In this document: positions 1-19,384 of the stretch, piece by piece | How the letters are laid out: every line of letters begins with the position of its first letter | Position numbering within the stretch: the stretch's first letter is position 1 | Origin: a virus | Lineage: Duplodnaviria; Heunggongvirae; Uroviricota; Caudoviricetes | Reading direction: 5' to 3' (one strand) | Virus record (IMG/VR): IMGVR_UViG_2703718792_000011 | Coordinates: 1 to 19,384 of that record | Length of the DNA stretch: 19,384 nt | The notes under the pieces: model-generated | The model's input: only the letters and a program-made list of their open reading frames with translations | What the model was told of the DNA's origin: nothing | Databases searched by the model: none | Translations under genes and position numbers: made by a program

Positions 1-1314
1 CTAACCCACTGATTTTAATAAGTCTCTTGTGTCACTTTGGTGACCATGGGACATCATTGGGACATAATCTGCCAGCTTCTGATTCAGCATTGCGATCTGT
101 TCTGCATTACTGTCAGTCATCCATGCTCCGTATACATTGAACACCATCTGGGCACTTGCATGACCCATCTGGCTGGCAATGAAGCTTGGGTTTGCTCCGG
201 CAGATAATGACCAGCACGCATAAGTGTGTCGTGACTGGTATGCTTTCCGGTGCCTGATGCCCGCACGCTTAATGGCTGTTTCCCATGAGTCGCCAATAGA
301 ATCTACCTTGTAGATAAAACCGACCTGTTTGCTTTTTCTAACCACCTGGGGGTTAAATACGAAAGTACATTCATGATTCACTGAACGCCCATATTCACGT
401 AGTTGAACCTTGATGTGGTGCTGCTTACCCAGTCTTGTCATTTCAGCCTGATTTTTCAGGACACTGATAGCGGGCTGGATAAGATGCACAACCCTGTTTG
501 TACTTGCTTCAGTTTTAGGTAGAGTGAACTCACCGAGTTTCGTATAATTGCGCCTGATAGTAATAGTTCCTGCTTTCAGATCGATATCTTCCCAGGCCAG
601 GGAGACCAGTTCACCGTGACGCATTCCTGTGTACACAGCCAATGACCACAGGTTTTTCGTCTGCTGATGTCGGCAAGCATCTATCAGGCGAATAAATTCG
701 TCACGAGTTAGCGGATCTGGCTCTGCCCTGGCTCTTTTAAGAGGCTTAATTCCCTGGAAAGGATTTGCTTCTAAGTAACCGTGATCTGCAGCAAACTGAA
801 ACATTCCAGCGATTGTCGTCATGTAATAATTTACAGTAACGACGCTCCGTCCTTTTGCTGCTGCTTTGTTTTTCGTTGAATTCTGATATCCGGTCAGCAA
901 ATCTTTCCTGATATACAGCAATTCCTCTTTAGTTACCGATGACATCAGTCTGCTGCCTCCAATTTTCGGAACCATCGTTCTTGCAACGGATTCATAGCGA
1001 TTGAATGCATTTGCAGAGATTTCCATTCGTTTCAGATCCAGCCACTTTTCTTCAAGTTCCTTCACCGTAATTTCTTTTTTACTTACCCCAAAAGCCTTGA
1101 GGTTAGGAGAGTCAGGGAACTGCGCAGCGTAATCAAAGTTTCCTGTACGAATAGCAAAACATACAGATGTCCGCAGCTCTCCGGCGATCTTCCTGTTCTT
1201 GGCAGTGTCAGGGACACCAAGATTTTCCCTGACACGTTTACCTTTAAAATTAAACCAGATGCGTAATGTGCCACCGTGGTTTTCGACGCCTGTTGGATAT
1301 TTGACTTTATCCAT
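1..1314 (-). CDS. int: Phage tyrosine integrase (site-specific recombinase), complete; stop codon at window positions 1..3
   Basis: 437-aa ORF with a basic N-terminal arm-binding-like region and a C-terminal catalytic region (R...HxxR...Y-type motifs such as SRHTYA and VYGAW). GGAGG Shine-Dalgarno 6 nt upstream of the ATG at 1314. Sits at the terminus of a leftward operon, as expected for a prophage int. Confidence 0.9.
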   Translation of the reverse strand: MDKVKYPTGVENHGGTLRIWFNFKGKRVRENLGVPDTAKNRKIAGELRTSVCFAIRTGNFDYAAQFPDSPNLKAFGVSKKEITVKELEEKWLDLKRMEISANAFNRYESVARTMVPKIGGSRLMSSVTKEELLYIRKDLLTGYQNSTKNKAAAKGRSVVTVNYYMTTIAGMFQFAADHGYLEANPFQGIKPLKRARAEPDPLTRDEFIRLIDACRHQQTKNLWSLAVYTGMRHGELVSLAWEDIDLKAGTITIRRNYTKLGEFTLPKTEASTNRVVHLIQPAISVLKNQAEMTRLGKQHHIKVQLREYGRSVNHECTFVFNPQVVRKSKQVGFIYKVDSIGDSWETAIKRAGIRHRKAYQSRHTYACWSLSAGANPSFIASQMGHASAQMVFNVYGAWMTDSNAEQIAMLNQKLADYVPMMSHGHQSDTRDLLKSVG

Positions 1315-1369
1315 TGATACCTCCAGACGCCCAAGAGCGATACGAGCTTACATACTTCATGGCATTAAA

Positions 1370-1606
1370 TCACCCAGGTTGTTTGTTTTTCATTGAAGCG
1401 ACCCAGGCATCTATTGCTTTTCTGTTATACATACATTCACTGGAAGGCTTTGGATTACCGTCTGGTGATACGTGAATATACTCTCTTCCAACCATCCAGC
1501 ATTCTTTCCGGGCCCGAAGAATTGTGCCTGGTTTGAGCCCGGTAATTGCGATTAGAACGCTTTCACAAACCCATTCATTGGGAGCCAGTTGAATCACATT
1601 GCCCAT
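1370..1606 (-). CDS. Excisionase-like small DNA-binding protein (DUF1233-type putative excisionase)
   Basis: 78-aa ORF directly upstream of int on the same strand. The sequence MGNVIQLAPNEWVCESVLIAITGLKPGTILRARKE...REYIHVSPDGNPKP resembles the putative-excisionase family as I recall it. GAGG sits just upstream of the ATG. Confidence 0.55.
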   Translation of the reverse strand: MGNVIQLAPNEWVCESVLIAITGLKPGTILRARKECWMVGREYIHVSPDGNPKPSSECMYNRKAIDAWVASMKNKQPG

Positions 1607-1614
1607 GCATTACC

Positions 1615-1761
1615 TCACACAACACCCAGCCCACGGCAGTGGCCCCACACTTCAAACATTCGTTTCACAATTTCACGACAGTAGAAACCGTCAACATCTC
1701 GTGTCAGGTCATAGCGATTGCCGTAACGCTGGTGGACCCATCGTTCAAATGCTTTATTCAT
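1615..1761 (-). CDS. Small hypothetical protein (48 aa), not in the ORF track because it is under 60 aa
   Basis: Hand translation of the - strand gives MNKAFERWVHQRYGNRYDLTRDVDGFYCREIVKRMFEVWGHCRGLGVV. AAGGAAG lies 6 nt upstream of the ATG, which is 4 nt after the stop of the upstream gene, and its own stop is 9 nt from the xis-like start. Packing is consistent with a real gene. Confidence 0.35.
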   Translation of the reverse strand: MNKAFERWVHQRYGNRYDLTRDVDGFYCREIVKRMFEVWGHCRGLGVV

Positions 1762-1764
1762 TCT

Positions 1765-2007
1765 TTACTTCCTTTTCATGGCTCGTAATTTTTTCAGATG
1801 AGCTTCCTGCTCTGTTTCTGCCAGAATTTGTCGGTATTCCTGGTGATCGATCCGTTCAAACAGTTCATTAAAATCGTTTATTTTTACCGACTGTGTTCGC
1901 CCATCCATTCTTCTGTACAACACGATGTTATTTATGCAGCGAATAATTTTTACCGGGTAACCGGCACTGTCGGTATACAGTTGCCCTTGATTAATCAAAG
2001 CGAACAT
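1765..2007 (-). CDS. Hypothetical early-left protein (80 aa)
   Basis: The ORF track gives 1765..2130, but the internal ATG at 2007 is preceded by AGGAG (4-nt spacer) and follows the upstream gene stop at 2039. Protein MFALINQGQLYTDSAGYPVKIIRC... has no family I recognise. Confidence 0.6.
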   Translation of the reverse strand: MFALINQGQLYTDSAGYPVKIIRCINNIVLYRRMDGRTQSVKINDFNELFERIDHQEYRQILAETEQEAHLKKLRAMKRK

Positions 2008-2038
2008 TTTTTCTCCTGTTCCCTGAGTTGTGAGAACT

Positions 2039-2419
2039 TCAGAGCCGTAAGTTGGTAGCGGGTTCAATACTGATAATTTCTGCTGAGATAAGCATTCCGG
2101 CAAGCCATAGCTCTCCGGACAGGTCTTCATCCTGGCATGTCAGTTCGCCAATATTAATGGTGGCCATGATATCCGTTCCACCTGTGCGCTCATTCCGGAC
2201 TTCTTCATAAGGCAGCGTTTCGTACAGGCTTTCAATAGCGCAACTGATAACATCGAGTCCGGTCAGGTTGCCACCGACAGTGACTTCGAATGTTTCGCGG
2301 TATTCCCATAGTCCGAAAGTTAATCGAACAGTTTGTTTTGCCATGCGTCCGCATAACGTCAGATTTGGGTCATAGTTCATAACTTCAGATGAGGAACATT
2401 GTGTCTCGATGCTATTCAT
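2039..2419 (-). CDS. Hypothetical strongly acidic early-left protein (126 aa)
   Basis: ORF with AGGAG 6 nt upstream of the ATG; the SD overlaps the stop of the upstream gene. By approximate hand count about 20 D/E against 7 K/R. No recognisable domain. Confidence 0.65.
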   Translation of the reverse strand: MNSIETQCSSSEVMNYDPNLTLCGRMAKQTVRLTFGLWEYRETFEVTVGGNLTGLDVISCAIESLYETLPYEEVRNERTGGTDIMATINIGELTCQDEDLSGELWLAGMLISAEIISIEPATNLRL

Positions 2420-2423
2420 TTTG

Positions 2424-2696
2424 TTACTCCTGATTTTTTCGGATTGCCTTTTTCAATTTTTTACCGTTATTCACGTTACAGTAAATTTCGGCAAGTTCGC
2501 GTGATAACATTATTTCTCCGTTATTTTTATCTATAGCAATGTGATCGGGATTATCACGAATAAATTTCTTTATCATTGGCATTGCCATAAACTCTTCTGG
2601 CGTATAGATGCGTGTATGGCGGCGAACGTGTTTTATCACAGGTGTTTTATGTTTTGATTCAACCTGAAATACATTAATTTTATTTTGATTTGCCAT
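2424..2696 (-). CDS. Hypothetical basic early-left protein (90 aa)
   Basis: ORF in operon context, starting 7 nt after the stop of the upstream gene with no clear SD (translational coupling possible). K/R-rich, with a C-terminal KKLKKAIRK stretch. Confidence 0.55.
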   Translation of the reverse strand: MANQNKINVFQVESKHKTPVIKHVRRHTRIYTPEEFMAMPMIKKFIRDNPDHIAIDKNNGEIMLSRELAEIYCNVNNGKKLKKAIRKNQE

Positions 2697-2703
2697 GTGT
2701 AAT

Positions 2704-3285
2704 TTAATGTGTCACTGGTGCTTCTGGTATACCATGAGTATTCAGATCGTGAATCATTTCATCCAGAAGGAGTTCAAGCCCTTCGCGGCCCATAGCAGAG
2801 ACAATGAAACCATTATCAGGATCTGCGATGAGCATTTTTTGATAGAGAAACAGAACTCGCCCCATGCCTTCAGCTTCGCCATATTTTTCAATGAATCCCC
2901 ATTCGACATGGTTTTGCAGGGCAATGCGAATTGGTTCAGGGTATATACTCATGCAACCATATTTCCCCTTATAAATAACTGCACGATATGTAGTCCCATT
3001 ATCGTTAGGGATATCAACGGTGCCGTTCCTGACTTCCTCTTCATTTATAAACGTCGTAACATACAGCCAGCGCCATTGAGCAACTTTCATATCGACGGAT
3101 AATTTTCCCAGCAATCCGGCATCATCCGCTTCAGCAAGGCACTGAAGAATTCTTAAACCGCGTGAATTTGGATAATCATATTCACCATCATTAAGTCGCT
3201 GTACGGCCTCGGCATAATCTATGGTTGTATTGCCAATTTTTATACCGTGTGGCGTAACTTCTGGTCGGAACTCTGAATGATTCAT
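2704..3285 (-). CDS. Hypothetical early-left protein (193 aa), net acidic
   Basis: Start placed at the internal ATG 3285 (AAGGAG with 8-nt spacer) rather than the track start at 3342. ATGA start/stop overlap with the upstream gene. No recognisable domain. Confidence 0.7.
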   Translation of the reverse strand: MNHSEFRPEVTPHGIKIGNTTIDYAEAVQRLNDGEYDYPNSRGLRILQCLAEADDAGLLGKLSVDMKVAQWRWLYVTTFINEEEVRNGTVDIPNDNGTTYRAVIYKGKYGCMSIYPEPIRIALQNHVEWGFIEKYGEAEGMGRVLFLYQKMLIADPDNGFIVSAMGREGLELLLDEMIHDLNTHGIPEAPVTH

Positions 3286-3470
3286 AATGTTTGCTCCTTT
3301 GCTGGTGGAATAATCGTGTAACCCGCTCTTTTTGCCATCCACAGAAATGTATCCATGCAGCCAACGAATTCATTATCCAACAGATGTTTTGAGTAAATTA
3401 CTTCACCATTTTCAATGGTTAGCAACACTCTTGCTTTTTTATGGGTTATGTTTTGTTGTTTTTCTTCCAT
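3282..3470 (-). CDS. Hypothetical small early-left protein (62 aa)
   Basis: Start placed at ATG 3470 (GGGAGA with 7-nt spacer); stop overlaps the start of the downstream gene (ATGA). Confidence 0.55.
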   Translation of the reverse strand: MEEKQQNITHKKARVLLTIENGEVIYSKHLLDNEFVGCMDTFLWMAKRAGYTIIPPAKEQTL

Positions 3471-3474
3471 TGAC

Positions 3475-3588
3475 TTATCTCCCATATGCTTTGCGCAAAT
3501 ACAGGTTGGCTATATGAAGATAAGAATCTCCATGTTGTGCAATGAGGCAGGCAGTTTTATACGATGCCTTATGTTTCAGGAAAGTCAT
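3475..3588 (-). CDS. Possible small protein (37 aa), not in the ORF track
   Basis: Hand translation gives MTFLKHKASYKTACLIAQHGDSYLHIANLYLRKAYGR. AGGAG lies 8 nt upstream of the ATG, and its TAA stop lies within the SD of the next gene. Short, so uncertain. Confidence 0.25.
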   Translation of the reverse strand: MTFLKHKASYKTACLIAQHGDSYLHIANLYLRKAYGR

Positions 3589-3666
3589 GACATAATCTCC
3601 TGCGAATAAAGGTTGCAACAATCCCCGGCGATAAAACCGTAATAAACATTCAGGGAATATTTATTG

Positions 3667-4032
3667 TTATTGCGCTAATTCTTTTTCGGCAGCAGCTTTT
3701 GCATACTCACATGCAAAATTCAGAATTTCGCTGCCGAGTGTTTTCGTTTCGTGATTACTGGAAATATGTAATACCTGTGTTGCATGCAATAAATGATAAA
3801 CATTTACCGCAAATGAATCAGGCTCCAGACAAATGCCTTCATAATCATCTTGTTGTGAGGTTGTTTCTGTCATTGCTCCTGAAGTGCATGCGAGCCTGTT
3901 TTTGACAATTCTCTTTCCTCTAATCACTATATCGGCAACATCTATTGCCTTCACAACCTCCGGGAGAAGTTCCTGGTTTGTATAATCAAAGTTATCAACA
4001 TGGAGAACAGTTATGTTTTCGAACTTTTTCAT
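3667..4032 (-). CDS. Hypothetical early-left protein (121 aa), net acidic
   Basis: ORF with GAGGAA 3 nt upstream of the ATG at 4032. No recognisable domain. Confidence 0.65.
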   Translation of the reverse strand: MKKFENITVLHVDNFDYTNQELLPEVVKAIDVADIVIRGKRIVKNRLACTSGAMTETTSQQDDYEGICLEPDSFAVNVYHLLHATQVLHISSNHETKTLGSEILNFACEYAKAAAEKELAQ

Positions 4033-4160
4033 GGCTTCCTCAGCTGACTTATATGTTCTGCTATATAGCGAGTCTCAGAAGTGTTTTCATATTGAGACTG
4101 TTTCCGCAATGATTGATAAAAATGTTCGCATGTACCTTGAGGGGCGAAGCGGCGATTATG

Positions 4161-4667
4161 TCACCATTGGTATTGGTTCTTCCGTAGAAGAGCTTCGCGA
4201 GATAAGGGGCAAACTTGTTGAGATGCGTCATGGTGTTGCTGTTCCTCACTTTTTGGTTGCTCCGGAGGAGTAACCTCACCAGTTAACAGCCACATCGGAT
4301 CGCAGCCAAGAATATTTGCCAGTGGGATAAGCATACTGATAGTTGGTTCATACTCTCCGCTCTCCCACTGGATGATAATTTCTTCATCGAGATCGAGCAG
4401 CTTGGCGAGTTCGGCGGTTGTTAAGCCGCAGGCTTCGCGTTGGGTGCGAATCCGATTCTGGGAATTAATAGCTAAATTTTGTTTGCATAAACGCGACGCT
4501 GTGAGGCTATATTTTTGAGTTACAGCCAGGATGGAGCTGGCAAGTTCAATTAACTCAGGGTTATTGCTGCTATACAGTAGTGCACCAGCCCCGACTAAGA
4601 GCTGAATATTCTCAAGAGCATCGTGCTGATTTGTTGGTAACCCCATATACGATGACATTTTTCTCAT
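4161..4667 (-). CDS. Helix-turn-helix (XRE/Cro-C1 type) domain protein with an N-terminal extension of about 60 aa and a C-terminal tail; first gene leftward of cI
   Basis: 168-aa ORF. The central segment IRTQREACGLTTAELAKLLDLDEEIIIQWESGEYEPTISMLIPLANILGCDPMWLL matches the XRE HTH pattern. GAGGA precedes the start region. It has its own promoter (4708..4736) and is separated from cI by an intrinsic terminator. Confidence 0.7.
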   Translation of the reverse strand: MRKMSSYMGLPTNQHDALENIQLLVGAGALLYSSNNPELIELASSILAVTQKYSLTASRLCKQNLAINSQNRIRTQREACGLTTAELAKLLDLDEEIIIQWESGEYEPTISMLIPLANILGCDPMWLLTGEVTPPEQPKSEEQQHHDASQQVCPLSREALLRKNQYQW

Positions 4668-4707
4668 CCTCTATAATTGCTTTGGTGAGTTCGATACTTA
4701 TGCCATA

Positions 4708-4736
4708 ATAATAGGTTTACCGATTGTGTCTGTCAA
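4708..4736 (-). promoter_or_regulatory. Near-consensus sigma70 promoter for the HTH gene (TTGACA, 17 nt, TATTAT on the - strand); candidate PL
   Basis: On the - strand the -35 TTGACA is the complement of 4731..4736 and the -10 TATTAT is the complement of 4708..4713, with a 17-nt spacer. It lies about 40 nt upstream of the ATG at 4667. Confidence 0.55.
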
Positions 4737-4741
4737 TCGGT
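4719..4741. promoter_or_regulatory. Perfect 8-bp-arm inverted repeat ACCGATTG-N7-CAATCGGT overlapping the -35 and spacer of the promoter above; candidate operator
   Basis: Read directly from the sequence: ACCGATTG at 4719..4726 and CAATCGGT at 4734..4741. Confidence 0.5.
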
Positions 4742-4756
4742 TTATCGATTTTTTCC

Positions 4757-4782
4757 AAAAAAAAGCCCACTTAAGAGTGGGC
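4757..4782 (-). terminator. Rho-independent terminator for the leftward cI transcript
   Basis: GCCCACT-TAAG-AGTGGGC hairpin (4765..4782) preceded on the + strand by eight A (4757..4764), giving a hairpin plus U8 on the - strand transcript. Lies 20 to 45 nt downstream of the cI stop. Confidence 0.75.
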
Positions 4783-4800
4783 GGGTTAAATGATTTTTGC

Positions 4801-5493
4801 TTATGCAAAACGGTGTAGTGTCATAGGCCAACTGACAATTACTTTTCCGTCAATGTGAAGTTGTTCAAAGTCTTCCGGTTCGATAGCCCAATCCTTGTAA
4901 GCTGGGTTGTCAGATATCACCGTTAGAGTATCTTTGATTTTTTGAAGTCTTTTGATGTGCGATGTTCCAGAGTATGTAAAGGCGTATATACCATCACCAT
5001 TAAATGTGCGAACTGATACATCTACAAATACCAAGTCTTCAGGGTCTATTGTGCCTTTCATACTGTCGCCGTGGGCGTTTATTGCTTTGATTGCTGATGC
5101 TGGTCTGCCGCCAAAAACTCTTGATGCGTATCCTGGTTCTATCGCTATAGATCTGACAATGTCAGGAAAATCAGAGTTATAACTACCAGGTCCGCAACTA
5201 TATCTGATGTCTAAAACATCCACGACATACGAATCAGTAACCCAATCCTCAGAAATGTTACGTATTTGGTGTGAGTCTGCAGAGGTCACGATTTCCATTG
5301 GGCCAACACCCGATGCGAGCCATTCCGGGTTAACGCCCAAAACTTTTGCTATTTCGACTGTTTTTCTGGAACCGTTGGCTTTGTTAAGTAGTTGATTGAC
5401 ACTGGACTGAGCCATACCCACTTCTTTGGCCAGCCTACCTTGCGTAAATTTTGCGTTGCGCATAGCTAAATCAAGTCGTTCTGAAAATGTCAT
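4801..5493 (-). CDS. cI: cI-type prophage repressor (N-terminal HTH, C-terminal LexA-like S24 peptidase autocleavage domain)
   Basis: 230-aa ORF. N-terminus has an HTH (FTQGRLAKEVGMAQSSVNQLL). C-terminus has the Ser/Lys dyad context (GDSM ... HIKRL) typical of S24 repressors. GGAGG precedes the ATG. It is divergent from the cro-like gene. Confidence 0.9.
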   Translation of the reverse strand: MTFSERLDLAMRNAKFTQGRLAKEVGMAQSSVNQLLNKANGSRKTVEIAKVLGVNPEWLASGVGPMEIVTSADSHQIRNISEDWVTDSYVVDVLDIRYSCGPGSYNSDFPDIVRSIAIEPGYASRVFGGRPASAIKAINAHGDSMKGTIDPEDLVFVDVSVRTFNGDGIYAFTYSGTSHIKRLQKIKDTLTVISDNPAYKDWAIEPEDFEQLHIDGKVIVSWPMTLHRFA

Positions 5494-5527
5494 TGCGATT
5501 TTCCTCCCCTCTCTATCTTGGCTAGTC

Positions 5528-5543
5528 TATCGGCTTTCCGATA
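5528..5543. promoter_or_regulatory. 16-bp perfect palindrome TATCGGCTTTCCGATA in the cI/cro intergenic region; candidate OR operator
   Basis: Read directly from the sequence. A partially similar half-site, TATCGCTTTTCC, lies at 5566..5577 inside the putative PR spacer. Confidence 0.5.
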
Positions 5544-5561
5544 AATGTTCTAGGTTTAACG

Positions 5562-5590
5562 TTGAATATCGCTTTTCCTGTTGTTATTAT
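5562..5590 (+). promoter_or_regulatory. Candidate PR promoter for the cro-like gene (TTGAAT, 17 nt, TATTAT)
   Basis: -35 at 5562..5567 and -10 at 5585..5590, about 22 nt upstream of the cro ATG. Confidence 0.5.
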
Positions 5591-5612
5591 GCGTTCAATA
5601 GGAGATGCGATT

Positions 5613-5858
5613 ATGAAACATAAAGCCATAGAGAAAGCTATTGAGATTCTTGGAAGTCAGCAAGCCTTAGCCAAGCGATGCGGAAAGGCCCAGTCAACAG
5701 TCTGCGATTGGTTGAACTGCAAGAACAAGATTTCACCAGAATTTGTGCCGTTATTGGTTGCAGCTGTCGACGGAAAGATCCAGGCGTATGAATTTCGTCC
5801 AGACCTACCAGAGCTTTTTCCACATCCAAGCTTAGCGCACACAGAGGATGAGAAGTGA
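5613..5858 (+). CDS. cro: Cro-like HTH regulator (YdaS/Cro family), 81 aa
   Basis: Start placed at ATG 5613 (GGAGA with 7-nt spacer); the track start at 5562 lacks an RBS. The motif ILGSQQALAKRCGKAQSTVCDWLN matches the YdaS-type Cro HTH pattern as I recall it. Divergent from cI. Confidence 0.8.
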   Translation: MKHKAIEKAIEILGSQQALAKRCGKAQSTVCDWLNCKNKISPEFVPLLVAAVDGKIQAYEFRPDLPELFPHPSLAHTEDEK

Positions 5859-5928
5859 TGGTGGTGATATGAGCGAAAAAATAACTATTAAATACGATGG
5901 GGCAACCATTTCGATTACCCCAATCACA

Positions 5929-6222
5929 TTAGCGTTCGCTGAGAAGTTGTTGGTAAGCCTTAAAGGATGCGAACTGCATTCTACCTTCGGCATTGATTCC
6001 AATGCCTTCGCTTGTACACCAGGCGATGAACTCGGCTGTATCCGCTTCAACTTTAATAACTCGTTGCCCGCTTCTTTCGACACGCTTAATCAATTTTTCA
6101 GCGTCGTGTTTCCACTCGGTGTAACTGTCGGAGAGCACATCAGCATCAGTAAAAATATTTTTGAGCTCATGATACTGAATCGCATCGCGAAACCAGAATA
6201 AACCAACGGCCTGAACTTTCAT
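5929..6222 (-). CDS. Hypothetical protein (97 aa) encoded antisense within the rightward early operon
   Basis: AAGGAGG lies 6 nt upstream of the ATG at 6222. It is convergent with cro and divergent from rha. No recognisable domain. The overlapping + strand ORF 5848..6201 has no RBS. Confidence 0.7.
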   Translation of the reverse strand: MKVQAVGLFWFRDAIQYHELKNIFTDADVLSDSYTEWKHDAEKLIKRVERSGQRVIKVEADTAEFIAWCTSEGIGINAEGRMQFASFKAYQQLLSER

Positions 6223-6335
6223 GTCGAACCTCCTTTGGTTCTTTTGTTTATAGGGATCAACAGGATAACTGAAGGAAGGTTCGGCACCAATAAGTACGAA
6301 TGTGCGGAATCTTAAAAGAATTTATCCGTAAGGAG

Positions 6336-7049
6336 ATGGCAGTGAACACCGCAATTTTTAACGGCAAAGCATCCATGACCAGCCTTGAAATCGCAGAGTT
6401 GGTGGGCAGCCAACACAAAGATGTTAAGCGCAGCATTGAAAGGCTCATGGATAAGGGGATTATTCGAAGTGCGCCAATGGCGAATTTCGAAATAATCAAC
6501 AACTTAGGATTAAAACGAAATGTAGGTGCTTACATCTTCGAAGGCGAACAAGGTAAGCGCGACAGCATCATTGTCGTCGCACAGCTTTGTCCCGAATTCA
6601 CAGCCCGCCTGGTAGATCGCTGGCGTGAACTGGAAGAACAGATCCGTAAGCCAATGAGCGAAATCGAAATGGTTGCCGCGATGGCTCTTGAAGCTGTTCG
6701 TCAGCAGAAACGGATCATTCAGGTGGAAGAAAAAGTCAGCCACGTTGCCGAAACAGTTGAGCAAATCAAAAAGGGCACCATTCGTGAGGGCTATGCCGGA
6801 TATCGCCAACTGAAAGCGAAAACCGGTTTGTCAGATGATAAATGCCGCAATCTGGTGAACGCTTATCAAATTCCTACAGACACCCACGAGTTCATGACGC
6901 CGGACGGATTGTTATCACGTCGCGCAATTGTTGCTGTGGAACCGTTTATGGCTGCTTTTTATCGGGTTATGGAGGAAGCAGAACCGCGAGGGACTCGCTG
7001 GTATCACCCGAAAATGGGGTTATTTCAGGTTATTGGCTGGCAGCGGTGA
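6336..7049 (+). CDS. rha: Phage regulatory protein Rha family (antirepressor-like)
   Basis: The N-terminal motif MTSLEIAELVGSQHKDVKRSIERL is characteristic of the Rha family as I recall it. AAGGAG abuts the ATG at 6336, so an alternative GTG start at 6342 (6-nt spacer) is possible. Confidence 0.8.
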   Translation: MAVNTAIFNGKASMTSLEIAELVGSQHKDVKRSIERLMDKGIIRSAPMANFEIINNLGLKRNVGAYIFEGEQGKRDSIIVVAQLCPEFTARLVDRWRELEEQIRKPMSEIEMVAAMALEAVRQQKRIIQVEEKVSHVAETVEQIKKGTIREGYAGYRQLKAKTGLSDDKCRNLVNAYQIPTDTHEFMTPDGLLSRRAIVAVEPFMAAFYRVMEEAEPRGTRWYHPKMGLFQVIGWQR

Positions 7050-7073
7050 AAAAAAGCCGGGTAGTGACCCGGC
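7049..7073 (-). terminator. Rho-independent terminator oriented for leftward transcription, immediately 3' of rha
   Basis: GCCGGGT-AGTG-ACCCGGC hairpin (7056..7073) preceded on the + strand by seven A (7049..7055), giving a hairpin plus U7 for a - strand RNA. On the + strand the hairpin is followed by UCGCUC, not a U-tract. Confidence 0.55.
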
Positions 7074-7265
7074 TCGCTCAACGTTGATACAGGCAACTGC
7101 ATAAAGCAGGCCCAAGAATCCAAGAACGTTAACAAAAATACCAGTAAGCATATGAATGTTTCAAGCCTAAATATTGATTCTGCAATTTCGGGACGGTACA
7201 CTGTCCAAGCACCTTATAAAGCGGGTGCCGGGATTGGCGTCCTGGAAATGTTATCGGCGATATAT

Positions 7266-7285
7266 GACGCGCCAGCGTCTTTTTT
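7266..7285 (+). terminator. Candidate rightward intrinsic terminator or attenuator upstream of the cII-position gene
   Basis: GACGC-GCCA-GCGTC hairpin (7266..7279) followed by TTTTTT (7280..7285). The stem is only 5 bp, so it is weak. Confidence 0.35.
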
Positions 7286-7451
7286 ATCGTCTGCGTCTGC
7301 GCACACCCAAATTATGGTGGGCTGGACGGGGGCACCGAAAGGTGCGCCGGTTTCCGATAACGCCGGTTACGCCAACCCCGTTCAGTTCACCACCAGCGAA
7401 ATTGGCGTTTCCGGTGGTGAAGGTAATTCACTGTTATCGGAGGCTGCCATC

Positions 7452-7814
7452 ATGGCTACAGTCCCAACTTCCCCATACCTGAAAATCGAAGTCGTCAACG
7501 GCAAGGCCGTTATTTTCTCCCTGCATGTTGCCTGCCATTTCAAGCGCATGCACCAGAACATCGTCGACAAAATCGAGTATCTGAACTGCTCGCGCGAATT
7601 TTTTACCCGCAATTTCATACCGGGTACTTATCACATCTATGGTGACTCCCTGCGTGGTTATTACATCACCCTTGATGGCCTGATGATGCTTCAGCTTGGG
7701 TTAAGTCTACGCACAATGCGGTACTACGAGAGCTGCATTGAAGCATTCCATGAGGCAGGGAACAGCCTGAATCTTACCGCTTTCCGCCGTAATCAGTGGG
7801 AGGCGCGTCCATGA
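7452..7814 (+). CDS. Hypothetical early-right protein (120 aa) in the cII position; possibly a CII/YdaT-like regulator
   Basis: Start placed at ATG 7452 (GGAGG with 8-nt spacer); the track's upstream extension to 7152 has no RBS and contains a terminator-like hairpin. The YdaT-like label comes from position after a YdaS-type cro only, not from a recognised motif. Confidence 0.6.
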   Translation: MATVPTSPYLKIEVVNGKAVIFSLHVACHFKRMHQNIVDKIEYLNCSREFFTRNFIPGTYHIYGDSLRGYYITLDGLMMLQLGLSLRTMRYYESCIEAFHEAGNSLNLTAFRRNQWEARP

Positions 7815-8005
7815 TTAGTTACGAAATTATTATTTCCACAACTGAATACAGAAACGATGTATCAGTTCGCACGGATGTATCTGTCTGGCACCGTCGCTAT
7901 AAATCCAGAAAAACGGCAGAACTGAAAGCGGCAGAGATGTGTGAAACCATCTCAATGAAAGGTAGCCCGGTTAAATACGTAACTACGGCGGAGGTGCGTC
8001 CATGA
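7811..8005 (+). CDS. Hypothetical small protein (64 aa)
   Basis: ATGA start/stop overlap with the upstream gene and GGGAGG upstream. Protein begins MISYEIIIS. Confidence 0.6.
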   Translation: MISYEIIISTTEYRNDVSVRTDVSVWHRRYKSRKTAELKAAEMCETISMKGSPVKYVTTAEVRP

Positions 8006-8226
8006 TCCGCTACATCGTTAATTCCCTGTATCACCGATACAACCGTTGCCCCCGTGTGGGGCAGTGGTTCGCCACCAGCAACGGTCACGTTCTGCGGGTT
8101 TGCCTGGTCAGCACCGAAAGCCAGAAAGTTGTGTGTGAATTACTGGGGCGTAACTACACCATTAGCTATCCGTTGATGGCGTTTCAGTCCGGAAAAATGT
8201 TTAAACGCCTGGGAGGTGCTCTATGA
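8002..8226 (+). CDS. Hypothetical small protein (74 aa), with a start context nearly identical to the preceding gene
   Basis: ATGA overlap and GGAGGTGCGTCCATGAT context. Protein begins MIRYIVNSL. Confidence 0.6.
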   Translation: MIRYIVNSLYHRYNRCPRVGQWFATSNGHVLRVCLVSTESQKVVCELLGRNYTISYPLMAFQSGKMFKRLGGAL

Positions 8227-9032
8227 GCATGGAGCTGATGGTTAAAGCGATGAAAATTCGTGTGGGGAATCCATTGCGAAAACTGGTTCTGATTAAGCTG
8301 GCTGATAATGCCAGCGATCAGGGCGAGTGCTGGCCCAGCTATCAGCATATTGCTGATCAGTGCGAGATTAGCAAACGTTCTGTGATGAATCATATTACGG
8401 CTCTTTGTGAATCGGGACTGGTAAAAAAAGTTTCCCGGAAAGGTGAAAAAGGCAACTCGAGCAATATTTATCTTCTTCGTCTTGATGGTGCAAAAGATTC
8501 ACCAGGTGGTAGTGCAAATAATTCACTACCTAGTGCAACAAATTCACCAGGTGGTGCAGGAGTTGCACTAGGGGGTAGTGCAGGAGATTCACCCAGAACC
8601 AGTCACTCTTTTGAACCAGTCAAAGAACCAGTCAATGAATCAACTATTGGCGCATCCGCTGACGCGTCTGCACCAGCGCGTTCTGCCCGACAGGAATATT
8701 CACCGGAATTTGAACAGGCCTGGCAGGAATATCCCAAACGTGCTGGTGGCAATTCCAAGTCAGCAGCCTTCAAAGCCTGGAAAGCCCGTATCAGGGAGGG
8801 AATAAAACCGGAGACCATGCTTGATGGCGTGAAGCGGTATGCCGCCTGGGTACGAGCTACCGGAAATATCGGCACACAGTTCGTGAAGCAGGCTGCGACG
8901 TTCTTTGGACCCGATCGTCACTTCGAGGAATCTTGGCAACAGCCAGCCGCTCCCGGAGGTGGGCGAACTACCGGCCTCCCGATCTCGGGATTCAGTGAGC
9001 AGGACTACGGTTCAACGAACTTCAACTGGTGA
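8223..9032 (+). CDS. Replication initiation protein (lambda O-like, N-terminal winged-HTH) with internal origin iterons
   Basis: 269-aa ORF with an N-terminal HTH (LADNASDQGECWPSYQHIADQCEISKRSVMNHITALCESGLVKK), a low-complexity G/S/A/P linker encoded by the repeats at 8498..8607, and a C-terminal domain. GGGAGG upstream and ATGA coupling. Confidence 0.8.
   Translation: MSMELMVKAMKIRVGNPLRKLVLIKLADNASDQGECWPSYQHIADQCEISKRSVMNHITALCESGLVKKVSRKGEKGNSSNIYLLRLDGAKDSPGGSANNSLPSATNSPGGAGVALGGSAGDSPRTSHSFEPVKEPVNESTIGASADASAPARSARQEYSPEFEQAWQEYPKRAGGNSKSAAFKAWKARIREGIKPETMLDGVKRYAAWVRATGNIGTQFVKQAATFFGPDRHFEESWQQPAAPGGGRTTGLPISGFSEQDYGSTNFNW
8498..8607. repeat. Putative origin of replication: four to five tandem iterons of 21 to 24 bp with internal dyad symmetry
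   Basis: Units begin near 8498, 8521, 8543, 8564 and 8588. Examples: attcaccaggtggtagtgca, aattcactacctagtgca, and ttgcactagggggtagtgca (TGCACTA/TAGTGCA arms). A moderately AT-rich tract follows at about 8604..8650. Confidence 0.6.
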
Positions 9033-9051
9033 TTTTTCGAGGTGATGAACA

Positions 9052-9942
9052 ATGTTTGAACAGTTAAAGAAACACTACGCACAACACGACAAAGCGCAAT
9101 TGCTCAACCGCAGGGCGGAACTGGAGGAGGAGATGCAGTTTGCCCGTGTCGGGAAGCGTCCGTGGCGCTGTGAACACTGGCTGACAAGCGAGGATACTGC
9201 TGAGTGTGAGAAACACGGGAAATACACACGTCTGGTGTTGAAAGGGCCAGATGTTCGTGGGGAAACCATCAAACGGGTGTCTGGTTGCCCGACCTGCATT
9301 GCGAATGAGCTGGATCAGGTACAGGAGGCGTTACGCATCCTGAAAGTTCATGAATTACTCGACAGGGCTGGTATTGCCCGCCGCTTCCAGAACTGCGAGT
9401 TTGAGAATTATCAGGCGGTGAATGCTGACGCACAGAGAAATCTTGAGGCTTGTCGGCGCTATGCCGGTTCATGGGAGAAGTGTCTTGCTGCGGGTACCAG
9501 CATGGTCATGATTGGCAATTGTGGTACCGGGAAAAATCATCTGGCTGTATCAATGGCAAAAAATATTATTCGCCACCACCAGGCGACCGTCGAAATTACG
9601 GATGTTATGCGACTGACCCGCGCTGTGAAAAATACCTGGCGCCACAATTCAGAGCGTACCGAGGATGAAGTTCTCGCTCATTTCGCCTCACTGGACCTGC
9701 TGATCATCGATGAGGTTGGTGTGCAGTTCGGCACGCCTACAGAGATAACCATCCTGCAGGAAATCATAAATGCGCGTTACGAAAGCGTTTTACCGACAAT
9801 TTTGATCAGCAACCTGACGTTTGAACAGCTTAAAGAATCCATTGGTGAACGGATTGTGGATCGCGTTACTGATGGTGGGTGTAACTGCCTGGTGTTTGGT
9901 TGGGAAAGCTACCGTGCGCATATCAGAGGTGTGGCAGCATGA
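9052..9942 (+). CDS. DnaC-like helicase loader (AAA+ ATPase, IstB/DnaC family) with a Cys-rich N-terminal region
   Basis: Walker A GNCGTGKNHLAVSMA and Walker B LLIIDEVG. N-terminus carries Cys pairs (CEHW...CEKHG...CPTC). GAGGTGA upstream. Confidence 0.9.
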   Translation: MFEQLKKHYAQHDKAQLLNRRAELEEEMQFARVGKRPWRCEHWLTSEDTAECEKHGKYTRLVLKGPDVRGETIKRVSGCPTCIANELDQVQEALRILKVHELLDRAGIARRFQNCEFENYQAVNADAQRNLEACRRYAGSWEKCLAAGTSMVMIGNCGTGKNHLAVSMAKNIIRHHQATVEITDVMRLTRAVKNTWRHNSERTEDEVLAHFASLDLLIIDEVGVQFGTPTEITILQEIINARYESVLPTILISNLTFEQLKESIGERIVDRVTDGGCNCLVFGWESYRAHIRGVAA

Positions 9943-11339
9943 CAAAACCGACAAATCCGGCATGGCGTAACGATGATCTGGAAGGTGCCGTGATTGGCGC
10001 GTTTTTTCTGCGTGGGGCTGATCCGGAAGTGATGGATATTCTGGCCACGCTTCCGGCGGATGTCTTTTTCGTGCGTCAGTACAGGGATATTTACGCGGGG
10101 ATTTGCAGACAGGCTCGCGTATCCGGCGTCATTGACCCCGTGCTGCTGTGCAATGAGATGCCGGAACTTGCCCCGGTGATTACCGACACCGGGCGTAAAA
10201 CCTGGGTGAAGTCTTCACTGGAGCACTATGTTGCAGCGCTGCGGCGAAATGCCGCACTGCGCGATGCAGAAAAAACACTGACCGAAGCATTACAGAATTT
10301 ACGTGATGCGCATACCTGTGAAGCAGCCGAGGATGCTCTGAAGGATGCGCAGAACATGATGGTCACACTGTCGACAGGAAAGGGCGTCATTCAGCCGGTT
10401 CACATTGATGATGTCCTTCCGGAAGTGGTCGACCGTGTTGAATGCCGCAATCAGGGACTGGAGAAATCCAGGGCGCTGATGACCGGTATTGATGAACTGG
10501 ACGCAAAAACGGGCGGTATGGAGCCCGGAGACCTGGTATTCATTGCCGCCCGTCCTTCGATGGGGAAAACCGAACTTGCGCTGGACATCATCGACAAGGT
10601 GACTGAGCAGGGGCATGGTGTGCTTCTGTTCACCATGGAGATGGCGAACATCCAGATTGGTGAACGTATGGTGTCTGCGGCTGGAGGAATGCCGGTATCA
10701 CGTCTTAAGTCTGTTGCCCGTTTTGAAGATGAAGACTGGGCGCGTTTCTCGCAGGGCGTGGGACGAATGACGGGGCGTAATATCTGGATGGTGGACCAGG
10801 CAAACCTGACCATTGATGAGATATGTGCAACCACGAAGCACCACCGGATGAAACACCCGGAAACGGCGCTGGTGGTGGTCGATTACCTCGGCCTGATTAA
10901 AACCCGCAGCACGGGGCGTCACGACCTTGCGGTGGGGGAAATCTCAAAGGGACTTAAAAGCCTGGCAAAATCCGGCGGTTTTCCGCTGATTGCTCTTAGC
11001 CAGCTCTCCAGAGGCGTGGAATCCAGACCCAATAAACGCCCCATGAACTCGGACCTGAAAAATTCCGGAGAAATAGAGGCGGATGCAGACATCATTCTGA
11101 TGCTTTACAGGGATGAAGTGTACAACCCGGATACGCAGGCCAGGGGCATCGCAGAAATCAATATCACGAAACAACGTAACGGTTCTCTGGGGACGATTTA
11201 CCGGCGTTTTTATAACGGACATTTTCTGCCTGTGGACCAGGAGAGTGCCCGGGTGCTTTCCACACCCATGACTCCGGGCAATCCGCGCAGATACAGCAAT
11301 AACCGCATGTCGGGCAGTAAAACGGAGCGTTTATTTTGA
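9939..11339 (+). CDS. Replicative DNA helicase, DnaB family
   Basis: DnaB-type motifs (GIDELDAKTGGMEPGDLVFIAARPSMGKTELALDI, VVVDYLGLI, SQLSRGVESRPNKRPMNSDLKNSGEIEADADIILMLYRDEVY). ATGA overlap with the DnaC-like stop. Confidence 0.9.
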   Translation: MTKPTNPAWRNDDLEGAVIGAFFLRGADPEVMDILATLPADVFFVRQYRDIYAGICRQARVSGVIDPVLLCNEMPELAPVITDTGRKTWVKSSLEHYVAALRRNAALRDAEKTLTEALQNLRDAHTCEAAEDALKDAQNMMVTLSTGKGVIQPVHIDDVLPEVVDRVECRNQGLEKSRALMTGIDELDAKTGGMEPGDLVFIAARPSMGKTELALDIIDKVTEQGHGVLLFTMEMANIQIGERMVSAAGGMPVSRLKSVARFEDEDWARFSQGVGRMTGRNIWMVDQANLTIDEICATTKHHRMKHPETALVVVDYLGLIKTRSTGRHDLAVGEISKGLKSLAKSGGFPLIALSQLSRGVESRPNKRPMNSDLKNSGEIEADADIILMLYRDEVYNPDTQARGIAEINITKQRNGSLGTIYRRFYNGHFLPVDQESARVLSTPMTPGNPRRYSNNRMSGSKTERLF

Positions 11340-11593
11340 ATAACAGAACAACCACTGTTTCACCGGAACAACTTCGTCGGCAGGCACAGGAGATGCTTCG
11401 TTGTGCTGAACAGATGGAAAAAACGAGCGTGGCAAAGGATACGCTCCGCAAGCAGCTTACTCCGGCGCTGCGTGATCTGCTTCAGGCAAAACACCGCACA
11501 CAAAAGGCGGTGGATGAGCTGGTGGATTGCGTGGCGGAACTGGAAGGCCAGGTAAGCCAGTTTGAAACGCTGGTGAAGGAGTTTACTGCGTGA
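11336..11593 (+). CDS. Hypothetical small protein, probably coiled-coil (85 aa with a TTG start; shorter if an internal ATG is used)
   Basis: ORF begins at a TTG overlapping the DnaB stop. Heptad-like charged sequence. Start codon uncertain. Confidence 0.45.
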   Translation: MNNRTTTVSPEQLRRQAQEMLRCAEQMEKTSVAKDTLRKQLTPALRDLLQAKHRTQKAVDELVDCVAELEGQVSQFETLVKEFTA

Positions 11594-11639
11594 TGGCTGA
11601 ATTTTTTTCTTCTGCGTTCATGCAATACCGTTCGCTGAG

Positions 11640-12635
11640 GTGACCGTGAGAGCACTGCTGACCCCTGAAATTGCCCCGCGTATGGGGATCGTATTGTTCA
11701 GGCCAGGTTCAGAGCTGATGCCCCTGTTTATGCAGGGGCGTGTCCTGCTGGAGCCTGAGCCGGAGCGTTATTCATCTTTCGCCAGTGGTGCCGTTCCGGC
11801 GGCATCACAACCGCTGGCGGATGATCCTGCCGTTCGGGCCGTGTTCCGCAATGAGGCAGTGATCCGTCGTGCTGGTGGCGTGGAATGTCTTGAAAGCTGG
11901 TTACTTCGTGAAAAAGGCTGCCAGTGGCCTCATTCCGACTGGCACAGCGAGAACATGACCACAATGCGACACGCCCCGGGCGCAATCCGTCTGTGCTGGC
12001 ACTGCGATAACCAGCTGCGCGATCAGTTCACGGAACGGCTGGAATCAATGGCAACGGATAACTGTGCCCGTTGGGTGTTGTCTGTTGTGCGTCGGGATCT
12101 CGGTTTTGATGATAGTCACGTTGTGACAATGCCGGAACTGTGCTGGTGGCTGATTCGTAATGACCTGGCGGATGCCTTACCGGAAAGTGCAGCCCGTAAG
12201 GCACTGAGATTACCGAAGCCTGTTGTGCCGTCTGTCACCCGGGAAAGTGACCTTGTGCCTTCGGTTCCTGCCACCAGCATTATCCAGGATAAAGCGAAAA
12301 AGGTGCTGGCGCTGAAAGTGGATCCGGAGTCGCCGGAGTCTTTTATGTTACGCCCCAAACGTCGCCGCTGGGTTAACGAAAAGTACACGCGCTGGGTTAA
12401 GACACAGCCGTGTGCATGTTGTGGAAAGCCTGCTGATGATCCCCACCACCTGATAGGCCACGGTCAGGGTGGAATGGCTACAAAAGCGCATGACCTCTTT
12501 GTGTTGCCTTTGTGCAGAAAGCATCACGACGAGCTGCATGCGGATACCGTGGCATTTGAAGAGAAGTATGGCTCCCAGCTGAAGCTGATATTTCGTTTTA
12601 TCGATCGCGCGCTGGCAATTGGCGTGCTGGCGTAA
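11640..12635 (+). CDS. DUF968-type prophage protein with a C-terminal Cys/His-rich HNH-like motif
   Basis: The C-terminus PCACCGKPADDPHHLIGHGQGGMATKAHDLFVLPLCRKHHDELH resembles a zinc-binding HNH-like module. As I recall, a DUF968 gene (ydfU) sits next to Q in E. coli Qin prophage. GTG start at 11640 is uncertain. Confidence 0.55.
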   Translation: MTVRALLTPEIAPRMGIVLFRPGSELMPLFMQGRVLLEPEPERYSSFASGAVPAASQPLADDPAVRAVFRNEAVIRRAGGVECLESWLLREKGCQWPHSDWHSENMTTMRHAPGAIRLCWHCDNQLRDQFTERLESMATDNCARWVLSVVRRDLGFDDSHVVTMPELCWWLIRNDLADALPESAARKALRLPKPVVPSVTRESDLVPSVPATSIIQDKAKKVLALKVDPESPESFMLRPKRRRWVNEKYTRWVKTQPCACCGKPADDPHHLIGHGQGGMATKAHDLFVLPLCRKHHDELHADTVAFEEKYGSQLKLIFRFIDRALAIGVLA

Positions 12636-12648
12636 GTGGAGAACGAGC

Positions 12649-13401
12649 ATGAACCTTGAAGTCTTACCGAAATATTACTCCCCGAAATCTCCAAAACTGA
12701 GCGATGACGCACCGGCGACAGGCTCTGGTGGTTTAACAATTACGGATGTGATGGCTGCGCAGGGGATGGTGCAGTCGAAAGCACCGCTTGGGTTTGCCTT
12801 ATTCCTGGCAAAAGTTGGTGTTCAGGATCCTCAGTTTGCGATTGAAGGTCTGCTCAATTACGCGATGGCACTGGATAACCCGACATTGAATAAATTGAGT
12901 GAAGAAACCCGGCTACAGATCATTCCTTACCTTGTGAATTTTGCCTTTGCTGATTATTCCAGGTCTGCGGCAAGTAAGGCTCGCTGTGAGCATTGTGCTG
13001 GTACTGGATTTCATAATGTATTGCGCGAAGTGGTGAAACACTCCAGAAGCGGGGAATCTGTTATCAAGGAAGAGTGGGTGAAGGAACTATGTCAGCATTG
13101 CCATGGTAAGGGAGAAGTCAGCACAGCGTGCAGAGGGTGTAAGGGTAAAGGTATTGTCCTGGATGAAAAAAGAACCCGGCTTCATGGTGTGCCTGTTTAT
13201 AAGATTTGTGGGCGTTGCAATGGCAACCGGTTTAGCCGTTTACCAACCACACTGGCGCGGCATCATGTCCAGAAACTGGTACCGGACCTGACGGATTATC
13301 AGTGGTACAAAGGATATGCAGACGTTATTAATAAACTGGTTACAAAGTGCTGGCAGGAAGAAGCGTATGCTGAATCGCAATTGAGAAAAGTGACAAGATA
13401 G
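12649..13401 (+). CDS. Q: Late-gene antiterminator Q-like protein
   Basis: Start at ATG 12649 (GGAGAA with 4-nt spacer). Paired Cys/His motifs (CEHCAGTG, CQHCHGKGE, CRGCKGKG, CGRCNG) and a position immediately upstream of a promoter, short terminator and lysis genes. Confidence 0.7.
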   Translation: MNLEVLPKYYSPKSPKLSDDAPATGSGGLTITDVMAAQGMVQSKAPLGFALFLAKVGVQDPQFAIEGLLNYAMALDNPTLNKLSEETRLQIIPYLVNFAFADYSRSAASKARCEHCAGTGFHNVLREVVKHSRSGESVIKEEWVKELCQHCHGKGEVSTACRGCKGKGIVLDEKRTRLHGVPVYKICGRCNGNRFSRLPTTLARHHVQKLVPDLTDYQWYKGYADVINKLVTKCWQEEAYAESQLRKVTR

Positions 13402-13432
13402 ATAATTTTCGCCGAAGATGTCGACGTGATGC

Positions 13433-13461
13433 TTGCATTTTTCAAAAAATATGGATAAGAT
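13433..13461 (+). promoter_or_regulatory. Candidate late promoter PR' (TTGCAT, 17 nt, TAAGAT)
   Basis: -35 at 13433..13438 and -10 at 13456..13461, about 30 to 60 nt downstream of the Q stop. Confidence 0.4.
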
Positions 13462-13504
13462 TTTCTCAACGATGGGCCTTGTATGTCTACCGTTGGTAAA
13501 TGTC

Positions 13505-13531
13505 AAAAACCCGCCACTGAGCGGGTTTTTT
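13505..13531 (+). terminator. Rho-independent terminator (candidate tR') about 45 nt downstream of the putative PR'
   Basis: AAAAACCCGC-CACTGA-GCGGGTTTTTT: GC-rich stem with a six-T tract at 13526..13531. Confidence 0.7.
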
Positions 13532-13653
13532 GTACCTGTAAACTTGCTGCAGTACAGTAAACACGCTGGTGGTCGTGAATACTGACTTTTTATCTTGCTG
13601 GCTTTTTAGACAAGAGTTATTGGTATGTCATGTTAACCAGAAGGGAAAAAGAC

Positions 13654-13857
13654 ATGCTAAAACAGCAAGATATGACAGAAACCGCCGCCGCAGTCCTTCA
13701 TTTCTTACCTGCTGACAAGTGGGTAACGCCACGCATGATGACGAGAACTACCGGAGTAAGCGAAGCCCGGTGCCAGTTAATACTGACTCAGTTAGTTCTG
13801 GCGGGTCTGGCGAAGGATAACGGCGGGTACGGGAATAAATTCAGACGCTGCCAGTAA
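13654..13857 (+). CDS. Small hypothetical protein (67 aa), possibly a winged-helix DNA-binding protein; first gene of the methyltransferase moron
   Basis: Start placed at ATG 13654 (AAGGGA with 7-nt spacer); the track start at 13630 lacks an RBS. Sequence AAVLHFLPADKWVTPRMMTRTTGVSEARCQLILTQLVLAGLAKDNG looks HTH/winged-helix-like; this is inference. Confidence 0.5.
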   Translation: MLKQQDMTETAAAVLHFLPADKWVTPRMMTRTTGVSEARCQLILTQLVLAGLAKDNGGYGNKFRRCQ

Positions 13858-14007
13858 TGGCGGTTTCCTGCTGTGAAAATGGGCGGCTGGTGGGTGTTGG
13901 TAGCACCTGCCAGCCATTCGCTCATGCTTACTGGTCACAAGCGAACCACGGCCCACTGCTTTAGCGCAAAAGCAGAGTGAGCCTACCAGAGTTACGCTTA
14001 CTGATCC

Positions 14008-15060
14008 ATGAAAAACACTGTAAAAATAAACAGTGTTGATTTAATCAACGCTGATTGCCTGCATTTTATTCAGTCCCTGCCTGATGATTCCATTGACCTG
14101 ATTGTTACCGATCCGCCTTACTTCAAGGTGAAACCCAACGGTTGGGACAATCAGTGGAAAGGGGACGAAGATTACCTTAAGTGGCTGGACCACTGTCTGG
14201 CCCAGTTCTGGCGGGTGTTAAAGCCTGCCGGAAGCCTTTACCTGTTCTGTGGGCATCGCCTGGCATCTGATATTGAGATCATGATGCGTGAACGTTTCAA
14301 CGTGCTTAACCATATCATCTGGGCGAAGCCGTCCGGACGTTGGAATGGGTGTAATAAAGAAAGTCTGCGCGCATATTTTCCTGCCACAGAGCGCGTTCTG
14401 TTTGCTGAACATTACCAGGGGCCATATCGCGGCAAAAGTGACGGCTATGCGGCAAAAGAAAGGGAACTCAAACAGCACATAATGGCACCGCTGATATCGT
14501 ATTTCAGGGATGCTCGTGCCGAACTGGGTATAACGGCAAAACAAATTGCCGAAGCCACAGGTAAGAAAAATATGGTTTCCCACTGGTTTGGTGCCAGTCA
14601 GTGGCAGTTGCCGAACGAGGCTGACTATCGGAAGTTACAGGCACTGTTTTCCCGTATAGCGGCAGAGAAGTTTCAGGAACAACAACTGGAACAACCACAC
14701 CACCAGCTGGTGGCATCTTATGATTCACTGAATCGCAAATATTCTGAATTGCTGGATGAGTTTAAATCTCTCCGGCGCTATTTCTCCGTATCAGTCTCCG
14801 TGCCTTATACCGATGTCTGGACGCATAAGCCCGTTCAGTTCTACCCGGGTAAACATCCGTGCGAGAAACCGGCGGATATGCTCCGGCAAATAATCAATGC
14901 CAGTAGTCGCCCTGGTGATCTGGTTGCTGATTTCTTTATGGGATCCGGTTCCACAATAAAAGCAGCAATGGCGCTGGGGCGTCGGGCGTTAGGTGTTGAA
15001 CTTGAGTCAGAGCGGTTTAATCAGACGGTGAAAGAGGTAAGTGAACTGTTGGGGAAATAA
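14008..15060 (+). CDS. Orphan DNA methyltransferase (beta-class N6-adenine or N4-cytosine MTase; DPPY motif precedes the AdoMet-binding FxGxG motif)
   Basis: Motif IV IVTDPPYF near the N-terminus and motif I FFMGSGSTIKAAMALGRRALGVE near the C-terminus. No restriction endonuclease gene is adjacent. Confidence 0.9.
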   Translation: MKNTVKINSVDLINADCLHFIQSLPDDSIDLIVTDPPYFKVKPNGWDNQWKGDEDYLKWLDHCLAQFWRVLKPAGSLYLFCGHRLASDIEIMMRERFNVLNHIIWAKPSGRWNGCNKESLRAYFPATERVLFAEHYQGPYRGKSDGYAAKERELKQHIMAPLISYFRDARAELGITAKQIAEATGKKNMVSHWFGASQWQLPNEADYRKLQALFSRIAAEKFQEQQLEQPHHQLVASYDSLNRKYSELLDEFKSLRRYFSVSVSVPYTDVWTHKPVQFYPGKHPCEKPADMLRQIINASSRPGDLVADFFMGSGSTIKAAMALGRRALGVELESERFNQTVKEVSELLGK

Positions 15061-15067
15061 TTCTGGT

Positions 15068-15089
15068 GGCCACGTTGCGTGGCCTTTTT
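15068..15089 (+). terminator. Rho-independent terminator between the methyltransferase and the holin gene
   Basis: GGCCACG-TTG-CGTGGCC hairpin followed by TTTTT, 8 nt after the methyltransferase stop. Confidence 0.6.
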
Positions 15090-15136
15090 ATTTCCAACAC
15101 AGCACCCGCAAATATCGCGAGGTGAGAGATGACGAA

Positions 15137-15472
15137 ATGCCTCATAACCCAAATACCTGGCCGGACTGGCTGGAGTTGTTTCAGAGCTGGTGGCGTGGAG
15201 ACACGCCGCTGGGTGCAGTGATTATGTCGATCGTTATGGCTGGTTTGCGCATCGCCTATTTTGGCGGTGGTGGTGGCTGGAAGCGAAAAACGCTCGAGAT
15301 TTTGCTCTGTGGCGCTCTGACGCTGACCTTTGCATCCGCTCTTGAGTATGTCGGATGGCCTAAATCACTTTCTGTTGCCATTGGTGGCGGCGTGGGGCTG
15401 ATCGGTGTCGATGCTATTCGTGGGGCTGCAATGCGAGTAATCGGTAACAAGTTTGGTGGCTCTAAGGAGTAA
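15137..15472 (+). CDS. S: Holin (lambda S-like class I holin)
   Basis: Start placed at ATG 15137; the track extension to 15041 overlaps the methyltransferase and the terminator. Hydrophobic segments (AVIMSIVMAGLRIAY, LEILLCGALTLTFASALEYV, SVAIGGGVGLIGV) and a charged C-terminus. Immediately upstream of the endolysin. Confidence 0.8.
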   Translation: MPHNPNTWPDWLELFQSWWRGDTPLGAVIMSIVMAGLRIAYFGGGGGWKRKTLEILLCGALTLTFASALEYVGWPKSLSVAIGGGVGLIGVDAIRGAAMRVIGNKFGGSKE

Positions 15473-15475
15473 TTT

Positions 15476-15952
15476 ATGCAGGTACTAAATTCCCAGCGTA
15501 AAGCTTTCCTCGATATGTTGGCGTGGTCAGAAGGAACGGATAACGGGCGACAGCCAACCCGCAATCACGGTTACGACGTTATTGTAGGTGGTGAGTTATT
15601 CACGGATTACTCCGATCATCCTCGCAAACTTGTCACGCTAAACCCCAAACTCAAATCAACAGCCGCCGGACGTTACCAGCTTCTTTCACGCTGGTGGGAT
15701 GCTTACCGTAAACAGCTTGGCCTGAAAGATTTTTCTCCAGAAAGCCAGGACGCTGTAGCTCTGCAGCAGATTAAAGAGCGTGGCGCTTTACCGATGATTG
15801 ATCGCGGTGATATTCGTCAGGCTATCGACCGTTGCAGCAATATCTGGGCTTCACTACCGGGCGCTGGTTATGGTCAGTTGGAGCATAAAGTTGACAGCCT
15901 GATTGCAAAATTCAAAGAAGCAGGCGGAACGGTCAGAGAGATTAAGGTATGA
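15476..15952 (+). CDS. R: Endolysin, lambda R-type lytic transglycosylase
   Basis: Near-identical over most of its length to lambda R as I recall it ([57 protein letters not shown]...). Confidence 0.95.
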
Positions 15953-16413
15953 GCAGAGTAACCGCGATTATCTCCGCTCTGGTTATTTGTATCATCGCCT
16001 GCCTGTCATGGGCTGTTAATCATTACCGTGATAACGCCATTACCTACAAAGCCCAGCGCGACAAAAATGCCAGAGAACTGAAGCTGGCGAACTCGACAAT
16101 TACTGACATGCAGAAGCGTCAGCGTGATGTTGCTGCGCTCGATGCAAAGTACTCGAGAGAATTAGCCAATGCGAAAGCTGAAAATGAAACTCTGCGCGCT
16201 GATGTTGCCGCTGGTCGTCGTCGGTTGCACATCAAAGCAGTCTGTCAGTCAGTGCGTGAAGCCACCACCGCCTCCGGCGTGGATAATGCAACCAGCCCCC
16301 GACTGGCAGACACCGCTGAACGGGATTATTTCACCCTCAGAGAGCGGCTGATGACGATGCAGATGCAACTGGAAGGGGCACAGGAGTATATCCGCACTCA
16401 GTGCATTAAGTAG
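15949..16413 (+). CDS. Rz: Spanin, inner-membrane subunit (Rz)
   Basis: [16 protein letters not shown]...[27 protein letters not shown]... closely matches lambda Rz as I recall it. ATGA overlap with R. Confidence 0.9.
16169..16351 (+). CDS. Rz1: Spanin, outer-membrane lipoprotein subunit (Rz1), embedded in a different frame within Rz
   Basis: The 60-aa [45 protein letters not shown]... has a lipobox (LVVVGC) and a proline-rich stretch like lambda Rz1. Confidence 0.85.
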
Positions 16414-16455
16414 CCTTTTTATCGTGGTAAACATTTCGCAGGGTATGAGGTATTT

Positions 16456-16806
16456 ATGCCATCACGAATCCCACGCGCCTGCCGTAAGCGTGGATGTGCA
16501 GGTACAACCACAGACAGTTCTGGTTACTGCGATAAACATCGTGGCGAAGGATGGGTACAGCATCAACGCGGACTGAGCCGCCACCAGCGTGGCTATGGCT
16601 CGAAATGGGATGCCATACGTGCGCGCATACTGAAGCGTGATAATCATCTGTGTCAGAACTGCCTGCGCAATGGGAGAGCCGTTGAAGCCAGAACTGTGGA
16701 CCACATCATTCCGAAAGCTCATGGTGGCTCGGATGCAGACAGTAACCTGCAGAGTCTGTGCTGGCCCTGCCATAAAGCAAAAACAGCGCGCGAACGCATC
16801 AATTGA
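16456..16806 (+). CDS. HNH endonuclease (terminase-associated type)
   Basis: HNH motif: ...NHLCQNCLRNGRAVEARTVDHIIPKAHGGSDADSNLQSLCWPCHKAK. GAGGT upstream. Immediately upstream of terS. Confidence 0.9.
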   Translation: MPSRIPRACRKRGCAGTTTDSSGYCDKHRGEGWVQHQRGLSRHQRGYGSKWDAIRARILKRDNHLCQNCLRNGRAVEARTVDHIIPKAHGGSDADSNLQSLCWPCHKAKTARERIN

Positions 16807-16953
16807 TAACAGTTCCCATCTGTAGGGGAGGGGCGGGTCAAATCTCTGCAACCCTGGCTGCTCAGTACCGCCGCCTGACCTTTCCTCGCATCGCCGCAGG
16901 TTCGAAAACTTTTTTTTGGAATGTGATTAAATGATTGATAGGTAAAACCGATT

Positions 16954-17436
16954 ATGCCTGGACCCCCGAAAACCCCGCCACGCCTGCATTTGATACGAGG
17001 TAACCCCTCAAAGCGGCCAGTTAAAGACTCCAAAAAAAACGCTAAAAAGGATGAAAAAGGTCTCCCTAAAATTCCGCAACATTTAGGGGCACAGGGGAAG
17101 TACTGGTTCAGGCGAATGGCGGAAGAACTGAATGCGGAAGGGATCATTTCTCAGCTCGATGCGCGTGCACTCGAGTTACTGGTGGAAGCCTACACCGAAT
17201 ACCGGCATCACTGTGAAACACTCGATGCTGAGGGTTATACCTACCGCACGGAAACGCAGAACGGTGATGTGCTGATTAAGGCACACCCGGCTGCTGCGAT
17301 GAAGGCGGATGCCTGGAAGCGGATCCGGGCGATGCTTGCAGAGTTTGGTATGTCACCGGCAAGCCGGGCGAAAGTAAATACCGCCGGACCGGATGATGTT
17401 GATCCGCTGGCGGAGCTTTTAAAAGCGAGAGACTGA
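16954..17436 (+). CDS. terS: Terminase small subunit (P27 family)
   Basis: 160-aa ORF with a basic N-terminus and a family-typical region (LDARALELLVEAYTEYRHHCETLDAEGYTY...KAHPAAAMKADAWKRIRAMLAEFGMSP). Located between the HNH gene and the large terminase. Confidence 0.85.
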   Translation: MPGPPKTPPRLHLIRGNPSKRPVKDSKKNAKKDEKGLPKIPQHLGAQGKYWFRRMAEELNAEGIISQLDARALELLVEAYTEYRHHCETLDAEGYTYRTETQNGDVLIKAHPAAAMKADAWKRIRAMLAEFGMSPASRAKVNTAGPDDVDPLAELLKARD

Positions 17437-19193
17437 TGGCAAAAGTGGCTGACGGGATCCGCTACGCCGAACGTGTTATTGCAGGAGAAATTGTCGCTGG
17501 CGAATTTGTCCGTCTGGCCTGCCAGCGTTTTCTTGATGATCTGAAGTACGGCGAAGAGCGGGGGATTTATTTCAGTGAACCCCGTGCGCAGCACATCCTG
17601 AATTTCTACAAATTTGTGCCCCATGTGAAAGGGGCGCTGGCAGGCCAGCCCATTGAGTTGATGGACTGGCATGTATTTATCCTTATTAATATTTTTGGTT
17701 TTGTCATTCCGCTGGTGAATGAAGAGACCGGGGAAGTTGTCATGCGCAGCGATGGCAGCGGACGCCCGGTGATGGTGCGCCGGTTCCGGACAGCCTACAA
17801 CGAAGTTGCCCGTAAAAACGCAAAATCAACCCTGTCATCGGGTATTGGTCTGTATATGACGGGGGCAGATGGTGAAGGCGGGGCTGAGGTGTATTCAGCC
17901 GCAACCACGCGTGATCAGGCCAGAATTGTGTTTGAAGACGCCAAAAATATGGTCAGAAAAGCCCGATCGACACTCGGGCGGTTGTTTGATTTCAACAAGC
18001 TGGCGATTTACCAGGAGCAGAGCGCATCAAAATTTGAACCGCTTTCTTCGGATGCAAACAACCTGGATGGTCTGAACATCCACTGCGCCATTATTGATGA
18101 GCTGCATGCACATAAAACCCGTGACGTGTGGGACGTTCTGGAAACGGCAACCGGTGCCCGTCTGCAGTCCCTTTTATTTGGTATCACCACGGCAGGGTTT
18201 AACAAGGAAGGGATTTGTTACGAGCAGCGTGATTACGCCATCAAGGTATTGCGTGGCTATAACAGCGACGTGGAGGGCGCGGTAAAAGACGACTCCTACT
18301 TTGCGATTATTTACACCCTCGATGAGGGAGATGATCCGTTTGATGAAACGGTCTGGCAGAAAGCGAATCCCGGCCTGGGCATCTGTAAACGCTGGGATGA
18401 TCTGCGTCGCCTGGCGAAAAAAGCGAAAGAACAGGTCTCTGCGCGGGTGAATTTTTTCACAAAACACATGAATGTGTGGGTCACTGCCGAGTCTGCCTGG
18501 ATGGACATGATTAAGTGGGAGAAATGCGAATACATTGCCCCACGACATGAGCTGAAAACGTATCCCATGTGGGTCGGCGTTGACCTTGCTCATAAGATTG
18601 ATATCTGTGCGGCGGCAAAACTCTGGCGAACGGATAACGGGCATGTTCATGCCGATTTTAAATTCTGGCTCCCGGAAGGACGGCTGGAACGATGCTCGCG
18701 GCAGCAGGCAGAACTTTACCGGAAGTGGGCGGAGATGGATAAGCTGATTCTGACGGATGGTGATGTTATCGATCATGTTCAGATAAAAAGTGACTTACTG
18801 GAATGGATTGGCGGTGAAAACCTGAGGGAACTGGGATTTGACCCGTGGAGCGCGATGCAGTTCAGCCTGGCACTGGCTGAAGAAGGGATACCGCTGGTGG
18901 AGGTTCCGCAGACGGTTCGCAATCTGTCAGAGGCCATGAAGGAAACGGAATCACTGGTCTATGCCGGGCGTTTCCATCACAGCAATCATCCGGTCATGAA
19001 CTGGATGATGTCTAACGTTACGGTAAAACCGGACAAAAACGACAATATCTTCCCGAATAAATCCACGCCGGAAGCCAAAATCGACGGCCCTGTTGCGATG
19101 TTTACAGCAATGAGTCGGATGCTGGTCAATGGTGGTGAACCGGAGCCGGATCTGTCTGAACATCTGGTCAGCGTGGGCATCCGCTCACTTTAA
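17436..19193 (+). CDS. terL: Terminase large subunit (HK97-like)
   Basis: 585-aa ORF with ATGA overlap with terS. ATPase region ([35 protein letters not shown]...[14 protein letters not shown]) and C-terminal nuclease region. Confidence 0.9.
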
Positions 19194-19203
19194 CCGAGGT
19201 CAT

Positions 19204-19384
19204 TATGTTTCTGATAATTCTCGCGCCACTGGTGGGCGTGCTGGGTGCGCTTTTGCTGGCGTATGGTGCCTGGCTGATTTATCCCCCGGCGGGTTTTGTT
19301 GTTGCCGGGGTGCTGTGCCTGCTCTGGTCGTGGCTGGTGGCGCGATATCTCGACCGCACACAGTCGTCTGTCGGCGGAGGTAAA
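19204..19384 (+). CDS. Hypothetical small membrane protein, 3' end beyond the window
   Basis: ATG at 19204 preceded by GAGGT (5-nt spacer). Hydrophobic N-terminus [48 protein letters not shown]. No stop codon before the window ends. Confidence 0.5.

Follow-up and report, generated by a model that had tools for sequence, protein, structure and literature searches.

Small accessory genes in the early-left operon, probably under repressor control, of a phiP27-like E. coli prophage

What do the many small genes lying between a regulator gene and the excisionase gene of a temperate phage do for that phage? The question is raised by positions 1615-4032 of the 19,384-nt stretch of DNA analyzed here (the window), which an initial annotation had described as one translationally coupled minus-strand operon of proteins in no recognized family, several of them strongly acidic, and had interpreted as candidate anti-defence, DNA-mimic or host-takeover cargo. 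We find that the host element is a phiP27-like E. coli prophage at yecE and that the region is its early-left operon, probably under the control of the repressor. The earlier observation is partly confirmed, and the interpretation placed on it is partly supported.

The region holds eight genuine minus-strand genes (p1-p8), flanked by an HTH regulator (p9) and by xis and int. Read leftward, the gene order is p9, p8, p7, p6, p5, p4, p3, p2, p1, xis, int, with one gene on the opposite strand:

4161-4667, minus strand: p9, HTH_3 (Xre-type) regulator that opens the unit and carries an extra domain at its N-terminus
4013-4273, plus strand: 86-aa gene, phrog_6104 (6.5e-49), alternative ATG at 4031, unannotated in RefSeq
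3667-4032, minus strand: p8, 121 aa, net charge -7, pI 5.1
3475-3588, minus strand: p7, 37 aa, AGGAG 8 nt upstream, stop 4 nt before the p6 start
3282-3470, minus strand: p6, 62 aa, neutral, phrog_340, dN/dS 0.05-0.12
2704-3285, minus strand: p5, 193 aa, net charge -12, pI 4.9, phrog_1515
2424-2696, minus strand: p4, 90 aa, basic, pI 9.9, 18 K/R against 10 D/E
2039-2419, minus strand: p3, 126 aa, DUF5406, pI 4.09, net charge -13, 20 D/E against 7 K/R
1765-2007, minus strand: p2, 80 aa, basic, pI 9.5, DUF4222
1615-1761, minus strand: p1, 48 aa, basic, phrog_3871, dN/dS 0.2-0.26
1370-1606, minus strand: xis, excisionase, DUF1233 family
1-1314, minus strand: int, tyrosine integrase at the prophage end, adjoining host yecE (DUF72)

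All eight small minus-strand genes have homologues in related phages, and dN/dS is well below 1 (0.05-0.4) wherever divergence permits testing. For the source genome, RefSeq lacks two of the genes, p7 and the plus-strand 86-aa gene. Coupling is expected along parts of the string only: p6/p5 is an ATGA overlap, the sole one, and an SD lies in or adjoining the stop codon, with spacers of 3-8 nt, at four junctions (p7/p6, p4/p3, p2/p1 and p1/xis); p5/p4 has a 7-nt spacer without an SD. However, three junctions are uncoupled (p9/p8, 128 nt; p8/p7, 78 nt; p3/p2, 31 nt), and the first of these spacers is occupied by the plus-strand gene, which is itself genuine. The segment is matched in 674 of 5,426 complete E. 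coli genomes. Prophages of the phiP27 type are common in E. coli, and Shiga-toxin phages are among them.

Gene content in related prophages ran against the anti-defence expectation. In the related phages examined, p5, p6, p7 and p8 co-occur even where the HTH regulator region has diverged, and being kept together in this way they look more like a core module than like fast-turnover counter-defence cargo. Relatives carry a cassette of about 1.05 kb between p4 and p3 (a small membrane-type protein, an SPFH lipoprotein and a G+C-rich hairpin) that is absent here, and in PhiR49_2 the variable slot of the corresponding early-left operon is occupied by Ea22 and EaA genes.

Three control elements lie upstream of p9:

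4765-4782, minus strand: intrinsic terminator-like hairpin, 7-bp stem with 5 G-C pairs, then TTTTTTTTGG
4711-4749, no strand assigned: two operator-like 14-bp palindromes, ATAGGTTTACCGAT (4711-4724) and ATCGGTTTATCGAT (4736-4749)
4708-4736, minus strand: promoter, pL analogue, near-consensus sigma-70 (TTGACA, 17-nt spacer, TATTAT)

With 11/12 matches, the promoter was the top site within 1300-5900 in a promoter scan, and among the eight small minus-strand genes the scan showed no promoter-like site beyond a weak 9/12 match inside p8. The palindromes overlap its -10 and -35 hexamers. The pattern ATCGGNTTNCCGAT has nine matches at up to two mismatches, against 1.65 expected, and at up to one mismatch there are only three sites: the two palindromes and 5529-5542, in the cI/cro intergenic region. 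The hairpin, just downstream of the cI-like repressor gene (4801-5493), is predicted to separate repressor transcription from the early-left unit. An Rfam scan of 1-7000 gave no credible match. We read the unit as pL-type from the order of cI, terminator, 11/12 promoter and one-strand genes with no minus-strand terminator-like site from there to int, from the use of one palindrome type both at the promoter and in the cI/cro region, and from the tight junctions. The structural description given initially, an early leftward unit by the immunity region with small uncharacterized genes and no recombination module, is upheld.

Searches of all ORFs against Pfam, NCBIfam, PHROGs and PADLOC placed the small genes only in DUF4222, DUF5406 and PHROGs of unknown function. 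The claim that none belongs to a recognized family fails for p2 (DUF4222) and p3 (DUF5406). As stated in the initial annotation, Gam, Bet, Exo, Erf, Kil and Ral signatures are absent from Pfam, NCBIfam and PHROG results, and a tblastn comparison of all proteins with the lambda region from int to N returned no match and no likeness to any lambda pL-operon protein. No family of a recombination/RecBCD-inhibitor module (exo/bet/gam, erf/abc, recT) occurs in 1615-4667, and none is annotated elsewhere in the prophage. Homology to housekeeping functions, named beforehand as grounds for rejecting the anti-defence idea, did not appear: there was no recombination, replication or other housekeeping match. 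PDB sequence searches with single proteins and profiles gave no matches, and a literature search found no paper mentioning DUF5406, PF17400, PF13973 or the PHROG identifiers. This phage type is also absent from the main text of a preprint describing a phage accessory-gene screen (10.1101/2023.04.06.535777).

The regulator p9 matches HTH_3 (1.7e-11) and phrog_4836, 'CII-like regulator' (8e-51), and in PADLOC gave only generic HTH matches; PGAP places its start at 4646. Its C-terminal tail (4161-4273) is antisense to the plus-strand gene and is not conserved in ASU11 or L018. The neighbouring p8 matches phrog_5451 over its full length (4.4e-82). A second family, phrog_4587, matches both p8 57-121 (1e-27) and p9 3-58 (4e-7), and a 47-aa stretch of p8 is 45% identical to the L10 protein of PhiR49_2; by these matches, the C-terminal half of p8 is a paralogue of the N-terminal domain of p9/L10-type regulators. 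The N-terminal half is a conserved extension, with an intact ORF in relatives (45-65% identity, dN/dS 0.36-0.40). The 68-aa form of p8 called by PGAP (3667-3873) is less likely than the 121-aa form, on moderate evidence.

The plus-strand gene is divergent from p8, with overlapping 5' ends, and convergent on p9. It is under purifying selection: of the 60 nt at which it differs from ASU11, 34 are third codon positions, dN/dS is 0.18 in its own frame, and the other five frames contain stops. Five relatives have it; it is absent in L018 and truncated in phiP27. Reading of the upstream sequence shows a perfect TATAAT (3981-3986) and a TTGACA (3903-3908), and the promoter scan reported no full plus-strand promoter upstream of 4013. 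The protein has no similarity to SieB or Rex and, by eye, no obvious membrane segments.

The small basic protein p2 scores 56.3 bits against Pfam PF13973 (cut-off 27). A single PHROG, phrog_285, matches both p2 (8.9e-33) and RgdR (2.1e-31). RgdR is a prophage protein of 99 aa and pI 10 whose DNA binding is non-specific and which acts as a regulator of LEE and motility (PMC3378721). Compared pairwise, the two are remote (33% over 27 residues, E 0.18), and the RGD motif of RgdR (residues 20-22), linked to type III secretion/LEE activation (PMC3378721), is missing in p2, which has QGQ at the aligned position. In favour of the 80-aa form of p2 are an AGGAG 5 nt upstream, a match along the whole PHROG profile and the PGAP call; a 121-aa ORF (1765-2130) was rejected, as it overlaps p3 and finds no support in the profile or the SD position. 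Lambda orf55, which adjoins xis, was considered as a DUF4222 member and is not one.

Among the remaining genes, p7 is real though unannotated in RefSeq, with 70-97% amino-acid identity in five relatives and a dN/dS of 0.08; its ATG at 3588 was preferred over a TTG start (ORF 3475-3621). A 183-aa protein of a Serratia prophage ends in a domain related to p6. The basic p4 matches no Pfam or PHROG family, and is conserved in MS8345 and ASU11 (dN/dS 0.14), with a 33%-identical homologue in a Serratia prophage. A deletion chimera was ruled out for p4, as MS8345 has an intact copy with 90% identity. The gene immediately preceding the excisionase-like gene is p1, and this is also the case in a Serratia prophage. 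Structure prediction gave a confident alpha/beta model for p5, with no significant neighbour among solved structures, and in its family there are polar residues and a C-terminal His that hardly vary.

Among the acidic proteins, p3 scores 81 bits against Pfam PF17400 (cut-off 25) over profile positions 1-116 of 116. The hand counts of charge in the initial annotation were correct, and exact for p3; p4 is indeed basic and p3, p5 and p8 net acidic, but p3 is the only strongly acidic protein of the set. A pI near 5, as in p5 and p8, seems unremarkable for cytoplasmic proteins. Acidity is shared across DUF5406, with a median net charge of -12, a pI of 4.05-5.03 for all 66 aligned members and a conserved acidic stretch at residues 97-104. 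As for p5, the p3 model is confident, a beta-rich alpha/beta fold, and it has no significant match among solved structures. DUF5406 is found in early regions of unrelated temperate phages (Mu-like Pseudomonas prophages and Serratia, Marinobacterium and Treponema elements). In the Mu-like prophages the gene lies between DUF3164/GemA/Mor and a B-ATPase-like AAA_22 gene, in our reading that of the transposition B ATPase. A fusion with a Lar_restr_allev zinc ribbon is present in one DUF5406 homologue, and in a Treponema phage a Lar-domain gene shares an operon with the DUF5406 gene.

We suggest, with about an even chance of being right, that the region represents the early-left unit, of pL type, of a temperate phage resembling phiP27 and that its small proteins are early accessory modulators, the counterpart of the lambda exo-xis (ea) region. 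The cI-like LexA-family repressor probably binds both palindromes at the promoter, so that the unit would be silent in the lysogen. After SOS induction or on infection, a single leftward transcript would cover p9, all eight small genes, xis and int, with translational coupling expected inside the blocks p7-p6-p5-p4-p3 and p2-p1-xis; against this, such a read-through transcript might be disturbed by the convergent plus-strand gene. The small proteins would be non-enzymatic binders that, during the first minutes, tune host physiology and the lysis-lysogeny/excision decision. A role like that of RgdR, as a small basic regulator that binds DNA, may fall to p2; p8, a putative free-standing copy of the N-terminal domain of p9, may pair or compete with p9 and so modulate it; and p3 may be an acidic inhibitor of a basic, probably nucleic-acid-binding, host or phage protein. 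The joint conservation of p5, p6, p7 and p8 speaks for this reading. Its regulatory part draws on the DUF4222/phrog_285 membership that p2 shares with RgdR and from the homology of p8 to the p9-type domain, and the accessory-modulator part from the Ea22/EaA slot of PhiR49_2 and, by positional analogy, from the effects of lambda exo-xis on lysogenization and induction. Counting against it, p2 is only a remote relative of RgdR without the RGD motif, and no structural relative of p3 or p5 hints at what they might bind. With its almost unvarying polar residues and C-terminal His, p5 could also be an enzyme rather than a binder.

A different role, anti-defence, is possible but unsupported, and mainly through p3: one or more of the small proteins, p3 first among them, would bind the DNA-binding surface of a defence system or host nuclease (such as type I restriction or RecBCD) and inhibit it, in the manner of Ocr, ArdA, Gam and Ral/Lar, and so compensate for the missing Gam/Red module. 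The idea survives for p3 owing to the family-wide acidity of this small, early protein, the occurrence of DUF5406 in early regions of very different temperate phages and the one Lar-type fusion, with the Treponema operon beside it; a left operon devoid of a Gam or Abc-type RecBCD inhibitor would also suit it. However, PADLOC found nothing for p1-p8, no annotated anti-restriction or host-takeover PHROG was matched, and every PHROG match of these genes is of 'unknown function'. The only experimentally characterized relative of the set is the regulator RgdR, of p2, and p8 is a paralogue of a domain of the neighbouring regulator. The acidity of p5 and p8 is no more than mild, and the block from p5 to p8 shows conservation, not variability. 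There is just one fusion behind the Lar link, and we regard the Lar zinc ribbon as a promiscuous domain. The net charge of p3, -13, is well below that of Ocr and ArdA. We consider this role rather unlikely. A bolder version, in which p3 founds a widespread acidic early family with a previously unseen fold that neutralizes a DNA-binding host defence/repair enzyme in lambdoid, Mu-like and other temperate phages of Proteobacteria and beyond, restriction alleviation being a candidate role in view of the single Lar-domain fusion, and in which the p8-p7-p6-p5 block with the antisense 86-aa gene may be a second regulatory module of phiP27-like phages, strikes us as improbable.

The same strong promoter with overlapping operators, and the tight repression that they would imply, would also fit genes harmful when expressed, and the position and control resemble those of lambda kil and of the DUF5406-bearing semi-essential early region of Mu-like phages. 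Host-takeover or toxic proteins that block cell division, replication initiation or transcription, like lambda Kil, Rac KilR and Mu Kil, and that are unrelated to defence and to the lysis-lysogeny decision, are nonetheless distinctly unlikely here: none of the proteins resembles Kil, DicB, CbtA or another known inhibitor, and the unit is intact in the many E. coli genomes that match it, which is compatible with toxicity and no demonstration of it. Morons for lysogenic conversion or exclusion, acting in the lysogen, would concern chiefly the plus-strand gene, which opposes the repressed operon, shows cassette-like presence and absence among relatives and has the two upstream hexamers, and, in relatives, the SPFH lipoprotein cassette. 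With that cassette absent, at most one gene of the region is concerned; the eight minus-strand genes have, bar the weak site in p8, no promoter-like sites, the scan reported no full plus-strand promoter before 4013, and PADLOC gave no defence match. Such a role is very unlikely for the region.

Early accessory modulation remains our preferred reading, and the region is an ordinary, routine phage accessory region and not a discovery; no finding demonstrates blocking of host defences. As phiP27-like early-left operons have no characterized gene, the region provides a short and well-defined target list: two confident models without solved structural relatives, one regulator of the RgdR family, one decoy-like copy of a regulator domain and two genes missing from RefSeq. 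If any of these controls induction or counters host defence, it would bear on the induction of Stx phages and on prophage-host conflict.

Several known systems resemble parts of this locus. Set beside the DNA-mimic anti-restriction proteins T7 Ocr and ArdA and the restriction-alleviation proteins lambda Ral and Rac Lar, p3 is likewise small and early, its acidity is family-wide, and one homologue has the Lar-type zinc ribbon; there is no sequence or fold similarity between p3, modelled as beta-rich alpha/beta, and any of them, and its charge density is lower than that of Ocr and ArdA. As to the extreme acidity of DNA mimics, p3 would qualify only in a loose sense, and p5 and p8 do not. The semi-essential early region of Mu-like phages is also a string of small early accessory genes, with DUF5406 in the Pseudomonas prophages, but phage type, replication mode and regulators differ, and the DUF5406 gene alone is in common. 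RgdR (ECs1581; prophage CP-933C/Sp7 of E. coli O157:H7) is, like p2, a small basic DUF4222/phrog_285 protein of a prophage early region, differing in length (99 aa against 80) and in having RGD where p2 has QGQ. Lambda sieB (annotated in NC_001416, between N and ral) is, like the plus-strand gene, oppositely oriented inside a leftward unit, but the 86-aa product is much smaller than those of sieB and rexAB and dissimilar to them. The closest overall likeness is to lambda and Phi24B. As in a lambdoid pL operon, a strong promoter lies beside the immunity repressor gene with cI/cro-type operators, and a co-directional string ends in xis and int. Lambda pL has exo, bet, gam, kil, cIII and N, none of which is present in this operon, and its first gene is the N antiterminator, whereas here it is the Xre-type regulator and no protein resembles lambda N. 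None of the nine proteins here is similar in sequence to a lambda pL-operon protein, and the exo-xis analogy therefore rests on position. The lambda exo-xis genes are early and affect lysogenization and induction (PMC3824215, PMC7093339), and the exo-xis region of lambda and Phi24B, like the operon described here, is a set of small, mostly uncharacterized early genes under a repressor-controlled leftward promoter, upstream of xis-int and mosaic in content among relatives, with Ea22 and EaA in PhiR49_2.

The source genome places the host genes yecE (DUF72), yecN and cmoA next to the integrase gene (window 1-1314), and elsewhere in the window are a lambdoid-style immunity region, genes for replication and lysis, a Q-type antiterminator and P27-type terminase genes. 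Therefore, with an integrase at yecE and this gene complement, we assign the segment 1615-4032 to the left early arm of a phiP27-like prophage. Positions 1300-4800 match E. coli 377323_2f (NZ_CP039404.1) at 100% identity and show ~95% identity to the Stx2e phage phiP27 across 76% of their length. Among 5,426 complete E. coli genomes, 674 contain a match. This prophage's portal and prohead-protease genes, just past the right end of the window (L003 3783-5651), are annotated in the source genome as frameshifted pseudogenes, and the prophage may thus be defective. A 350-aa DNA methyltransferase gene lies on the plus strand at 14008-15060, immediately before the holin and lysis genes and outside the early-left operon; orphan phage methylases are a known way of evading restriction.

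Eight to nine leftward genes had been proposed between the HTH regulator gene and xis, and ORF, Pfam and PHROG assignments give eight (p1-p8), flanked as follows:

4161-4667, minus strand: p9, HTH_3 regulator, 168 aa (161 aa from the PGAP start at 4646)
3667-4032, minus strand: p8, 121 aa, phrog_5451
3475-3588, minus strand: p7, 37 aa, no family
3282-3470, minus strand: p6, 62 aa, phrog_340
2704-3285, minus strand: p5, 193 aa, phrog_1515
2424-2696, minus strand: p4, 90 aa, no family
2039-2419, minus strand: p3, 126 aa, DUF5406
1765-2007, minus strand: p2, 80 aa, DUF4222
1615-1761, minus strand: p1, 48 aa, phrog_3871
1370-1606, minus strand: xis, 78 aa, DUF1233
1-1314, minus strand: int, tyrosine integrase, 437 aa

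Three start sites needed a decision. A longer ORF at 1765-2130, overlapping p3, was dropped for the 80-aa p2, which has AGGAG 5 nt upstream, a full PHROG profile match and the PGAP call. A TTG-initiated ORF at 3475-3621 was likewise set aside for the 37-aa p7, which begins with the ATG at position 3588 and has AGGAG 8 nt upstream. This gene lacks RefSeq annotation in the source genome and is annotated in phage PhiR49_2; its product keeps 70-97% amino-acid identity across five relatives, with differences mostly at third codon positions and a dN/dS of ~0.08 against PhiR49_2 and Stx2_14040. For p8 the PGAP call is 68 aa (3667-3873). The 121-aa version fits phrog_5451 end to end, and its N-terminal half is an intact ORF in homologues as low as 45% identity (dN/dS 0.36-0.40), so that we consider the longer protein, with moderate confidence, the likelier one.

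The initial annotation treated these genes as a single translationally coupled string, which holds for two blocks, p7-p6-p5-p4-p3 and p2-p1-xis, but not for the whole. Within the blocks, p6 and p5 share an ATGA overlap (-4 nt), the p7/p6, p4/p3, p2/p1 and p1/xis junctions span 3-8 nt with a Shine-Dalgarno sequence within or next to the preceding stop, and the 7-nt p5/p4 junction has none. The gaps of 31 nt (p3/p2) and 78 nt (p8/p7) are uncoupled, and the 128-nt p9/p8 interval is occupied by a plus-strand gene. Upstream of p9 lies a control region with these features:

4801-5493: cI-like gene, LexA family with an S24 peptidase domain
4782-4765: intrinsic terminator-like hairpin after the cI-like gene
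4736-4708: sigma-70 promoter match TTGACA-17-TATTAT, the best of the region in a promoter scan

The 14-bp palindromes ATAGGTTTACCGAT (4711-4724) and ATCGGTTTATCGAT (4736-4749) overlap the -10 and -35 hexamers of this promoter, and a perfect version, ATCGGCTTTCCGAT, lies at 5529-5542 in the cI/cro intergenic region. These are the three best sites for the palindrome pattern, which with up to two mismatches has nine occurrences in the window, where 1.65 would be expected. The layout matches that of lambda pL/OL relative to OR. The cI-like repressor would then silence the leftward promoter and, as no terminator-like site was found on the minus strand between that promoter and int, one read-through transcript could span the leftward unit.

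The plus-strand gene runs against the operon:

4013-4273, plus strand: 86 aa, GGAG 5 nt upstream, alternative ATG at 4031

Its product matches phrog_6104 at 6.5e-49 and nothing in Pfam or PDB searches; RefSeq leaves the gene unannotated in the source record, and it is hypothetical in GenBank records. It is under purifying selection, with 34 of its 60 nucleotide differences from the ASU11 copy at third positions (dN/dS 0.18) and stops in all five other frames of the region in that comparison. The cassette is present in MS8345, PhiR49_2, ASU11 and two further loci (L016, L017), truncated in phiP27 and absent from L018. Since its 5' end overlaps that of p8, the two genes diverge, and its final 113 nt are antisense to the p9 C-terminal tail. 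That tail of 37 residues (4161-4273, minus strand) is not conserved in ASU11 and is missing in L018, where a 138-aa HTH gene directly adjoins p8; it looks like incidental read-through into an inserted cassette. A perfect TATAAT (3981-3986) and TTGACA (3903-3908) lie upstream of the plus-strand gene, where the promoter scan reported no full promoter, and the gene may represent a moron expressed in opposition to the operon. The p8 N-terminal half (3874-4032) shows just 2-4 differences in 159 nt from ASU11, phiP27 and PhiR49_2, far better nucleotide conservation than its neighbours (p7 has 31 differences in 111 nt from PhiR49_2) and, in P0400, better than the C-terminal half. This stretch may be under additional constraints, for example from the promoter and 5' end of the plus-strand gene.

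Gene content at the same position in related prophages was compared, and it divides the operon in two. The p8-p7-p6-p5 block is kept together in phiP27, MS8345, ASU11, PhiR49_2, metagenomic contigs and an Stx2a phage (there with p8 only as a short 66-aa form), and its linkage persists even across divergence of the HTH regulator region. Gene content varies between p5 and p2. In many relatives a ~1.05 kb cassette separates p4 from p3 (L004 2600-3652; phiP27 L002 2480-3307); it encodes a 62-aa hydrophobic protein and an SPFH/Band_7 lipoprotein, for which the annotation reads "serine protease" or "lipoprotein", and contains a G+C-rich hairpin; it is missing from the window (between 2419 and 2424), and PhiR49_2 has Ea22, EaA and other genes in this slot. 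A Serratia prophage left operon has homologues of p1, p3, p4 and p6, with p1 directly upstream of a Xis-like gene.

As had been noted, p1-p8 lack any Gam, Bet, Exo, Erf, Kil or Ral signature: Pfam, NCBIfam and PHROGs profiles gave no match to recombination, replication-accessory, Kil, Ral or other characterised phage functions. Neither did PADLOC match defence proteins, nor did any of the eight resemble lambda int-to-N region proteins; PDB sequence searches with the small proteins were empty. The claim that none belongs to a recognised family stands as regards characterised function, but p2 is a DUF4222 protein (scoring 56 bits where the cut-off is 27) and p3 is DUF5406. No informative relatives were found for p1, p4, p6 and p7. 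In the p5 family (alignments A3 and A4) the last residue is His in at least 90% of members, and W-R-W and N-G-T-x-D motifs are invariant in the 14 closest (A3). Such conservation would be unusual for a simple binder and raises the possibility of a catalytic or metal site.

Both p2 and p8 have regulatory affinities. The p8 C-terminal half matches the N-terminal domain of p9: phrog_4587, which covers that half, also matches p9 residues 3-58 (E 4e-7), BLASTP of p8 against p9 gives E 0.003, phrog_4836, a "CII-like regulator" family, matches p8 residues 69-114, and tblastn finds 45% identity over 47 residues to the PhiR49_2 regulator. Stx2 phages encode the shared domain as a free 66-aa protein beside a 242-aa regulator. 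As a free copy of the regulator's non-DNA-binding domain, p8 could pair with that regulator or act by titrating its partner.

Could the operon instead be counter-defence cargo, as first suggested? The hand charge counts behind that idea were accurate on recomputation, including p3 (20 D/E, 7 K/R, pI 4.09) and the basic p4 (10 D/E, 18 K/R, pI 9.9). Of the several strongly acidic proteins claimed, however, only p3 qualifies, p5 (net -12, pI 4.9) and p8 (net -7, pI 5.1) being milder; p1 and p2 are basic (pI 9.2 and 9.5). An anti-defence function would concern mainly p3, and four points favour it: the family's conserved acidity (all 66 aligned DUF5406 members have pI 4.05-5.03, median net charge -12), its occurrence in the early regions of different phage types, a single fusion to a Lar domain, and a phage without Gam-type function. 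DUF5406 has a conserved acidic stretch at residues 97-104 and conserved basic residues at 25, 28, 32 and 41. In Pseudomonas Mu-like prophages it lies in the early region, flanked by an AAA_22 gene (by our reading the B ATPase) and DUF3164/GemA/Mor; it also occurs in a Serratia lambdoid left operon, in Marinobacterium and Treponema elements, and in an element with primase, methylase and integrase. The fusion joins a Lar_restr_allev (PF14354) zinc ribbon C-terminally to a metagenomic DUF5406 protein (P0115, L012 192-725). At a second locus (L019 623-964), on a DUF5406-bearing Treponema phage contig, the Lar domain is encoded by a gene of its own, ~5 kb upstream within one string of genes.

Against this, a region made wholly of fast-turnover counter-defence genes fits the gene content less well than a conserved core module with a moron slot. 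No positive evidence for anti-defence emerged, and we hold it to be rather unlikely. Host-takeover toxicity, the other half of the original proposal, we regard as improbable, and a moron function expressed in the lysogen, chiefly from the plus-strand gene, as very improbable. The initial annotation was thus largely right, after correction, in what it observed and partly supported in what it made of it. The region is useful as a list of experimental targets; it is not surprising, and its kind is already known.

For p2 the known system is RgdR (ECs1581) of prophage CP-933C/Sp7 in the Sakai genome, which also falls in phrog_285, a non-specific DNA binder of 99 aa and pI 10 that activates LEE1 and represses motility (PMC3378721, PMC10877973). 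The similarity is remote (33% over 27 residues), and p2 has QGQ at the position of RgdR's RGD. For the region as a whole, the reading with the best support, to which we give about an even chance, is a pL-type early-left operon whose small proteins would act as early accessory modulators, making it the functional equivalent of lambda's exo-xis/ea region (PMC3824215, PMC7093339, PMC8614690).

Follow-up and report, generated by a model that had tools for sequence, protein, structure and literature searches.

Morons of lambdoid phages, in the definition of Hendrix and Juhala, are exemplified by bor and lom of phage lambda and by gp15 of HK97. Genes such as rex and sieB are classically found beside the immunity region and are silent during lytic growth, and in lambda the place that corresponds to the slot described below is taken by nutR/tR1. 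The locus considered here lies in a 19,384-nt stretch of viral DNA (IMG/VR record IMGVR_UViG_2703718792_000011, referred to as the window), which is the left part of a lambdoid Escherichia coli prophage; the 1 kb tested is 100% identical to a prophage found next to yecN/cmoA in strain 377323_2f. Between cro and rha, the window carries a gene for a 97-aa protein, oriented against the rightward early operon (Table 1). Literature searches for reverse genes downstream of cro and for WP_000867913 retrieved nothing relevant.

An optional slot between cro and rha

The neighbours of the gene were assigned by family matches, and its orientation, convergent with cro and divergent from rha, agrees with the original prediction. 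To judge from its sequence, the PR-like promoter located between cI and cro is the promoter that drives cro and the rightward early operon.

The gene resides on an insert. In the prophage of E. coli strain 'numer 3', which encodes an identical CI protein (WP_000144248.1) and has the same cro and rha, the slot is empty and the stop codon of cro overlaps the start codon of rha (ATGA); by this arrangement, translation of rha is coupled to that of cro in the empty-slot phage. In the window, the insert brings rha a new Shine-Dalgarno (SD) sequence and a GTG start. The G+C content of the insert (0.43) differs modestly from that of cro (0.463), rha (0.488) and the window as a whole (0.486). Other prophages of the same backbone contain a gene of the BssS family (PF13991) on the same strand in place of the 97-aa gene, and homology to the window stops exactly at the cro stop codon and restarts exactly at the cargo ATG. 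On these comparisons, 5852..6342 is an optional, replaceable accessory cassette in prophages of this type. The earlier view of the gene as a moron was therefore largely right: an empty slot beside an identical CI, and cargo swaps behind the same leader, are what an optional, replaceable reverse cassette crossed by PR transcription presents.

In a Burkholderia gladioli prophage (L062), a second reverse ORF of 99 aa (5435..5734) is located between the homologue and cro, indicating that the slot can hold two co-oriented cargo genes. Downstream of rha in the window, Rfam matches above the gathering score were obtained for isrK (7209..7285, + strand, 63.7 bits) and for C4 antisense RNA (7310..7397, + strand, 82.8 bits), both inside the 5' part of an 'ash family' ORF (7152..7814) with Phage_ASH and Phage_pRha domains. 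This region looks like an RNA-controlled antirepressor module of the P1 immI or Gifsy IsrK kind.

Table 1. Features in and around the reverse cassette (coordinates of the window)
Feature	Position	Strand	Basis
cI, LexA-type repressor with S24 peptidase domain	4801..5493	-	family matches
PR-like promoter (TTGAAT, 17 nt, TATTAT; TG before -10)	5562..5590	+	consensus scan; between cI and cro
cro, 81 aa, YdaS/Cro-type HTH	5613..5858	+	Pfam YdaS_toxin (7.7e-15), phrog_35; RefSeq transcriptional regulator
Shadow ORF, 117 codons, not a gene	5848..6201	+	codon-position counts; no family match
Insert, ~490 bp	5852..6342		~22 bp instead in empty-slot locus L065, alignment A8
3' hairpin of the gene mRNA (core stem 5898..5922, U-rich tail to ~5870)	5891..5930	-	terminator scan, folding
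Gene, 97 aa, phrog_4753, WP_000867913.1	5929..6222	-	profile match, RefSeq, codon counts, model
Conserved 75-nt leader; 65-nt hairpin in rightward (PR) transcript	6220..6295	+	covariance model R1, variants, folding
Shine-Dalgarno AAGGAGG, 6 nt before ATG	6229..6235	-	sequence; common to all alternative cargo ORFs
Candidate promoter of the gene: -35 TTGGTG (6290..6285), 17-nt spacer, -10 TATCCT (6267..6262)	6262..6290	-	conserved flank
rha, start ATG 6336 (RefSeq) or GTG 6342	..7049	+	Phage_pRha; SD AAGGAG 6330..6335 from insert

The reverse ORF is the gene

The ORF, its ATG start, the strong SD sequence and the 6-nt spacer (TTCGAC) were all found in the sequence as predicted. Positions 1-97 of the phrog_4753 profile correspond to residues 1-97 of the protein (E 1.5e-49). 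In a comparison of five distinct homologous DNAs, 31, 14 and 75 variable columns fell on codon positions 1, 2 and 3 of 5929..6222 (- strand), respectively, a pattern indicating that the minus-strand ORF is under protein-level selection. Among 5426 complete E. coli genomes, 75 have the gene annotated by RefSeq, and in every case it is chromosomal. By profile match and codon pattern, 5929..6222 is a true gene and not a chance ORF.

The plus-strand ORF 5848..6201 might instead be regarded as the real gene, co-transcribed with cro, with the minus-strand ORF as an artefact; this is almost certainly wrong. It is true that, from the cro stop onwards, the plus-strand frame stays open for 117 codons, that its counterpart bears a gene annotation in phage EKP1 and was picked up by a gene finder in a Pectobacterium prophage (L015), and that stops in this shadow frame are rare across all homologues. 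However, its codons are exact reverse complements of those of the 97-aa gene. Because codon boundaries are in common, a plus-strand protein would vary most at its first positions, and the counts given above favour the minus frame. Moreover, the minus-strand ORF matches its PHROG family from end to end, whereas family profile searches, PHROG included, returned no match for the 117-codon ORF; every alternative cargo gene described below likewise lies on the minus strand and uses the same SD sequence and ATG; and similarity of the plus-strand ORF outside the minus-strand ORF is due to the conserved 3' hairpin. The depletion of stops is mild. Stops of the shadow frame are the TTA, CTA and TCA codons of the real gene, and three were counted in about 50 leucine and serine codons, compared with about seven that we would expect, by our own estimate, for codon use typical of E. 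coli. The notion that selection keeps the shadow frame open was considered and rejected, as a depletion of this size is unconvincing.

The shadow frame is open in all homologues; its stops are confined to the stretch opposite codons 5-25 of the real gene. Gene calls on the wrong strand recur, namely at 4064..4435 (- strand) of L004 (phage EKP1) and at 3911..4354 (- strand) of L015 (the Pectobacterium prophage), and are flagged here as a recurrent annotation error. In two IMG/VR viral contigs (L035 and L046; gene at 2501), the gene is shortened to 35-36 codons, suggesting that it has decayed in some prophages. For E. coli A34 (NZ_CP028741; L060, 2501..3103), RefSeq lists a 200-aa protein whose C-terminal half is the 97-aa gene. 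This apparent fusion was dismissed as an over-extended gene call, since the internal SD sequence and ATG are intact; the N-terminal half consists of read-through of the leader and of the antisense strand of an adjoining small gene.

A conserved leader with a hairpin selected in the rightward transcript

The leader contains an imperfect inverted repeat (6222..6286) with arms at 6222..6236 and 6272..6286. The 5' arm of the hairpin formed in the rightward transcript is the complement of the SD sequence and ATG of the cargo gene. Scanning with covariance model R1 detected a single copy in the window (74 bits) and one copy beside every gamma-proteobacterial homologue of the gene; the empty-slot phage has none.

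Cargo genes were surveyed by a pattern scan of viral contigs, followed by application of R1. The leader was also found in front of unrelated cargo, comprising BssS-family genes, a familyless 155-aa ORF, and ECs1072-family proteins (NF033230, phrog_5286), so that with the 97-aa gene it is common to at least four unrelated cargo genes. Leader-like sequence is present in 523 of 5426 E. coli genomes. In E. coli O157:H7 WS4202 (L189, 2501..3030), it heads an ECs1072-family gene that is reverse-oriented in the PR operon. The O157:H7 ECs1072 gene is located between ydaT, which follows cro, and a replication gene that starts about 5 nt past the leader element; a slot after ydaT implies that the slot is not tied to cro itself.

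Among 19 distinct leader variants, 92.9% of the cells were paired. Wobble pairs were strongly biased: 46 G.U pairs were counted when the variants were read as rightward RNA, as compared to four when they were read as cargo RNA, and many one-sided changes (UG/UA, CG/UG, GC/GU) preserve pairing only in the rightward RNA. The minimum free energy of the leader in the window is -30.4 kcal/mol in PR sense versus -20.4 kcal/mol in cargo sense. The strand-specific wobble pairs thus mark the leader hairpin as a structure that is selected in the rightward transcript, which in turn argues that PR transcription crosses the gene antisense.

As no U tract follows the leader hairpin, it is not an intrinsic terminator. 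Rfam contained no match for the leader, and the R1 scan of the window revealed no second copy downstream of PL that could be an analogue of nutL or putL. An operator common to the cI-cro region and the leader was considered and discarded, the only match being 11 nt long and at chance level.

Homologues in beta-proteobacterial phages have their own perfect repeats of 12-13 bp around the SD sequence, with sequences unlike those of the enterobacterial copies. The two beta-proteobacterial repeats show compensating differences between them and have the loop motif TTTCCAC(A/G)AC in common. The immunity region and leader of phage EKP1 (OM284015; L004, 3500..5500) are close to those of enterobacterial prophages, including the same TTGGTGCCGAACC leader and a DUF4222 gene. 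EKP1 was submitted under an Elizabethkingia host, and that assignment may merit re-examination.

Transcription of the gene and read-through from PR

The candidate promoter of the gene overlaps the hairpin. The unpaired flank TTGGTG, which would provide the -35 hexamer, is kept in 19 of 19 leader variants (as TTGGAG in two copies), and an A/T-rich hexamer (GATACT, GATATT, TATTCT or TATCCT) is found at the -10 position, 16-18 nt downstream of the flank and inside the loop. With 3-4 and 4 of 6 matches in its two hexamers, the promoter candidate is weak and stays below the threshold of the consensus scan, which reported no minus-strand promoter above threshold. The predicted transcription start is inside the hairpin loop.

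At the other end of the gene, folding of the 3' hairpin yielded -17.9 kcal/mol in gene sense versus -7.5 kcal/mol in plus sense in the window; across six homologues, the window included, the values were -16 to -22 kcal/mol versus -7.5 to -17 kcal/mol in PR sense. The hairpin is conserved, as GGGGCRATC..GATTGCCCC, alongside the gene and across backbones. The U tract that follows it is interrupted in the window and poor in some homologues. Since the hairpin is far more stable in gene sense, it can end or protect the mRNA of the gene without stopping PR transcripts, and it is likely to be a terminator or stabiliser that works in one direction only. The statement that no convincing terminator separates cro from the gene holds for the plus strand, where the hairpin has the low stability given above and lacks a U tract.

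Antisense read-through of the gene from PR, as originally proposed, is borne out by the coupling of rha to cro in the empty-slot relative and by the wobble pairs in PR sense. It is also in line with the other backbones, in which a mere 5-20 nt separate the leader from the start of the next rightward gene, leaving no room for a promoter. The proposal that 6223..6335 would contain a promoter for rha gained no support: the consensus scan indicated no sigma-70-like site for rha in this region, and what rha receives from the insert is only the new SD sequence and start codon. For the sister cargo ECs1072, a regulated, growth-phase-dependent microarray signal was reported in uninduced O157 Sakai (PMC2241611); together with the weak promoter candidate, this lends indirect support to expression of the 97-aa gene in the lysogen.

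The plus strand of the antisense stretch contains 25% C versus 20% G and no credible translated ORF; in the RNA antisense to the gene from 5990 to 6145 (+ strand), which is probably untranslated, C exceeds G by 22 to 15-16 per 78 nt. The excess of C over G and the presumed lack of translation of 5990..6145 resemble the features of a Rho loading region, at the place of lambda tR1. Attenuation of PR transcription by the antisense stretch through Rho would be speculation.

Protein family, fold and distant relatives

Pfam, NCBIfam and PADLOC contained no match for the 97-aa protein. At a threshold of E <= 1e-3, an exhaustive profile search recovered 2,708 cluster representatives, of which 935 reached E <= 1e-10; the family, which has no Pfam entry, is therefore large and comprises at least 2,708 clusters. 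Most members are stand-alone proteins of 95-105 aa, with a few tandem repeats, and all are named 'hypothetical' in the source databases. None of 142 members contained a Pfam domain, and no domain was fused to the longer members examined. W10, D26, W37, G52, C69 and R81 are near-invariant.

The AlphaFold model is confident (pLDDT 90.5, pTM 0.79) and describes a soluble alpha/beta protein without a membrane segment, with the order b1-a1-a2-b2-a3-a4; no enzyme or transmembrane family signal was found in the protein. Foldseek comparison of the model with the PDB gave no significant match. The only resemblance was to SO3848 of Shewanella oneidensis (PDB 2ox6), putatively to its C-terminal domain, at 12-15% identity and with no relation at sequence level. 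SO3848 is a structural relative of Aca2 and YdiL. Proteins of the Aca2/YdiL/SO3848 type have an N-terminal HTH, whereas the 97-aa protein has no HTH match and no HTH fusion was seen in the family members examined. A sequence relation to solved structures was sought with profiles of 28 and 142 sequences and rejected, as only chance-level matches emerged, among them the GGDEF match given below, and the 168-aa HTH protein next to cI was discarded as a related SO3848-like partner (hhalign probability 0.1%). The 97-aa protein is cytoplasmic and selectively constrained. From the modelled fold alone, we infer a small soluble domain of a binding or dimerisation type. With low confidence, the protein is proposed to bind a partner protein, as its fold is like the dimerisation-type C-terminal domain of the Aca2/YdiL-like SO3848 without the DNA-binding domain; with similarly low confidence, we do not count it among enzymes, membrane exclusion proteins or core components of the switch.

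Homologues with 25-34% identity occupy the place directly after cro, in convergent orientation to it, in phage EKP1, in one prophage each of Burkholderia gladioli and Alcaligenes, and in two metagenomic phages. These beta- and gamma-proteobacterial phages (EKP1, L019, L062, L063 and L068) have different repressors. In Klebsiella prophages, a homologue lies beside cI and is convergent with cI. The position after cro is kept beyond what would be expected for random cargo, which could mean a link with the switch; on the other hand, the empty slot and the cargo swaps speak against the gene being essential to the switch.

Members of the family also occur outside phages, in Methylobacterium and Methylorubrum (L061, 5001..5306; L066, 4001..4276), where the preceding gene encodes either a GGDEF diguanylate cyclase or a DUF6894 protein, the latter with a response regulator beside it. 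A weak local match (E 0.008) connects the family profile with the helix-strand at the C terminus of a GGDEF domain (3ign). The GGDEF context, the 3ign match and the BssS-family biofilm regulator among the E. coli cargo together offer a faint lead to signalling or biofilm control.

Alternative explanations

A component of the lysis-lysogeny switch would act through its product on Cro, CI or Rha, or through a leftward transcript that runs antisense through cro and enters cI in sense direction, like that of lambda P_RE. The convergent position after cro in distant phages with different repressors would suit such a role, as would the Klebsiella homologue next to and convergent with cI, the location of cI downstream of the gene on the same strand, and the imperfect U tract after the 3' hairpin. 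However, a prophage with identical CI and the same cro and rha has no insert, unrelated cargo is found behind the same leader, and the BssS-family gene that replaces the 97-aa gene has a canonical terminator (GCGC stem and TTTT) that would block a transcript of the P_RE type. The window also lacks a gene of the cII or CP76 family, TTGC-N6-TTGC is missing at the candidate -35, and the O157:H7 slot follows ydaT and not cro. We consider a switch function rather improbable. The likelihood of a function in cis, with the protein being secondary, appears slighter still. In that case the convergent promoter and about 480 nt of untranslated antisense RNA with C over G would constitute a tR1-like attenuator of PR, and the hairpin in PR sense would be part of it. 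The selection of the hairpin in the PR transcript, the base composition and untranslated state of the antisense stretch (C 25% versus G 20% on the plus strand) and, from general knowledge, the nutR/tR1-like place of the slot point in this direction. They are countered by the clear purifying selection on the protein and the large size of its family, which extends beyond phages, by the missing U tract after the leader hairpin and the missing second leader copy downstream of PL, and by the fact that the empty-slot phage manages without the cassette.

An identity as toxin, abortive-infection or superinfection-exclusion factor, as originally proposed, is suggested by the position of the gene, which adjoins the immunity region and would be silent in lytic growth; besides, no other function has been assigned. 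Neither the 97-aa protein nor any of four alternative cargo proteins matched PADLOC-DB 2.0, and the model contains no membrane segment. A partner gene, as in the layout of type II toxin-antitoxin systems, is absent, as a single gene lies between cro and rha and a second co-oriented gene was seen only in L062. Moreover, what is found among the sister cargo is a BssS-family regulator and not defence genes. Such a factor is unlikely, but it deserves some weight.

Proposed mechanism and significance

The reading that we favour, and deem probable, is that 5852..6342 is a reverse accessory cassette, i.e. a moron, in the PR operon, which would be expressed in the lysogen and silenced on induction. 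In the lysogen, CI would shut off PR, and the gene would be transcribed from the weak, constitutive sigma-70 promoter in the leader. Its mRNA would start in the hairpin loop and carry only the arm with the SD sequence, so that the latter would be free; both arms would be present only in the rightward transcript. PR transcripts read antisense through the gene to reach rha and the replication genes, and on induction, convergent PR transcription together with complementary RNA would silence the gene. The product might be a small, soluble binder of a partner protein that alters host physiology or phage susceptibility in the lysogen. Expression in the lysogen and silencing on induction are inferred, as is any role in defence.

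If this is correct, the locus would represent a clean natural system for studying how a prophage carries a gene that is active in the lysogen and inactive during lytic growth; one immunity type exists in three states, namely with the 97-aa gene, with a bssS-family gene in its place, or with nothing in the slot. About 10% of complete E. coli genomes, O157:H7 among them, contain leader-like sequence, which makes the cargo proteins frequent candidates for lysogenic conversion in pathogens. More boldly, leader and reverse cargo might form an undescribed module of temperate phages of beta- and gamma-proteobacteria, that is, a portable platform in the PR operon whose hairpin, formed only in the rightward transcript, would link the cargo to the state of the switch and control how far read-through proceeds to the replication genes, with the 97-aa family as the ancestral, lysogeny-tied cargo; we regard this as a doubtful proposition.

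Comparison with known systems

Like lambda nutR/tR1 and HK022 putR, the leader hairpin gives the PR transcript a structured RNA element between cro and the next early genes. Unlike these elements, it has no Rfam match, no copy on the PL side and no recognised boxA/boxB-like pattern, and it travels with reverse cargo and is absent from the empty-slot phage. With lambda rexAB, sieB of P22 and lambda, and stk of 933W, the gene shares its location beside the cI/cro switch and the predicted activity when the lytic promoters are off; it differs from them in that it has no relation in sequence or fold and is not co-transcribed with cI.

The closest parallel is with the morons. As in these, an extra gene is present or absent among close relatives at the same junction, has its own SD sequence, a 3' hairpin and a G+C content lower than that of its neighbours, has a weak candidate for a promoter of its own, and is oriented in a way that would permit expression from a repressed prophage. 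In contrast to morons, the cassette is embedded antisense in the PR early operon, so that every rightward early transcript must cross it; its leader is common with at least three unrelated cargo genes, and the family keeps its position in very distant phages. The parts that most merit attention are the leader hairpin common to several cargos and the large uncharacterised family; the gene is an ordinary phage accessory gene in an unusually well-defined setting.

Follow-up and report, generated by a model that had tools for sequence, protein, structure and literature searches.

Several described systems resemble the locus analysed here. The oop RNA of phage lambda is a 77-nt leftward RNA whose unit lies within the rightward early operon, between the early regulators and the replication genes; its promoter is in the O gene, and it overlaps about 55 nt of the coding sequence of the neighbouring gene cII, with its terminator about 25-55 nt inside cII, and cleavage of its target message depends on RNase III. 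A short stand-alone RNA gene is also known from the late region of EHEC prophages, namely HnrS (EcOnc10-12), a 66-nt Hfq-dependent sRNA that has its own promoter and intrinsic terminator, mapped ends and the target hha (PMC13502914). Small structured RNAs with an allelic body, such as C4 of P1/P7 and IsrK of Gifsy-1, belong to antirepressor control modules of the P1 immI / Gifsy-1 isrK-orf45-anrP type (PMC4825925). In P22, sar is antisense to the ribosome-binding site of ant. The morons of lambdoid phages are compact cassettes with their own promoter and factor-independent terminator, which carry a protein gene and fill non-shared DNA between shared modules.

The DNA that we analysed (19,384 nt, called the window throughout) is a lambdoid E. 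coli prophage, of which positions 6950-7300 are 100% identical to strain MS8345. Its genes run from the integrase and the leftward early genes through CI, a Cro-like gene, ORF 5848-6201 and rha to a spacer unit and then the replication genes (Table 1). We consider it somewhat better than an even bet (a probability of roughly 0.55) that the spacer, at 7049-7164, is a self-contained leftward unit making a predicted non-coding RNA of ~80 nt. A sigma-70 promoter with an extended -10 would drive the synthesis of this RNA, which would end at a strong intrinsic terminator with a U7 tail, and the transcript would consist of a short 5′ segment with the invariant GUUCUUGGAU, a middle hairpin, a short linker and the terminator.

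Table 1. Features of the leftward unit and its surroundings (positions in the window).
Feature	Position	Strand	Remarks
CI repressor, LexA/S24-type	4801-5493	-	downstream of the leftward terminator
rha	6342..7049	+	Phage_pRha domain; stop codon TGA 7047-7049 is the left edge of the leftward unit
U7 tail (A7 on the plus strand)	7049..7055	-	7049 is shared with the rha TGA, as its final A
Terminator hairpin GAGCCGGGU-CACU-ACCCGGCUU	7054..7075	-	folding energy about -15 kcal/mol; 9-bp stem
Invariant GUUGAG block	7077..7082	-	linker just 5′ of the terminator
Middle hairpin SL1, GGGC-CUGC-UUUAU-GCAG-UU-GCCU	7091..7113	-	folds on the plus strand too
Invariant 10-nt block GUUCUUGGAU	7118..7127	-	near the 5′ end of the predicted RNA; single copy in the window
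Predicted transcription start	7128..7130	-	5-7 nt past the -10; placed by promoter geometry
Extended -10, TGgTATTTT	7135..7143	-	-10 TATTTT at 7140..7135; TGaTATCTT in lineage C
-35 hexamer, TTGAAA	7159..7164	-	18-nt spacer; same in all three lineages
isrK-module promoter, TTGATT-17-TACACT	7175..7203	+	TTGATT 7175-7180, TACACT 7198-7203; read directly from the sequence
isrK sRNA	7209-7285	+	Rfam match above gathering score, 63.7 bits, E 8e-12
C4 antisense RNA	7310-7397	+	Rfam match above gathering score, 82.8 bits, E 2.8e-15
Replication genes (HTH/DnaD-like, IstB/DnaC-like, DnaB helicase)			right of the unit

Compared with oop, the unit has a similar predicted length, the same leftward orientation within a rightward early operon, the same location between early regulators and replication genes, the same class of promoter and a strong intrinsic terminator, here a predicted one, at the end of the upstream gene. 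However, its neighbour is rha instead of cII, and its promoter adjoins the isrK promoter. An nhmmer profile built from 26 unique copies gave no match in lambda 38000-39200 at E-values up to 10. The resemblance to oop that the original prediction put forward holds for the predicted size, the promoter class and the position, and does not extend to a cII neighbour or to sequence similarity. Nor is the predicted RNA antisense to the 3′ end of a coding region, as it shares no more than 1 nt with rha, the final base of the TGA; an effect on coding sequence in the manner of oop is therefore impossible.

With HnrS, the unit shares the format of a short stand-alone prophage RNA gene, a GC hairpin followed by a long U tail, and a conserved 5′-proximal block as a possible seed. 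HnrS is a late-region gene whose RNA ends are mapped and which binds Hfq and targets hha; the present unit is predicted from sequence signals and lies in the early region, and no target was found for it in the window. The promoter and terminator signals looked for in Hfq-type sRNAs are present: the stem has 9 bp, the tail is U7 here and U6-U8 in relatives, and the promoter stands 80 nt upstream. Like C4 and IsrK, the predicted RNA is small and structured and has an allelic body, and it directly adjoins the antirepressor module that isrK and C4 control; unlike them, it is encoded on the opposite strand and matches no family, whereas C4 and IsrK are identified by Rfam, and isrK modules elsewhere occur without the leftward unit. 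It differs from P22 sar in lying upstream of the module promoter and not across the ant ribosome-binding site. The likeness to lambdoid morons lies in the compact format, with a promoter and a factor-independent terminator belonging to the cassette itself, and in the filling of non-shared DNA between shared modules; here, however, the cargo is a predicted non-coding RNA and not a protein gene. A literature search that included the hairpin sequence gave no match to the leftward RNA, and it turned up no CLIP or CLASH data on strains that carry the unit. On its sequence features, the unit is plausibly best filed among the stand-alone prophage sRNA genes, as one that has not been described.

The leftward terminator that the original prediction placed against the rha stop codon is indeed there. 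Its core, GCCGGGT-AGTG-ACCCGGC (RNA GCCGGGU/ACCCGGC), lies at 7056-7073 and is extended on the minus strand to GAGCCGGGT/ACCCGGCTT (7075..7054). The minus strand reads GAGCCGGGUCACUACCCGGCUU, then U7, and is the top-ranked terminator-like site of the window; the plus strand after the hairpin reads TCGCTCAACG, which is not U-rich. Since the plus-strand sequence past the hairpin is UCGCUCAACG, the terminator is one-way, leftward, with the U7 on the minus strand only. When a strict terminator was defined as a perfect 7-bp stem with 5 or more GC, a loop of 3-8 and 6 or more T among the next 8 positions, three were found in the window against 0.04 expected from 300 shuffles (75-fold over expectation), so the site at 7049-7075 is not due to chance. 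The other two directly follow cI and ORF 14008-15060, and both are functional gene ends. As had been claimed, no credible minus-strand gene ends at 7049-7075, and there is none for more than 12 kb upstream; the ORFs that cross the site read through the hairpin, and RefSeq annotates nothing on that strand. In summary, 7049-7075 is a real, strong intrinsic terminator without a gene to serve. Rfam gave no match to the unit at gathering score, the hits to SorY (17.8 bits vs 111) and AS-pc01 (16.5 vs 79), both over the terminator, being at chance level.

The promoter-like site predicted on the minus strand was likewise recovered. A promoter scan found TTGAAA-18-TATTTT (7164..7135), properly spaced and sigma-70-like, at 9/12 with the TG upstream, and lambda pO also scored 9/12 with TG in the identical scan. 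By itself this match is weak, because promoter-like sites of this class are no commoner in the window than in shuffles (20 vs 24.2 expected). One contig of about 90 carries TTGGAA in place of the -35 hexamer.

To the right, the leftward promoter stands back-to-back with the promoter of the isrK and C4 genes, which form a control module of the P1/Gifsy-1 type. The placement of TTGATT-17-TACACT puts the predicted transcription start at 7209, where the isrK model begins, and this promoter stretch is kept in every context compared. No plus-strand terminator was found between rha and the isrK module. RefSeq annotates an 'ash family protein' CDS at 7152-7814 (+), with a start that precedes the isrK promoter. 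The Phage_ASH match of this CDS in Pfam (aa 16-108; 7197-7475 region) coincides exactly with the isrK and C4 RNA genes, and a protein domain (Rha) is present in the C-terminal part only (aa 123-201). The ATG at 7452, which has GGAGG at 7439-7443 before it, looks a more credible start than 7152, and the Phage_ASH family may largely represent translated conserved RNA genes.

We also noted several features to the left of the unit. A perfect 16-nt inverted repeat (GGCAACCATTTCGATT / AATCGAAATGGTTGCC, at 5901-5916 and 6662-6677) has its arms 745 nt apart, one in ORF 5848-6201 within a minus-strand hairpin (5922..5898) and the other in rha; about 1e-3 such repeats are expected by chance in 2.6 kb. 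The rha arm is common among relatives, and both arms occur in only three of the sequences searched, including the window. A weak terminator-like hairpin on the plus strand (GAACCTCCTTTGGTTC, then TTTTGTTTAT; 6226-6241), in the gap between ORF 5848-6201 and rha, might gate the expression of rha in a tR1-like manner. The window and MS8345 (L001) are the same across rha and the spacer and differ upstream of the rha start (direct comparison at ~6250-6340), which places a mosaic junction just left of rha; the annotated repressor and small regulator gene of MS8345 are not collinear with the window ORFs (~5270-6340).

The DNA that is common to related loci extends rightward as far as the rha stop codon and begins again at ~7172, and the leftward unit fills almost exactly the non-shared DNA between rha and the isrK module. 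At 13 distant rha loci (from Yersinia, Providencia, Proteus, Trabulsiella, Atlantibacter, Citrobacter and Budvicia), there is no leftward terminator, and the next rightward gene overlaps the stop codon or directly adjoins it, which rules out the terminator as a general feature of rha genes. It is not a general feature of isrK modules either, as the other contexts compared (YmfL-DUF4222, phiP27 ant, tandem copies and a divergent RelE-like gene) have none, and in these the rightward gene extends up to the isrK promoter. In one Stx2a phage, a different segment replaces the spacer. A clean empty site, with the same rha joined directly to isrK in a sister phage, was not found. Judging from these comparisons, the unit may be read as a moron-like insert placed exactly at the junction of rha and the isrK module. 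A decayed DUF4222 gene, the occupant of this position in other contexts, was considered as the origin of the spacer and rejected, as local alignments were no better than shuffles. Some IMG/VR prophage contigs carry tandem isrK promoter modules in two or three copies, with a spacing of 656 nt in L014, L015, L017 and L166 and of ~850-870 nt in L169, L181 and L188.

The spacer occurs as three alleles, all in E. coli prophages: allele A is the window type, allele B the SE11 type, which is 10-12 nt longer, and allele C the R6 type, also present in phage ASU11 and many Stx2a-converting phages and carried by O26, O103 and ST131 strains. Alleles A and B were found in 33 of 5426 complete E. coli genomes and allele C in 204 of 5426 (about 237 in total), and ~90 IMG/VR contigs bear one of the three. 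No further lineage appeared in three IMG/VR pattern scans or in a BLAST search of GenBank phages, and a metagenome scan with a loose pattern yielded two true matches among 120 rows and no new lineage. The flanks are near-identical across alleles (a single difference in the final 50 nt of rha and none in the isrK promoter), and the spacer body between them is ~65% alike, with indels. Within this body, the identity between A and C is 6/6 for the -35 TTGAAA, 2/2 for the TG of the extended -10, 5/6 for the -10 hexamer (TATTTT vs TATCTT), 10/10 for the GTTCTTGGAT block just past the predicted start and 6/6 for the GTTGAG before the terminator, compared with 8/15 for the promoter spacer and 2/7 for the discriminator. 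All three alleles keep the -35, TGnTATyTT, GTTCTTGGAT, the middle hairpin and the terminator, and the terminator hairpin with a T6-T8 run is present in every copy. Conservation of the terminator and promoter in related prophages, which had been named as a check on the prediction, is therefore seen across three diverged alleles; the statistics of this conservation are weak and post hoc, because there are only three independent lineages, all from E. coli prophages. In the adjoining module, the isrK loop differs among phages with an identical allele-C spacer (CCGGGATTGGCGTCCTGG vs CCGGGGGTCGCAGCCCGG; Stx2_EH2201, L003, alignment at window 7232-7250), which implies that the spacer allele and the isrK/C4 specificity are not coupled.

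Folding of the candidate transcript had been proposed as a further check. We computed the folds lineage by lineage and not as a consensus, the automatic consensus fold being uninformative because MAFFT misaligned the hairpins. The whole predicted RNAs are more stable than shuffles (z-scores of -3.1 to -4.7). A middle hairpin of -10 to -12 kcal/mol lies at the same relative position in all three lineages and is made of unlike sequences, with the arms GGGC-CUGC...GCAG-GCCU in A, GGC-CUUC...GAAG-GCC in B and GGAGC-GUUU...AAAC-GCUCC in C; its stability is matched by shuffles in fractions of only 0.016, 0.011 and 0.043. The GUUCUUGGAU block is identical (10/10) across lineages A, B and C, while the bases that flank it vary, and it is partly paired in the predicted folds, so that it is a candidate either for a seed or for a part of a closing helix. 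The GUUGAG block is predicted to pair with a 5′ GUUC in lineages A and B.

We next consider what such an RNA might do. No CI-operator-like sequence (TATCGG-N4-CCGATA, as seen at pR/pRM and pL) was found near the unit; hence, the promoter is probably unrepressed and the RNA probably transcribed in the lysogen. The sole base-pairing partner evident from the sequence is the rightward early transcript that runs from rha into the isrK module, and as this is the only certain complement, we prefer a mechanism of cis/antisense pairing. The RNA would pair with the rha 3′ untranslated or intercistronic stretch and not with coding sequence, which would be oop-like in principle. In searches of the window and of the isrK, C4, rha, cro and cI leaders, no trans target beat the shuffles. 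A trans-acting, Hfq-type role through the conserved 5′ block comes slightly behind the cis-antisense role and is nearly as likely, since the succession of conserved 5′ block, stem-loop, linker and long-tailed (U) terminator is typical of Hfq-dependent trans-acting sRNAs. It is also conceivable, and in our view quite unlikely, that this RNA serves the antirepressor region as a second immunity RNA with allelic specificity, made constitutively in the lysogen from a promoter back-to-back with that of isrK. When a phage of the same allele is induced or superinfects, such an RNA would pair with that phage's early-right transcript over the stretch from rha to isrK; the expression of either the upstream gene, rha, or the downstream antirepressor and replication genes would then be uncoupled or destabilised. 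The split of the body into three alleles, between flanks that are almost identical, would on this view be due to diversifying selection for specificity.

The main rival to a functional RNA, possible though on balance unlikely, is that the unit is an insulator, in which the selected element is the terminator and the short RNA a functionless by-product. The terminator would block leftward transcription that starts beside the strong constitutive isrK promoter and that, if unblocked, would run antisense through rha, ORF 5848-6201 and cro, then sense into cI. The terminator is the best-supported part of the unit, cI does lie downstream on the minus strand, and the fast divergence of the RNA body, with its indels, as well as the outcome of the search for trans targets, would suit such a role. 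However, an insulator gives no reason for the retention of a good extended -10 promoter, or of the 10-nt block and the middle hairpin in three alleles, and isrK modules elsewhere manage without a leftward terminator. That the promoter-like site and the hairpin are chance neighbours in a decaying spacer, for example the remnant of a deleted gene, is very improbable: promoter-like sites do occur at chance density and no stretch of the region varies more than the spacer, but the 75-fold excess of strict terminators, the functional nature of the other two, the retention of specific blocks across alleles and the lack of similarity to DUF4222 all argue against it.

A different view of the hairpins is that their role is in the rightward early transcript, where they would stabilise the 3′ end or provide a processing site behind rha, with the A7/U7 run incidental. 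Both hairpins are able to fold on the plus strand, and the two strands fold about equally well. In L016 and L026 of allele C (11 of ~75 contigs), the middle hairpin is weakened on the minus strand and kept on the plus strand through G-U pairing. In L009, by contrast, its pairing is kept only on the minus strand through G-U, and in the terminator of L175, a C to U change gives a G-U pair on the minus strand only; both variants break the plus-strand pairing. A compensatory U-A to C-G change in the terminator of strain WAT is strand-neutral. From these mixed signals, the middle hairpin may matter in both the RNA and its rightward complement, or be weakly constrained. For alleles A and B, folding favours the minus strand over its complement by 5-7 kcal/mol, and a plus-strand role leaves the conserved leftward promoter unexplained. 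The U tail, present as a T6-T8 run in every copy, and the putative promoter make sense for a leftward RNA only, and we regard a role confined to the rightward transcript as improbable. Scarcely credible is the last alternative, that the RNA is a message for a small hydrophobic protein or type I toxin, encoded by the hydrophobic ORF at 7151..7020 (-) or another short ORF. This ORF has 43 codons, not 45 as first given, and its first 20 residues are hydrophobic, which is what speaks for a toxin; a second minus-strand ORF of 58 aa (7201..7025) also crosses the terminator. However, the 43-codon ORF has no Shine-Dalgarno sequence, its ATG (7151..7149) falls in the promoter spacer and thus ahead of any transcription start that this promoter could give, and its frame runs across the terminator. 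Within lineages A and B it is frameshifted by 1-nt indels, with a 1-nt deletion in ETEC1732 and differences of this kind among the lineage-B copies, and in lineage C, the ATG is ATA and stop codons occur in every frame. It has no Pfam match, and the other internal AUG ORFs differ from lineage to lineage. With no conserved ORF, a type I toxin or small hydrophobic protein was rejected, in agreement with the earlier view that the ORF is not credible.

Prophage sRNAs of a like kind have been shown elsewhere to control virulence, induction or superinfection. If the unit were an insulator terminator only, it would be ordinary phage housekeeping. If the leftward RNA is real, a small prophage RNA that annotations lack would be present in about 4% of complete E. 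coli genomes; the carriers include STEC O103, O26 and O157 strains, Stx2a phages and ST131 strains, and the unit would stand at a regulatory hot spot, between two Rha-type regulators and beside the isrK/C4 antirepressor switch.

Follow-up and report, generated by a model that had tools for sequence, protein, structure and literature searches.

The question raised by this locus is whether a tandem array of dyad repeats, lying within the gene of a putative replication initiator, marks the replication origin of the prophage that carries it, and which features of the DNA an initiator of this kind would read.

Genomic setting and the initiator protein

The window, by which we mean the whole 19,384-nucleotide stretch of DNA that was analysed, is part of a lambdoid Escherichia coli prophage and is a 100% match to a prophage of strain 377323_2f. 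The prophage gene order starts with an integrase and an excisionase, followed by a LexA-family (S24 peptidase) repressor gene (4801-5493, minus strand), a cro-like gene, the genes of two regulators, Rha and Ash, and a pair of small ORFs. From the initiator gene (8223-9032, plus strand, 269 aa) onward, the order is initiator, DnaC-like gene, DnaB-family gene, a DUF968/NinG-like gene, Q antiterminator, lysis genes, and terminase. The DnaC-like helicase loader gene (9052-9942, plus strand) matched Pfam IstB_IS21 (E = 2e-16), phrog_50, and NCBIfam DnaC (E = 2.7e-45, which is below the equivalog cut-off of that model). The DnaB-family replicative helicase gene (9939-11339, plus strand) matched Pfam DnaB_C (E = 1e-73) and TIGR00665 (E = 5e-93) and is annotated as such in RefSeq; the start at 9939 is that of RefSeq, the ORF list having a TTG at 9900 instead.

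In RefSeq, the initiator is named merely as a "helix-turn-helix domain-containing protein" (WP_024235181.1). It was found that residues 17-67 match Pfam HTH_36 (PF13730) at 43.6 bits, 25 being the cut-off, which places the protein in this family; DnaD_N was a weaker second Pfam match. The top PHROG was phrog_270, "replication initiation protein" (E = 4e-88), and PF13730 was present in all of the best relatives listed, from a total of 5709 relatives found. An AF2 model, which rests on 30 homologues, was combined with the alignment to delimit an N-terminal winged-helix DNA-binding domain of aa 1-89 (8223-8489, plus strand), with helices at residues 3-11, 17-29, 40-47, and 51-64 and a β-hairpin wing at residues 67-85 (pLDDT 79-93). 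The helix of aa 51-64 (8373-8414) is the predicted recognition helix. Residues 91-156 form a linker that is predicted to be disordered (pLDDT of about 30) and is coded by the repeats and 10-mers described below, which agrees with the placement of the repeats within a low-complexity linker by the earlier, sequence-only reading of this DNA. A small helical C-domain follows at aa 161-226 and then a tail; the part of the gene coding for these C-terminal helices and tail (8643-9029, plus strand) was delimited by megablast, by the loci L295 and L296 discussed below, and by the AF2 model.

A Foldseek search of PDB gave generic winged-helix matches alone (E of about 0.01, the DnaD N-domain included), and a PDB sequence search with the initiator found no relative. 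The initiator had no match to Pfam Phage_rep_O (PF04492) at E ≤ 0.01, whereas lambda O, as a control, scored 123 bits. An hhalign comparison of the N-domain profile with lambda O gave a probability of 6%, i.e., no relationship; an HHpred link between the N terminus of lambda O and PF13730 has been described (PMC5509034) and was not reproduced in this analysis. Because there is neither a Phage_rep_O match nor a profile alignment of the N-domain to lambda O, the term "O-like", which had been applied to this initiator, is to be understood as a functional analogy: the layout is lambda-like, but the protein family is HTH_36 and not Phage_rep_O.

Five dyad iterons within the initiator gene

Five tandem units were found at 8486-8594, inside the linker-coding part of the initiator gene, with start-to-start distances of 24, 21, 21, and 24 bp. 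The complete 19-bp unit is T(A/G)GTGCA-N5-T(T/G)CAC(C/T)(A/C), and a pattern search located exact copies of the core GTGCA-N4-WTKCAC in all five: iteron 1, TGGTGCAAAAGATTCACCA, at 8486-8504 (core 8488-8502); iteron 2, TAGTGCAAATAATTCACTA, at 8510-8528 (core 8512-8526); iteron 3, TAGTGCAACAAATTCACCA, at 8531-8549 (core 8533-8547); iteron 4, TGGTGCAGGAGTTGCACTA, at 8552-8570 (core 8554-8568); and iteron 5, TAGTGCAGGAGATTCACCC, at 8576-8594 (core 8578-8592), which adjoins the conserved element described below. TRF and a repeat finder recovered a 21-24-nt period at 8486-8592. The tandem 21 to 24 bp dyad repeats reported earlier are therefore real, the repeat finders and pattern search concurring on five units. 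The earlier placement of the array in the initiator gene also holds, but not its start at 8498, since the array begins 12 nt before that, at 8486. The example then given, TGCACTA-GGGGG-TAGTGCA, exists at 8564-8582 and is a junction dyad, in which one half of unit 4 faces one half of unit 5 across a G5 spacer (8571-8575) directly before iteron 5, where a G5/C5 spacer occurs family-wide.

Read on the minus strand, four of the five units fit the iteron pattern with no more than one mismatch, and each iteron is therefore a palindrome. The half-sites of an iteron are about 10-11 bp apart, and the units, being 21 or 24 bp apart, are separated by two helical turns. When the pattern was searched on both strands of the whole window with at most one mismatch, 10 matches were obtained compared to 2.2 expected, and none of 200 shuffles had as many. 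Beyond the array, a single iteron-like site (7417-7431, one mismatch) was found in the 19-kb window, which is within chance expectation, and repeat finding and pattern search detected no other iteron-like array or motif cluster in the window. The initiator ORF thus contains, between the parts coding for the N- and C-domains, five dyad repeats in tandem, at least three having been sought.

To evaluate conservation, homologues were collected with N-domain peptides alone. The sample consisted of 12 annotated phages, 80 viral contigs, all of which are close relatives, and 80 GTDB loci, with one genome per species and 67-86% N-domain identity; the hosts include Pseudomonas, Enterobacter, Xenorhabdus, Aeromonas, Shewanella, Vibrio, Marinomonas, and Aliivibrio. 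Tandem dyad repeats were present directly after the wHTH in every full-length homologue collected, and about 130 non-identical gammaproteobacterial phage and prophage homologues have 3-7 dyad repeats at the same place. In homologues with the window-type recognition helix, (K/R)RSV(M/I)(N/S)H, it was GTGCA-N4-WTKCAC that recurred 3-7 times. Typically one unit is out of frame (spacings of 23 and 22), being translated as VVQEIHQ instead of SANNSL, and in Pseudomonas, Enterobacter, and Aeromonas homologues a single gene carries the iteron in reading frames 0 and 1. Because the same iteron occurs in different reading frames, selection is on the DNA and not on the peptide. In nearly all loci, GGGGGT or CCCCCT precedes the last iteron; the two spacers are the same duplex flipped, and they code for Gly-Gly or Pro-Pro. 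Polymorphism at a level of ≥5% was seen, among 53 non-identical close relatives, at 11 of 55 spacer positions and at no core position (0 of 55; Fisher p = 0.0006; this and the covariation statistic given below were computed without phylogenetic correction). The number of iterons shifts by whole units, with 5, 6, and 7 units in 53, 2, and 1 loci, respectively.

Covariation of the recognition helix and the iteron

The relationship between initiator and iteron was evaluated by de novo dyad finding in loci grouped by the sequence of the recognition helix. The window and many other loci have a ..V(M/I)NH helix and the iteron GGTG(C/A)A-N5-T(T/G)CACC. A ..(V/A)MRH helix was accompanied by GGTGAC-N5-GTCACC (loci L004, L137, L150, L158, and L171), the helix RTTAINH by GGTGTA-N5-TACACC (L156 and L170), KSAVK(A/E)H by TGTGCC-N7-GGCACA (L005 and L011), ..VR(N/D)H or KASARTH by TATGCC..GGCATA (L003, L006, L008, and L009), RSTVKSH by GGGGCAG-GAG-CTGCCCC (L007), and RSTVR(K/R)H by iterons of the GTAGGC type (L155, L159, L160, L164, and L172). 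The mutual information between residues 55-56 and half-site class was 1.51 bits in 46 representatives, a figure that is inflated by relatedness, and none of 5000 permutations gave a value as high. The comparison of L137 with the window is the most direct: over aa 51-57 the sole change is N56R (KRSVMRH compared to KRSVMNH), and the iteron is GTGAC instead of GTGCA. Judged from these sequences, the association of N56 with GTGCA and of R56 with GTGAC is the pattern to be expected of cognate initiator-iteron pairs. A set of at least seven iteron types on one protein fold is a natural specificity series, of use in studies of DNA recognition by winged-helix proteins and for the design of orthogonal replicons.

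A near-invariant element adjacent to the iterons

The sequence-only reading had described a moderately AT-rich tract after the iterons. It was found that the AT excess is marginal and that the place is occupied by an element of about 37 nt, CCAGAACCAGTCACTCTTTTGAACCAGTCAAAGAACCAGTCA (8593-8634), which contains three direct copies of the 10-mer GAACCAGTCA. The GC content is 0.45-0.47 at 8580-8669, and the 40 nt past the element are 55% AT compared to 49% for the initiator gene; across the family, the mean AT difference past the element was +5%, and the excess was present in 29 of 39 loci. The exact copies of GAACCAGTCA at 8596, 8613, and 8625 had not been mentioned by the earlier reader.

The element is conserved across the family. 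The 10-mer, with at most one mismatch, was present in 132 of 136 non-identical homologous genes, in 2 to 5 copies per gene, as direct repeats with a 12- or 17-nt spacing, and CACC(C)AGAACCAGTCACTCTTTTGAACCAGTCAAWGAACC followed the last iteron in 44 of 46 diverse representatives, mostly with 0-3 substitutions. The fraction of the top codon was 0.96 in the element, whereas the mean for the N-domain in the same genes was 0.50: in the element, R is always AGA and S is always AGT or TCT, whereas conserved residues of the N-domain use synonymous codons freely. The 10-mer furthermore occurs in two frames of one gene, as AGA-ACC-AGT-CAC (RTSH) and as GAA-CCA-GTC (EPV), and it survives frame-changing deletions of 2 nt and 5 nt (L149, L154, L158, L161, and L162). 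Conversely, all 117 of the viral contigs that have an exact 27-mer of the element and enough upstream sequence encode the N-domain upstream. Because synonymous sites are fixed, the 10-mer is independent of frame, and the linkage holds in both directions, we conclude that the constraint on the element is at the DNA level and is tied to the initiator family. The element is not linked to the helicase system, which varies among DnaC plus DnaB, DnaB alone, a toprim primase-helicase, and P-like proteins.

It is possible that the element is an unwinding site, a contact for ssDNA, a host-factor site, or a recombination linker. We put at about even the chances that its role is in unwinding or as a second contact of the initiator.

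Exchange of initiator modules

By megablast, some prophages match just nt 421-744 of the 810-nt initiator gene and have other N-domains. In two such loci, L295 and L296, N-domains unrelated to that of the window are joined at TIGASADAS... (at about 8643) to a C-domain that is the same as in the window, and the same DnaC-like and DnaB-like genes come next; just before the junction, these loci have direct repeats of their own, ACAGAGAWTAC, with a 12-nt period and in 3-4 copies. The module junction is therefore near 8643. The same N-domain/ori module is paired elsewhere with DnaB alone, with a toprim primase-helicase, or with P-like proteins. When C-terminal segments of 110 aa were clustered against the ORF that follows, the resolution was too coarse for a clean one-to-one association, and individual loci were used instead; these contain an initiator of two domains, of which the C-domain travels with the downstream helicase-delivery genes. 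The N-domain, the iterons, and the conserved element constitute one evolutionary module and the C-domain and the helicase-delivery genes another, a division that follows the logic of lambda O.

The predicted origin and a model for initiation

It is very likely, judging from sequence comparison, that the repeats are binding sites of the prophage's own initiator, and as predicted initiator sites they would therefore mark the prophage replication origin. We predict with good confidence that the segment 8486-8634, which lies where the initiator gene codes for the linker, serves this lambdoid E. coli prophage as its replication origin. The lambda ori arrangement that had been suggested earlier is borne out, in that intragenic iterons, the subsequent order of initiator, DnaC-like, and DnaB-like genes, and the exchangeable C-domain parallel the lambda O/P system. 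A lambda-ori-like interpretation is supported by analogy, because the C-domain and the helicase-loading genes exchange as a separate module. The mechanism is likewise transferred by analogy, because the initiator is without detectable sequence homology to lambda O.

In the model that we propose, dimers of the N-domain would read the half-sites (A/G)GTGCA and T(T/G)CAC(C/T) by means of the recognition helix (aa 51-64), with residue 56 contributing to half-site specificity, and the dimers bound along the array would assemble into an O-some-like nucleoprotein complex. This complex would destabilise the adjacent conserved element or contact it directly, possibly as ssDNA, such that the element would play the role of the AT-rich region of lambda. 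The C-domain of the initiator would then bring the phage-encoded DnaC-like/DnaB-like pair to the DNA thus opened, and after helicase loading the host primase and polymerase would take over. It counts against this prediction that no DnaA box (0 mismatches) was found in 8100-9150, nor any meaningful IHF site or cluster of GATC within the ori or near it, and that the tract past the iterons is not clearly AT-rich. No promoter-like site was found in 8200-9200, and there was no Rfam match in the ori.

We tentatively extend this model, at slightly less than even chances, to the HTH_36 initiators across Gammaproteobacteria, which may share an undescribed bipartite origin. Such an origin would consist of variable dyad iterons that are readable from a few residues of the recognition helix, and of the near-invariant 37-nt GAACCAGTCA element, which is not AT-rich and would act sequence-specifically, as a site of unwinding or of ssDNA contact, being read by a part of the initiator that is conserved or by a conserved host factor.

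Alternative explanations

The repeats could in principle be the by-product of an in-frame duplication of a flexible linker rich in Gly, Ser, Ala, and Pro, with selection on the protein and no cis role of the DNA. The spacings in the window are all multiples of 3, the units code for similar heptapeptides (SPGGSA, NNSLPSA, and TNSPGGA), the linker is predicted to be disordered, and the number of units varies by slippage, as would be expected from such a process. However, a peptide repeat has no need of the DNA palindrome that is present in each unit, nor would it account for an iteron that occurs in two frames of one gene (in Pseudomonas, Enterobacter, and Aeromonas), for G5 and C5 spacers that are interchangeable although they code for GG and PP, for invariant core bases next to variable spacers, or for half-sites that covary with the recognition helix; we regard this explanation as hardly credible. 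It is also quite unlikely that the dyad repeats are operators of the initiator or of another regulator, acting in autoregulation, as a transcriptional roadblock, or in partition, with the true origin elsewhere in the prophage. In iteron plasmids of the RepA/pi type, dimeric Rep proteins bind inverted repeats and thereby repress their own synthesis, and the units found here are inverted repeats like those autorepression sites; moreover, there is no strong AT-rich region adjacent to them. Against operators stand the intragenic location of the sites, away from any promoter (none that is promoter-like being present in 8200-9200), the absence of a second array or motif cluster from the 19-kb window, and the fact that the invariant element next to the array, like the module junction, fits an origin better than an operator. 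Lambda O, too, initiates replication from dyad iterons (PMC7466680).

The remaining alternative concerns the GAACCAGTCA element alone, which might lie outside the origin and be either a linker for recombination where the modules meet or the code for a partner-binding peptide motif, PRTSHSFEPVxEP. In lambdoid mosaicism, boundary sequences are a familiar idea, which the location of the element at the junction of C-terminal module exchange would fit, and the peptide is conserved along with the DNA. Selection on the peptide only is disfavoured, because the 10-mer is read in two frames, as RTSH and as EPV, and persists through indels that change the frame; this independence of frame and the fixed synonymous sites (top-codon fraction of 0.96 compared to 0.50) argue against a peptide motif. 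The element is near-invariant despite N-domain divergence down to about 70% identity, which indicates purifying selection on the DNA and not a recent spread, and unrelated initiator families have their own 12-nt-period repeats (ACAGAGAWTAC) at the same place. We therefore consider a linker or peptide motif outside the origin to be rather unlikely, and retain the element as a part of the predicted origin.

Comparison with known replication systems

The lambda ori lies in the central part of gene O and consists of iterons and an adjacent region that unwinding requires and that O binds in the form of ssDNA (PMC7466680). In the annotated lambda sequence, the iterons are 18-bp palindromes with spacings of 20, 24, and 23 bp, followed by an A-rich tract. 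The window resembles lambda ori and the origins of lambdoid Stx phages (six iterons) in the location of the origin in the middle of the initiator gene and in the presence of 4-6 dyad repeats of 18-19 bp at intervals of about 20-24 bp. As in lambda, a DNA-binding N-domain is followed by a linker coded by the ori and by a C-domain that is tied to a helicase-delivery protein encoded next, and by its position the conserved element corresponds to the AT-rich region of lambda. In contrast, the iterons are unrelated (GTGCA-N4-ATTCAC in the window and TCCCTC-N6-GAGGGA in lambda), the invariant GAACCAGTCA-repeat element is present in place of the A-rich 40-bp tract, and the partners of the window initiator are a DnaC-like protein and the prophage's own DnaB, whereas the partner in lambda is P.

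In iteron plasmid origins (RK2, pSC101, R6K, F, and P1), arrays of initiator sites adjoin the direct repeats of an unwinding element, which some Rep proteins contact as ssDNA. Plasmid iterons are asymmetric direct repeats to which Rep binds as a monomer; they are located beyond the rep gene, as a rule together with DnaA boxes, whereas the units in the window are palindromic and intragenic and have no DnaA box. No Rep_3-type Pfam match was found in the window, and the locus is thus not assigned to the iteron plasmids (Rep_3/RepA-like).

DopC is a domesticated O-like protein, the gene of which lies beside dopE in Cellvibrionales and Oceanospirillales (PMC5509034). Like the window initiator, DopC has an HTH_36 N-domain, a variable C terminus (DnaT_C motif), and an adjacent gene for a helicase matchmaker, but it is reported to be without iteron-like sequences and to have no origin role (PMC5509034), whereas in the window initiator gene both the five iterons and the element are retained.

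Relationship to Shiga-toxin phages and significance

A phage origin inside an initiator gene is ordinary as an instance; the initiator family, however, is uncharacterised, and the points of interest beyond the ordinary layout are the element with its invariant 10-mers and the code by which the iteron can be read from the helix. In the literature searched, which covered sources other than subscription journals, no description of an HTH_36 origin or of the GAACCAGTCA element was found, and a search with the 10-mer returned unrelated primers alone. The concrete question that is raised is what reads the invariant GAACCAGTCA element.

The analysis places a predicted origin and predicted initiator sites in a prophage type that was matched, by megablast, by 1230 of 5426 complete E. 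coli genomes, and the annotation "helix-turn-helix domain-containing protein" could become "replication initiator containing ori". HTH_36 proteins are listed in the replication regions of Stx phages of types Eru5, 6, 8, 11, and 13 (PMC8951638). It has been stated that the non-lambdoid "Eru" Stx phages have replication proteins of which nothing is known, and these papers classify gene content alone, with no origin, iterons, or mechanism described (PMC8951638). We found that the Eru6 reference Stx2a_WGPS2 and phage mEp460 have an N-domain 96.6% identical to that of the window and the same iterons and conserved element, and that the Rha and Ash genes are upstream in the window as they are in Eru6. 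The same N-domain/ori module is present in Eru6-type Stx2a phages, the replication of which matters for toxin output, and if the tentative bipartite-origin model is true, the element and iterons would define the ori of medically relevant Eru5/Eru6-type Shiga-toxin phages. The "replication protein" genes SfV orf39 and mEp460 gp43 likewise have the window-type N-domain, iterons, and element; they differ from the window in a DnaT-like tail (...SQIPAGFRG) and in having no DnaC or DnaB genes downstream.

Variation among homologous initiator loci

The C-domain of the window's initiator and the genes encoding the DnaC-like and DnaB-like proteins were found to be common to two E. coli prophages, L295 (NZ_CM128602.1) and L296 (NZ_CP077538.1), the initiator N-domains of which are unrelated to that of the window. 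Where the window has its GAACCAGTCA repeats (within the conserved element at 8593-8634), both prophages instead contain three to four copies of the direct repeat ACAGAGAWTAC with a 12-nt period (L295 nt ~1750-1800; L296 nt ~1740-1800), and L296 has further GGGAAAC-type repeats upstream. Short direct repeats of 12-nt period beside the iterons may be a general trait of such origins.

The initiators of phages mEp460 and SfV (orf39) have the N-domain and ori of the window, but a C-terminal tail that ends in ...DYSQIPAGFRG, and a helicase or loader gene is absent downstream of the initiator in both phages. A DnaT C-terminal motif is reported in DopC, a related HTH_36 protein (PMC5509034). It is suggested that the mEp460 and SfV phages recruit the host primosome instead of using a phage helicase and loader.

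The initiator genes of the homologous loci in Pseudomonas bharatica and Erwinia tracheiphila are truncated (133 and 118 aa, respectively). Both proteins end in ...HPEPVTLLNQ, an alternative-frame reading of the conserved element, with a stop soon after. These genes are probably frameshifted pseudogenes, and their predicted product would be a protein consisting only of the N-domain.

Other features of the window

The ORF annotated as an ash family protein (7152-7814) contains Rfam matches, both meeting the gathering score, to the Hfq-binding RNA isrK (7209-7285, + strand, 63.7 bits) and to the C4 antisense RNA (7310-7397, + strand, 82.8 bits). These matches suggest a putative antirepressor control module, either P1 immI-like or isrK-type, and that the annotated start of the ORF may be wrong. 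The same ORF contains a lone iteron-like palindrome, GTGAAGGTAATTCAC (7417-7431, + strand, one mismatch to the iteron pattern), which was rejected as a genuine extra iteron because a single match in the pattern search is no more than chance expects.

The Chi sequence GCTGGTGG was found 19 times in the 19.4 kb of the window (1-19384), compared to 0.6 expected, a number reached by 0 of 200 shuffles. The + strand carries 14 of the 19 sites, and one site (8742-8749) is within the region encoding the initiator C-domain. No Rec module is apparent among the RefSeq-annotated genes of the early-left region. This Chi excess fits a class of Chi-rich lambdoid phages without their own Rec module that was described recently (PMC12315714).

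Follow-up and report, generated by a model that had tools for sequence, protein, structure and literature searches.

We found that the spacer of a two-gene cassette between the antiterminator gene Q and the lysis genes of the window (the whole stretch of viral DNA analysed, 19,384 nt) holds a structured element of about 125 nt (13880-14010), a three-way junction followed by a hairpin, with strong covariation. The region is probably (about 0.7) an anti-restriction cassette that depends on Q and in which a translational leader RNA, not described before, gates the modification gene. It would be a mobile cassette of the late operon and not a moron for lysogenic conversion.

During lytic growth, RNA polymerase modified by Q would pass tR', then the weak hairpin behind the small ORF and then the terminator at 15068. 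The methyltransferase (MTase) would then methylate adenines of the replicating phage DNA without sequence preference, and the methylated packaged genomes could escape many host restriction systems. Since unregulated methylation harms the cell, expression would be blocked at two levels in the lysogen: terminators would insulate the genes from transcription, and the leader (P1-P3 junction and P4) would bar translation, the GGUCA of the P3 loop pairing with UGAUC just 5' of an AUG that has no Shine-Dalgarno (SD) sequence and so masking the initiation region. The leader would be a portable module, placed also before C5 MTases, before Mom, and before Com-like regulators that have an MTase behind them, and it probably keeps toxic modification enzymes untranslated until needed. 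From the masking we infer repression; as far as the sequence tells, the leader may repress, switch or even enhance translation.

Genes and boundaries of the cassette

The plus-strand order is small ORF (13654-13857), 150-nt spacer, MTase gene (14008-15060) and a terminator from 15068, with Q and tR' upstream and the holin downstream. The replicon was confirmed to be an E. coli lambdoid prophage. An 82/21-type Q gene (12649..13401, plus strand; PF03589, E 6.2e-54; "antitermination protein" in PGAP) forms the upstream boundary of the late region. Behind it, a short late leader is closed by a tR'-like intrinsic terminator (13505..13536, plus strand) with the stem AAAAACCCGC/GCGGGTTTTT, a perfect 10-bp hairpin (13505-13514/13521-13530, inverted repeat I11), and a T-run on its 3' side; a terminator in this position is annotated in SfV and Ayreon. 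At one related locus (L024), the same late leader and terminator stand behind the same Q type and directly abut the RNA element. The pR'-tR' leader (13468-13536) was compared with the published sRNA HnrS, and the expected CUUCU seed was absent.

The cassette ends with an intrinsic terminator (15068..15094, plus strand) composed of a 7-bp stem with six G-C pairs and then TTTTTATTT. The scan located it at 15068-15084 plus the T-run, and equivalent terminators are annotated in SfV, Ayreon and N15. The holin S gene (15137..15472, plus strand; PF05106 and PGAP) starts the lysis cassette and is the downstream boundary. A weakly terminator-like hairpin (GCUGCCA-GUAA-UGGCGGU with UUUCCU after it; 13847..13864, plus strand) was read from the sequence at the end of the small ORF, the stop codon of which lies in the loop. 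This hairpin is kept with compensatory changes in Enterobacteriaceae relatives, some of which have a long T-run, and is not present in the Proteus and Providencia relatives; a terminator 5' of the RNA element is thus true for many Enterobacteriaceae and fails as a general rule.

The two genes, the terminator, tR' and the inverted repeats listed by an earlier sequence-only reading are all present at or near their positions as first described. That reading took the cassette for a moron, and two parts of this hold: it is inserted between otherwise adjacent genes, and it has its own terminator. The own promoter does not. With a simple scan, which a weak promoter could escape, no sigma-70-like site was found upstream of the small ORF or the MTase gene; three sites were detected against 2.3 expected, and the sole plus-strand one is inside the small ORF. 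TGTGAAAAT (13872-13880) was considered as an extended -10 and rejected: about half of the relatives have GGAAAT, in which the A at -11 is lost, or a shifted register.

The cassette was present in 1897 of 5426 complete E. coli genomes. SfV (orf47/orf48), mEp460, phage cdtI and Stx2c phages carry the same two genes, spacer and terminators with 97-99% nucleotide identity, and judged by this likeness the cassette is an ordinary, already known one. These records show no difference of substance from the window; their genes are labelled "unknown" or "DNA methylase" and the spacer is unannotated. The cassette is mobile: the same trio, its spacer measuring about 150 nt, was found behind four Q families and before different holins, and relatives carry extra or different inserts at the same position between Q and lysis.

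The gene identities in the cassette were established through sequence comparison. The MTase gene (14008..15060, plus strand) encodes a beta-class N6-adenine DNA MTase of the M.EcoGII family (350 aa; PF01555, E 1.3e-42, residues 29-341). The order of N-terminal DPPY (residues 35-38, nt 14110-14121), central target-recognition domain (TRD; residues about 160-237, ~nt 14485-14718) and C-terminal FxGxG (nt 14932-14949, within FFMGSGS, residues 309-315) is that of the beta class, as had been recognised from DPPY coming first and FxGxGS last. The segment of about 100 aa with KQIAEATG, formerly described as an insertion, is present; it is the TRD of the family, which is modelled in the literature as a four-helix bundle with a helix-turn-helix (HTH). 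Neither Pfam nor PGAP annotation revealed an endonuclease gene adjoining the MTase, and the description of the enzyme as an orphan stands.

The MTase showed 81% identity with M.EcoGII over 349 aligned residues, the full length including the TRD, and 89% with the reconstructed ancestor Anc291, the TRD being aligned without gaps; its sequence relatives in the PDB cover the catalytic core only. M.EcoGII methylates adenine without sequence specificity (Murray et al. 2018, PMC5778455), and so does Anc291. All reconstructed ancestors of the family methylate both DNA and RNA, those tested have no site specificity, and nodes with proven activity flank this MTase on both sides of its position. From the 81-89% identity, we infer that it is a non-specific adenine methylase. 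M.EcoGII and M.EcoGI are silent in the native lysogen (PMC5778455), whereas their constitutive clones grow slowly and are unstable, which means that constitutive expression is harmful. For the window MTase, silence in the lysogen is suggested by the position behind tR', by the lack of promoter-like sites and by the literature on the homologues.

Because M.EcoGII is non-specific, toxic and silent in the lysogen, neither a methylation motif nor a lysogen phenotype is expected. The modified motif that a methylome comparison was supposed to reveal probably does not exist, as both close relatives are non-specific. Altered host gene expression in the lysogen goes against the published silence of M.EcoGII and M.EcoGI and their harm when constitutive, and expression there from an own promoter goes against the promoter scan and the homologues, which are not expressed in lysogens. 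Protection against host restriction, proposed alongside, is the likely role.

The small ORF (13654..13857, plus strand) encodes 67 aa of the SfV orf47 family (phrog_331; WP_000917724.1 in PGAP), preceded by an SD-like GAAGGG (13640-13645); with its start at another ATG, at 13630, the protein would have 75 aa. The AF2 model (pLDDT 87.5) predicts a minimal winged helix with the topology H1-b-H2-H3-b-hairpin, in agreement with the fold guessed earlier, and the best Foldseek matches are small winged-helix domains. The protein contains two Cys and has no HTH_3 and no other Pfam or NCBIfam match.

Three known types of protein were considered for it and rejected. The C proteins of type II restriction-modification systems are likewise small nucleic-acid-binding proteins encoded just 5' of a methylation-related gene, but they are dimers of the Xre-type HTH kind, with C-boxes as their binding sites and an endonuclease under their control; here the predicted fold is a winged helix, not an Xre-type HTH, and no endonuclease adjoins. 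Com of phage Mu is a Cys4 zinc ribbon, which the winged-helix model with its two Cys does not resemble. The best structural neighbour is the Z-alpha domain of ADAR1, a winged helix of about 65 residues (TM 0.84-0.87, rmsd 1.1 A), at a sequence identity of 15-16% and a Foldseek E of only 4e-3. The predicted fold fits Z-alpha, but the contact positions do not: Z-alpha contacts Z-DNA/Z-RNA through Asn173 and Tyr177 of helix 3 and through a PPxW wing, while the small protein has Gln41 and Thr45 at the aligned positions and its wing is rich in Gly and lacks Pro and Trp.

Structure and conservation of the leader RNA

The three-way junction (13880..13955, plus strand) comprises P1 (13880-13884/13951-13955), the long helix P2 of 12-13 bp (13885-13896/13904-13915) and P3 (13917-13925/13937-13945). 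It is followed by the hairpin P4 (13956..13975, CUGCUUU/AAAGCAG, inverted repeat I15) and by a conserved tail, GAGCCUAYCA (13980-13988), all on the plus strand. The covariance model (CM) R1 matched 13867-14010 with 150 bits. The junction nucleotides (AAUGGGCG... and AACCAnGGCCCA) are near-invariant across Enterobacterales and Vibrionaceae.

The inverted repeats I14 and I15 are real (fold z = -2.5), and the comparative data for the structured repeats noticed earlier in 13858-14007 are far above chance. In an alignment not fitted to the structure, 87.5% of the cells were paired, against 26-43% in slid controls; double changes occurred at 19 pairs, in 125 cells compared with 39±5 after shuffling (0/500). 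In the CM alignment of 87 sequences, 89.8% of the cells were paired (26-46% in slid controls), and 28 of the 37 pairs had double changes, in 209 cells versus 61±5.5 shuffled, again with 0/500 as high. On the raw MAFFT alignment, with its hairpin arms out of register, RNAalifold gave just P1 and some of P2; the structure was then obtained from a hand-drawn structure and a CM.

The repeats had been thought simply to separate the two genes. Instead, the spacer is the best-conserved part of the cassette, above both flanking genes: in mean nucleotide identity to the window, the leader reaches 83%, the MTase gene 72% and the small ORF 59%. A protein-coding spacer was considered as well; ORFs of 35 aa exist, and the relatives show 1- and 2-nt indels and substitutions that preserve the helices, so this was rejected. 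ARAGORN detected no tRNA in the spacer. Rfam gave nothing at gathering thresholds in the window and no match with E <= 10 overlapping the spacer (search region 13400-15200). The unannotated leader, which fits none of the Rfam families, is a candidate for a new one.

The GGUCA on the 3' side of the P3 loop (13933..13937, plus strand) is the proposed partner of the translation initiation region (TIR), with UGAUC at 14002-14006 and the MTase AUG at 14008-14010 (14002..14010, plus strand); no SD sequence was found upstream of this AUG. In the CM alignment, 96.7% of the cells of this helix were paired. At its variable pair, 50 sequences have G.U, 23 have A-U and five have G-C, and changes within the main type are one-sided only; N15, Gilliamella and one further locus (L042) fit the pairing poorly. 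The C5-MTase, Mom and Com types have an AUGAC(C) that matches G(G)UCAU as its complement, the two lying a constant distance apart, and the pairing GUCAU/AUGAC(C) covers the start codon itself.

Portability of the leader and its possible modes of action

The leader was detected in 69 of 80 species-level MTase loci, in every case on the plus strand and directly against the start codon. It is not indispensable, since it is missing from the other 11, two of which are truncated at or near the MTase start. Through scans run independently of the MTase, we found it also 5' of C5-cytosine MTases (PF00145), of a Mom protein (PF25680, E 4.6e-73) and of Com-like zinc ribbons, which precede M.EcoGII-type MTases; true Com-like ORFs are confined to Vibrio-type cassettes. 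The copies of these three types likewise lie between Q and lysis. Among the loci searched, every confirmed copy is on the coding strand and either borders or runs into the start codon of an m6A MTase, C5 MTase, Mom or Com-like ORF, and the association of the leader with modification genes is a direct observation. The small winged-helix ORF is directly upstream in 43 of 71 leader-bearing loci and missing from 28.

Tentatively, the leader might be a new class of regulatory RNA for phage DNA-modification genes, acting as a sensor or a protein-operated switch. Toxic anti-restriction enzymes would then be translated only in cells committed to lysis, and four unrelated families would have captured the leader independently, which is equally tentative; the same holds for the possible openers, namely the adjoining winged-helix protein, a host factor or the folding kinetics of Q-modified transcription. 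In the strict form of a true switch and not a constitutive damper, that is, a riboswitch for a ligand or a platform for a factor opening the start site late in infection, this reading is slightly more doubtful, as are its candidate openers: a host protein, fast Q-modified transcription that alters folding, or the adjoining winged-helix protein in a role like that of Mu Com. The near-invariant junction nucleotides are typical of ligand or protein pockets, which is compatible with a switch and not diagnostic of it. The link to four unrelated kinds of modification genes, the winged-helix ORF immediately upstream in the 43 loci, and the RNA-binding winged-helix domains of eS25 and SelB among the Foldseek neighbours of its modelled protein also point this way, with Mu Com as a precedent. 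Against it, no known riboswitch class matches the leader, no alternative "ON" pairing is conserved, and many loci, including C5 and Mom types, have the leader and no winged-helix ORF. As Mom and Com genes share the leader, S-adenosylmethionine (SAM) is an unlikely common ligand.

It is very unlikely that the cassette is an autonomous moron, in which a site-specific orphan MTase modifies the lysogen chromosome and alters host expression and the small protein controls transcription in the manner of a C protein. Epigenetic roles are indeed known for some orphan phage MTases, the cassette is polymorphic as an insertion and ends in a terminator of its own, and the small protein has a nucleic-acid-binding fold in the model. 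The close MTase homologues, however, lack specificity, are toxic and stay silent in lysogens; the scan gave no promoter-like site upstream, and the cassette sits behind tR' within the late operon. The small protein is no Xre-type C protein and is absent at the 28 element-bearing loci noted above.

An action of the element on DNA or on mRNA stability, as a recombination site at the cassette boundary or as a structure processed or stabilised through RNase III/E, is just as improbable. The element does lie at the 5' edge of exchangeable gene cassettes, and the P2 helix might attract a nuclease or, as a 5' structure, give protection. Nevertheless, compensatory changes that include G.U pairs, together with conserved unpaired junction bases, argue for RNA; complementarity to an AUG-containing sequence at a fixed distance argues for translation; and no recombinase gene is associated with the element.

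The least probable reading is that the functional molecule is encoded on the minus strand, as a cis-antisense RNA silencing the modification gene in the style of type I toxin-antitoxin systems. In 54 of 69 sequences the minus strand gives the more stable fold, with a mean difference of 3.2 kcal/mol, and among the non-Watson-Crick cells A.C (G.U on the minus strand) outnumbers G.U by 212 to 71, mostly in P3. Because of these two features, the strand assignment of the leader rests on its context and on the start-codon pairing. No promoter-like site was found on the minus strand near the element, and the would-be 3' end (AUUUUCAC, AUUUCCAC or AACCCAC) has no consistent U-tract; bases 13872-13880, considered as a minus-strand U-tract terminator, were rejected as inconsistent among the relatives (AUUCCAC, AACCCAC). 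Downstream, the four gene families have no conserved sequence in common but the start region, and this pairs with the plus-strand P3 loop, in 50 sequences through a plus-strand G.U, and P2 has 45 plus-strand G.U cells. The antisense reading is kept as a low-probability rival only, since the pairing partner is the plus-strand start codon.

Relation to known systems and meaning of the leader

A parallel to the gated cassette that we favour is the com-mom operon of phage Mu, in which a translation inhibition structure masks the start and the zinc-finger protein Com opens it. The two would share, for the window as proposed here, a toxic late anti-restriction gene that is silent in the lysogen and a start masked in the mRNA, and both have a small protein gene just upstream; in related phages, leaders of the window type also stand before a Mom-family gene and before Com-like genes. 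No homology links the two RNAs, as model R1 finds nothing in Mu even with filters off. Com is a zinc ribbon while the small protein is a winged helix in its model, and the Mu operon is C-activated and controlled by Dam/OxyR, whereas that of the window is Q-antiterminated. Non-specific m6A enzymes in a mom-like position behind com-like genes are also known from Mu-like prophages, namely hin1523, nma1821 and hia5, which are undetectable in lysogens (Drozdz et al. 2012, PMC3299994). These differ in having the alpha-class motif order and in belonging to Mu-like and not lambdoid phages, and they show no sign of the leader.

The general problem addressed is how temperate phages carry anti-restriction enzymes that are toxic to themselves, and a leader common to m6A MTases, C5 MTases, Mom and Com-like genes suggests a shared, transferable solution. 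If the switch reading were true, the leader would be a portable "safe-expression" module. The proposed translational control, with its defined compensatory mutations, lends itself to a direct test. As a candidate RNA family it has a copy in about one third of complete E. coli genomes, and it could serve as a genomic marker for further phage DNA-modification genes without need of protein homology.

M.EcoGII and M.EcoGI, from prophages of E. coli O104:H4 C227-11 (PMC5778455), share with the window MTase the DPPY-TRD-FxGxG order, a length of 349-350 aa and the location on lambdoid prophages between Q and lysis. The window enzyme is a different allele with 19% divergence from M.EcoGII and is closer to Anc291. 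M.EcoGII is widely used as a reagent in chromatin footprinting and in RNA methylation tools, and the harmlessness of its natural gene has so far been explained only by its not being transcribed in the lysogen. In the Stx2a phages, the M.EcoGII-like genes have the same leader directly upstream.

Cassette layout and identity of the methyltransferase

The window is lambdoid prophage DNA of E. coli. The queried 1.8 kb (window 13400-15200) was 100% identical to E. coli strain 377323_2f, and the gene order, coordinates and terminators of the sequence-only reading were re-found in the window. A gene for a DUF968 protein is followed, on the plus strand, by the 82/21-type Q antiterminator gene (PF03589, 12649-13401), the perfect 10 bp terminator hairpin of tR' (13505-13530 plus T-run), a small ORF of 67 aa (13654-13857), a 150 nt spacer, a methyltransferase (MTase) gene of 350 aa (PF01555, E 1.3e-42; 14008-15060), a cassette-closing terminator (15068-15084 plus T-run) and the holin gene (15137-15472), then lysozyme and Rz. 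The window contained no tRNA, and no endonuclease gene was found in the annotation. SfV orf47/orf48 is the same DNA (97% identity), shared as well by mEp460, phage cdtI, Ayreon and Stx2c phages; among 5426 complete E. coli genomes, 1897 contain the cassette. It is common and already catalogued, and both genes are ordinary and known.

The earlier term "moron" fits the insertion polymorphism and the terminator, but not the position behind tR' or an own promoter: a promoter scan of the window revealed no promoter-like sites upstream of the small ORF or the MTase. The terminators that late transcription was said to have to antiterminate do exist, but Q-modified polymerase passes several terminators in series, and such repeated read-through is normal Q behaviour, long established for lambda, with nothing special to explain.

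The site varies among relatives. In Ayreon (locus L002, 2626-3309), mEp460 and Stx2c phages, an additional segment of about 680 bp separates tR' from the small ORF. With two more ORFs (37 and 141 aa) and a terminator annotation of its own, this segment is a second cassette inserted at the same position. Some E. coli prophages (L004, L005, L007 and L008; 2136-3587, minus strand) have a 483-aa ATPase gene between Q and the small ORF, on the opposite strand, with AAA_15/AAA_21/AAA_23 matches and the signature of OLD/Gabija-like ATPases, which is typical of defence genes. In many Stx2a-converting phages only the last 34 codons of an M.EcoGII-type MTase remain, at 82-85% identity (for example NC_049918.1, H69, 25405-25503), and this sequence remnant suggests that the stx region replaced most of the MTase cassette.

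The MTase showed 81% identity with M.EcoGII across 349 residues, central domain included, and 89% identity with the reconstructed ancestor Anc291; the M.EcoGII reference is the sequence printed in the SUPREM paper (PMC11551740, Supplementary Table S1), in a copy with a few OCR errors. Because of these identities, and because solved structures match the catalytic core only, the MTase is assigned by sequence to the M.EcoGII family. The segment of about 100 aa taken earlier for an insertion is present, but it is not an insert: it aligns with the M.EcoGII central domain, modelled as a four-helix-bundle TRD with HTH (PMC11551740). M.EcoGII modifies adenine whatever the flanking sequence; its native lysogen does not express it, and constitutive expression sickens the cells (PMC5778455). 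All reconstructed ancestors of the family were active on DNA and RNA, and the three enzymes tested (M.EcoGII, Anc291 and SUPREM) had no site motif (PMC11551740). By this kinship, motif-less m6A is most likely the activity of the MTase. Comparing the methylomes of lysogen and cured strain, as proposed to find the modified motif, should yield nothing, since M.EcoGII is motif-less and unexpressed in its lysogen; for the latter reason the lysogen is unlikely to show altered host expression. The functional expectations would need correcting to an enzyme that is probably non-specific, silent in lysogens and Q-dependent.

A leader RNA between the small ORF and the methyltransferase

The spacer, which had been noted for structured inverted repeats, is a well-supported leader RNA family and a marker of DNA-modification genes in phages. 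The spacer stays about 150 nt long behind four Q families (PF03589, PF06530, DUF1133/PF06576 and PF06323) and before different holins. Mean column identity of the spacer was 91% in E. coli, Salmonella and Kosakonia, with only about 51% for the small protein; across 21 species, the element averaged 83% nucleotide identity to the window, the MTase gene 72% and the small ORF 59%.

The structure was drawn from 80 species-level loci gathered by MTase alignment, and comprises on the plus strand P1 (13880-13884/13951-13955), P2 (13885-13896/13904-13915), P3 (13917-13925/13937-13945) and P4 (13956-13962/13969-13975). Of the 80 loci, 69 gave a hit with a covariance model built on it (R1), as did the window, SfV, Ayreon, N15 and others; every hit lay on the plus strand and had its 3' end at the MTase start codon. 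The element was absent from the other 11 loci, two of which break off at or close to the MTase start, most of the remainder being distant relatives. N15 and a Morganella phage have hairpins in equivalent positions with different sequences.

Covariation was tested on a MAFFT alignment not fitted to the structure and on the covariance-model alignment of 87 sequences, which leans toward the model. Standard pairs filled 87.5% of cells in the former (26-43% in slid controls) and 89.8% in the latter (26-46%). Pairs changed on both sides numbered 19 against 12.3±1.4 in shuffles with MAFFT, and 28 of 37 in the model alignment; double-change cells numbered 125 against 39±5 (0 of 500 shuffles reached 125) and 209 against 61±5.5, respectively. 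The inverted repeats are thus structured, with covariation far above shuffles and pairing far above slid controls.

No Rfam family matched the spacer, whether at gathering thresholds or with the cut-off relaxed to E <= 10. In 60 phage records the stretch carries no RNA or regulatory annotation (a few call a hypothetical-protein ORF), and we found no description of the leader in an incomplete literature collection. The family is apparently new to the literature.

On its 3' side the P3 loop carries G(G/A)UCA (13933-13937). A complementary stretch, UGAUC (14002-14006), lies two bases before the MTase AUG, a start codon without Shine-Dalgarno (SD) sequence. This helix between loop and translation initiation region was 96.7% paired, its variable pair being G.U in 50, A-U in 23 and G-C in 5 sequences; N15, Gilliamella and L042 fitted poorly. 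L042 (2364-2506, Enterobacteriaceae bacterium G50) is the only leader copy that has lost both proposed partners together (GGUCA to ACUCA, UGAUC to AAAAC); either the copy is decaying or the two sites may depend on each other.

The element might alternatively act from the minus strand, which folds 3.2 kcal/mol better on average; A.C mismatches occupied 212 cells against 71 for G.U, mainly at two P3 positions. We kept the plus strand as the functional one because the conserved partner is the start codon, P2 contains plus-strand G.U pairs, and neither the promoter scan nor the comparison of relatives made a minus-strand promoter or terminator evident, though the assignment is not airtight.

Other modification genes behind the leader and a possible mechanism

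MTase-independent scans (two DNA-pattern searches of IMG/VR, then R1) placed the element immediately upstream of C5-cytosine MTases (PF00145; at least two lineages), of a Mom-family protein (PF25680, E 4.6e-73; phrog "Mom-like DNA modification protein") whose gene sits between Q and holin/lysozyme, and of Com-like Cys4 zinc-ribbon ORFs of 38-48 aa, after which M.EcoGII-type MTases come next. These ORFs match phrog_6417 "translational regulator" (E 8e-6) and phrog_13819 "gpCom" (E 2.6e-4), and score 18.3 bits with Pfam Zn_ribbon_Com, under the 22.9 cut-off. Confirmed copies always preceded a DNA-modification gene or Com-like ORF, with no other kind of downstream gene. The conserved, structured plus-strand element abuts the start codons of four unrelated kinds of modification gene, in the late region after Q and before the lysis genes. 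In the C5, Mom and Com types the ORF begins AUGAC(C), 64-68 nt after G(G)UCAU, so the start codon itself is complementary to the loop.

The leader fold would mask the translation initiation region. In a lysogen, stray read-through of tR' would then give no enzyme, and in late infection abundant Q-dependent transcripts, or an opener, would permit its synthesis. The same control logic operates in the com-mom operon of phage Mu, whose translation-inhibition structure is opened by Com (PMC6483171, PMC3299994), although the RNAs are not homologous and R1 found no match in Mu with filters off. The leader may be a constitutive damper or a switch, perhaps acted on by the winged-helix protein.

Where the Com-like/MTase junction was read, mainly in Vibrio-type loci, the SD lies in or beside a hairpin. 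At L088 (2440-2503), as in L345, L346 and L351, this hairpin (AGUGCC...GGCACU) includes or abuts the GGAGG SD of the MTase, resembling the translation-inhibition structure of Mu mom. Leader and junction hairpin may form two translational control layers in series in these cassettes.

The small winged-helix protein and other RNAs of the prophage

The small ORF belongs to phrog_331 (function unknown), and some relatives at 51-58% identity are labelled "TrmB family" by NCBI. AlphaFold2, given a 28-sequence alignment, produced a confident model (pLDDT 87.5) with topology H1-strand-H2-H3-beta-hairpin, whose best structural neighbours are minimal winged helices. The closest was Z-alpha of ADAR1 (TM 0.84-0.87, rmsd 1.1 Å, E only 4e-3), which shares the fold, but its contact residues are not kept. 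DNA-binding domains of Rrf2, IclR, MarR and TrmBL2 were also among the neighbours, as were RNA-binding domains of eS25 and SelB. The proposed winged helix is confirmed at the level of the model, and its ligand may be DNA or RNA. The family lies directly upstream of the leader in 43 of 71 species-level leader-bearing loci and is absent in 28; N15 and Vibrio loci have more distant winged-helix-like ORFs placed further upstream.

The stop codon of the small ORF lies in the GUAA loop of a 7-bp hairpin (13847-13864, plus strand), kept by compensatory changes in Enterobacteriaceae. Where a long T-run comes next, as it does in some species, the hairpin is a real terminator separating the small ORF from the leader.

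Two further RNAs scored above the Rfam gathering scores on the plus strand, the isrK Hfq-binding RNA (7209-7285, 63.7 bits) and the C4 antisense RNA (7310-7397, 82.8 bits), which together (7209-7397) form a P1/P7-type immunity module. Because both lie inside the PGAP "ash family protein" CDS (about 7152-7814), this call may be partly wrong. A short pR'-tR' late leader (CAACGAUGGGCCUUGUAUGUCUACCGUU... plus terminator, about 13468-13536, plus strand) is kept with this type of Q in a different genus (L024); in other prophages the corresponding read-off RNAs act as Hfq-dependent sRNAs, namely StxS and possibly HnrS.
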